Shown here one piece after another: positions 1 through 64,000 of a DNA stretch of 64,000 bases (position 1 is its first letter; each line of letters begins with the position of its first letter). The position numbers and the translations under genes are program-made. Under the pieces are notes generated by a model. It ran no database searches and was not told the DNA's origin. It saw only the letters and a list, made by a program, of their open reading frames with translations. Source of the stretch: Perna viridis (taxonomy: Eukaryota); NCBI GenBank assembly GCA_037379345.1, contig CM074521.1, forward strand, positions 25,816,704 through 25,880,703, given 5' to 3'.

Positions 1-331
1 GTTAATTTTAATTTTGAAAGGGGACAAACCGTATGGGTATTGTTGAAACGGAAAATTTATACAATTTCACAGATGTCTTTTTTCCCAAATCAGTATCTCC
101 TGAAATATCGGACTACAAAACAACCTAATTGTATTTAATTGTTTCATATGGAAATAAACACACACACATTCAAAAAAGAGAAGTAAAACAATAATTTGAG
201 CAGATGACTTGTAAATTTCGTTTTTATTTTAACTGATACTGTATATAAGCTGAATATGTTTTGTATATTATTTTGAGTTTTTATTTTAAATCGAAAAAGA
301 TCAGATTGCTTTACTCATTTTTCCCTAACAG

Positions 332-651
332 TTACAACTGCCTCTACAACTGTTCCACCAACTACATCGACTCCACCAGTTTCAACCCCTGAAACATGTG
401 AGGAGGTTGACAACATGGGACCATTATCAGAAAACATTAAAGAGGTGACAAAGAATGGTAATCCATTGACTGAAGATGATAAGAACAAATTACAGCCTGG
501 TGATGATAAGAAGTTAACTGTATCTAAGACTGACACTTTGTCCATTGTTATGGAAACACAAGAAGAAGTTGATAAAATTGAAGTACTGGAAACAACCAAT
601 GTAAAGGAAGTAAACGTTGTCCTGAAGGACGAAGATGGAACAACAGTTCTT
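332..651 (+). CDS. Gene A exon: Thr-rich linker plus N-half of acidic two-Cys domain (CEEVDNMG...KDEDGTTVL)
   Basis: cag| acceptor, |gtaagt donor, phase 1 to 0; overlaps ORF 415..762. Confidence 0.88.
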
Positions 652-3600
652 GTAAGTAAAATATCAATAAATGTATTAATACTCTCGAAATTAATTATCT
701 TTTTAATTTCATTTTTTTTTTCATTTCTTTATTTCATGCATTATAACCAATCTTCGGTATAACTTAAAATGCACATACATTTATAAGATTAGTTTCTTTG
801 TTTTGTTACAGTGTTGGACTTTTTATTTTTTGCCATCGAAAAAAGATTCACATTTCCAATGGAAAGTGTTTAGATTTTACATGCATCAACTGTCCGAAGC
901 AGGATTGGCGATTTTCAAAATAAACAAGAACTTTCATTCTTAATAATTGAATTTAAAATATTAAATGTTTTTGATTTGTAGGATGAGACCATTTCACCAG
1001 AGGAAATTGTAAATGTTCCAAATAAGGTAGCTGGAAGTATCACTTTCACATTTGTACCAACAGATCCAAATGAAGATATGGAAGTAGGATCCATTTCTGC
1101 TGAAGTTTGTGTTAAACCTGGTAAGTGTTGTGATTAGATTTTAAGATATATTTAGAACATGTCAGATCTTTAATTCTGGTTCTTGTGTGATATAATTGTG
1201 ATGCAAACATGATAATTGAGTAATTTGTATGTGAAATATCCTCTAATGGATAAACATTTGGATCTGTGGTATATTGAGAGAAATGTTTGGGTTAGGACTA
1301 GACATTTCTTATGGGAAATTAGGATCTGGTAATGTTTGTGATTAGATATAGTTTTTTTTCCATATTTTGTTTCTTTTGTATAGCTTATATTTTTTTGTAT
1401 CTTTTTGTCTGAGTTTTTTTTAAATTTTTTTTAAACTTGTTACTAAATTGTTCTAGAAATTTGTTCCAAGAGATGTCTTTTGTTCTCGCTATTTCAATTT
1501 GGTATCATGAGTCGATCTGTCTATCATGTTTTGCGACTTAAAGGCAGAGGGAGATGATTTTGTATACGCAACATCCTCCTCTTACAAAAGAAAATTGGAT
1601 ACTCCGTTTTGCTTACTGTTATAATAATACTGTTAAAAAGTATTGTTAATCATTTGTTTGCTAATTCAGAGTGTATTAATGTATTGTTAACATATGTTTT
1701 CCTTGTCATTTATATAATAGATATGTTGCAAATGGTATTGCAAAATTATTCTATGTTGAAACATTTAAAGATGACGTATTATTTTATTGACATTGTTATT
1801 GGCTCATATGGCTTAGAAATTACCCCTACGTTTTTTGAAAATTTCGCTAAGTTTCAGTTTACTACATTGATATTTTGTCTTGAGAGATTTACGTGTAGGT
1901 AAGTGAGGTGACAGTGGTTTTCCGGAACAATTTGTCTTTCATTAATAAGATATACTTAGAAATTTAAATTAACATCACTATTTCTGCGAAGTTCGTTTGG
2001 TAATGCATCATTTTTTATATATCAGATTTTCATTTGTCTCTCTTCATTTTCAGTTGGTGTTTGCATTTTGAACCCTTTGTCAATACAGCAACTGTATAAA
2101 CTAAATTTTTCGAGCAACTTGGCGGGTGTATCTAGAAAGATGACGTATTATCTTTAAACAATCTTAATTTCGGAGATTTGATACATCGCATCTAACCCCA
2201 AAGAACTTGTAATAAAGGATACTACAGACACTATAAAGTCGGCCTCAAATCCTGGCCTACAATTAGAAATCGGTGGTAATAGGAAAACTATTGACCACAC
2301 TTTACGACAAACATGATGACATTTTATTCAGAATTGTTTACTTTCCTTTCATCTGTGGCAACATCCCTTCTGTACCTGCGTATGGAGTGTTCATATCACA
2401 ACTCATACTTTATGCCAGAGCTTGTCGAAACTACGCAGACTTTTTGTATAGCACTAGAATTCTAACAAATAGGCTTCTGAAACAAGGTTATGTTACAGAG
2501 GTTTTATGGTCGTCATCATGAACTCGTTGATCGTTACGGTGTATCCATCTGCGCAATGAAAACTGATTTCGTCTACCCCTGACTGGACTTTTCATGAGCA
2601 ACTCGACGGGTGTTTCTATAAAAGAAGAGAACGCTTTCCCTACCGGTGCACCTGGTCCATGCTCCCATTTTTTAAGTGGAGTACGAGTTGCACGTTTGCT
2701 TTTGTTACTTTGTATGTATGATTTTAGTTACTTTATGTTCTTTGTTGTGTAAGTCTGTTTACCATCTGTGGTCTTTGTCCCTGGATTACATTCTTTTGAT
2801 TACCGCTAGAATCTTGGTTCCATTGATTACTCGAAACAAACTGTTGAGTCTTAAAGTTATTCTTTTTTTTTCAATGACTATAAAATGCAATATATTAATG
2901 TCTTTGAATTTAGTACTTTTATAATTGACCCCAAACAAAAAATATATTTCTTGCACATTTTTCTGTACTGGAAAATTTTAATCTCGCTATGGTATTGATG
3001 ACTTATTAATGACTACCCTACCTGTGCACCTGGTCCATGGTCTCAGTTTTTAGTGAAGGCCAAGTTGCTCATTTACTTCTTCGTTTTGTACATTGTATGG
3101 TTATTTCATGTGCTTTATTGTTTGTATATGTTTTCCCTACCTTGTCTTTGTCACAGGATTGCACCATTAACAAAAAGCTGTTTTAGTTGAAATTTTGTTC
3201 TTAGCTTCAAAGCAATCTTATTTTATAATTTATTAGGTACAACAGGCACAACAACCTTGCCCACTGAAACTTCGCAGGCTGCTGTAACTACTGAAGCAGG
3301 TCCTAAATTGACAACGCCATCACCTGAAAAAACATCCACTAGTAGTATGTATTGAATTAATATCTTTAAAATAAGCTTTTAAACTAGTCGTTTATTGATG
3401 GGACGATTTTAACTTTGCATTTTGAAGAACAAAGAACTGTTTTTGATTATTTTAACTGCAGTTGTGACAACTGGGTTTATTTTTAGTTATGATATCCATG
3501 TCAATTAGACCTACTTTTAATTTTTTGGATCGAATCGAAATAATTTGATTGTGCACATGATCTTCTTAAGTATAAAAATCACGTAATAAACTTCAAATGC

Positions 3601-6600
3601 TAAATCTTAAAAAGATATTTCATGCAATTGTTAGTTTTTAACCGAGAGGTCTAATCACAACACAAATACAATAGAGTTTAAAGCACAATGCTGTTTAATA
3701 AGTAAGACTATAACAAGATTACATTTCAACAATAGTTTGTAATTGTATTCTTAAAACAGAGATACTCAGTCCAGTACTAAAAAAAGCTTAATATTGATAT
3801 TCTTTGTTTTAAGGGGAAACACCTGTAACAGAGCCAACCCTAAAACAAACAACCACTAAAGCAACAGCTCCAATTGAAACTACAACAACTCCTGGAACAA
3901 CTCCAGTTCAAACTTCACCAACCACTGAAGCAACAACAGCAGGTGAAGTTATATGGCAAATTTCTTCTTTCTTCAGTCACTAGGATTGTGTTGTGATTAC
4001 TTTTTTTTTCATTATCTTCAATTTGTATGTTTTTCTATAGAAACTAGTCTTTTAAACTAATTTCGAGGAAGTGCTTTTTTGTATCTTTTTATTTTTATGT
4101 TAAAATTATTTATATTGTCATCTCTTTTGATATACACCTTTAAAGGAAAATATTTTCAGAAAGCGACATAAGTAATCGTTTAATACGTTTGTTTGTTTTA
4201 ATATTTTACAGCATTCTGTACTTTCAACCAAGAACAGTTCAAAAATAACTTTGGTTTTGAGCAATTCAACTTCATTGGATATATAGAAAAGGATGGCAAA
4301 GATGGTTTAACAAGTGAAGATGAAAAGGTTTTCCTTGGGGATATGATTCCTAGAGATAAGATTGTTATTGTCGGATGTAGTAATTGGTAAGTAAAATGAT
4401 AATTTTCAAATAAAGGTCATTGACCTATAAACTTTATATTGAAATGAAAGAGATATTTTAAAACGCATATAAATTTCAGTTGCTAATTTTGGCAGATTTT
4501 GTGAAATGAACAAATTCACATGTAATCTTTTGTGATTTTTGTGAGTTTGGAATGTTTGAATAACTTGATAGTTATCAGCTTAACTTAAATCTGACTACTG
4601 ATTCATTTTTTTAACTTCATTCCGTAACATTACAGTATTCTGTGAATAATGGTAAATGAAGGTAGTGACTCCTTTTTATTCACAACTAATATGAAAACGA
4701 TGTCATAATTTTTTTTCATAATTTCATGAAAATTCTTTAAATTGTTTATAACGTTCTTTTAATTGTTTTTAGAGTTCACCGGAATTAGCCACATCTATTC
4801 CTAATCAATGTTTGGCGACCTTTGTTTCTCAAAATAATATTAAAGTCAAAACATAATTTGCTGTCAACCAATATATTTCTAATTCATCTCACTGAAAACA
4901 AAACGCATTTATTAAAAAAAATAAAATTGATCGGTTGAGTATTTTCTATGTTTTTACTGTGAGTTTTCTCGGAATGATTTGTTTATTTGAAGGAAGTCAT
5001 TCTTGCAATGGTAATTTCTATGACATATCTGATAAAGTCATAATTCTGAATATATTTGCTCTTACTTCTTTGTTCAAATAAATTAGATTATGAACATTAT
5101 TATTAATAAATTATGACATTAAGTAATAATTTTGCAGAATGATTAAGAAACCGACACGAAATAAGAAAAAAGTCAAAGTGGTTTACCTTAAAAGGAAACT
5201 TCGATATTCAAATGTATTCATCAACATGAACTACTTTTTCACTTTAAGTTCTTTTATGTTTTTTTTTTACTTTTATTCTTAGTGTTGTGCTCTCCGTTTC
5301 TGTTTTATCTTTTTTTTTGCACTTAATAGTCATAAAAATAAGAATACTGTCGTCGGTCTGTTAATGTAGACTTTATTACTTTTGTTTTCGGTTTTTTTTT
5401 CAAGCTTGTTTGTTTTCCACTTGTCGAAGACCTTTTCGTGATCTTTGAAAGATTTTGCTATTTTGTATAACATTTATATCCTGAGCATTTTTTCTTTGAT
5501 TTTCTGTAGTAACTTGCGTTTTATTTTATTTTTAGCACTTGTGAAGCTACTGGTATAATGAATTGTGAAGTAGGAGAGTGTGCTGGTAAACATTTTTTCT
5601 AAAATTTAATTAAGAAAGAGTAATGTACTAAAGTTTTGAATTGAAACGCAAATTTATTTTCGATCTTTTAACATGTCATTTTTAAAGCGTCATATATAAT
5701 TTATATACATATATTTCAAGCTCATCATACTAACAACAAAATCATTGAACATTTCAATTTTAGTAATATCTTTTGTGAAACACAATCTCTAAAGAATTTT
5801 GTGTTATTTTTAATTTAAATGAAAATTCATTCAATTGCTGTCACTGTTTTTTTTCTAATTTTATGTGACCCTATTTTCAATTAGAATGCATATATACTCC
5901 ATGGACTGAGTGGACCCCATGCTCAAAAGAGTGTGACGTTGGATCTAGAACAAGATCAAGATCCGAGATTTCATTCAAACCCCCAGACAAATGCCAAGAT
6001 AAATTACAGGAAAAGGAGGATTGTAATATCGAACCATGTCCTACTCCAAGTAAGATTTTTATTTTAATGAATATGAGAGCACTTAATTGTAAAAAGCTTG
6101 CAATTGTTACACTTGAAGATATTTTCTAAACTTTTGGAATGATGCACGCTAAGTATAGTTAAACCCTAATAACTAGTAAACCTGATAGTGTCTCATATGA
6201 GTCAAAACGAAATAAGAAGTCATGAAAGGTGCTCCAAAAATTATTCAGAACCTGACCAGGCATATTTTAAATTATTCTTCATAACCTTCAAATGCTGACA
6301 GACATAATTCAGCACTTAATAAACATTTACTCAAGCCATATAATCCCTTTTATTGTATGACATTTGGTGGGTCAACCCCAATTGAAAGGTTGCAATGTAA
6401 GTTCAAACACTTTTTATGTGCAACTCGGTGGGTGTTTCTAGAAAAGCAGAAGACGCTTACCCTACCGGTGCACCTGGTCCATGCTTCCAGTTTTTAGTGG
6501 AGTCCGAGTTGCTCGTTTGCTTTTGTTACTTTGTATGTATGACTTTAATTACTTTGTGTTTTTTGATGTATATGTCTGGTCATTGTATCTGGATTACATT

Positions 6601-9600
6601 CTCTTGATTACCGTTATAACATTGGTTCCCTTGATTACTCTCTCGTAGATACCCTGGGAAATTCCATCACATATATTTTTGCCATAGATGAGTTGCACTG
6701 TACTTGAATGATATTGATTGTAACTTTTAATTTGCAAGTGATGCATTTAAGACATGATAAAAGGACATTTTACTAACTGTAAACTTAGTTGTAATACATG
6801 TATAATTGTTGGAACAAAAAGCAATTGCTAACTGACATGATGAAATTTTAACGTGTTATTATTCTCAGTAATTTTAAAAGTTGAAATCATATTCAATAAC
6901 CTTATCAAAATTACGGAATGTTTGATATCTTTATTTACCCAGTAGGGTACCAGATAAGAATAAAACTCAAAAGTAGATTATTTTTGCTTAAAATAGTTTT
7001 TTTCTCTTAACATCAATAGCATTTAATTTACAAAACATTCACAATAATGCCTGATTTTTCAATACGACTTATTCATTTATGGCATCATATTTCTTTGATA
7101 GCAACTATTGGAGTCTGTGGACCTTGGGATGATTGGTCAGAATGTAGCTCAATGAATATGGGACCACAGTGTGTAGAAGGTGTCAAATTCCGCGAAAGAA
7201 CTTGCCCAGGATCAGTAATTGATCGAGAAGAAGAACCATGTTCAAACAGAAATGAAACTTTTACATGTGATAGTATGTTATTTAATTTTTGTTCAGAATA
7301 CAAAATATTCTTGAATATATTATTACGACAACGTTGCTGTGAGCAGGTTGATATAAGTGGGTGTACTATTGATTTTGAAAGAGAAAAATAATCAAACACG
7401 AACAGAAAATGCAGGGATAGGACATCTTAAAAACCCTTACGTAACATTTTAGTGTTCACAAAAGTCAGCATCGTCTTCTTTGATAAATTGAAAATATTGC
7501 TTTTTAGTGTGTAAGATTTCCCCAGTTTCCAATGGCAGGAATGTTAGGTTTTTCATATCACACAAAGAAGTATAAAATAAATCTTTAATATGACGACATA
7601 ATTTAGATTCAGTCGCTAAATCGTAAGACATCTTTTTTTGATAAAAAGCAAATTTAGATTTAATTTATATCAATGTCTGATTTTTTTTCAGTTTGCAATG
7701 ATCCAGAAAGGATCCTGATTGTTGAGCCTAGATGTAACCTGACCTGCTATCTGTTACAATATCCTGACCGTTGTATAGAGGAAGAAGATTTCAAACCTAG
7801 ATGTGGATGTAAAGAAGGAATGGTTTTAGATGAAACAACAAATGAGTGTGTCGATCCCAACACATGTACCTGTTTCAATTTCCAGAATAAACCAGTCAAT
7901 GTTGGCATGACCTTTCCTGGCAAAACTGCTTGTGAGGAATGGTAATTCAAATTTTATCTTTTGCATTATATTAATTATAATATAATTATGCCGGTCAAGG
8001 AAATTTATTATTCAGGAGTTTTTGTGTCAACTTTGCGGCTGTGATCTTCTAGAATACACACTGTCAACTATACTTGCATTTAGGTAGATTCCTGATAAAG
8101 AGTTGGTTGTCTGTTTATGTACACAAATGTTTACTAGTGAAACTCTAGATACTGGGAAGAATAATGCATTTATGCATTATGAATACAGTTCTTAACTCCA
8201 GGATTATTATAACCTTATGCAGTTGCCTATAAGATCTCGCTAACCCATAATTTGTATATCCTTAAAGCAATTATTTATTTTGTTGGTCGTGAATGGTAAA
8301 AAAAAACATAATAATTCGTATTGGAAACGCATTATCACTTGAAGTTTTATCTGTCAAAAGTCGTAAATGTAATACATTTTAGTGCTGAAAGAGTTTTTTA
8401 ATGGATCGAATGCAATTGTTGGGAGTTTAAGGAGGTAGAACTAGGTGAAGGGACACAACTCTTAAAAATCATCAGAACATTTGTATTCAGCATTTTACAT
8501 CAATCTTATGTAAGCATCTAATTAACTTGGATTCATTTTATTCTGCTTTAAACAAAAGCTTGAGAGGCTTTGGTAAAATTGAATATAATACAAACATATC
8601 ACTGATTCATGACTTATGTCGCTTACCCTAGGTCAACCTCCTTAAGGATGCTCTAATTTTGGTTTGAAGTTTTCCTGTTTTCTTGTATTTAACCATTCTA
8701 CTATTTCTTTATTTCAGTACTTGCGGACCAAGAGGCCAAGTTGAGTGCAAGATAAACCCAGAGTGTAAGTGTTCATGTCAAGACAGACAGCTTTAGTTCT
8801 TTATTGTATGGATGGCAAAAATGTTATTTTTTAATTTATAGACCCGTTTTGTTTATTAAGAGAACATTTGATACTGTATCATTGTATTCTTAACCTTCCA
8901 AAAGAATTTTTTTTCTTTTATTTAAATGGGTACTTTGGAAAAAAAAACTAAATCAGTCTTCTGTGGAAATCATTCATGTAACCTGTAACTTGACATAAAA
9001 TATTTGTATTTATTAGTGTCATTAAGTATTCAGATAGCTAAAACGGAGAAAATACATTTTCCTAGTTTCCCATTAAGTAGCCATTTTGGAGCAGTCAATG
9101 AGTTTTCGATTCAGATTTTGTCATATAAATGTAAAGCACTGCGTTGTTATTGTTCTTTAAAACAAACATATAATAACAGACTGCTCTTTGTCAGCTATTA
9201 AGTACTATTCCATCTCAGAATTGTTCAAAATGTATATAAGGTATGGCACATCAAAGAAAAAATGCAGAGGTTTTATTGCATTAACCAATTAATTATACCT
9301 GATAACCACCAGAAATAACCATCAAAGTGTTTGTAAAATTTCTTTCCTTATATAAGCAGTCAAAAAATATCTACGTCAGAGATGCTTCAGGATCAATTTA
9401 AAAAGCTTTTCAGTTGTTTTCTAGATGTACTGAATATATTTCAGGCAAAAAACATTAAATTGAGAAATATGATGTGCCACCCATTGCCTGATTACTACAC
9501 AGAGTGGTACTTAAAACACTAAGTTATTACATATTTTATCATTACAGGTTGTGAATGGAAAGAATGGTCTAACTGGGGAGAATGTAGTGAGGAATGTGAA

Positions 9601-12600
9601 ACTGGAGTACAGAATAGATACAGGTTTGTTCATTTTTTTTGTAAATTATCATTGTGATAATAATTTTATAGTTCCTTATTTGTAATACTTGATATGATGA
9701 CACGTTTATTCAACTTTAACGCATAGGGGACATGGAGACTACAGTTTATTCCATCCTTCCCTGTCCATTGCGTTTTTTTCAGGTCTTATCAATTTAATTA
9801 AGCTCATTCGTGAGTCCTTTCAGTCATATATTTGTAGGCTCTGCCTTTTTGGTGTCCCTGTGGGTTCCATTCCAGAACTTGCTTGGTGATGTTTTACTGG
9901 TTTTTATTTTTTGCAGTGTATGTCCAACCAAGTTCTTTTTTTTTAGATCTTTTAGATCTTATAATTATTTGATATAAATGGATAATTAATTTTCGAAATT
10001 TACTTTTTTCCAGAAATTTGTATGTAATTTTAATCTTTTAACAATTATGTATTAGCTAGTAGACAAAAGACTTAGTTGAGATGTTGATAATGTTATAGTT
10101 ATAGTTCAGGCTAATCAAAATTATTCAAAATCATGATTGTCGCATATAAACAGTATGCTTCAATTAATTTTGATTTTCCATATGTTACTTCGTCAATTGC
10201 ACACATATACACACATCTGATTCTTAAGGCATTACATGATGATAATTTATGTATAGGTTTTTAATTCAGATGTAGAAAACACTGTCAGGAAGTTTATCTT
10301 ATTGTATACTCAAACGATAGCTGTATTGAAAGTTGAAAATTTGGGGACCTCAATCAAGGATAAACATATATTTGCCACCGTCAATCTAGATCAACGACAA
10401 AAATATTCAAAATACAATACGGTTATCTCTGTTATTATGCAACTGTTCCAAAACAAGGCGGTTATCGTGCAACTGTCAATAACTTCTGTATACAATACAA
10501 ACACAATTCAAGGTCAATAATAAAATAGACTGTCCATGCGTACAAATTCGAGACAGTCAATAATGGAAATGACATCCTAATATTTCTTATGGACTTCCAC
10601 GTTACAACGAAAGTTGCAATATAATAAAAAAATCAATTTATTGTAGAGAGAGAAGTGAGCATTGTCCTGTATACATGTACTTATTTCTTTTACTTTTTAA
10701 AGGTCATTGGAGACAGGTGATCCTACTTTCTGTGGTGAAGGAAAAGAAACTCAACCATGTGAACCAAAAGATACTTCTAACTGCAAAGTATGTAAAGTAG
10801 ACGGTAAAACTTATGATGTTGGTGCGATCATTTCTATCAAAGAAGAAGGCTGTGTAAAATGGTGAGTATATCCTTATTCTAATTTTCCTTCATCTCTTTT
10901 AAAATCAACAGGGGAAAAACCTATAAGAGCAAGTCGGCCTCAAAACAACACATTGAACATCTGGTAGCATATCTAAAATATCATAAAATGGAGGATTTCT
11001 GATATTTTTCTTTTAATTGATCTTATAAAGTTTTGATCAAAGTATAAAATGTCTTCGAAATGAGCAACAGATGCGCCTTGACTAAGGCTACATTTCTAGA
11101 AAAATCTATGTTAACACATTCTTAACATCTTAATTGCTATTCATTTTGTTACTTAATCTGGAGGTATTTTTTTTAAATTAAGGGTGTTAATAAATGAAAA
11201 GTAAACGTGAATTAAACTCAAATGAATTGGGTCGCTGTGAATGAAAAAACAATTCAGACAATGATAAACACAATTCTTCATTTAGCTTTGAAAAGAAAGT
11301 ATTTTATAATTTGATTTATTAAAAACTTTCTTTTTCAGCATCTGTTATGAATCAGGGCCATTCTGTACTAAGGACACTGAGGCAAATGGTAAGCCTTTTA
11401 AAAATTAGAGCTTCAAATTCTCAATAAGATTGGGAAGGTTTTTTTATTTATTTTTATTTGATAAATATTGCAGATGAGATCAGATTCGGAAAAAAAATCA
11501 AATAATAAATAGGCACTATATTGGAAAAGTATTAAATAAAGTTGAATTGCTTACGATGGCCAAGTTAGCATGAAAAGTCAAATTTGATTATGAATATTCA
11601 AGAAGTCTACCTGGTCATACAATCTCCTTGTCCAGCTTATAATAGGGTAATTTGCTATGTAATCTCATACCTTTCCTTTGTCAATTTTAAAGTTGTCTAC
11701 CACTGTCATTTGGTAGATGCTGAAATAGTGTATATTTGCACCCAATAAATATGAAGACATCTTATTTAATAGGATTGTGCATATTTTTTTCATCCAGAAA
11801 TAAATAGCACAAACCAGTTAATTGAAACCAACTGCTAAAACAAATTTGTTTTTTAGTTGATGGTGGCTGGACAGATTGGGAAGAGTGGTCAACATGTACA
11901 TCGTCTTGTCAAGGAGGTCAGAGAACAAGAACAAGGCAATGTAAAGATCCATTACCGATGTGTGACGGTCTGACTTGTAAAGGAGATAACCAGGAATATG
12001 AACCTTGTAATATGGATGTACTTTGTAAGTTTTAAGGTTTTCTGATCTTTTGCGTCTAAGTTTTAGAACCCTTTTACAGTTGATTGTAGTTTCCTTACTT
12101 CGTACAATGTTTTTACTATATGATACTTCTTTTTCTGACTGTCAAACACTAATTTAGACCGGTGAGAATTTTATATCAAAAATTATGGCATAGAACAGGT
12201 ATAATGTTAAGGATTGTATCTTTACATCAACAAGTATGTTGTTTTTTTTAAACATTGTGAACCGTAAAACCTATGTACCATTTTCATATTGCAGGTTGTA
12301 CAACAACAGAATGGACTGACTGGTCTGAATGTCCTACCAGTTGTACACAGGGTGATGAAAAAATCAGAACAAGAGATTTTGTTACTCCATACAACATATC
12401 AACCTGTCCAGGAATACCATTAGTAGAGAAAGAACCGTGTAAAAATGAGACTTGTGAGTTCAGTGATTTGGTTTATTTAGCTACTTTTTATAAGATAAAT
12501 GTATGCGTAAGTGGTTTGTCATAATACAGAAATGATTTTTTTCAAAAAAAACTTTTATAATATACAAGTTTTCAATAGGAGTAAAGCAATAAAAAGCGGT

Positions 12601-15600
12601 TTGACCGTTAATTGTATGGTAACATATTGACAATAGTTAGTAAAATAGCACACCTGGAAAACTCCAACTGAAGTAAATTGTTGACTATAGTATTAATCTA
12701 TAGTCAATGTTAAACGTTATCTCAATAAATCTTGCATTTATTAGATATAAATAGTTATAAATCTTTCAGTTAATATTAGTTTGCATTCCATTTTGAATGT
12801 ATTACATGAAAGAGAGGTAAATTTCAACGGCAATTATTGTATCCACAAGCTGTAGAATGTGATGACTATTTCAAAAAACTATGTTTTAGGTGAATGTGTT
12901 TACAAATACCCAGAGAACACTGTTTGTCAAAACAAGACAGCCAGTAACTGTGGTGTGGGCGAAAGAGTTGTCATTGGTACACTGATGAGTGGTGGTGAAG
13001 AATGTGAAAAAACAAGAACTAGAATTGAAGAATGTCAGCTAGGCCCATGTGGTGAATATTTAATTTATTTTGCTTTGCCCAGGCAAGATACATCTTTAAT
13101 TTCAAAGTCTTTTTCTGTATTAATCGTTATTTTCTGTTCTGCTAAATTGCTGCCTAGTACTACTATCATTCTCTCAAACGTTTTCACTGAATCACTTTTC
13201 CCATTAAATGTTAGTATTGTAGCAAATGGTCTTATAGTAGTACAACATGGGACTCCTTCATTTCATATCATGTGCTATTACACCTATATAACGTTATAAC
13301 TGTATTTCCAATTTCAGTATGTACTGGTGAACATGAAGAATGGGTTAACTCAGTTTGCCAAGAAACGACTTGTGCTGCTCTCACTGGTGGTGTTGACGTT
13401 CAAACAGACTGCAAACATGAGGGTTGTATATGCTCCAAGGGTTTCTTCAGAAACGATGACATGAAATGTGTATCATTCGAAACATGTGCCATATGTGAAT
13501 ATTTGGGTGTTGAGTACATGGTATGCCCTATTAATTATTTGTTATATTCTTGGAATGATTTGTTATGGTGAATATAGTTTGCCTTTGAAAGTTAAAATAT
13601 GTACTTGATTTATGGTTTTATCGTTGAATCCCTACTCATCGTTGCATATGTTTTACTATTAGATATGTGAGGAAACAGTGAAATGATCGAAAATCATGTA
13701 ACACGTATAGTCTTTGTGTTAAATACTTTTGTACCCTGTTTTCAAGTTGCCCCGTAGTTACCTGTCCTCACATTATTTTGTAATTTTATGTCCCTTTATA
13801 ATAGGACAACAAGAGCTCTGTGTTTATGTTTGATGATGCCCTTATATTTAAGGGTACTGGGTCTCAGGATTGTTTTACTTTACCGAAGACAGCAATCCCT
13901 TGCTTTAAAATATAAAAATAGTTTTTTTTTACATTTGGTAACTGTGAAGGTATTTTTATTCATGGCTGGTCTGTCAAACTGCATAAGTTCCATGATTTTT
14001 AAACTCATGAATTTCCTTTGGGTGTAACGTTTTAATGAAAATATATTACACATTTCAATTTGAGATTTGGTTGAACATCACATGTTCTCTTCTATATCTA
14101 TGTTTTATGTATGTTACATAATTCTAGATTGAAATATTTGTATTAATGTATTAATAACAAAGAAATAAGTCATAATTCAAGGAGCAAGATATTAAACAAA
14201 TGAAAAAATTGGCAGTTCAACTGCAAATATGATGCATGAAGTTTAATGCAATAAATAAATATATTTCAGCCTGGACAAATCTTTGACAACCCAGATAACA
14301 AATGTGAGAAATGTGAGTGTGTAAATGGTAAAGTAATATGTACCTTGCAATGTACAGAACCAGCTGAATGTATGCCAGTAAGTTATATTAATATGCATGT
14401 TTTAACCGAAAACTGAATCATATATAAGATAATACATAGTACTGAATATTAGCATAGCACTAGTTAATTTCTAGTACTAGACCTTGTCTAGATGTTTAGG
14501 TATACCACCTGTCATGCCCACCATTCATCTATCAAGTTATTGATTTCTTAGTGAACCCTTTTGAATGCATTTCCATAACCTATACGTATTTTATTTTTAA
14601 AAGAGGGTTACATTTATACAGAAATATACAAATTAAACTGGTAATCCGTCAATGTTTGGCTTAATTGTTATTACTATAATAGAAGTGGCTTGATTTTATA
14701 CTGTTCTTTTTTCTTCCTTTTTTTTTTAATTTCCACTGCTTAACCTGACATTTTTCTGAAGGCCTAAACACTGACATTATAAAACTTCTTTGTAGGGTGA
14801 AGTACTGAAATTTGATGGAAGTGACTCTTGCTGCAGAAAATGTCTCCCAGAGGAAAGTAAGTTATGTTAATATTTTTTTTGTTTACTTTTTTCATGCTGT
14901 AAAAATAATTGAGTTATTTAATTCTATAGGTAATAGTGAAGTGAAAACAATAACAATGCGAGTGAAAGTAATTAAAAAAAAACACTAAACAACCAGAGTA
15001 GATAATAAGTATAGAAATTTAGAAAAATAAAAGAACAACAAGACTCTCTTGATTCGGTGAACGGAAATCTATAAAATCATATACACAAAAACAGTATAAA
15101 AATAACATATGTTTCCACCCTGTTGAGGGCCTCTGATTAAGACACTAAATTAAAAAAAAAGGTAGTTCATGCAAAGGTAGGTAAATACGCTTTGTTTTGT
15201 CACTATATATCGTTAATGATTATATTTTTATATTTCTTACATTGGTTGTAGTAAAAATAGTATGAAACTTTTATCGAAATATGAAACTAATATACTGTTA
15301 TGTCCTAAAATGGGTTGATTAACTCAATTTTCTTAATAAATTTATTTTATATTAATCGTTTATATTAATGTGTAGCTGAATTGTTGAATTATATCGTTTC
15401 AGCAACTTGCAAGGAACACAACACCACTAAAGTTCTTGAAATGCGTTCAGGAGATACCATCTGTAAATCTAAAGTGCCATATCTGATAACCTTCTGTGCT
15501 GGTGGTTGTGGTACCAGTTCTAACATGCCAACATTGATGTTGTCTGGTGGTAATAGTGATGGAGTGAAAAAAGATTGCAAGTGTTGCGCTGGTGAAATTG

Positions 15601-16282
15601 GCAGTTACCAACCAGTTGAAATAGAGTGCATTGGTCCTAACAAAAACTCCCTTGGAAATACAGCCATGTTACCAGTTCTCAAAGCAAACTCTTGCAAATG
15701 TGATGCTTGCATTAAAACAGGTACATACAAAGAACTTTATATTCTGCATTTTTTGTGAATAGGTCGAGCGAGCGTAAATTCAAATCCAAGATGTTTGAAT
15801 GTATTGTATATGTACGATGTTAAGTACCCAATTCACGATGAAAAATTGACACTTATTTAAATATCTACAGGATATATTCCAGTAAAACTATAAATAAAAA
15901 TGAAACCGTCTATGGATTTTGGTTGAATTCGAAATTCCTAAATAATGACATTAAGAACGGTCTCACGGTTGTAATAAATACTTAAAATGGTCCACAACTG
16001 GATTTATATCATTGTTTTTCTTTTGAAAAAAGTCTTTAGAGATTGATAAATAACAATGTAGTAAAGAAAATCCAAAACCATTGCAACACATCAAATATTT
16101 TAAGACTGTATGGATGATATTGTACTATCATTACTGTTTGTTACATTTTTCTTAAAGTTTTATAATTGAATCTTACTATTAGCTGTAGGTACCTTTACTA
16201 GTAGAGTAAATTATTATCTATACTTGTCTGTTGCCATTCTTATTTTCTAATTAAAACTTTTTTTTTAGGTAGCCAACCTTAA
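332..16282 (+). CDS. Gene A, 3' portion (21 exons): SCO-spondin/mucin-like secreted protein with acidic domain, PTS linkers, TSP1 x6, TIL x2, VWC/FnI-like x4 and CTCK; 5' end lies upstream of the window
   Basis: Exons: 332-651, 982-1120, 3237-3344, 3814-3942, 4212-4386, 5536-5585, 5885-6049, 7102-7272, 7692-7941, 8718-8764, 9548-9623, 10703-10861, 11339-11388, 11857-12024, 12295-12453, 12890-13051, 13318-13520, 14270-14377, 14796-14856, 15403-15720, 16269-16282. All have AG/GT boundaries and matching phases; total 3032 nt, ending in TAA. Confidence 0.88.
982..1120 (+). CDS. Gene A exon: C-half of acidic two-Cys domain (DETISPEE...SAEVCVKP)
   Basis: tag| acceptor, |gtaagt donor, phase 0 to 1; paralogous to 29650-29785. 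Confidence 0.88.
2110..2830 (+). mobile_element. Degenerate Penelope-like retroelement fragment (RT C-terminal/thumb region plus 3' terminal repeat)
   Basis: Broken translation KDTTDT..SA...LEI...KLLTTLYDKHDD...FPFICGNIPSVPAYGVFISQL..YARAC, which I recognise as typical of Penelope-like RT. It is followed by a segment (accggtgcacctggtccatg...gttcc(c/a)ttgattactc) repeated elsewhere in the window. Confidence 0.75.
3237..3344 (+). CDS. Gene A exon: Thr/Pro-rich linker
   Basis: tag|GT ACA ACA... to A|gtatgt; phase 1-1; TTGTTTLPTETSQAAVTTEAGPKLTTPSPEKTSTS. Confidence 0.8.
3814..3942 (+). CDS. Gene A exon: Thr/Pro-rich linker
   Basis: aag|GG GAA... to G|gtgaag; phase 1-1; ETPVTEPTLKQTTTKATAPIETTTTPGTTPVQTSPTTEATTA. 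Confidence 0.8.
4212..4386 (+). CDS. Gene A exon: VWC/FnI-like module N-part with long insertion
   Basis: cag|, TG|gtaagt (phase 2); FCTFNQEQF...KIVIVGCSN(C). Confidence 0.8.
5536..5585 (+). CDS. Gene A microexon: VWC/FnI-like C-part (CTCEATGIMNCEVGECA)
   Basis: tag|C ACT TGT..., G|gtaaac; completes the CxxCxC motif. Confidence 0.8.
5885..6049 (+). CDS. Gene A exon: TSP1 repeat
   Basis: PWTEWTPCSKECDVGSRTRSRS...CNIEPCP; AG/GT, phase 1-1. Confidence 0.9.
6418..6642 (+). repeat. Copy of the Penelope-like element 3' terminal segment
   Basis: Closely similar to 2598-2832 (gcaactcg.cgggtgtttcta.aaaag...ccggtgcacctggtccatg...cccttgattactc). Confidence 0.75.
7102..7272 (+). CDS. Gene A exon: TSP1 repeat (variant)
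   Basis: CGPWDDWSECSS...KFRERTC...EPC; phase 1-1. Confidence 0.88.
7692..7941 (+). CDS. Gene A exon: TIL domain plus start of VWC/FnI-like module
   Basis: C..CNLTC...RCGCKEGMVLDETTNECVDPNTCTC...CEE(C); phase 1 to 2. Confidence 0.88.
8718..8764 (+). CDS. Gene A microexon: VWC/FnI-like C-part (CTCGPRGQVECKINPE)
   Basis: cag|T ACT TGC; T|gtaagt. Confidence 0.85.
9198..9514. mobile_element. Non-autonomous TTAA-flanked DNA transposon (MITE); second copy at 58206-58605
   Basis: TTAA|GTAC...GTAC|TTAA ends; shares internal sequence (aaggt.tggcaca, ataagcagtcaaaaaatatcta, ttctagatgtactgaa) with the 58 kb copy. Confidence 0.7.
9548..9623 (+). CDS. Gene A exon: TSP1 repeat N-half (CEWKEWSNWGECSEECETGVQNRYR)
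   Basis: WxxWxxW motif; cag|, AG|gtttgt. Confidence 0.88.
10703..10861 (+). CDS. Gene A exon: TSP1 C-half plus VWC/FnI-like start (CKVDGKTYDVG...GCVK)
   Basis: aag|, TG|gtgagt; phase 2-2. Confidence 0.88.
11339..11388 (+). CDS. Gene A microexon: VWC/FnI-like C-part (CICYESGPFCTKDTEAN)
   Basis: cag|C ATC TGT; G|gtaagc. Confidence 0.83.
11857..12024 (+). CDS. Gene A exon: canonical TSP1 repeat
   Basis: VDGGWTDWEEWSTCTSSCQGGQRTRTRQCKDPLPMCDGLTCKG...EPCN. Confidence 0.93.
12295..12453 (+). CDS. Gene A exon: TSP1 repeat
   Basis: CTTTEWTDWSECPTSCTQGDEKIRTR...CPG...EKEPC; |gtgagt. Confidence 0.9.
12890..13051 (+). CDS. Gene A exon: degenerate Trp-less TSP1-like repeat
   Basis: C..C....ASNCGVGER...C...EECQLGPC; phase 1-1. 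Confidence 0.82.
13318..13520 (+). CDS. Gene A exon: TIL domain plus VWC start
   Basis: CQETTC...EGCICSKGFFRNDDMKCVSFETC...CEYLGVEYM; |gtatgc. Confidence 0.88.
14270..14377 (+). CDS. Gene A exon: VWC domain (CEKCECVNGKVIC...C...C)
   Basis: cag|CCT; CCA|gtaagt; phase 0-0. Confidence 0.9.
14796..14856 (+). CDS. Gene A exon: VWC C-terminal CCxxC (GEVLKFDGSDSCCRKCLPEE)
   Basis: tag|GGT; A|gtaagt. Confidence 0.87.
15403..15720 (+). CDS. Gene A exon: C-terminal cystine knot (CTCK), 11 Cys
   Basis: CAGGC (CxGxC), CKCC and CKCDAC pattern of VWF/mucin/SCO-spondin CTCK; ACAG|gtacat donor. Confidence 0.9.
16269..16282 (+). CDS. Gene A terminal coding exon (GSQP-stop)
   Basis: Long pyrimidine tract then tag|GT AGC CAA CCT TAA, in phase with the CTCK exon. 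Confidence 0.7.
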
Positions 16283-16500
16283 GAAACAATAATGGGAGCA
16301 CCATAATGATAGAGAAATGGACTTACCGAATATTTAGTATTCTGTTATATTTTGATTTTAAAAAATAGTAAATTAGATTCATTCATATCTGTGTTACTTT
16401 ATATTAACCTTCCGATTCTTTTTTTTTGTAAAAGATTAGTATATGGCTAGTTAACGTAACTAAAGGACCACCGGAAAACTTTGTCAATTAAAAACACATA

Positions 16501-16506
16501 AATAAA
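16501..16506 (+). terminator. Candidate polyadenylation signal of gene A
   Basis: AATAAA about 220 nt after the stop; the AT-rich context makes chance occurrence plausible. Confidence 0.4.
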
Positions 16507-18444
16507 ATCACAAATAATAAACTGTAAAGAGAAAATAACAATGAAAGCTTTAATTAAACGATATAGATCAATGGCAAGTAATGAGGAATCAAAAATTTAA
16601 ACAAGATATGGAAATTCATTGCAAGAATAACTTTAAAAGCAAAAGCAGTCGTAATTGGTTTTTTCAGTATCACATTTAGTAAACAGTTGTATAACTAAAA
16701 CAAATTGAAATGGTTGTACTTGCAGAAGATAGATAAAAACTCCAGAAACATGAAGATATCCACATACACATAATTACACGTATTTCTGCTTTCATAAAAA
16801 AACTCTTTGAAAGATTGAAAGGAAATTCTAGTCTTCCAAAAAACCATGTCTGCCCTTTCCTTCCGTCCGTACTTCCTTCCTTTTGTCACGCAGATGGCAA
16901 CGGGTATATTAAACATGTATATGTTTTTTACCTTTAATTTTTTTAGAAAACAAACATTGCACAATACGATATTTATCTCATAGAAAAACATAAGAAGCAG
17001 GAAGCAGTGTTATTTAACCTGCATATATCTAAATTGTTTGAATGCTTGAAAAATATCATCTTTGCGTTAGACGTGACATTGTAGTGGTCCCGACATGTTC
17101 AGAGCATACTTTTTTTATATAATCGATGCAATGATGTATCTAAAAACAAGATGACAGACATTTATTCATCCTCTTTTTACAAAACAAAACTTATAAAAAA
17201 TAAGCGTTCGATCTTAAAATATGAAACCTTGATGCCATTTACTAGGGAAAAAATGAAGTAGGTCACTACAAGAACTTCTGCGATCGTAGCAATTAAAAGT
17301 ATTTGACGATCTTTTGTATTCATGAATATTACGTGGATTCTTGAATTATATTCAGTCGCTCAAATAATCAAACACGGAAAATTAAGAACAAAAACGGGGC
17401 TGCATCATACTAAGGTATGATATCTAAATAATATCTTTAATCTTATTTAAGAAGTACTCTTTCTAAATATCAGACAAAACGTGATTCTTGCATGTCAAAA
17501 ACCCACCGAATTTAATTTTTATCTCTTGTTCAGTAAGTTCAAATAACCAGTCTTAGTTTTTCATTTGGTTGTTACGCTTTTGAGATAATATATATATAAA
17601 TTGTACAAAAAATTGGCACTTTGCAAGAGTTATCGTTCTTGATTTGGTTTGATTAGGTTTTAGTGTGAGATGAATGTATGATTTTCTTTTGAAAAAAAGT
17701 GCAGATCTAAATGCAAAGATGATAATCGTTATGTGATAGTATAGCACATGTATACTGAAGAAGCATAGTTTGTTTGGTTGGTTTTTCTACACCTTGATTC
17801 TCTTTACCATTGGCAGTGTCTGACTTTTATGTGGAGTGGTACTTACATGACGTTTTAAAGAAATGTCCCAATATTATTCGAGAAAAATTGAATTAGTTTG
17901 TCGTCATGGTTAATTTTAATGCTCTAAATCAGTGGACTTGTACATGTTATGGTGATACTAAAAAGTATTATCTAAATAATTTATCTAGAGATATGACAGA
18001 TATACAAGAAAACACATGTAAATACCCTCGGCCGATCAGTTCCTTCGTTCATATGGATAAAGGTTAAAACAAAATTACCTAACACTAATCCGATACATAA
18101 TCAAGTCAAGTCCAAAACAAATCAGACGAAAGAGATTTTACACCACCGGAGAAGCCAGATTTATACATGGCCTACTGCTAAAAAAAGGCACGAGTAGCTC
18201 AGTTCACCAATTTTAGTTTCCGTAATATAGATGATGTATCCCAAATTTACATACTTTCATTTGATCTACTCTATAAGTGGCATTAATCAGATGTGGATTC
18301 AACAGCATACAGCAGTGTCTTTCTTCCTGAAGCCTTACCTTTTGTAACAGTATACACTTTTTTTATATTTCTACCTTGTACAACACACGACCACTTCACA
18401 AATAAATGTGAGTTATACGTAATTTAATTCACTAAACACAAACC

Positions 18445-18570
18445 AGGCGGCAAAAAGTCGTAAGTGTGAAATTGATCGTAAATCATGACGTCACAATGCT
18501 GAATTACTTTATGACGTCGTTACTTACGATCAACTTTACACTTACAACTTTTTGTGAAATTGATGCCAGG
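18445..18570. mobile_element. Short palindromic MITE-like repeat; related copy at 26236-26378
   Basis: Self-complementary arms (gtaagtgtgaaattgatcgtaa / ttacgatcaactttacacttac); shared ttttgtgaaatt end and tgac.tcacaatgctg core. Confidence 0.5.
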
Positions 18571-18810
18571 AAACTAGAAGATATGCTTATATAGTATAAG
18601 ATAGAGAAACTGCTCACTAGTGATTTGTAAAAAAAATTACCGTTATTCTGCAATAACATTTTTGTCCAATTTTGGGACATGTGTTCAAGTTGCCAAGTGG
18701 AATAAATATGGAAACAATAATGTGCCACTCTGTTTCTACATTCGTATTAAGCCAAATCTTTACATGGACTACCATAGAAAAAAGAGTAGGGGATAGGCCA
18801 GTCAATTAAT

Positions 18811-19120
18811 TTCAGTTGTCGTTATATAGATGATATATTATATCTGAATAATGCTAATTTCAAGGGTTATACCCAAGTGGACTTAACACTAATATACCCC
18901 TTCTGCCTCATACCTAGACCTTGACTTGTACATAGATGGTACTGGACGTTTGTTATCGAAACTATATTACATTCGTGATGATTTTGACTTCTTAATAGTT
19001 AACTTCCCCTGGAATGGCAATATAACAACATATCAAACCTATGGAGTATACATTTACAGTAACTGTGGTCGAAGCAATTACCATAATTTGTTCAACCGAT
19101 ATGGAGATGCTATCTCATAA
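18811..19120 (+). mobile_element. Second degenerate Penelope-like RT remnant
   Basis: RYIDD catalytic motif at 18820, then SASYLDLDLYIDG.G.L.SKLY..RDDFDF.IVNFP...YGVYI, with frameshifts. Confidence 0.72.
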
Positions 19121-21804
19121 ATGAGCAAGATATATTCACCAAGATTCCACGTCTTTCCTGATTGACAACCTACCAAACTTTTACTAGCCGCAGCAACCAA
19201 ATTTGGGCGTTACTCATTATTTACATTGTAAGCTACGAGTTTACACTGAAACACTAGCATTAAAACATAAAAATACAGAAAACATAATATAAACTAAATT
19301 GACATGGTTCGAAGTGGTCCGTCGTCATTAGTCGCATAACATTACATTATTTTTGGTCCAAGATGTTCTTTTAAAATCTAAGCTTTTTGTATTCTGCACT
19401 TGAAGCACATTTTTCCCCTTCCAGATGCCTTTTTGTATTGATTGACAGAGTTGTCATTTTTGATGGTCCGGTTTTACAAGGGCCGAGTTGTTTTTCACAC
19501 CTGGAGTGGTGGAGCTCCTTTTATATACTACATTGGAACAAGTCCAGTCAAAGGAGCTAGGTCATATGAGTCAAATCGTAATTTTCTTAATTACAGTTTT
19601 AATCACAGTGCCTTTATATGAGAGTGTTAAAAATACAAAGAGGCATTTTTCATATCATTTGAAAATTTCAAATACATTCTTGACATGATTTATTGCCATG
19701 TTATATTATATTAAGTTTAAGATCAAATGTTCTGCCGTTTAAATATATTTAATTGGTATTTATGAAAGTTATCTATTTTCTTAATTTCTTTGCTTATTAG
19801 TCTAATTTAGATAATTCTCCGTCATTTATGAATTATTCACCCTATTTAAATTATGACACTGTGTTGAATTGAATGATATCAGCTATGTGTGAATTGTTTT
19901 TCGTAGGACCACTATGTGACTTGTTTCGGGGAGCTCACTGGAAATATGACGGAGGCCGCCAACAGAGGACGACATTCTTACCCCTTTTTGGAGGGGCTAG
20001 TACTAGCGGACGCAAAATTAGGAATATGAAATGATCAAATTGACCAAAATATTTATTTTCTAAGTGACTTTTTTATATTCGACATTGAATTTTTCGATTT
20101 TGGTGGATATTTTGCCATTTCAAAATTGTTTACATCATAGATAATTGTTTACTTAACTGATATTTCCAAGGTGAGAATCGCATCTGGGGTTGCTCCGTAG
20201 CTTTCGGCGTGATATATTTGTTGCCCCCACCTAAAACAAAATGTCGGGTGATCTGCATTGCTGTAGTTAAGATTCTATTCTGATTTTATTCACTTGCAAT
20301 GTGACACGTGCAGTTAGCAGAGCAAGGCAGTCTTTCATTTATATAAATTTGTATTTTATTTCGTTAAATACAGTGTAAATGCAGGTCGTTAAATTGTCCT
20401 GTTTTGGCCATGTATCTAGATTTTGATCTAGTATCTTGTATATGCATTGTATTTCTAATTCGATGCTTTGCCAATATATATACAATTTATCATATCCGTA
20501 GCGTCACATAATTTTGTCTTGTGAAAGGTTGTTTTAACGGGTAATTGCTCAATACAAAATATCATTCACTGCATAACATTTGTGAATGTTTTTGTAATAT
20601 TTATTTATCGTTATGCTTAAATATCCTGAAATAAGAATAAAAGTATCAGATAATGTCACAATATACTTACCAATTACACAGATATTAAGTACCAGTCCAT
20701 ATAAAATTCAGACACCGTCTATGGTAAGGTGATTCATGGTGTAGAAAAACCCATGTATCAGACGATACTCTTTTTTGGTCTGCATATGCTATATTTTTAA
20801 GTGACAATAGTCCTTTCTGTATTCAGAACTCTACTTTTGAGAAAACTACACTATAAACTCCTACTAAAATCAAAGCAAATGAAGAACGATAACTCTTGCA
20901 AAGTGCTCATTTCATGTACAATCCACATAGATTTTATCTCAAAAGTGCAACCCCAAATGAAAAACTAAGACTGGTTTTGTGATCTATACCAATTTCTTCA
21001 ATGTCTCTTACATTACACACGAGAAAATATAATCTACTTTTGATTCAAATATTTTTGAAAGAAAATGTGAAATATTTATAAACACATCCTGCAATAGTGG
21101 CTCAAAATATTTGAAAGATTTGAATTAGAATACACATCAAATTAAATTTCATCTAAATAAAAAACAGCTTCCCTGCTTGATTTATATGTGTACATCGAGG
21201 AAGAAAAAATTAAAATAAAAAAAAATAAAAAAACATTTATATAAATTACCTCTGGTTTTTACAATGACAATGTCAATAGCAAACGAAATCACGACCTTGT
21301 AAGTCACGATTTTAAAATGTATGATTTCATATTTTGAACCGAATCATATAAATTATGCAACATGTGTAATAAGGTACAATTCCAATTCAGATAGTGATTA
21401 AAGTTACCAAACATGATTTGTTTTGCTTTATCTAAAAATAATGTTACAAACTTATTCATAATAAATAGAGACCATGGAAAAATATAAACTCAAAATCACC
21501 AAATGTATATAAAAAAAACTTTAAAGGTACAAAGAATAAAAGAATGAAATACGTATAGAAAAGCATTCAAACAAAAGGTACAGAATATACACTATGCGAG
21601 TCTACGCCAAAATATAAAAGTACAAGGAACATAAAAAAGAGTTACAATTAAAGACAAAACTACAAACAAGCTAAAATATAAAACAAACTAAAAGCAAACC
21701 AAGTTGAACTTACTTTGTTTTACCCCAGCATCAATGTCACTAAAATGTATTGATTTACTGTGAAAAGAAGGAGAAATGCTGGTACCCAAAATCACTATCA
21801 TAAA

Positions 21805-21998
21805 CAAGAGTAATCAAGGGAACCAGGTCCGAGCGGTAATTTAAAAAAATACATTCAAAGTTTAAAGTCTAGACAGAGAAAAGAGAAAACACACACACAA
21901 AACAAAGAACATGTCGTACCAATAATATGTATAGCGAAACAAAAATAAATGAGTTACCAGGACTCTACTAAGAATTTGGATCATGGACCGGATGTACC
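21805..21998 (-). repeat. Inverted degenerate copy of the Penelope-like 3' terminal segment
   Basis: gagtaatcaagggaacc...catggaccggatgtaccg is the reverse complement of the 2640-2832 / 6460-6642 segment. Confidence 0.6.
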
Positions 21999-24824
21999 GA
22001 TAATACATTTATATCAGGTTTATCATTTTCAAAAACTACAATAGATAAAAAAAAAAAACTATATGTGTACTGATGTTTCTGATCAACCGCTATTTTATAT
22101 TTCCACCAACATAAAAAAACGATATAATATCTGAGAAGTCTCTTGAATAAGCAATAAGACTGGTGTCATGCAATTAGCATGATAGGCTCGTATATGCAGG
22201 ACTAAAGTGTTTGTGCTGCTAGTGTTTTAATTCTGTAATTTAATGTTCGTGTTCATATGTAAAACTGTTGTGGTTATGGAAATTAACCAAATTCGAGACT
22301 TCAGCATAAGACTCTCAATAGAAATTTGAAGGTGATGAGTAAAACGTGTGCTTTTGTTTGTTTAATTTTGTCGTTCAAACATAAATTGTTCGATATACTT
22401 CATCAGTCAGAACAATACAAAGTTGAAATCATACAAGTGATATATTTTCATATAAAATTACCGACTAGATTATTTCGTAAACATCTTGACAGTACATTGC
22501 GTTATCTGTGTATTGTCTTAAGCACGCATAACCATAAATGATTTGCATTTTGTTTGTTTAAAAGACAGTATCAGCATCCTCCCTTCTCTCGAGACGTGAC
22601 AACAGCTGGATGGAAAACTTCAGCATATCTTTCGATATCTGACTTCGTATCCAATCGTTTTGTCACTTTCTTTCAAGGACGGTCTCTGAATCAATATGCC
22701 TATTTAGTATATAACATTTATGCAAGTATGAAAAATCATAGATAGCCAAAATGTTAGAAAGCTTACGAGAAAGGTATGTTCGTTTAATATTCACTTTTTT
22801 CATTGGAAAAGATCAATTTATACACCTATAGCGTTGAAATGGTCAAAGCATAATAATAATATTAAAATTTATAGAAAAATAATAATAAAATAGTGTTTAC
22901 TACTCCGAAAAAATTATTAGAATTTATCTATGTTCTGGTATGGGCTTTTGTTTGTCCTAAAATTAAGGAACATATTCTATTGAAATCATATAAACTTAAA
23001 AGTAAGTAAAATAGATAATTTATTGCACAAATGTATTCAGACTATTCATTAATTATTACCTTATTCATAAATTTGGTTAAATACATACAACTTCCAATGA
23101 ACGAGTTTTAGATGTAAGAAAACATTTGAAGCTATCGGTTGTAGTTTTATATCACTCGTGCCTGTTGAAACATTGATTTAATGAATATTATACCAAAGCG
23201 TCCAGTCGTTCCAAATTAGCATATAATACTCACTGTAACGTCATTAGATGATTTAATAAATTAAAGAGTTTCGAATAATTGAGTCAGTTATTTTAAGCGA
23301 TTTCGCCTGCAACATTTGTCAACTTCAAATTTACATTTTGTCGCAAATTTCCTTTAGTATTGAGCTGCCTAAAACCCCGACTATCAAAGATAGTAATTTA
23401 CGCCTTATGCCGCCAGCGCAGAAAAAATTATCAAAAAAGTATTCTTTAAATACATGTACCTAAGTTTCGATATTGAGAGATTTTTTTATATAACGCATGA
23501 AAACGATCGTCCTACTTAAAATGTCTTTGTACTTTGTTATTACATTTACAAATCAAATGCAATATGTTCAACCAAATATACTACTTATCATTGTGTTTAA
23601 CAGTTCAAGAAATATTTTACCTAAAATACCTAAGATCACCTGTATTATTTCAACGTGGCAAATAACAAGAACAAACGTTTTTTTTTTTTTTTTTTTTTTT
23701 CAGCCATTAATACAGTATTATTCTTTGGTAGAATAATCTTAAATTACTTTGGTATATTTCTTGAAAAAAATGGTTTGATGAAACAAAGTGTTTGTTTTTC
23801 TATTGTTTTAGCCAACAATTAAGTGCATTTGACTCGTTTCTCCTTATTTTAAATTCAACACAGTGTGACAAATGTAAACAAATTTGACAGTGTAACACGT
23901 GTAAAATCTTGAGTTTGCAATGAAGAATATACAGTTAGAATGTTTCATCAAGTTTGTTATGTTTGTTAGAGGAAAAAGCAAATGAAAAGAAGGATGAAAA
24001 AGAGACCAGAGATATAGAAGAAGAATGTCATCTAATAAAGAATGTATGTCAAACAGAAAAAACGGGGGAAATGCATATCTTTATTCGATAAGGTAAGTAT
24101 TTAGGTAAGTGATTTCTGAGTATGCAGAATTTTCATTAATATACATCTCTTACAACAAATAGATTAACAATTCTTTTAACTTATTTTTTGCCTTTTTTCT
24201 GCTGCAAGGAGGGTAAGTTTTGTAATATATATTCATGTTTGCAGCTTTTCAGATTAACAACAAGCGGGATACAACACTATCAGTAAGTTGATCAGGTAAT
24301 AATATTCTTTCTAATGTGCATACGATTTTTCAGAATGTTTTCATATAGTCAGTGTAAAATCTTGCAGCTCACAAAGGAGTACTCAAGACGAGTGTAACTA
24401 AAAACATGTTTGCAAGACCTTTTTTGGATAACTCGATAACGGGGTCCGTCGCCCAATCTCCGGAATGTAGTAAGTATTTTATTAGACTTTGTTTTAGACT
24501 ATTTTCATGCAACAAAGGATAGCGTAAGTATGAATGTTCCTTATTTAGGGAGTTTAACTACTTATCAAGTGTTGTTTGTTTTTTAACTTAATTAAAATTC
24601 CAGGATCTCACTTATGGTATCATGGGTTATTGGAACAGATGTTTGCGGTATTATGATGCTTCCAGAGCCTCACATTAATTAAACATTACACAGAGCATCA
24701 TGGCATCATGGCATCGCATCATTTGTTTTCAACACTCATAAATAAAATACAGTGTTTCACTCAATATTCTCATGGTATTTCTTGGATTGTACTTTTGTCT
24801 AAATCAGGTTTTTTCATTAAACAG

Positions 24825-24860
24825 GTTTAACGACAACTGCAATCGAGACCACTACGACAG
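24825..24860 (+). CDS. Gene B microexon: Thr-rich ([12 protein letters not shown])
   Basis: cag|GT TTA..., ACAG|gttagt; phase 1-1. Confidence 0.7.
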
Positions 24861-27800
24861 GTTAGTTTAATCAGATACTAATTCTGTGACTATGATATTT
24901 GTTATTGTGTTTTATAAAACATTCATATTGCTTCACACGTCATTTATACGTAATTCTGTGATAAATCATTCATATTCCATTTAATGCAAATAGAATCCCC
25001 ATTTGATTTTTTACTTAAAATTAAAAAAAGACAAAAAATAAACATAATTATTTTTTTCTGTTTTGGAATATATCTTAGAAGAGAAAAAAATGTGCAAAAG
25101 GCACTATCGTACTATTCTCAGGAAATTCTCGTTGGCCTATTATTTATAAAATTCATTTTATACACTATATACAACTACAAACCATTTTGTTTTACAGAGT
25201 TCTGTAGGAACGAGCTTCGAAGTGGAGGATATGTCACCGACGATCAAGTGTTGTTTAGCAGTGCTGGTCCGACATCTGGCGATTCAATGATAAATGGGAA
25301 TGCCTGGACACCCAACACAATAGATCCATACCCGTTCGTAACTGTTGTTTTTCCCGATACTGCAATTGTCAGTGCCATTTTGATCCAGGGTGGAAGTGGA
25401 AGCTTCATGAAGCAGTTCAAAGTCCGAGTACAAAATATTCATAATACATGGGAAACGATTGCGGATGGGGAAGGAAATGCAATGGTAAATTATGTTAATG
25501 TTAATTTGAATTTATTTTGGTCGATATTTGTTCTTTTACACCTTATGATTAGCTTGTTTCCGGTGAGAAATTGCAATATATCCGCAAAATCACAATACGA
25601 CTAGCAGTGCCCGTTAATGTTCTTTTTATAATTCTACCAAAGTACTGACATGTAATAAACGATTTAAATCGACAAACGAAGAGAACGCTAATTTGCTCCA
25701 AAATAATTCAACATAAATTTGTACAAAAGATTAAATTATAAAGACTTCTGTTTACATCCGCATCTTAAATTCAAGTTGACTTTATGATCAGTCAAATGAT
25801 CATTTAAAGCTTTATCTAGTGAGAATATAATGTTATTTCTCAATATGAATTGATAAAAGATATATATTTAGTACAAGAAATTGATTTGCGAATAGCATGC
25901 TATTATATCATTGTATAAATGTTTTCATTAAGACTGTTACCATAACCCATAACACACCAATTTACGATAGCTTTTTCTTAAAGGAATTCGATTTTTGTAG
26001 TTAATAACTAAAAGTTATTTTAAGAATTTTAAATAATCCATAACAAAAAAAAACAAAAACAACAAACAAACAACACCAACAAAACAAAAATTGACAAAAA
26101 AAAAAAAAACAAAGCACGTCTGTTATTATTTTATTTATTTAATTTTTTTATTATTATTGTTACTTGAAAAACAAAAAATAGAAAAACATAACTATTTGCT
26201 AAAAACATCTCCGTAACATCATAAGGAAGCTATCCATGGAGTCAATTTCACAAAAAAAAAGGTATTACTAAGTACACAAATGATCGACAATAATGACATC
26301 ACAATGCTGTCATCTATAATGTCGTCATTAATTACAATTAATTTACACTTAAAACTTTTTTTGTGAAATTTACAACTGAAGGTGAATCACTTGTTATTTA
26401 CAAAAGCAAAACAATTATGAACGATGTTTTCACGCATCGCTTAATCACCTATATAATCAATAATATGGAGTATTAAGTAACATTGCACAATAATTCATCA
26501 GCAGTATAGTACGTTTGAGTTTTATAAATCTTCGAAAAAAAATTCTTAAAAAAAGATTTTCAAAATATTTTAACTTTTCTACTGCAGATCCATTTCTACA
26601 GTACATATAAACTGTGGGGAAAATTTCATAATTTTATCTCCATAAATAAAAGAACTTTCCAATTAGGCTTTATGTAATTTCACTTTTATATATTGCTATC
26701 ATTTTTGTATACCCTAGTATTGTAAGAGCTATTTGAATATTCAAGTAATTTACTAAGTCATGTAACATCAACTCATTTAACTATCTAAAGATGTTGATTG
26801 AACATCAGAAAACAACCTCTATAATGCTGTAATGACACCTATAGATATTCAAATTGCTTGAAGTGACCTAGCTTTATTATGTAGCCTGAGCACAATATTC
26901 GAACAGCTGTTTAAACATTCAAATAGGCAAATTATATTTAGATATTTAAAATCATAGTTGCATTCAGCCTAATGAAAATTTCTTCTGTCTGTCTTGATAC
27001 AATTCTGAAAATATTTCTCAGAGTTCGTATGCACTACAGAAAACCAAACACAGATAAAAAAAAATGCAATATTTCGAAAAATGATTTTATAAGACTTTTT
27101 TTCGAAGATTTAATGAACTATATTTCATTATGTTTGGGCTCCTGTAGCTACCAATATTTTATCTACTGTTTGATACTGTTTTGTTTTACAGATTTTCACA
27201 GGAAGCACAGACGAAAACTCGATAAAAAGTGTCAGTCTACCATCACCAAATCAAATCAACAGTATACAGATCATTCCACTTGACCAAGATATACCAATTG
27301 CTTTAAGATTTGATGTCCTTGGTTGCGTCGTTGGTTAGTTATATGATGTTAAATATATAGAACCAAATCATTTCTACCAGGCAGCTTTCATAATCACCAT
27401 GTTTGATCGCTTGTCGTTTTCCATTTTTTTAACAAACTTTTTTATATTTTGGTATGTCTTTCCTGTATTTTTGTTGATATCACATACTCAATTTAAGAAC
27501 GAAGACTATCAATAAGTTGAACTCACAGGGACTTGAGGTCGTTGGTTAGATACATTAATAGGGCAAAAATTTTACTTCAATTTTTTACATTTTACTATCC
27601 ATGACCATACACTAAAAAACAACAAAGGAAACAGGCCGCCATCTTGGATTTCACTACTCACTTCTCTTTGAATACTAAAACTCTCGGTACATGGCTTATT
27701 TTAATCTATAACAATACAGGAATGAATTCTGTCTCGTTCACAATTACTGTCTTTGATCTTCTCACAGCGGTATTTTCTATAGTTCTTGTACGAAGTGGAA

Positions 27801-30800
27801 AGTTTTCATCAGTTTCGTCGAAAGGAATGTAACTGACGATTCCGTCGTTTTCCTGCATCGTGCAAGGGACAGCTTCGTTGCATTTGGATATAAGTCGCGA
27901 GAGATTCAAGTTTTATTTACCCTTCAAGAATGAACCTTGCACGTTGTTTGATAACAATAACATACTGAATATAGGCCAAGGATGTGCAAGAAAATCTTAG
28001 CAGATAAGACAAACGACATAGATATATTACAGGTTGTAGGGGAACATGTTATATTGACCTGCTCCCCAAGTTTAAGTTCAGATATTTATGACAATCGCCG
28101 AGGCATATTTTAATTTAGGAAATAGTTTCAGTGTCTTCTGTTACTTTTGGTGATAAATTCCAAATATCTCGTGACTTTTCTTCAAAAGCAACGACGCCAA
28201 CCCTTACTTTGCTTTCGACGCAATTGACGAAAACTTTCCATTTCGTACAAGAATTATAAAAATACCGCTGTGAAGAGACCAGAGACAGTAATTGTGAACA
28301 TTCCTGTGCCTTTTAAGATAAAAAAGGGCATATAGCGAAGGGTTCGACTCTAATATTTAGTATTCAAATAGAAGTAGGTGGTAAAATTCAAGATGGCGGT
28401 CTGTTTCTTTTGTAGTTTTTTAATGTATGGTCATGGAAAGTAAAATATAAAACTAGTTTAAATAACATTTTAGTAATTTTTTTCGCATTTTATGGATCTA
28501 ACCCATGACCTCAAGTCCCTATGGTTGAACTTTGATGATAAGAATTGAGTATCTAATAAATATGAACTTTCCATATGCTACTGAACAGTTCTTAATCTGC
28601 AAATGTGAATGAAATGAAATGCCTTACATGTGTGCTACTCTTACAGAAATAAAATACTTCATCTTACATTGCAATATTTTTAATAGTTTTAATGGTTTGG
28701 CATTATTTGGTCAACATCAGATCAAGCACGCGTTGTTGCATTATTGCATTTATTTCTTAATAATTTTATTAAGCCGTGATATTTTTAAAACATTAAAGAT
28801 CAAATTATTATCTAAGCACATTATTTTACAGTCAAAACAACCGCAATACAACTGCCACCGGTAACGACGTCAGTTACTCAACCCACATCAATTCAAACAA
28901 GCGCCACACGAACACCGCCTACAGTTACAACTGCACTGTATTCCTAATATGTCATTGTTTATACTAATCTCGTGAAAAAAGTACTAACTCATTAATATAC
29001 TTTTTTTCAGCCACAACTGTCGCTACACAAACCTCATCAGTTAAAACGTCAGTTGCGCAACCTTCAACTACTCAAACAACCGGGGCACAAACACCGCCTA
29101 CAGTTACAACTGCAGTTGTTTGTGAGGAAGTTGACATAATGGACTCAATTCAAGTAGTGGTTGATGTGAAAAAGAATGGATCACCTATTGATGAAGATAG
29201 AATCAAGACACCCAACGATGGTAAATCCTTGCCCGTAAATCCTGACGATACTTTAGAGTTTATACCTGACTCACCAGCGGAAGTTGATAGCATCACTGTT
29301 AAGGGAGATAACATTAAAACTATAATCGTCACCGTTTACGATGAAGATGGAAACCCATCAACCGTGAGTTGATTTCAAACATACTTTGGTGTATAGGAAA
29401 AATTGAATCATCGTTATATATTCCATTACCACTATCCAATAGGTAACGAAAGTTTTATAGATAAGAAGTTTCAAAAGGTTTGTAAAAGTAAATTATTTAT
29501 ATGGTAGTTATTGTTCGAACTATTATACAACAAGTGTTTTAACAAGGCACATTTTTGCTGTGTATTAATTCTTACAATCGTTGAAGTATGCTGAAATATG
29601 TGCCAAATAATACATCAATACATTTCCTTTTTTTAATATTTCATATTAGCATACGCTAAATCCTGATACAACAATCGACCTAGATAATGTTGATGCAAGT
29701 AAGGTGAAGATTCGATTCGAATCACTTCTTCCAGGAACTCCAATGACAGTTGATGATATTGATCTAGTGATTTGTGAGAAACCAGGTGGGTTAATTTAAT
29801 TATTACTGCTACCTAGGTAAAGAGGTGTATATAAATGTGTATATTTGAAATAAAAATCATCTTTTTTTTACCCCTGAAAATAAAAAAAAGAAGACAAAAC
29901 AGGAAACACAAAGTATTTTTTTAATCCAGCCGTTCATCGGTCCAAAAATTTCCTGTACGTGCCACTGTTTATAAACCGCTAAATTTATTTTATTGAAGAT
30001 TTCAAGTTCAGGTAAAGCCAGGGGGATAATCCTTTTTTTTTAACTTGCTAACATATTTTCTCGTTAATATACAAGGGAAAAAAGAGATGCGACTAGAAAG
30101 TTTTCGTCTAAAATATAATAGACAAAAAAATAAAGCTCAACAAACAATAAACAAGACGAACAATAAACAAGACGAACAATGACAATGAAGGCTTATTGAT
30201 ATATAATTTTATTTAACTTTTCATAAAAAAACAATAATTACTGACATATTAACTATCAAAACTTGCAAATTTACAATATATGCATAAAAATGATTTAAAA
30301 TAATTAAAATAATTGCTTTCCAATCTGATTTGGTACGGCGAGAATGACGCCTTGCTAGTGGGTTCAGGGGGCAGTCGCTAAATACCACATTTTTTTAAAT
30401 TTTGCCGTAAAAACGGAAATTATTGGAACCCCACCATCCTACCTGTTGTACCAGGTGCCACGCTCCTGTGCATACATGCACCATGTACAGATCTCATATC
30501 ATATACATTTCAAATACATGTCACTTATACTATCACGTCGTACGTGTTCTGGTTTTCCAGAGATATTGTACGTCAGGTGTTCTATGTATAAATTTACTAG
30601 ACATTCAGACTTCTTTCTCAAAATCAATTGATCCTTGGTAAAGAAATATTTCAATGACTTGTCTTACATTTCAAAGTAATGTTTCAAAGTGTAAGTTCGA
30701 CTATTCATCATATCATCTATCTAATTTTATTTTACAGTGAAAAGCACATATTATAAAGCAATGGGATCATTTTGAATTTTAAAAATGTCGCTTCCGATTT

Positions 30801-33800
30801 AAATTCATAGAAAGAAAACAAGAAATTAATGTTCCTTAACGAAACAAGACCATTGTTTAAATATTCAAAATCCGGGAACAAATATGAGATTAAGAAATCA
30901 TGCAAATGTCATTATTTAAAAGAATATAGAGAAAAACTAAAGAAATGAGCAAAGTAGACACCACGATAAAGAAAACTAACTAACTAACTAAAACCTCCGT
31001 CATGGATCAGGTGCTCCGGTAGGATTAGGGTCCTATATTGTTATGTTGTTCTAGAAACAACCACTGAGTAAATATTAATAGGATAATTAATTGGAAAGAG
31101 TGAATAACCAAAATATGATCACGAGTGCGGAAGAACGCCTAGATTTAACGAGTGAGCGGAACCGCGCACGAGTTAAATCTTAATGCGTTCTTGGCACGCG
31201 AGTGGGCATATTTTGGTTATTCACGATAACCAATTGATGATCCTTATTTATTATATAGATTTCTTGTATTATTCATTGTTATTTTCAACATTAATTTAAA
31301 ATTTTGTGAACGGCGGATTGATCTGTTCCCTCTGTGACGTTTTGGCGGGAGAAATCGCTAGAGTGAAATTACCGAATTTAATTCAGTGTGAATTATCGAA
31401 AACAAAATTATACTGGGAACATTTTGTAAATCACTGCTATCTATATAATAATATACAATATCCGGGTTAAACGACATTCCAAACTAAGCTAATATCATGG
31501 TGATAACTGATACGAAAAACAAATATTTTGCCAATGTTTTTTGGTGTGTCCACAGTATCGACCGTATCAACAGGGTTAATATTATACCATATCCGGGTTA
31601 AATTAAAAGAAAAACAACGACATTCCTAACAAAGCTGTTATTATGGTGATGACTGATACGAAAAACTAAAATGATCATTTTTCTCCCATGTTTTCTGTTG
31701 TATCCGCAGTATCGACTGTATCAACAGGAACAACTGGAATATCTGGTACTGAAACAACTGTATCGATCCCGTCAACAACACCTGAAGTTGGGGCAACACC
31801 TACTGGCACATCAGCTTCAATAGTTACCCAAACAGCCGGTGAGATATGTTCTCTTAAACAGTGCAGTTACAATAATTTATGAGAATGTGTGTTCTGTCTT
31901 AGTTTATTTTGTACAAATGTAGAAAAGAATAAAATTTCGTTTAACATTGAATTGAAATTTTATTTTCATTCCATTTCATTAATTTGATATCAGTTTTAAA
32001 AACCTATTTATTGTTTTCTGATGACAAAACCTACCAGAGATTCATATAGTTATTTATGGTTTTATTCAATTTTTATACTCTAGTTGCGTACATTTCTAAA
32101 TTTAAGCATCAACTACAGTAAGTGGTCAAACAACACCATCACTTCCACCTACACCTCCTGGTCCATCTCTTACATCAGCAACGACAGGGCCAACTTCAGC
32201 TTCAACTACTGGGATAGGTGTCACAACAGCAGCAACTGGAGCTACAACTGCTGGTACTGGTCCTACTCCAACAGGTACAGGTGCTACCACTGCAGGAACT
32301 ATCAAAACTACAACTGGACAAAGGACAACAGTAGGAACTGGAACTCCTACAGCAGTAACTGGTCCTACTACTGCAGCAACTGGACCAAGTACAACAGTAG
32401 GAATTGGAACATCCACAGCCGGAACTGGACCAACTACTGCAGCTACTGGACCAAGTTCAACAATCGGAACAGCTACCCCTTCAGTGGGAACTGGTTCCTC
32501 TACCGTAGTAACTGGACCTACCACATCAGTAGGACCTAGTCTCACAACAACAGGAACTGGTGCTACTACAGGACGGACGGGGCTTACAACAGTAGCTACT
32601 GGAATTACTACAGTTCAAACGGGATCTACAACAACGAAAGGAGGTGCTGGTGGTACACCTCCACCAAAAATTACATTCACCACTGCAACTGCAAGCACTG
32701 GAGTTACATCTGGGACTACAGGCATCACAGGTGTATCCACAATATCGACGGTCGTTTCTACTGGAGTATCCACTGTGTCAGCAGGAACAACTGGAATATC
32801 TGGTACTGAAACAACTGTATCGATCCCGTCAACAACACCTGAAGTTGGGGCAACACCTACTGGCACAACAGCTTCAATAGCCGGTGAGATATTTTCTATT
32901 GAACTGTACAGTTACAATAATTTATGAGAATGTGTGTTCTGTCTTAGTTTATTCTGTACAAATGTAGTTAAGAATATTTGATTTGTTTAACATTGAATTG
33001 AATATTTATTTTCATTACATTCCATTTAAAAAAAAAGAACACATAGAAACAAATATTTGATATCAGTTTTGGAAACCTATTTAGTTTTTTTCTGATGACA
33101 AAATCTACCATATATTTATATGGCTATTTATGTTTTTATTCAGTTTTCATACTCTCATTTCATACATTTCTAAATTTAAGCATCAACTACAGTAAGTGGA
33201 CAAACAACGCCATCACTTCCACCCACATCTCCTGGTCCATCTCTTACATCCGCAACGACAGGGCCAACTTCAGCTTCAACTACTGGGATAGGTGTCACAA
33301 CAGCAGCAACTGGAGCTACAACTGCTGGTACTGGTCCTGCCCCCACAGGTACAGGTGCTACCACTGCAGGAACTATCGAAAGTACAACCGAAACTGTACA
33401 GACATCAGTAGGAACTGGAACTCCTACAGCAGGGACTGCGGCAACTGGACCAACTACAACCGTAGGAACTGGAACACCCACAGCAGTAACTGGTCCTACT
33501 ACTGCAGCTACTGGACCAAGTATAACAGTAGGAACTGGAACACCTACAGCTGGGACTGGACAAAGTACAACAGTAGGAACTGGAACACCTACAGCTGGGA
33601 CTGGTCCAACAACCGCGGTAACTAGACCAAGTACTACGTTAGGAACTGGAACATCTACAGCTGGGACTGCGGCAACTGGACCAAGTACAACCGTAGGAAC
33701 TGGAACGCCTACAGCAGGGACTGGTCCTACCACTGCGGCAACTGGACCAAGTACAACATTAGGAACTGGAACACCAACACCCGGAACTGGACAAAGTACT

Positions 33801-36800
33801 GCAGCTACTGGACCAAGTACAACAGTAGTAACTGGAACACCTACAACTGGGACTGGCCCAATAACCGCGGCAACTGGACCGAGTACCACGGTAGGAACTG
33901 GAACACCTTCAGCAGCGACTGGACCAAGTTCAACAGTAGTAACTGGAACACCCACAGCAGTAACTGGTCCTACTACTGCAGCAACTGGACCAATTTCAAC
34001 AGTAGGAACTGGAACACCTACAGTAGTAACTGGTCCTACTACTGCAGCAACTGGACCAAGTACTACAGCAGGAACTGGAACACCCACAGCCGGAACTGGA
34101 CCAACTACTACAGCTACTGGACCAAGTACAACAGTAGGAACTGGAACACCCACAGCAGTAACTGGTCCTACTACTGCAGCTACTGGAACAAGTACAACAG
34201 TAGTAACTGGAACACCTACAACTGGGACTGGCCCAACAACCGCGGCAACTGGACAAAGTACCACGATAGGAGCTGGAACATCTACAGCTGGAACTGGACC
34301 AAGCACAACAGTAGGAACTGGAACACCCACAGCCGGAACTGGACAAAGTACTGCAGCTACAGGACCAAGTTCAACAGTAGGAACTGGAACGCCCACAGCA
34401 GTAACTGGTCCTACTACTGCGGCAACTGGACCAAGTACTACGTTAGGAACTGGAGCATCTACAGCTGGGACTGGACCAAGTACAACAGTAGGAACTGGAA
34501 CACCTACAGCTGGGACTGGACCAAGTTCAACAGTAGGAACTGGAACACCCACAGCAATAACTGGTCCTACTACTGCAGCAACTGGACCAATTTCAACAGT
34601 AGGAACTGGAACACCTACAGCAGTAACTGGCCCTACTACTGCAGCAACTGGACCAAGTACTACAGCAGGAACTGGAACACCCACAGCCGGAACTGGACCA
34701 ACTACTACAGCTACTGGACCAAGTACAACAGTAGGAACTGGAACACCTACAGCCGGAACTGGGCCAACTGCTACAGCAACTGGACCAAGTACAACGGTAG
34801 GAACTGGAACACCTACAGCAGTAACTGGTCCTACTACTGCGGCAACTGGACCAAGTACTACAGCAGGAACTGGAACACCCACAGCCGGAACTGGACCAAC
34901 TACTACAGCTACTGGACCAAGTACAACAGTAGGAACTGGAACACCTACAGCCGGAACTGGGCCAACTGCTACAGCAACTGGACCAAGTACAACGGTAGGA
35001 ACTGGAACACCCACAGCAGTAACTGGTCCTACTACTGCAGTTACTGGACCAAGTTCAACAGTAGTAACTGGAACACCTACAGCTGGGACTGGACCAAGTA
35101 CAACAGTAGGAACTGGGACACCTACAGCCGCAACTGGGCCAACTGCTACGGCAACTGGGCCAAGTACAACGGTAGGAACTGGAACACCCACAGCCGGAAC
35201 TGGACCAACTACTGCACCTACTGGACCAAGTACAACAGTTGTAACTGGAACACCTACAACTGGGACTGGCCCAACAACCACGGCAACAGGATCAAGTACC
35301 ACGGTAGGAACTGGAACATCTACAGCTGGAACTGGACCAAGCACAACATTAGGAACTGGAACACCCACAGCCAGAACTGGTCCTACTACTGCAGCAACTG
35401 GACCAAGTACTACAGCAGTCGCAACTGGAACATCTACAGCTGGAACTGGACCAAGCACAACATTAGGAACTGGAACACCCACAGCCGGAACTGGACCAAC
35501 TACTACAGCTACTGGACCAAGTACAACAGTAGGAACTGGAACACCCACAGCAGTAACTGGTCCTACTACTGCAGCAACTGGACCAAGTACTACAGCAGGA
35601 ACTGGAACACCCACAGCCGGAACTGGACCAACTACTACAGCTACTGGACCAAGTACAACAGTAGGAACTGGAACACCCACAGCAGTAACTGGTCCTACTA
35701 CTGCAGCTACTGGAACAAGTACAACAGTAGTAACTGGAACACCTACAACTGGGACTGGCCCAACAACCGCGGCAACTGGACCAAGTACCACGATAGGAGC
35801 TGGAACATCTACAACTGGAACTGGACTAAGCACAACAGTAGGAACTGGAACACCCACAGCCGGAACTGGACAAAGTACTGCAGCTACAGGACCAAGTTCA
35901 ACAGTAGGAACTGGAACGCCCACAGCAGTGACTGGTCCTACTACTACGGCAACTGGACCAAGTACTACGTTAGGAACTGGAGCATCTACAGCTGGGACTG
36001 GACCAAGTACAACATTAGGAACTGGAACACCTACAGCTGGGACTGGACCAAGTTCAACAGTAGGAACTGGAACACCCACAGCAATAACTGGTCCTACTAC
36101 TGCAGCAACTGGACCAATTTCAACAGTAGGAACTGGAACACCTACAGCAGTAACTGGCCCTACTACTGCAGCAACTGGACCAAGTACTACAGCAGGAACT
36201 GGAACACCCACAGCCGGAACTGGACCAACTACTACAGCTACTGGACCAAGTACAACAGTAGGAACTGGAACACCTACAGCCGGAACTGGGCCAACTGCTA
36301 CAGCAACTGGACCAAGTACAACGGTAGGAACTGGAACACCTACAGCAGTAACTGGTCCTACTACTGCGGCAACTGGACCAAGTACTACAGCAGGAACTGG
36401 AACACCCACAGCCGGAACTGGACCAACTACTACAGCTACTGGACCAAGTACAACAGTAGGAACTGGAACACCTACAGCCGGAACTGGGCCAACTGCTACA
36501 GCAACTGGACCAAGTACAACGGTAGGAACTGGAACACCCACAGCAGTAACTGGTCCTACTACTGCAGTTACTGGACCAAGTTCAACAGTAGTAACTGGAA
36601 CACCTACAGCTGGGACTGGACCAAGTACAACAGTAGGAACTGGGACACCTACAGCCGCAACTGGGCCAACTGCTACGGCAACTGGGCCAAGTACAACGGT
36701 AGGAACTGGAACACCCACAGCCGGAACTGGACCAACTACTGCACCTACTGGACCAAGTACAACAGTTGTAACTGGAACACCTACAACTGGGACTGGCCCA

Positions 36801-39800
36801 ACAACCACGGCAACAGGATCAAGTACCACGGTAGGAACTGGAACATCTACAGCTGGAACTGGACCAAGCACAACATTAGGAACTGGAACACCCACAGCCA
36901 GAACTGGTCCTACTACTGCAGCAACTGGACCAAGTACTACAGCAGTCGCAACTGGAACATCTACAGCTGGAACTGGACCAAGCACAACATTAGGAACTGG
37001 AACACCCACAGCCAGAACTGGACAAACTACTACAGCTACTGGACCAAGTCCAACAGTAGGAACTGGAACACCCACAGCAGTAACTGGTCCTACTACTGCA
37101 GCAACTGGACCAAGTACAACAGTAGGAACTGGAACACCCACGGCAATAACTGGTCCTACTACTGCAGCAACTGGACCAATTACTACAGCAGGTACTGGAA
37201 CGCCTACAGCCGGAACTGGGCCAACTGCTACAGCAACTGGACCAAGTACAACGGTAGGAACTGGAACACCCACAGCAGTAACTGGTCCTACTACTGCGGC
37301 AACTGGACCAAGTACAACAGTAGGAACTGGAACACCCACGGCAATAACTGGTCCTACTACTGCAGCAACTGGACCAATTTCAACAGTAGGAACTGGAACA
37401 CCTACAGCAGTAACTGGCCCTACTACTGCAGCAACTGGACCAAGTACTACAGCAGGAACTGGAACACCCACAGCCGGAACTGGACCAACTACTACAGCTA
37501 CTGGGCCAAGTACAACAGTAGGAACTGGAACACCTACAGCCGGAACTGGGCCAACTACTACAGCAACTGGACCAAGTACAACGGTAGGAACTGGAACACC
37601 CACAGCCGGAACTGGACCAACTACTACAGCTACTGGACCAAGTACAACAGTAGGAACTGGAACACCTACAGCCGCAACTGGGCCAACTGCTACAGCAACT
37701 GGACCAAGTACAACGGTAGGAACTGGAACACCCACAGCAGTAACTGGTCCTACTACTGCGGCAACTGGACCAAGTACAACAGTAGGAACTGGAACACCCA
37801 CGGCAATAACTGGTCCTACTACTGCAGCAACTGGACCAATTACTACAGCAGGTACTGGAACACCTACAGCCGGAACTGGGCCAACTGCTACAGCAACTGG
37901 ACCAAGTACAACGGTAGGAACTGGAACACCCACAGCAGTAACTGGTCCTACTACCGCAGCTACTGGACCAAGTACAACAGTAGTAACTGAACAACCTACA
38001 ACTGGGACTGGTCCAACAACCGCGGCTACTGCAGCTACTGGACCAAGTTCAACAGTAGGGACTGGAACACCTACAGCTGGGATTGGACCAAGTTCAACAG
38101 TAGGAACTGGAACACCTACAGCAGTAACTGGCCCTACTACTGCAGCAACTGGACCAAGTACTACAGCAGGAACTGGAACACCCACAGCCGGAACTGGACC
38201 AACTACTACAGCTACTGGACCAAGTACAACAGTAGGAACTGGAACACCTACAGCTGGGACTGGACCAAGTACAACAGTAGGAACTGGAACACCTACAGGC
38301 GGAACTGGGCCAAGTACAACAGCAGGAACTGGAACACCCACAGTCAGAACTGGACCAACTGCTACAGCTACTGGACCAAGTACAACAGTAGGAACTGGAA
38401 CACCCACAGCCGGAACTGGACCAACTACTACAGCTACTGGACCAAGTACAACAGTAGGAACTGGAACACCTACAGCCGCAACTGGGCCAACTGCTACAGC
38501 AACTGGACCAAGTACAACGGTAGGAACTGGAACACCCACAACAGTAACTGGTCCTACTACTGCGGCTACTGGACCAGGTACAACAGTAGGGACTGGAACA
38601 CCCACAGTCGGAACTGGACAAAGTACTGCAGCTACTGGACCAAGTACAACAGTAGTAACTGGAACACCTACAACTGGGACTGGCCCAACAACCGCAGCAA
38701 CTGGACCAAGTACCACGGTAGGAACTGGAACATCTACAGCTGGAACTGGACCAAGCACAACATTAGGGACTGGAACACCCACAGCCGGAACTGGACAAAC
38801 TACTGCAGCTACAGGACCAAGTTCAACAGTAGGAACTGGAACACCCACAGAAGTAACTGGTCCTACTACTGCAGCAACTGGACAAAGTACTACAGCAGTC
38901 GGAACTGGAACTTCTACAGCTGGAACTGGACCAAGCACAACATTAGGAACTGGAACACCCACAGCCGGAACTGGACCAACTACTGCACCTACTGGACCAA
39001 GTACAACAGTAGGAACTGGAACTCCTACAGCTGCGACTGGACCAAGTACAACAGTAGGAACTGGAACACCTACAGCTGGGACTGGACCAAGTTCAACAGT
39101 AGGAACTGGAACACCTACAGCAGTAACTGGTCCTACTACTGCAGCAACTGGACTAAGTACTACAGCAGGAACTGGAACACCTACAGCCGGAACTGGGCCA
39201 ACTGCAACAGCAACTGGACCAAGTACAACGGTAGGAACTGGAACACCCACAGCAGTAACTGGTCCTACTACTGCAGCTACTGGACCAAGTACAACAGTAG
39301 TAACTGGAACACCTACAACTGGGACTGGCCCAACAACCGCGGCAACTAGACCAAGTACCACGATAGGAGCTGGAACATCTACAGCTGGAACTGGACCAAG
39401 CACAACAGTAGGAACTGGAACACCCACAGCCGGAACTGGACAAACTACTGCAGCTACAGGACACAGTTCAACAGTAGGAACTGGAACGCCCACAGCAGTA
39501 ACTGGTCCTACTACTGCGGCAACTGGACAAAGTACTACGTTAGGAACTGGAGCATCTACAGCTGGGACTGGACCAAGTACAACAGTAGGAACTGGAACAC
39601 CTACAGCTGGGACTGGACCAAGTTCAACAGTAGGAACTGGAACACCCACAGCAATAACTGGTCCTACTACTGCAGCAACTGGACCAATTTCAACAGTAGG
39701 AACTGGAACACCTACAGCAGTAACTGGCCCTACTACTGCAGCAACTGGACCAAGTACTACAGCAGGAACTGGAACACCCACAGCCGGAACTGGACCAACT

Positions 39801-42800
39801 ACTACAGCTACTGGGCCAAGTACAACAGTAGGAACTGGAACACCTACAGCCGGAACTGGGCCAACTACTACAGCAACTGGACCAAGTACAACGGTAGGAA
39901 CTGGAACACCCACAGCCGGAACTGGACCAACTACTACAGCTACTGGACCAAGTACAACAGTAGGAACTGGAACACCTACAGCCGCAACTGGGCCAACTGC
40001 TACAGCAACTGGACAAAGTACAACGGTAGGAACTGGAACACCCACAGCAGTAACTGGTCCTACTACTGCAGTTACTGGACCAAGTACAACAGTAGTAACT
40101 GGAACACCTACAGCTGGGACTGGACCAAGTACAACAGTAGGAACTGGGACACCTACAGCCGGAACTGGGCCAACTGCTACGGCAACTGGATCAAGTACAA
40201 CGGTAGGAATTGGAACACCCACAGCCGGAACTGGACCAACTACTGCACCTACTGGACAAAGTACAACAGTTGTAACTGGAACACCTACAACTGGGACTGG
40301 CCCAACAACCACGGCAACAGGATCAAGTCCCACGGTAGGAACTGGAACATCTACAGCTGGAACTGGTCCTACTACTGCAGCAACTGGACCAAGTACTACA
40401 GCAGTCGCAACTGGAACATCTACAGCTGGAACTGCTACAGCAACTGGACCAAGTACAACGGTAGGAACTGGAACACCTACAGCAGTAACTGGTCCTACTA
40501 CTGCGGCAACTGGACCAAGTACAACAGTAGGAACTGGAACACCCACGGCAATAACTGGTCCTACTACTGCTGCAACTGGACCAATTACTACAGCAGGTAC
40601 TGGAACACCTACAGCCGGAACTGGGCCAACTGCTACAACAACTGGACCAAGTACAACGGTAGGAACTGGAACACCCACAGCAGTAACTGGTCCTACTACT
40701 GCAGCTACTGGACCAAGTACAACAGTAGTAACTGGAACACCTACAACTGGGACTGGTCCAACAACCGCGGCTACTGCAGCTACTGGACCAAGTTCAACAG
40801 TAGGAACTGGAACACCTACATCAGTAACTGGCCCTACTACTGCAGCAACTGGACCAAGTACTACAGCAGGAACTGGAACACCCACAGCCGGAACTGGACC
40901 AACTACTACAGCTACTGGACCAAGTACAACAGTAGGAACTGGAACACCTACAGCCGGAACTGGGCCAACTACTACAGCAACTGGACCAAGTACAACGGTA
41001 GGAACTGGAACACCCACAGCAGTAACTGGTCCTACTACTGCAGCTACTGGACCAAGTACAACAGTAGTAACTGGAACACCTACAACTGGGACTGGCCCAA
41101 CAACCGCAGCAACTAGACCGAGTACCACGGTAGGAACGGGAACATCTACAGCTGGAACTGGACCAAGCACAACATTAGGGACTGGAACACCCACAGCTGG
41201 AACTGGACAAAGTACTGCAGCTACAGGACCAAGTTCAACAGTAGGAACTGGAACACCCACAACAGTAACTGGTCCTACTACCGCAGCAACTGGACCAAGT
41301 ACTACAGCAGTAGGAACTGGAACATCTACAGCTGGAACTGGACCAAGCACAACATTAGGAACTGGAACACCCACAGCCGGAACTGGACCAACTACTGCAC
41401 CTACTGGACCAAGTACTACGTTAGAAACTGGAACATCTACAGCTGGGACTGGACCAAGTACAACAGTAGAGACTGGAACACCTACAGCAGGGACTGCGGC
41501 AACTGGACCAAGTACAACCGTAGGAACTGGAACATCTACAGCTGGAACTGGACCAAGCACAACAGTAGGAACTGGAACACCCACAGCCGGAACTGGACCA
41601 ACTACTACAGCTACTGGACCAAGTACAACAGTAGGAACTGGAACACCCACAGCCGGAACTGGACAAACTACTGCACCTACTGGACCAAGTTCAACAGTAG
41701 GAACTGGAACACCCACAGCAGTAACTGGTCCTATCACTGCAGCAACTGGACCAAGTACAACAATCGGAACAGCTACCCCTTCTGTGGGTTCCTCTACCGT
41801 AGTAACTGGACCTACTACATCAGTAGGACCTAGTGTCACAACAACAGGAACTGGCGCTACTACAGAGGGGACGGGGCTTACAACAGTAGCTACTGGAATT
41901 ACTACCGTCCAAACGGGATCCACAACAACGAAAGGAGGTGCTGGTGGTACACCTCCACCAAAAATTACATTCACCACTGCAACTGCAAGCACTGGAGTTA
42001 CATCTGGGACTACAGGCATCACAGGTGTATCCACAATATCGACGGTCGTTTCTACTGGAGTATCCACTGTGTCAGCAGGAACAACTGGAATATCTGGTAC
42101 TGAAACAACTGTATCGATCCCGTCAACAACACCTGAAGTTGGAGCAACACCTACTGGCACAACAGCTTCAATAGTTACCCAAACAGCCGGTGAGATATTT
42201 TCTATTGAACTGTACAGTTGCAATAATTTATGAGAACGTGTGTTCTGTCTTAGTTTATTCTGTACAAATGTAGTTAAGAATATTTGTTTTGTTTAACATT
42301 GAATTGAATATTTATTTTCATTCCATTCCATTTAAATAAAAAGAACACATAGAAACAAATATTTGATATCAGTTTTGGAAACCTATTTATTTTTTCTAAT
42401 AACAAAATCTACAATATATTCATATGGCTATTTATGTTTTTACTCAGTTTTCATACTCTCATTTCATACATTTCTTAATTTAAGCATCACCTACAGTAAG
42501 TGGACAAACAACACCATCACTTCCACCTACACCTCCTGGTCCATCTCTTACATCCGCAACGACAGGGCCAACTTCAGCTTCAACTACTGGGATAGGTGTC
42601 ACAACAGCAGCAACTGGAGCTACAACTGTTGGTACTGGTCCTACTCCAACAGGTACAGGTGCTACCACTGCAGGAACTATCGAAACTACAACCGGAACTG
42701 TACAGACATCAGTAGGAACTGGAACTCCTACAGCAGGAACTGGACCGACTACAGCAGCAACTGGACCAAGTACTACAGCAGGAACTGGAACACCCACAGC

Positions 42801-45800
42801 CGGAACTGGACCAACTACTACAGCTGGGACTGGACCAGGTACAACAGTAGGAACTGGAACACCTACAGCTGGGACTGGACCAAGTTCAACAGTAGGAACT
42901 GGAACACCCACAGCAGTAACTGGTCCTACTACTGCAGCATCTGGACCAATTTCAACAGTAGGAACTGGAACACCCACAGCAGTAACTGGTCCTACTACTG
43001 CAGCAACTGGACCAAGTACTACAGCAGGAACTGGAACACCCACAGCCGGAACTGGACCAACTACTACAGCTACTGGACCAAGTACAACAGTCGGAACTGG
43101 AACACTTACAGCCGGAACTGGGCCAACTGCTACAGCAACTGGACCAAGTACAACGGTAGGAACTGGAACACCCACAGCAGTAACTGGTCCTACTACTGCA
43201 GCTACTGGACCAAGTACAACAGTAGTAACTGGAACACCTACAACTGGGACTGGCCCAACAACCGCAGCAACTAGACCGAGTACCACGGTAGGAACTGGAA
43301 CATCTACAGCTGGAACTGGACCAGGCACAACATTAGGGACTGGAACACCCACAGCCGGAACTGGACAAACTACTGCAGCTACAGGACCAAGTTCAACAGT
43401 AGGAACTGGAACACCCACAGCAGTAACTGGTCCTACTACTGCAGCAACTGGACCAAGTACTACAGCAGTAGGAACTGGAACATCTACAGCTGGAACTGGA
43501 CCAAGCACAACATTAGGAACTGGAACACCCACAGCCGGAACTGGACCAACTACTGCACCTACTGGACCAAGTACTACGTTAGAAACTGGAACATCTACAG
43601 CTGGGACTGGACCAAGCACAACAGTAGAGACTGGAACACCTACATTAGGGACTCCGGCAACTGGACCAAGTACAACCGTAGGAACTGGAACATCTACAGC
43701 TGGAACTGGACCAAGCACAACAGTAGGAACTGGAACACCCACAGCCGGAACTGGACCAACTACTACAGCTACTGGACCAAGTACAACAGTAGGAACTGGA
43801 ACACCCACAGCCGGAACTGGACAAACTACTGCACCTACTGGACCAAGTTCAACAGTAGGAACTGGAACACCCACAGCAGTAACTGGTCCTACTACTGCAG
43901 CAACTGGACCAAGTACAACAATCGGAACAGCTACCCCTTCTGTGGGTTCCTCTACCGTAGTAACTGGACCTACTACATCAGTAGGACCTAGTGTCACAAC
44001 AACAGGAACTGGCGCTACTACAGAGGGGACGGGGCTTACAACAGTAGCTACTGGAATTACTACCGTCCAAACGAGATCCACAACAACGAAAGGAGGTGCT
44101 GGTGGTACACCTCCACCAAAAATTACATTCACCACTGTAACTGCAAGCACTGGAGTTACATCTGGGACTACAGGCATCACAGGTGTATCCACAATATCGA
44201 CGGTCGTTTCTACTGGAGTATCCACTGTGTCAGCAGGAACAACTGGAATATCTGGTACTGAAACAACTGTATCGATCCCGTCAACAACACCTGAAGTTGG
44301 AGCAACACCTACTGGCACAACAGCTTCAATAGTTACCCAAACAGCCGGTGAGATATTTTCTATTGAACTGTACAGTTGCAATAATTTATGAGAACGTGTG
44401 TTCTGTCTTAGTTTATTCTGTACAAATGTAGTTAAGAATATTTGTTTTGTTTAACATTGAATTGAATATTTATTTTCATTCCATTCCATTTAAATAAAAA
44501 GAACACATAGAAACAAATATTTGATATCAGTTTTGGAAACCTATTTATTTTTTTCTAATAACAAAATCTACAATATATTCATATGGCTATTTATGTTTCT
44601 ACTCAGTTTTCATACTCTCATTTCATACATTTCTTAATTTAAGCATCACCTACAGTAAGTGGACAAACAACACCATCACTTCCACCTACACCTCCTGGTC
44701 CATCTCTTACATCCGCAACGACAGGGCCAACTTCAGCTTCAACTACTGGGATAGGTGTCACAACAGCAGCAACTGGAGCTACAACAACTGGTACTGGTCC
44801 TACTCCAACAGGTACAGGTGCTACCACTGCAGGAACTATCGAAACTACAACCGGAACTGTACAGACATCAGTAGGAACTGGAACTCCTACAGCAGGAACT
44901 GGACCGACTACAGCAGCAACTGGACCAAGTACTACAGCAGGAACTGGAACACCCACAGCCGGAACTGGACCAACTACTACAGCTACTGGACCAAGTACAA
45001 CAGTAGGAACTGGAACACCTACAGCCGCAACTGGGCCAACTGCTACAGCAACTACTGGACCAAGTACAACGGTAGGAACTGGAACACCCACAGCAGTAAC
45101 TGGTCCTACTACTGCGGCTACTGGACCAAGTACAACAGTAGGAACTGGAACACCCACAGCCGGAACTGGACAAACTACTGCACCTACTGGACCAAGTACT
45201 ACGTTAGGAACTGGAACATCTACAGCTGGGACTGGTCCTACTACTGCAGCAACTGGACCAAGTACAACAATCGGAACAGCTACCCCTTCTGTGGGTTCCT
45301 CTACCGTAGTAACTGGACCTACTACATCAGTAGGACCTAGTGTCACAACAACAGGAACTGGCGCTACTACAGAGGGGACGGGGCTTACAACAGTAGCTAC
45401 TGGAATTTCTACAGTCCAAACGGGATCCACAACAACGAAAGGAGGTGCTGGTGGTACACCTCCACCAAAAATTACATTCACCACTGCAACTGCAAGCACT
45501 GGAGTTACATCTGGGACTACAGGCATCACAGGTGTATCCACAATATCGACGGTCGTTTCTACTGGAGTATCCACTGTGTCAGCAGGAACAACTGGAATAT
45601 CTGGTACTGAAACAACTGTATCGATCCCGTCAACAACACCTGAAGTTGGGGCAACACCTACTGGCACAACTTCTTCAATAGTTACCCAAACAGCCGGTGA
45701 GATATTTTCTATTGAACTGTACAGTTGCAATAATTTATGAGAACGTGTGTTCTGTCTTAGTTTATTCTGTACAAATGTAGTTAAGAATATTTGTTTTGTT

Positions 45801-48800
45801 TAACATTGAATTGAATATTTATTTTCATTCCATTCCATTTAAATAAAAAGAACACATAGAAACAAATATTTGATATCAGTTTTGAAAACTTATTTATTTT
45901 TTTCTAATGACAAAATCTACAATAGATTCACATGGTTATTTATGGTTGTATTCAGTTTTTATACTCTCATTGCATACATTTCTATAAGCATCAACAACAG
46001 TAAGTGGACAAACAACGCCATCACTACCACCTACACCTCCTGGTCCATCACTTACATCCGCAACGACAGGGCCAACTTCAGCTTCAACTCATGGGACAGG
46101 TGTCATAACAGCAGCAACTGGAGCTACAACAACTGGTACTGGTCCTACTCCAACAGGTACAGGTGCTACCATTACAGGAACTATCGAAATTACAAGAGGA
46201 AGTGGACAGACATCGGTAGGAACTGGAACTCCTACAGCAGGAACTGGGCCAAGTACAACAGAAGGAACAGGAACCTCTACTGCAGCAACTGGAACCCCTA
46301 CGACGGGATCTGGTCCTACTATTGAAGTAACTGGACCTAGTACAACAACTGCAACTGGGTTTACTACTGGATCAACTCCCGTTCCTCCCAGTGAAATCAC
46401 TCAAGCTGGAGTAACACAGCCTCCTTCGGTAACTTTACTTACACCTCAAGGAAGTACAGGGACAATAGGTTCTACCATCGTGACGACTGGACTAACCCAA
46501 ACCAGCAGTGTGTCACTTTCAACATCAGCCACCGCAGGTACTGCAGTAACAGAAAGTAGAATGTGTCGTCTTTTTTTCAGTTTTTTTTGTTTTTGTTTGT
46601 TTGTTTGTGTTAGCTGGCCGGGTGATCTAGGGCACTGGACTTTGTGCAGGCGGTGTTGCCATAGATGTCACAGCGGTATGAGTTCGAGTACCGCGGAGGG
46701 AGCGACCATCGTTGGGAATTTTTCAGACCGTTTTATATATATATATATATAATGATTGCATCGTTTGAATGCTTTCCGGCACAGTCGCCCATCAACTTCC
46801 TGTTTGTCGTGGAGTTTTTTATAAGATTGTTTTTGAAACAGCTTTCAATTTAAATACTTTAAAAGAGATTTGAAGCTCTGTCATTGATGTCACAGGGATT
46901 TTAGACATGTATGATTCTGATGTGTCCAGTTCTGCATGCTTTCAACAAATAATTGCCTTTCATTATCTTTTTATACTTGACAGTAACTACCATACAGCCA
47001 TGTGAATCTGAAGAAGGTATGTCGGACCCAGCACTGATTCCAACAGGGAGTGTCGAAGTCAATCAACCGACCAATACCGACGTCGAAAACATTCGACCAG
47101 GTGGTGAGACTCTTGTTATACCCGATACTGACAACTCTAACCCAATCATAACTATAACGTTAGATTCTAGACCGGAACTTGGCTCACTAAAAATTGCTCC
47201 AAACTCTGATACCAGTAATGTGGATACATTTGTTATAAGTGTAGAAGATATTGGTGACGTCAGTCCAACACAGATTGGGGGTGTAAGTTCATTTTTAAAA
47301 AATAGTAAAAGTTAAAGCAGCGTGCATATCAAACTGTTACAATCGTAGATTGTTTGTTCAGTTCATACTTCAATATTATTATTACGATGTCAGGTATATG
47401 AAGCTCCATAAAGATAATCTAAAACCCGTTGGATTGATTAATTACTCCTTTATTTATTATACATTCTACATAATCTTGATACAATCACAATCAAAGACAA
47501 GACATACATGTATTAATTTTCGTGTGTATCTTGGGAATTTCTTCATGAGCCCTTTAATTACCTTGCTAGCAAGTTGGGATCCTATAGCTGGTTACGCGGT
47601 CTTGGATACACTATAACTTTTTTCCGGTGTGTATTCTAATATCAACTTTTCTTCTCGTATAAAATTAATTTTTTGACTTAGAACGTACTTGATTCTAATG
47701 CTGCTGTTGAAAGATTACTCACTGAAACACGTGTACATGATAACTATAATATGATTATTTCTCATAAATTGTTTTGAGTCAAAGTAATTTTAACTGGTCA
47801 AACATATTCATTCAACTTCAAAAGATTGATTATTAATTTGTGAATAGGTATACAATGGAGATGATACAGTGACCTTTCCATCCGACACATTTGCAGACAG
47901 GGTCATCATCACTCTTCTTACAAAGAATGATCCGAATTCGCCATACTTTGTAGAGCTAGAACTACACGCATGTTTCGCTGGTATGTTTGTGGCTTCGGTC
48001 GATCTCAAAATTTAAACTTTATCTTGAAATAACAATATATCATTGAGAAAATCTAACGTATAAATAAGATAATCAATCGCTAATTGTGAATAACAAAAAA
48101 GAAAATAACTCGTGCCAATAGCACCTGATGATTTAACTCGATCGTACACTACTTGCCGCACTTGTCATAGACACTTTGGTTATTGACTTCTTCCAATTAA
48201 TTATCCTAGCATTATCATTTTATAGTTTAATTAGGGTTTACATTCCGTTCCTGTATATCACTCGTTGTTCTTGTCTCTATTTGCGTGTACTTTGTGTCTA
48301 TTTTGAACCTCTTCAGTTGTCAAATCTTGACTTGCATGTGTATCCACTTTCATTATAAAATGAACGGCCATTATGTATACATACACGAACATATATTCGT
48401 TTATATTAATCATACATGTTTTCCATTAATCATTGTCTCGACGTCCTTCACGTTGTAGTGACTACATGAAATGAAAAAAGTCTTTAAAGCACATTTTTTT
48501 CACTTGTTCTAGAAACAGGAACGAACTTTCAACAACAACGAAAAACGAAAAAAAAGGTTATTGAAAAATAATTTTTCTTCGCATAGGTCCAACGAGTGTC
48601 GTAACTTCGGTTACTGGTGTAACTACAGTACCAACTAGTGTTACCACTGAAATAACAGGAGTTAGCACTCAGATGACAGGTGTAACAACTGAAGTAACAG
48701 GTGCGACCACTGTACCTACAAGTGTGGCTACTACATCAACAGGTATGACCACTGGTCGAACTGGTGTAACTACCGGACCTACTGGTGTAACAACCGGACC

Positions 48801-51800
48801 AACTGGTGTAACTACCGGACCTACTAGTGTAACCACTGGACCAACTGGTGTAACTACCGGACCTACTAGTGTAACCACTGGACCTTCTGGTGTTACAACC
48901 GGACCAACTGGTGTAACTACCGGACCTACTGGTGTAACCACTGGACCTACTGGTGTAACTACCGGACCCACTGGTATTACCACTGGACCTACTGGTGTAA
49001 CTACCGGACCTACTGGTGTTACCACTGGACGTACTGGTGTTACCACTGGACCTACTGGTGTAACCACTGCACCTACTGGTGTGACTACCGGACCAACTGG
49101 TGTAACCACCGGACCAACTGGTGTAACTACCGGACCTACTGGTGTAACCACTGGACCTACTGGTGTAACTACCGGACCCACTGGTGTTACCACTGGACCT
49201 ACTGGTGTAACTACCGGACCTACTGGTGTTACCACTGGACGTACTGGTGTTACCACTGGACCTACTGGTGTAACCACTGCACCTACTGGTGTGACTACCG
49301 GACCAACTGGTGTAACCACCGGACCAACTGGTGTAACTACCGGACCTACTGGTGTAACCACGGGACCTACTGGTGTAACTACCAGACCCACTGGTGTTAC
49401 CACTGGACCTACTGGTGTAACCACTGGACCTACTGGTGGAACTACCGGACCTACAGGTGTAACTACTGGATCTACTGGTGTAACTACCGGACCTACAGGT
49501 GTAACCACTGGACCTACTGGTGTAACTACCGGACCTACTGGTGTAACCACTGGACCTACTGGTGTAACTACCGGACCCACTGGTGTTACCACTGGACGTA
49601 CTGGTGTTACCACTAGACCCACTGGTGTTACAACTGGACCTACTGGTGTAACCACTGGACCTACTGGTGTAACTACCGGACCTACTGGTGTAACCACTGG
49701 ACCTACTGGTGTAACTACCGGACCTACTGGTGTAACCACTGGACCTACTGGTGTAACTACCGGACCTACTGGTGTAACAACTGGACCTACTGGTGTAACT
49801 ACCGGACCCACTGGTGTTACCACTGGACCTACTGGTGTAACCACTGGACCTACTGGTGTAACTATCGGACCTACTGGTGTAACCACTGGACCTACTGGTG
49901 TTACCACGGTTGTCACGACTGGTACTCATTTGTCATTTATAATTCTAAGAGAATATCGATAATTTAAGAATACCCTTTAATTTGTTTTTTTTTTCAACTA
50001 TTCTTTATTTCTCATTTATAGATCTATATATTTATCTTTCAGTTATATATTTTTATTATTATTATTACTTACGTATTTATATAGAAGTATATTTTTAAGA
50101 TGACAAATTGTATGTTCAATTGGCCAATGTTTTACATAGTCATAACATTCAAGGAGCGGGTGGGAAGCAAATAAAGGCATTATAATCAAAATTTCTGGGG
50201 TAAAAATAGTTTTTTTTTCTTTTGAATTTTATTAATTAGATCGAAGATCGGAATTGATCTAGATAGATGGATCTAGAAGTCGCCATAGCCTATATAGTTG
50301 TAAAATCTGTGAGCACTTGCAAATATATTTCACTCCGCCGCGGGAATATAGTTCCACTGACATGCCCCGATAAGGTACCAGTATCGTATTGCATATCCCT
50401 GAGCGGGTGTACGGCAAAACATGGATGCCATAAAAATATAGTGCATTTTCTTTTTGCCTCTCTACAAACTAATGTTTTGTCAAAAGACATGAACAATGAC
50501 TTAAAAAATAGAGCAAACATCACACTGTAAGATGAAGAACTTTTTTAAAAGAAAATCTAACATAATATCATAAAAATGTTCCACTGAAAAGGTTGGTTTG
50601 GTGAGTGCAAAACGAAAGTGAAAGTAGGGAAAATGGCTATTTATAGTTCAAGACTACTTTTCTGTCCAATCTTCGTGGACTCACCCTATTTTCTTTGCGG
50701 GAAATTATTTTTTCACATGTCCTTAGAAATGCTACGTGAAAGTTTTATTGAATCAATTTACATATTTTTTAAAAAATCCTAAAAATATGCACTTCACTAT
50801 AGAAGTCTATGGGAAAATTAATACGATACTGAGACCATAATGTTCAGATGCAACTATGATTAATTAAGTCCCTTGTACAGGTAATTCTAAAATATAAACG
50901 TGAATTTCGTGTTATTTACCCAATAAACAAATCCAGTTACTAGACTAGAAAAAAAAACAGTGTGATGACTTGAAATAAAAGCTTTATTCTGATGAGGGCT
51001 AGAATCGAGGTACCTACTGAGCAGTGGCGGATCCAGAAATTCCAACTGGCCTAAGACGCCTAACTTTTTTTTAGTTTATTGGAGCCCACAGTCGTCTCCT
51101 CTCCCATTGAATCCGCCTATTCTGAACCTGTTTAGAAAGGCCTATTTCACGATCTAACGGTTAGTACTGCTTTGACTCCCTGCACAATCGAGTAATTAAG
51201 ATCGCTTGTCAATTTTTGAAAAATAATGTGACGTACCCATGTAGAGATCGAGTCGATCGATATCCTGGTTGATTTCTTGCAAATATCTTATATGTATAGT
51301 ATATCGTTGGACAAATCCTGGATCACCTCCCTCTACCTCGTGTGTAACATCCTCTTCTAATTTTAGGAACAACTTGATACCAATTTATCTTTTAGAAAGT
51401 AGTGGCAGACAGTACACTAAAAAATTTCCGTTTCACTCCCCGCATTTTTTATCTCCCATCTAAAAATCGTGTAGTTCGGACATACACTTTGCTGAAGAAC
51501 TCAAAAAGTGCATTCCACGGTTGTAATACGAACTATTATTAGTTAAGTATGGTTCAGACATTAGCATATTAAGGCTAAAAACCACTAATTCCACTTCCCA
51601 TAGGCTTCTATGCTAATTTCACAATATTCAATGGCTTCTCTGGACTTTACCTTAACTTTAACCTGCAGAGGACTATATATCAGCATGATTCTACATATGT
51701 CAGCTCACAATCCTCAGAATGGCATGTGGGGTTAGCAGACTTGCAGTGCAGTACTGGTCACCGGAAGTGAAGTGTCTATAAATAGCATGGGAAATCCCAG

Positions 51801-54800
51801 TGTTTTCACAAGATAGGGGTATATTTAGAAATCATTATGGAGATTAGGCTTCACATCACAAGAAGCAAAATGCACCTATGAAATGTACAGAAATGTTTTT
51901 CCTTTCAGAAACTGTTGAAATTTTTTAAATGAGATGAGAACTTTTTTCACAGCACTATGAGGAACAGGGGTAATTTCTGCGTAGGACTATTTTTGCGTAC
52001 GTTCCAAATGCTCATTGTTTGAATTGGTGGTCTGTAACCTAAAGAGTCATTTTCTGTCTTAGAAAAAATATATAACTATACAAGTATCTTCTTATACACA
52101 TACTGAATGCATTTGCAAAGTTTCAGTGAAATGTGACAAGCACTTTTTTAAATATTTGATTTTTAAATATAGGGTAACCAAGCTGCGCGAGCAAAAAAGT
52201 GACAATATTCTACCATACTTAAATGCATTAAATATTTGCAAAGAACTTTTTCTGACTTTTCAAATAAAAAAAATCAATCACAACTTGTTTTTTAACAATA
52301 TTTATAAAGAGATAGCCTTTAAAAATAGTCATTTTCTGAAAAATTGGTCTATTTTTAAAAATTTATGTCTGACATGCCTCCCCCTTTTTCTTGATCACAT
52401 GTCAAAAACCCTAAATCTTTAAATTTTCGCAAAAGGTGATATCTTTGGCTTTAAATTTGTAAATACAGTGTTTTCACAATAAAACATGGCAAGTTAAGGG
52501 CACCTAAAGCAAAAAAAGTACTCAAAAATGCATTTTCCATGTTGCCATAGGGAAATGCTTATATGTCCTTAACCGCAGTAATGAAAGTGAGTTTTTCCTC
52601 ATTTCTAATCAAATTTTTGCTCAAATTTACACAAAACTTGATTTCAAGTGCTGATTACCACCATATTTAAGTAAATATAGCCCTCAAAGTTAAATATTTG
52701 GTATTTTTACTAAGTTTTCTACACTTTTCACAAGATAGGACATAAAATTCAGCCAAAAAGACCAATTTCCCATAATTTGGACCTATAACTTAAAAAATTG
52801 CATATTTTGAAGGATTTTTGTAGTGTTTTCCTCTCATAGCAAAGTTTACAAGATCTTCAAGTAGTTTAAAGCTATTCCAAGAAACTTATCATTTTTCCAT
52901 GGCCTCAGCTTAAGGCTAAAAACCACTAATTCCACTTCCCATAGGCTTCTATGCTAATTTCACAATATTCAATGGCTTCTCTGGACTTTACCTTAACTTT
53001 AACCTGCAGAGGACTATATATCAGCATGATTCTACATATGTCAGCTCACAATCCTCAGAATGGCATGTGGGGTTAGCAGACTTGCAGTGCAGTACTGGTC
53101 ACCGGAAGTGAAGTGTCTATAAATAGCATGGGAAATCCCAGTGTTTTCACAAGATAGGGGTATATTTAGAAATCATTATGGAGATTAGGCTTCACATCAC
53201 AAGAAGCAAAATGCACCTATGAAATGTACAGAAATGTTTTTCCTTTCAGAAACTGTTGAAAATTTTTAAATGAGATGAGAACTTTTTTCACAGCACTATG
53301 AGGAACAGGGGTAATTTCTGCGTAGGACTATTTTTGCGTACGTTCCAAATGCTCATTGTTTGAATTAGTGGTCTGTAACCTAAAGAGTCATTTTCTGTCT
53401 TAGAAAAAATATATAACTATACAAGTATCTTCTTATACACATACTGAATGCATTTGCAAAGTTTCAGTGAAATGTGACAAGCACTTTTTTAAATATTTGA
53501 TTTTTAAATATAGGGTAACCAAGTTGCGCGAGCAAAAAAGTGACAATATTCTACCATACTTAAATGCATTAAATATTTGCAAAGAACTTTTTCTGACTTT
53601 TCAAATAAAAAAAATCAATCACAACTTGTTTTTTAACAATATTTATAAAGAGATAGCCTTTAAAAATAGTCATTTTCCGAAAAATTGGTCTATTTTTAAA
53701 AATTTATGTCTGACATGCCTCCCCCTTTTTCTTGATCACATGTCAAAAACCCTAAATCTTTAAATTTTCGCAAAAGGTGATATCTTTGGCTTTAAATTTG
53801 TAAATACAGTGTTTTCACAATAAAACATGGCAAGTTAAGGGCACCTAAAGCAAAAAAAGTACTCAAAAATGCATTTTCCATGTTGCCATAGAGAAATGCT
53901 TATATGTCCTTAACCGCAGTAATGAAAGTGAGTTTTTCCTCATTTCTAATCAAATTTTTGCTCAAATTTACACAAAACTTGATTTCAAGTGCTGATTACC
54001 ACCATATTTAAGTAAATATAGCCCTCAAAGTTAAATATTTGATATTTTTACTAAGTTTTCTACACTTTTCACAAGATAGGACATAAAATTCAGCCAAAAA
54101 GACCAATTTCCCATAATTTGGACCTATAACTTAAAAAATTGCATATTTTGAAGGATTTTTGTAATGTATTCCTCTCATAGCAAAGTTTACAAGATCTTCA
54201 AGTAGTTTAAAGCTATTCCAAGAAACTTATCATTTTTCCATGGCCTCAGCTTAAGGCTAAAAACCACTAATTCCACTTCCCATAGGCTTCTATGCTAATT
54301 TCACAATATTCAATGGCTTCTCTGGACTTTACCTTAACTTTAACCTGCAGAGGACTATATATCAGCATGATTCTACATATGTCAGCTCACAATCCTCAGA
54401 ATGGCATGTGGGGTTAGCAGACTTGCAGTGCAGTACTGGTCACCGGAAGTGAAGTGTCTATAAATAGCATGGGAAATCCCAGTGTTTTCACAAGATAGGG
54501 GTATATTTAGAAATCATTATGGAGATTAGGCTTCACATCACAAGAAGCAAAATGCACCTATGAAATGTACAGAAATGTTTTTCCTTTCAGAAACTGTTGA
54601 AATTTTTTAAATGAGATGAGAACTTTTTTCACAGCACTATGAGGAACAGGGGTAATTTCTGCGTAGGACTATTTTTGCGTACGTTCCAAATGCTCATTGT
54701 TTGAATTGGTGGTCTGTAACCTTTAGGTTGGGCAAGGAGTCCCTGTGTGTTGGGATATTACCTTATCAATTTCCGGGAAATAAAATTCTGTAAGTTCAGA

Positions 54801-57800
54801 CTTAAATTACAGGTCTATGTTGAAATGTATCACTTTTTAGGATGTGCAAGAAAATGGATCATTCTAAATGGCAATGTCTATTTTTTAATAAATGTGCCCT
54901 GAATAACAGTGAAATAATGAATAAATGAATGTACCTATGCTTGAGAAAGAAATAAAAAAAAAATCCATTTTCAAGAACTATACTCCAGTTGATTAGCAGT
55001 TAATCATAGCATTTTGCCTGTCAAGTTTATAATTATTTAACCTTTTGAATTTACTACCAATTAAAAGATTAAAGCAACCTTTTTAAAATGATATAATTTT
55101 TATTGCATAATTAGAATTTTGAAATACTTAAGTGACAGTTAAGTTAACCAATTTCATTAATTTTTCCCTGAGGCAATAATTATTGATTTTTATACTGGTA
55201 AAGTTTGACATTTTTATTATTTTTTTTTTGTGTGTTTTGAGAATACACCCTTCCTCAGTAGAAGTGACCAGTCCCTGTAATTTAAAGTTAATGGATTATT
55301 CACATTTGGGTTTAGACAAGTTCTTTGTATATTTATGATTTGGTTAAGACTAGTTCTCTGATAGTTCAAGGTTGGGTTTAGTCAGGGTTTTGGATTATTC
55401 ATGTGTATTTTTCACAGTTGGGTTTAGACAGGTTCTTGGATTATTTACAGTTGGGTTAAGACAGATTCTTGGATTATTCTCAGGGATAATCAGAGTTGGG
55501 ATTATACAGGTTTTCAGATTATTGCTGGGGATTATTTAGGTTTGGTATAGACAAGTTGTCAGATTATTCAAGGTTAGGATTTTACAGGTTCTCACATTAT
55601 TCATGGTTGCAGGGTTTAGACAGGTTCTCGGATTATCCAAGGTTTAGTTTAGTCAAGTTCTAGGATTATTTATGGTTTGAATTACACAAGTTCTCACATT
55701 ATTCTAGGTTGAGTTTAGACAGATTCTCAGATTAATCAAGGTCGGTTTCAACCAGTTCTCAGATTATTCAAGGTCAAGCAGGTTCTCAGATTATTTAAGG
55801 TCTGTTTCAATAGGTTTTTAGATTATTCATAGTTGCAGGGTTTCGGCGGGTTCTCACATTAAGATTTTGTTAGACAGGTTTTACTGTATTATTTAAACAT
55901 GCTCATGATTGCAAAAAAGATAATGTTCTATTAATTTTTTTTCTTTACTTTTACTTAGAACCCTGATTTTTTAGCAGGAGGGATGTTGATAGAAAAAAAA
56001 AATGGTTGCAGAGAAAGGTGTAAAATTTGTATTGTATGACTTGTTGTAATAAGTAATAAATTTATGTAAAAAGACACTCTTGAATGCATGATTTATACTT
56101 TTCACTATTGATCACTATTAGTAGCAGAAGGAATGACTTTTTTTGGCCAAATTACATTTTACAGAGTAATGAGTAAATTTTGATTATATAAATTTACCTT
56201 TCTTTAAAACAAGTTGTTTTTATTATATCTCCAGTTGCATGTGAACACCCGCAGACCATAGACTACAGCAGTCCATATGTTGAAGTGGCAGTTTCTGATG
56301 CTGCTAATACTAGCATCCCTGAAAATTCCTTGTCTGGGTCAGGATCATCATGGATACCAGGATCAGGGGAGAGCACCATTACTTTTACTGTCAAGAGTGT
56401 GAATGACACTGCTGAGTTCTATGACTTAACATTTAAAGTAAGGAATGTTGATCAAGTCTCCATGGATCTGTTTGATGCTGTAGGAAACAACTTTTTTTCC
56501 AGAACAGTGAGTTTTCATCTAATTAAATCACTTCAGTTTTATGGTGCAGATTTTTTAGCAGTTAACAATATATTACAATAGCTTGTGGTGCAATTATGGT
56601 ATGGTGGAAAGAGGAGGGGTGGTGGGGGTAAAGGGGACAGGAATTGGTGGTTGAAAGGGTGGGGAGGGGATGGGGAACTATTGTTGAAGGGACAGGGAAT
56701 AGAGAGTGAAAAATTATGGGAAGCGGGGATTATGGTTTGGTCAACAATAACCTGGGTAAAATTGAAGAGGTTGGGAAACGGTGATCAGAAGGGTAGGAGG
56801 CGGTGATCTAGGGGGAGGGAAGCAGGGGTTAAGTACCCCCCCCGTCCACCCTCTCGGTTATGGTATTGTAAATATTGTCCTGAGTAATATTATACCCCCA
56901 CCCATTATTAGGCTATAAATATCTTGTCAGTCTGTCCATTACTCTTCTCTGTAGCAGATTTCTCAGCTTCTATTGGAAGGAAGGCTTTGATATTTGGTAT
57001 TTGGCTTTTGCATGATGACTTGTACCATGTCTCTCCTTTTTCAGTTTACAGCTTATCTGTTACTTGCTTACATGATACATACATTTAACAGGAATGGTTG
57101 AGTGGGTATTATCATCACCATGTAGTGTGCAGCATTTTCTTTCATGTTACATTACACATGCTAGTGCAGTATGTACATGACTTTGTGTATGATAAGAGAT
57201 AATGTTAACCAAATATTCAAGCAAAAACAACTTTGTCATATTATTTAAGCACAAGTTAAATTACTGTATAAAAAGCCTTTACATAGTTGATGAGGTTATA
57301 TGAATGAGTTGCCATATTTGCTTCCATACTATTTACTTCCTGTGGTAAATATTATTGACCAGTCTTTTTTTTACAGTTCATGTCTTTCTATAGTAACAAA
57401 CAAGACTATACACTTATTCATGTACTAAATAAGACATACATGTTTAGTGTATCATGATTAGGAAGAATAATCAAGGGAACCAAGGTTATAGCGGTAATCA
57501 AAGAGTAACCAAGGGAACCAAGGTTATAGCGGTTATCAAAGAGTAACCAAGGGAACCAAGGTTATAGCGGTAATCAAAAGTAGAATAAGTCACATCTTCA
57601 TTGGACATAAAAACTACCAAATAAGACATATATGTATAGTGTATAATGATCAGGAAAGTAGGAAAAGTCACAGGAAGAAAAGTCACAATATATTTTATCC
57701 TAGTAGATATGGTTCTATTCACATGTCAACTGTAGCCATGGTGTCCCATTCTTGTTTTCATTGCAGTTCTATTGTGTAATGATAATTTATTAGTTCTAAA

Positions 57801-60800
57801 ACAAACAAATTTCACTATGCAAAACAGGCCCTGGGCATTGTCACTTATGCGCCCCCCTGTTAAGATACATGTAATAAGTAAATTTAGAAACTACATGTAA
57901 ATGGCTTCCTTCCCAATTGAAAAAAAACACTTTATTTTAAAACAATTTTGTTTTCATGTTTCTTTTTCAATTATTATTTTTTTATTATTAGTATTAAAAA
58001 TTATTTTTTTAATGTGACTGAAACTTTCAACTTTTCAGTCATCATTATACAAATATAATACATGATGTATACAATTATTTAACTTCCGTATTAATACAGG
58101 TGATAAAAAGTGAATGATTATAGTTGTCTTCCATAAAAACTCCACATATGTATAAACTTAGAATTTATTTCCTGATACTCAATGCAATGGTTAGTATGGC
58201 AAGTATTAAGTACTTCCTTGTCTAAGAATCAGGCAAAATGTGTTTAAGGTGTGGCACATAAAGAAAAGAAACATGCACAAAGATTTTATTGCATTATCCA
58301 TGTACTTCTACCTCACAACTGTCAGAATTAACAATAAAAGTGTTTGTAAAGTTTGTCTTCTTAATTATAAGATATTGCGTCATCCAGTTTAGTTGAAATG
58401 AACTATGAAAAATGGCTGGACAATTTTCCAGCACTTTTTCCCAATATAAGCAGTCAAAAAATATCTAAGCCACAGATGATTCTGGATAAATTTAAATAGC
58501 TTTGTGGTTTTCTAGATGTACTGAAAATGTTTTAGGCAAAAATAACTTAATTGGAGAAAATTATGTGACACATTTTGTCTGATTCTTACACAGAATGGTA
58601 CTTAATTGCTTATTGTCACCTAACTGACAGGTCACCTTTGGTTCCAATAAACAATAAGAAATGACTAATTACCAGTACAGGTATAATTTCAATAGGTGAC
58701 TTCCTTCTGTATTGTAGGGGTCAAATATGTGTAATGGAGAAAACAAAAGAAAAGTTTTATCAGGGTTTAATCAATTTTATCTACATACATATGTACTTGT
58801 GAATATCTTATAGTTCACATACATGTATAGGACTTCTATTCTTTTGAAATTTTGGAGGAAACATTTTGAATAAACTGTTTTCAGTGTAAACATACAGAAC
58901 TGAAAGTAATATACATTGTATTTCTAATTTTATCACCTTAGATATTCAAGATGATTATATAAGGAAATAAGATTTTGTTATTTATTTTTACACATTGATA
59001 TTTTATATGTTATATTTATTGCCTCAAAATCAAGACTGAAAAAATCAAATCTGCACCATAGAATAAATATGTGGAAGAAACAAATCTGAAATGCTTTTGA
59101 CATTGTTAATATACTATTATGCTAACATTGTACAAAAAAATGTAGAAATATAGTTTTTTTAATAAGGTTATTTTTTATAAAGTTATATAACAGATTTATT
59201 TTTATATAAAAGCTACTGCTTAAGACAATTTGAATAAAAAAAAATATTATACTCTTATACAATGTATATATATATGATACCACAGTTAAATCATGTATCT
59301 GCTATGAAAGTAGAATAACAGTATTATATTTTTCAAAATTGAAGTTTGAATAAGATTATCAAATCAAATTTAATAGTACTGTTTGTTAACTTTGATATTC
59401 AGATATACATGTAGTAAACAAATGTTACGAATGGAAAAGAATTTTAAATTGGGTAGGTCAAAAGGTCACCGGACAAAAAGTCACATTTTCTTTTAAAGAA
59501 GAAGTGAAGATTTGCAGAATGTTCTTTGGCTTTTTTCTGTAAGTTTACATTAGTAGGGTCTTAAAGCTATTGGTTTTTAGAAGAACATATTCAAAAATTT
59601 TCTTTTTCAAATGTCAGATATTTCTTTTTTTTTTTTTTTAATGAAATTGCATGTGAAAAACACATTTTGACCTCTGAATTCTACTTACAGATTACATTCA
59701 AATATTTTGACTTCAGGCTTTTTTTTTTTGTTCAATTTAAAGCAAAACATAAAACAACGACTTACATCATGTTCCTATCATGTTTATGTTTTCAATTGTT
59801 AAAACTAATTGTAAATGTGCACTGTAATGGCTTCTCTGGGTGTGTAATATGATATTTCCAGCTACAGCCTTCTCTAAAGAAACTTTGAGCTGGTTTAGAA
59901 CAACTGGTAAATATATAACTGCTGGGAGGTAATGAATTTTTTTTGTTGGGATATCGATACTAGTGCAAAAAATAGACAAATGATAGCTTTGTTTCCCCTT
60001 TTTTCTGGAAGCCCACCTCTTTTTCATATTTTCTGGATCTGCCCCTGACTCCGACACAGAAACAGCAGTTATTTACTTGTATTTGTATATTGTTTACTCC
60101 ATCATGTTTTTACAAAAGGAGTATCTGTTGTTGAGGACTTTAGTATATGCTTATTAATTACAATATTTCAAAAAGAACCAGCTGTCAACCTAAGGATCGT
60201 GCTTAATTATAATTTAGTAACTCGTTAGAAAAAAAGGATAAATATTTCTACTTTTGATGTAAGGTAATTGAGAAAATTTATTTATTGATTGTGGTCATTG
60301 ATTTTTATATATATTTTAGTTTCAAGAGATGTTTGAGGTGTAAATTGTTAAAGATTGTGTTGGCAAAATCAGAGTTTTTTCCCTTGGAAATAAAATGGTA
60401 GTACATTTAATTGAATTTTCTCCCATCAGATAATAAGAAAGATAATGTGAAACCATTCTTGATAATGATAGCTAAAATTTCTGATTTTTTGACTTAAAAA
60501 TCACTCACTGCATCATTGCTTCTTAACACAATAAATGGAAGTGGAATCCTCATAGGCATTATCTATACCATTTATATAACCTATTGGACTATGGATTGAC
60601 AAAGTTTTGTATTTCATTTCTTTACAGAAAACATTTTCTAGTCCTGAGATAGAAAATCAAGTGACAGTAAAATTTAATGGTCAGGCAGGGGAAACAATTC
60701 TTCTCAGACTGACCAAAGCCAATACTACAGATGATCCTGAACTTTATGATGTATCAGTTGAAACATGTCTTAAACCAGGTAATGATTTTTTTTATCTTTA

Positions 60801-63800
60801 TCAGTGTTGTTCACCAAGCAGGTTTTTTTCCTGCATTGTACTGTACACCATTCTTGTTAGCACATCTGAGCAGCAGGCTTTTATCATCAGTTTCTTGAAA
60901 AAAATCTCTAAAACTACTTGGCAATTTTTAATCAAATTTAAGCAAACACATCATGAATTTGCCAAAAGGCCATGTGAGCTATTGCCATCACTTGACATCT
61001 GTTGTTGTTGAACATTGTTAACTACTTTTTCAAAACTTTTCTACTACTGGACCAGTTAGAACCAAATTTGGTAAGAGTGTTCCTTAAGGTACTCAACATA
61101 GAATGGATTAGGGGATTTTTTATCTGTTGAAAAACATGGCTGCAGTTACTGAAAATGGAACATTCGGATCAGACAGAAGTTTTTCGCATACATCTCCAAA
61201 ACCATTAAGTTTAACTGATTTCTGCCTATTTTCAGTGTTTTTCACTATTTTTGCCTATTTTCAGTGTTTTTCACTATTTTTAGTGATATTACTTTTACTG
61301 TGTTGACTTATCATATAATTATGTTTATTTTACCCACCTAAACACATATTTGCAAGCTGGAAAATATTACCTATTTCAGTGGCACATCCTATCATCTTAT
61401 ATACACGAACTGGCCCAAACTTGGCTATCTTTTAGGGTTACCTTTTGTATTAACCAAAACAAATTAGAGCAAAATTGGGAAAAAATGTGACTTTTTTTAA
61501 GCATCATGAGTTTCACTCAAGACTAACTAGGGTCAAATCTTTGGATAGTTATTAGTCTTTGAAAAGTGTGAAAAATTTATTAAGTTCTTTGATGATTTTA
61601 ACCTTTTTTCTTAAGGCACATAGGTCATGCACATTCAAGTAGTGAGATACTCTCTATGATCAAGTGCTTTACAATTATTACCCGTTCAAAGTTGGGGGGT
61701 ACATAAGAATCAGTTTGTCTGTCTGTATGTTCAGCTGTCCACATATCTTGAAGTGTAACTCCTTAACTGCTCAAGGGATTTTGATGAAACTTTGTAGATC
61801 AGTTGGTCATCATATGAAGATAAAGTTACTGTCATGGGACTGCACAGGGATATAATCAGACGAAGTTTTTACATGTTGAAACCTTGAAGGGCAACTCTTC
61901 CTTAACCATTCAAGAGGTTTTGATGAAACTTAATAGGAAGGTTGAGCAATACATGAAGATGTACCACACATGAGAATTATATGGTTTGCATCATATGATT
62001 ATCATATAAATCGAGCACCATATGATAATCATATGTTTCGGTTTACATATGATAATCATATGTTTTTAACAATCATGTGATTGTCATATGTTTTCAAGCC
62101 AAAATTAATGTATGAGAATCTTATCCGATAATCATATGACTATCATATGTTAAATATCATATGTTTGTCATATGATTACCATATAATTATCATATGAATC
62201 CAGCACCATATGATTATCATACGTGGCTCATTTGGCTGTGTAGTTACTGTCCAGGGACTCCAAAGGCAGATAATCCAACTTACAAAACCTTGTAAGCAAA
62301 ACCATATGAGGGATTTTGATGAATATTTATTGGAACATTGAGTATTTTATGTAGATGTGCATTTATTGTTACTGTCGGGGGACACCAAAGAGAGAAAGTT
62401 GAAAGTACTGGTTATACATTCAATTGCATTTGAAGTTGGGGCATTCTCATTTTTGAGCTTGCTCACAGTATTTCTAGTTATTAGTGTTTTTTTGAAGTTT
62501 TACTTTTACTTTGGCAAAGAACAGTTCATATCATTTTCATTAACCTTCATAGGTCTGTAATAATTATTTTGTCTTTTATGCAGCATTCATTCCTACAACA
62601 GTGTCAACTGCTGGACCTTCTGGTGTCACAACAGTAACTACTACAGAAACCACACCAATAGGTCCTTCAACAACAAAAGGAGGAGCTGGTGGAACACCTC
62701 CACCAAAAATAACATTTACCTCTGGTGTTACATCAGCACCAACTACTGCAACAACAATACTGACTGGGCCAACCGGACCAACTGTAGAAACTGGTCCAAC
62801 TACAACAGGAACTGGACCAACAACAGCAGGAACTGGTCCTACAACAGCTGGTACTGGACCAACAACTGCACCCACTGGTCCAACCACTGCAACAACTGGT
62901 CCAACAACTCCAGCCTCTGGACCTACAACCACAGGCACTGGTCCAACTGGAACTGGACCTACAACAACAGCTGTAACTGGCAGCACTACAACTGGCACAG
63001 GACCTACAACAGCAGGTACTGGACCAAGTCCAACAGGAACTGGACTTACAACAGCAGGCACTGGACCAACAACTGCAGGCACTGGTCGAACTACAACAGC
63101 AGCTACTGGACCAACAACTGCAGGCACTGGTCCGACTACAACAGCAGGTACTGGTCCAACACCAACTGGAACTGGAGCAACTACAGCAGTAACTGGTACC
63201 ACTCCAACTGGCACTAGACCAACAACTGCAGCCACTGGTCCAACAACTGCAAGCACTGGACCTACAACTGCAGCCACTGGTCCAACTGGAACTGGACCTA
63301 CAACAACAGCTGTAACTGGCACAGGACCTACAACAGCAGGTACTGGACCAACACCAACTGTAACTGGAGCTACAGCAACAGGAACTGGAGCAACTACAGC
63401 GGTCAGTGGTACCACTCCAACTGGCACTGGACCGACAACTGCAGGCACTGGTCCAACTACAACAGCAGGTACTGGTCCAACACCAACTGGAACTGGAGCT
63501 ACAACAACAGGAACTGGAGCAACTACAGCAGTAACTGGTACCACGCCAACTGGCACTGGATCAACAACAGCAGCCACTGGTCCAACAACTGCACTAACTG
63601 GTGCAACAACTTCAGCCTTTGGACCTACAACTGTAGGCACTGGTCCAACTTCTACAGGAACTGGACCTACAACAGCAGGTACTGGACCAACAACTGCAGG
63701 CACTGGTCCGACTACAACAGCAGGTACTGGTCCAACTACAACAGCAGGTACTGGTCCAACACCAACTAGAACTGGAACAACTACAGCAGTAACTGGTACC

Positions 63801-64000
63801 ACTACAAGTGGCACTGAACAAACAACACCAGGAACAGGTCCTACAACTGTAGGCACTGGTCCAACTACATCAGCAGGTACTGGTCCAACACCAACTGAAA
63901 CTGGACCTGCAACAACAGGAACTGGAGCAACTACAGCAGTAACTGGTACCACTCCAACTGGCACTGGACCAACAACAGCTGGTACTGGACCAACAACTGC
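24825..64000 (+). CDS. Gene B (5' end unresolved, runs off the window): giant mucin-like protein with an F5/8C (discoidin) domain, acidic two-Cys domains and Thr/Gly/Pro repeat exons
   Basis: Phase-consistent exons: 24825-24860, 25198-25484, 27192-27333, 29011-29363, 29650-29785, 31710-31838, 32107-32883, 33181-42189, 42485-44347, 44644-45696, 45989-~46537, 46984-47282, 47848-47980, 48587-49921, 56235-56506, 60628-60778, 62584 to beyond 64000. About 17.9 kb coding. Confidence 0.85.
25198..25484 (+). CDS. Gene B exon: F5/8 type C (discoidin) domain N-part
   Basis: FC...SS...AWTP...PFVTVVF...VSAILIQG...FMKQFKV..W; phase 1 to 0. Confidence 0.88.
27192..27333 (+). CDS. Gene B exon: F5/8 type C domain C-part
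   Basis: [10 protein letters not shown]....LPSP....IQIIP......[10 protein letters not shown] matches the FA58C C-terminal consensus; phase 0 to 1. Confidence 0.9.
27524..28523. mobile_element. Non-autonomous long-TIR DNA transposon (P-element/hAT-like), 1000 bp, with 8-bp TSD GTTGAACT
   Basis: Ends CACAGGGACTTGAGGTC... / ...GACCTCAAGTCCCTATG; about 300-bp imperfect TIRs; GTTGAACT at 27516-27523 and 28524-28531. Confidence 0.88.
28832..28937 (+). pseudogene. Degenerate duplicate Thr-rich exon lacking an in-phase donor
   Basis: cag|TC AAA ACA ACC...TPPTVTTA is similar to the start of exon 29011; the GT at its end (CT|gtattc) is phase 2. Confidence 0.45.
29011..29363 (+). CDS. Gene B exon: Thr linker plus acidic two-Cys domain N-half (CEEVDIMD...YDEDGNPST)
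   Basis: Clear paralog of exon 332-651; |gtgagt; phase 1 to 0. Confidence 0.88.
29650..29785 (+). CDS. Gene B exon: acidic domain C-half (HTLNPDTT...DLVICEKP)
   Basis: tag|CAT; G|gtgggt; phase 0 to 1. Confidence 0.85.
31076..31451. mobile_element. Palindrome-containing non-autonomous element
   Basis: Imperfect hairpin of about 175 bp (31076-31250), plus an inverted pair tattatatagat / atctatataata (~31249, ~31439). Confidence 0.55.
31710..31838 (+). CDS. Gene B exon: truncated PTS cassette (3' constant part only)
   Basis: cag|TA TCG ACT...ACA GCC G|gtgaga; matches the 3' end of the cassette exons. Confidence 0.75.
32107..32883 (+). CDS. Gene B PTS cassette exon 1 (777 nt)
   Basis: aag|CA TCA ACT ACA...GCC G|gtgaga; open Thr/Gly/Pro frame. 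Confidence 0.85.
33181..42189 (+). CDS. Gene B PTS cassette exon 2 (9009 nt, about 3003 aa of Thr/Gly/Pro/Ala repeats)
   Basis: Same cassette ends; frame agrees with ORF 35928..42233; 22-aa unit [22 protein letters not shown]. Confidence 0.88.
42485..44347 (+). CDS. Gene B PTS cassette exon 3 (1863 nt)
   Basis: Same acceptor and donor context; phase 1-1. Confidence 0.85.
44644..45696 (+). CDS. Gene B PTS cassette exon 4 (1053 nt)
   Basis: Same acceptor and donor context; phase 1-1. Confidence 0.85.
45989..46537 (+). CDS. Gene B PTS cassette exon 5 (divergent, unique 3' end; donor uncertain)
   Basis: aag|CA TCA ACA ACA; donor either GCAG|gtactg (46537) or GAAA|gtagaa (46555). Confidence 0.72.
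46611..46710 (+). mobile_element. tRNA-derived SINE-like head (degenerate)
   Basis: A-box-like TGGCCGGGTGATCTAGGGCAC and B-box-like GAGTTCGAGTACC; no intact cloverleaf. Confidence 0.4.
46984..47282 (+). CDS. Gene B exon: acidic two-Cys domain N-half ([10 protein letters not shown]...PTQIGG)
   Basis: cag|TA ACT; GGT|gtaagt; phase 1 to 0. Confidence 0.87.
47848..47980 (+). CDS. Gene B exon: acidic domain C-half ([10 protein letters not shown]...[10 protein letters not shown])
   Basis: tag|GTA; G|gtatgt; phase 0 to 1. Confidence 0.87.
48587..49921 (+). CDS. Gene B exon: near-perfect heptad repeat (GVTTGPT)n, 21-bp unit
   Basis: tag|GT CCA; ACT G|gtactc; matches ORF 48673..49962. Confidence 0.87.
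50374..50836. mobile_element. 463-bp Kolobok-like non-autonomous element or solo LTDR, with ATAA TSD
   Basis: TIRs GGTACCAGTATCGTATT / AATACGATACTGAGACC; ATAA on both flanks. Confidence 0.65.
51569..54725. mobile_element. KolobokP-like non-autonomous array: LTDR(467)-internal-LTDR-internal-LTDR, period 1341 bp
   Basis: A units at 51573-52039, 52914-53380 and 54255-54721, each with TIRs GGCTAAAAACCACTAATTC / GAATT(G/A)GTGGTCTGTAACC. Each is preceded by TTAA and followed by TAAA or TTTA. Copies are nearly identical. Confidence 0.8.
55293..55888. repeat. Degenerate ~31-34 bp minisatellite ending in a MITE-like terminus
   Basis: Repeated gattattca.ggt....ttagacaggttctc; ends gacaggttttactgta. 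Confidence 0.65.
56235..56506 (+). CDS. Gene B exon: discoidin-like/acidic two-Cys domain N-half (CEHPQTID...[12 protein letters not shown])
   Basis: cag|TT GCA TGT; ACA|gtgagt; phase 1 to 0; retains the WxP motif (SSWIPG). Confidence 0.85.
57468..57580 (-). repeat. Three tandem 38-bp copies of the Penelope-like element terminus
   Basis: taa(t/c)caagggaaccaaggttatagcggt(a/t)atcaaagag x3; approximately the reverse complement of 6601-6640. Confidence 0.7.
58206..58605. mobile_element. TTAA-flanked MITE, same family as 9198-9514
   Basis: TIRs ttaagtac...taagaatcaggcaaaatgtg / cacattttgtctgattctta...gtacttaa. Confidence 0.72.
60628..60778 (+). CDS. Gene B exon: domain C-half ([11 protein letters not shown]...VSVETCLKP)
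   Basis: cag|AAA; CCA G|gtaatg; phase 0 to 1; CxKP end like the other copies. Confidence 0.87.
60850..61200. repeat. Degenerate interspersed repeat, possibly Helentron/HINE-like
   Basis: ttagcacatctgagc...gtgagctattgccatcactt...aaccaaatttgg...aaaaacatggctgc; resembles bivalve HINE cores from memory only. Confidence 0.35.
61962..62241. repeat. CATATG-rich MITE-like element inserted in another repeat
   Basis: Many palindromic catatgat(a/t)atcatatg motifs; ends gctcatttggctgtgta. Confidence 0.55.
62584..64000 (+). CDS. Gene B exon: Thr/Gly/Pro heptad repeats (TGPTTAG-like), runs off the window
   Basis: cag|CA TTC ATT CCT...; open frame; contains [17 protein letters not shown]. Confidence 0.87.

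Follow-up and report, generated by a model that had tools for sequence, protein, structure and literature searches.

We identified, in a mucin-like gene of Perna viridis, an array in which six PTS exons, all in frame, alternate with five homologous introns. The array was probably built by unequal crossing-over together with gene conversion, and its presumably expressed exons are probably spliced constitutively into a giant mucin-like protein. It is a clear case of an intron carried within an exonic minisatellite and multiplied, most likely by crossover, with the breakpoint visible. The array is known from one haplotype, and its coordinates in the window, that is the whole 64,000-nucleotide stretch analysed, are listed in Table 1 with those of the other coding blocks.

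Table 1. Coding blocks of the host gene and introns of the array, by position in the window
Feature	Position	Strand	Description
F5/8 type C (discoidin) domain	25198-25484 + 27192-27333	+	two exons, phases 1-0-1; earliest domain recognised in the gene
Short PTS and Cys-bracketed ~130-aa domain X1	29011-29785	+	two exons, phases 1-0-1
E1, tail-only exon, 5' edge of array	31710-31838	+	129 nt; 96% like other tails
I1	31839-32106	+	268 bp; most diverged copy (13-15%), internal deletion
E2, head, short core and tail with 12-nt deletion	32107-32883	+	777 nt
I2	32884-33180	+	297 bp
E3	33181-42189	+	9009 nt; 67% of array
I3	42190-42484	+	295 bp
E4, product of tandem duplication	42485-44347	+	1863 nt
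I4	44348-44643	+	296 bp; differs from I3 by 1 substitution and 1 indel
E5	44644-45696	+	1053 nt
I5, mosaic	45697-45988	+	292 bp
E6, head-only exon with own 3' part, 3' edge of array	45989-46537	+	549 nt; most diverged head
Domain X2	46984-47980	+	two exons, phases 1-0-1
Single PTS exon	48587-49921	+	1335 nt, 21-bp repeat, phase 1-1
Domain X3	56235-56506 + 60628-60778	+	two exons, phases 1-0-1
Start of single PTS exon, continuing beyond the window	62584-64000	+	15,390 nt in full, phase 1-1

Layout and predicted splicing of the array

All array exons (6/6) had AG/GT ends, phase 1-1 borders and a frame without stops, and all five introns were homologous, confirming the cassette array, the exon lengths and the phases described in the first-pass annotation. 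The exons sum to 13,380 nt, or 4460 codons, and encode 39% Thr, 11% Pro, 8% Ser and 20% Gly, indicating a large PTS region, which is presumably O-glycosylated. The core of E3 is a 21/45/66-bp minisatellite with internal duplications reaching 1.9 kb, and the remaining two forward frames of this exon carry 182 and 7 stops. The constant head and tail previously noted on the cassettes are present but longer than claimed, the head measuring 216 nt (92-99% identity between copies) and the tail about 400 nt (97-99.5%). A search of the genome itself placed copies of the intron family at five or more places, with five found in the 663 kb examined; given just five copies, we rejected the idea that the introns are a transposon or satellite family.

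All five cassette acceptors (5/5) were AAG, unlike the other acceptors listed, of which 11/11 were CAG or TAG. AAG is a weaker acceptor than CAG or TAG. Because an in-frame CAG lies 12 nt past the acceptor in 5/5 heads, each cassette exon may be 12 nt shorter, and E6 has two additional in-frame donors (567 and 576 nt). The AAG acceptors could favour a regulated skipping of cassettes, by which subsets of E1-E6 would give isoforms with very different spacers, chiefly via loss of the 3,000-residue E3; the phase 1-1 borders of all exons and their disordered PTS sequence also agree with it. Human alternative exons are reported to be somewhat enriched for symmetric and disordered exons (49% versus 41% symmetric; PMC3632108), and precedents are described for the chicken MUC2 PTS region, SmPoMuc and Xenopus FIM-C.1 (the latter as stated in PMC7177656). 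However, phase 1 forms the border of every coding block in the host gene, and since the four two-exon domain blocks and the two other PTS exons share it, the cassettes are not alone in being phase 1-1; their symmetry would be a by-product of duplication, following from the copying of one phase-1 intron, and selection for skipping need not be involved. Moreover, the introns carry no extra conservation, and the chicken MUC2 case, as described, was a single event in a single tissue (PMC3549977). We therefore consider regulated skipping unlikely.

In-frame length tuning, by skipped cassettes or by differing copy number among alleles, could occur in principle, but the case for it is weaker than first proposed. 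The range of 'tens to about 4460 aa' proposed earlier gives the right sum, and subsets do remain in frame, but it covers one spacer: another 5,575 PTS codons lie in two exons outside the array, which holds under half of the PTS of the gene. If skipping were demonstrated, the array would put to the test an idea advanced in 2006, that a PTS region spread over several exons allows an individual animal to adjust the length of its mucin. Ten of the 15 forward junction classes, E3 skipping among them, are separable with 30-nt overhangs, while junctions E3>E4, E3>E5 and E4>E5 are identical across 75 nt on each side, so that E4 skipping is undetectable by short reads. From three raw RNA runs, each sampled at 19-25%, 0, 0 and 0 reads matched 31640-33420, and one contig set gave a single 35-nt contig; this outcome carries no information on expression.

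Divergence, duplication and signs of homogenisation

The array showed a divergence gradient, with the edge copies furthest apart and the central copies near-identical. I3 and I4 differ by 0.3%; I2 lies about 4% from these two (3.7% for I2 versus I3), I5 4.5% and I1 furthest, indicating that the near identity ascribed to the three central introns holds only for I3 and I4. I5 had 0/187 differences from I3 in its first 187 columns, which are the same in I4, and 13/104 in its last 104 (Fisher p=9e-7, for a breakpoint picked after looking at the data). In addition, a tandem duplication (40771-42825 / 42929-44984, offset 2158 bp, about 1.2% different) gave rise to E4, and both of its ends fall in repeat cores. 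The gradient, the mosaic I5 and this recent duplication fit unequal crossover or conversion and support the earlier proposal that the unit was duplicated or homogenised by unequal crossover; the gradient argument was used before for SOWgp (PMC2576457). Altogether, the locus combines homologous introns 0.3-15% apart, symmetric frame-keeping units and signs of homogenisation, features of the iterated exon-intron arrays under concerted evolution represented by SmPoMuc, MaSp2 and SOWgp.

The copied unit is tail, intron and head (about 0.9 kb), sitting inside the exonic minisatellite. Misaligned exchange between the flanking minisatellite cores would duplicate or delete this unit, and new 'exons' would therefore receive cores of any length. 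Spacer length would then differ mainly among alleles, in both core repeat number and cassette number.

A difference of about 1.2% is inside the allelic range of bivalves, and the cassettes, or E4 at least, might instead be two haplotypes of one unit that the assembly placed in tandem. Against this, the other units are 4-15% apart, carry indels of their own and include a mosaic, and the array sits in a 39.6-Mb contig without N here. The tail-intron-head stretch was also present, at half or more of its words, in 11 runs from four studies, one perhaps the source and none of the listed runs RNA, a result that speaks for presence and not for copy number. Such an artefact is thus very unlikely.

The comparison of intron with synonymous divergence suggested by the first-pass annotation favours the crossover explanation. 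The flanks of E2 and E3 differ at synonymous sites by 5.8% (tail) and 9.5% (head); since the 3.7% between I2 and I3 is near these values, the introns are not specially conserved, and we rejected special conservation for regulation. Coding constraint is pointed to by the open frames of 9009 and 15,390 nt and by the E2 versus E3 tail, with 7 synonymous versus 3 replacement changes on 120 versus 264 sites; the signal is weak between the closest copies (E3 versus E4 tail, 0 synonymous and 2 replacement changes) and toward E6 (E4 versus E6 head, 5 synonymous versus 9 replacement changes).

Host gene, domain X and neighbouring paralogs

By its predicted domains the host gene is an SCO-spondin-like mucin paralog (family background in PMC4948705), combining F5/8C, divergent discoidin domains, PTS, TSP1 repeats, TIL and a cystine knot; F5/8C, TSP1 repeats, TIL and cystine knot make up the SCO-spondin-like set. 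The first F5/8C exon alone matched Pfam PF00754 at E=5e-06 and 27.1 bits, slightly below the 28.2 cut-off. TSP1, TIL and cystine-knot-like exons lie downstream, within about 29 kb of the window end, and a Pfam scan of three exons of this C-terminal block gave DAN at E=2.8e-05, above its cut-off, and Cys_knot at E=0.005, below its cut-off. Among the features of gel-forming mucins outlined by Lang et al. 2016 (PMC4948705), we found PTS and a C-terminal cystine knot but not the N-terminal VWD-C8-TIL x3 or CysD.

Domain X has two Cys residues, and X1 is likely a divergent discoidin fold: the fold of a Mytilus relative matches the b domain of neuropilin and the C domains of factor V/VIII. Atlas scores of domain X against F5/8C clusters (0.87 and 0.82) serve as leads only. 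CysD gave no match on the six domain-X exons scanned; with two Cys and a likely discoidin fold, domain X was rejected as CysD, and the domain interspersed here resembles discoidin. When domain X2, the cystine-knot exon and the E5 tail were used as queries in word-based searches for homologs, none of the 101, 35 and 77 candidates, respectively, reached E<=0.001. With HMMER, relatives were recovered (56 hits, 10 looked up), the closest named ones from Mytilus; at least one looked-up hit, P0016, is an unrelated cadherin/RTX protein. In Mytilus coruscus CAC5405735.1 and CAC5411568.1, M. californianus XP_052090872.1, Potamilus KAK3603587.1, Patella XP_055959230.1 and Lineus XP_064639835.1, domain X is interspersed with PTS as in the host; the last three also have three VWD and LDLa domains, not found for the host gene.

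Among the matches listed, none of VWD (at least 75) or C8 (at least 21) lay on the + strand of C11 at 20.1-27.1 Mb, and tblastn with VWD-bearing relatives found no VWD upstream of the host gene. Because VWD units and LDLa repeats were located only in the opposite-strand neighbour, the host gene resembles a 3' derivative rather than a full SCO-spondin-like member. A crude signal scan gave no convincing start or signal-peptide exon upstream, comparing the 5' regions of the three paralogs was no more revealing, and a candidate small exon (28832-28937) does not keep phase. These results would suit a headless relic, an unexpressed gene that arose when the adjacent full-length mucin was duplicated in its 3' half only, and in which the array drifts without function. 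However, the gene keeps more than 30 kb of stop-free coding sequence across 16 exons (10,626 codons), and its cystine-knot and TIL exons share just 33-40% identity with the paralogs, indicating that the split is old. Furthermore, a limpet pedal-mucus protein, P-vulgata_6 (1,860 aa), is reported as SCO-spondin-like with TSP1 x4 and a C-terminal cystine knot and no VWD listed (PMC7333891), a likeness in the domains described. We judge the relic explanation highly improbable.

The same array-building process is visible in both adjacent paralogs, whose arrays exceed this one in size and regularity (7 to 36 units) and consist of units with phase-1 borders, neighbouring units being mostly 97-100% identical. 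Our literature searches found no description of a mollusc mucin cluster of this kind. A broader proposal, which we regard as unlikely, concerns the whole cluster: its three giant SCO-spondin-like mucin genes, with more than 100 cassettes of intron and exon and with divergent discoidin domains, dozens of them, in place of the vertebrate CysD, would combine exon skipping with copy-number change so that one animal makes mucins of varied length and valency, the array toggling a 3,000-residue spacer.

Comparison with known systems

The array layout and the idea of length by splicing are already published, for SmPoMuc, chicken Muc13 and MUC2, and spider MaSp2. In chicken Muc13 (PMC1552070) and MUC2 (PMC3549977) the PTS region is likewise described as spread over many exons, so the contrast drawn earlier with vertebrate gel-forming mucins, said usually to hold their PTS in one central exon, was overstated. 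For Muc13, splicing was put forward in 2006 as a way to control length (PMC1552070), and for MUC2 a single in-frame skip within the PTS region was reported (PMC3549977). Both, however, are vertebrate mucins of the SEA or VWD kind whose repeat exons are short, and the accounts consulted describe no intron homogenisation there.

Schistosoma mansoni SmPoMuc (PMC2576457) is also a lophotrochozoan mucin, with tandem exon+intron repeat units under concerted evolution and a repeat number that is reported to differ between individuals. Its units number up to 20, each exon holding one 27-bp repeat, and transcript variation was shown; the Perna viridis array, in contrast, has five introns and minisatellite exons of 0.8-9 kb, known here from genomic DNA alone. 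In the Argiope MaSp2 silk genes, homogenised iterated introns (mean 97.6%) bound the repeat exons and unequal crossover was proposed, with Flag cited alongside (PMC9779670). MaSp2 encodes a silk with many regular units, whereas the Perna viridis array has few units with very unequal cores.

Layout and origin of the cassette array

The array consists of six exons (E1-E6), all AG/GT-bounded, phase 1-1 and stop-free (in E3, the two remaining forward frames contain 182 and 7 stops), and five homologous introns (I1-I5) of 268, 297, 295, 296 and 292 bp, which upholds the cassette layout proposed by the first-pass annotation. Its claim that the three central introns are almost identical holds for I3 and I4 only; I2 and I5 differ from these by 4-4.5% and I1 by 13-15%. 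The constant head (~216 nt) and tail (~400 nt) were likewise quoted too short. At least five copies of the intron family, all inside the array, were found in a search of the own genome and 663 kb of sequence. E6 measures 549 nt when the first donor is taken. The cassette acceptors are AAG and an in-frame CAG lies 12 nt downstream in all five heads, so exact exon starts are provisional. A perfect GTAAGT donor-like hexamer occurs 11 nt into every head, overlapping the alternative CAG acceptor.

The repeat cores are minisatellites with periods of 21, 45 and 66 bp, and what is copied is best described as a unit of tail, intron and head between such cores. Divergence is greatest at the edges (E1, I1 and the E6 head), while the centre is near-identical. 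A stretch of the array is repeated in tandem with ~1.2% difference, both ends lying within repeat cores, and E4 is the product of this duplication. Moreover, the first 187 columns of I5 match I3/I4 without a difference, while 13 of the remaining 104 differ (p=9e-7, an optimistic value as the breakpoint was picked post hoc). Unequal crossover with conversion fits all three observations, in line with the duplication or homogenisation suggested earlier, and from the one allele seen we infer that it built the array. Introns diverge about as much as synonymous sites in the flanks, in the comparison that the first-pass annotation had proposed. Older comparisons showed fewer replacement changes per site, a difference that is not clear for the youngest comparison or for those involving E6. 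A relic of 23 nt that resembles the E2 tail at 87% lies just upstream of E1 and suggests that E1 is what remains of a once longer tail.

Eleven runs from 4 studies, of which one may be the source, each contain at least half of the words of the tail-intron-head stretch; this indicates presence, not copy number, and counts against a purely local artefact. E4 alone may be a haplotype duplication. Taking the array as a whole, we consider it real and well explained by a known process. Regulated exon skipping within it appears improbable; if true, the array would gain in interest.

Host gene and domain X

The host gene runs through F5/8C, a short Pro/Thr/Ser-rich (PTS) region, X1, the array, X2, a 1335-nt PTS exon, X3 and a 15,390-nt PTS exon to TSP1, TIL and cystine-knot-like exons (Pfam; three exons of the C-terminal block scanned). 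Sixteen exons sum to 10,626 codons, 4,460 in the array and 5,575 in the two other PTS exons, so the array makes up less than half of the PTS sequence. Each of the four two-exon domain blocks has phases 1-0-1, and the two remaining PTS exons are 1-1. A candidate small PTS exon resembles the start of the next exon and, unlike other blocks, has no phase-keeping GT donor; it is possibly decayed. The intron after the 1335-nt exon holds a non-coding tandem repeat (period ~1340 bp, just over two copies).

Domain X is a ~130-aa two-Cys module without a Pfam family, and shares its 1-0-1 exon split with the F5/8C domain. A profile search matched 56 proteins; among the 10 looked up, those with a named source came from Mytilus coruscus, M. 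californianus, Potamilus, Patella, Liolophura and Lineus, and three of these carry three VWD domains and LDLa. The relatives point to a mytilid mussel as the probable source of the sequence. In the predicted model of the M. coruscus relative, the second domain is mostly at pLDDT >90. The best matches of this model are neuropilin b domains and the C domains of factor V/VIII (E ~1e-7), so domain X is probably a diverged discoidin domain.

Among the matches listed for the contig, no VWD or C8 lies near the host gene on its strand. By the VWD test it does not qualify as a full gel-forming mucin or SCO-spondin, and it resembles a 3' derivative of such a gene. A start exon was not identified upstream. 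The upstream paralog may draw on the host gene for an alternative 3' half. The gap between that paralog's end and the first domain of the host gene is only ~9 kb and contains a 36-nt PTS mini-exon (phase 1-1).

Features of the three-gene cluster (L numbers, stretches of the source contig, C11, beyond the window)
Feature	Position	Strand	Detail
Array E1-E6	31710-46537	+	
Domain X copies	29120-29785, 47001-47980, 56237-60778	+	
Duplicated stretch	40771-42825, 42929-44984		
Relic	31543-31565		
Donor-like hexamer	32117-32123 and equivalent sites		
Candidate PTS exon	28832-28937		
Gap	16300-25197		
PTS mini-exon	24825-24860		
Tandem repeat	51570-54720		
Upstream paralog	L025-L040 and 1-16290		arrays: 35 units ~1.58 kb; 14 of 1.50 kb; ~9 PTS cassettes ~3.2-4.3 kb; 14 of 1.5-1.6 kb
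Opposite-strand paralog	L008-L020, L041-L059 (C11 25.96-26.27 Mb)	minus	arrays: 36 units ~2.23 kb; 7 units 1.56 kb
Periodic tract	L010-L011 (~160-170 kb on window scale)		

Neighbouring paralogs

The upstream paralog (~170 kb) carries four intron+exon arrays, whose adjacent units are mostly 97-100% identical, and ~65 domain X copies; it closes with TSP1, TIL and cystine-knot-like exons at 16.3 kb, and no VWD was found in it. The opposite-strand paralog (~310 kb) is a full-length SCO-spondin-like mucin, with exons that extend from VWD-C8-TIL and LDLa through to a cystine knot. Its 36-unit array is in part 59% identical to M. californianus XP_052090872.1. An 840-bp periodic tract also lies inside this gene. 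The paralog array units checked have phase-1 borders. Among these arrays, that of the host gene is both the smallest and the least regular, and its neighbours make it less singular.

Comparison with known systems

A literature search over titles and abstract openings, with subscription papers mostly outside it, returned nothing on this mussel mucin cluster; the minisatellite nested inside every cassette and the sheer size of the cluster of three genes are somewhat fresh. The largest PTS block of the host gene (15,390 nt) forms a single exon, the usual arrangement in vertebrate mucins; where these space CysD through their PTS, the host gene spaces domain X in like manner. Published reports describe F5/8 domains as characteristic of lophotrochozoan mucin-like proteins (PMC4948705), chicken Muc13 as carrying a single PTS repeat per exon, with splicing proposed as length control (PMC1552070), chicken MUC2 as spreading PTS across exons 32-45, with one in-frame skip observed (PMC3549977), and FIM-C.1 as polymorphic via splicing (PMC7177656). 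They also describe tandem exon+intron units with concerted evolution and variable transcripts in SmPoMuc genes (PMC2576457), and iterated introns of 97.6% identity in Argiope MaSp2 (PMC9779670). By analogy, the array would work like these SmPoMuc/MaSp2-type arrays.
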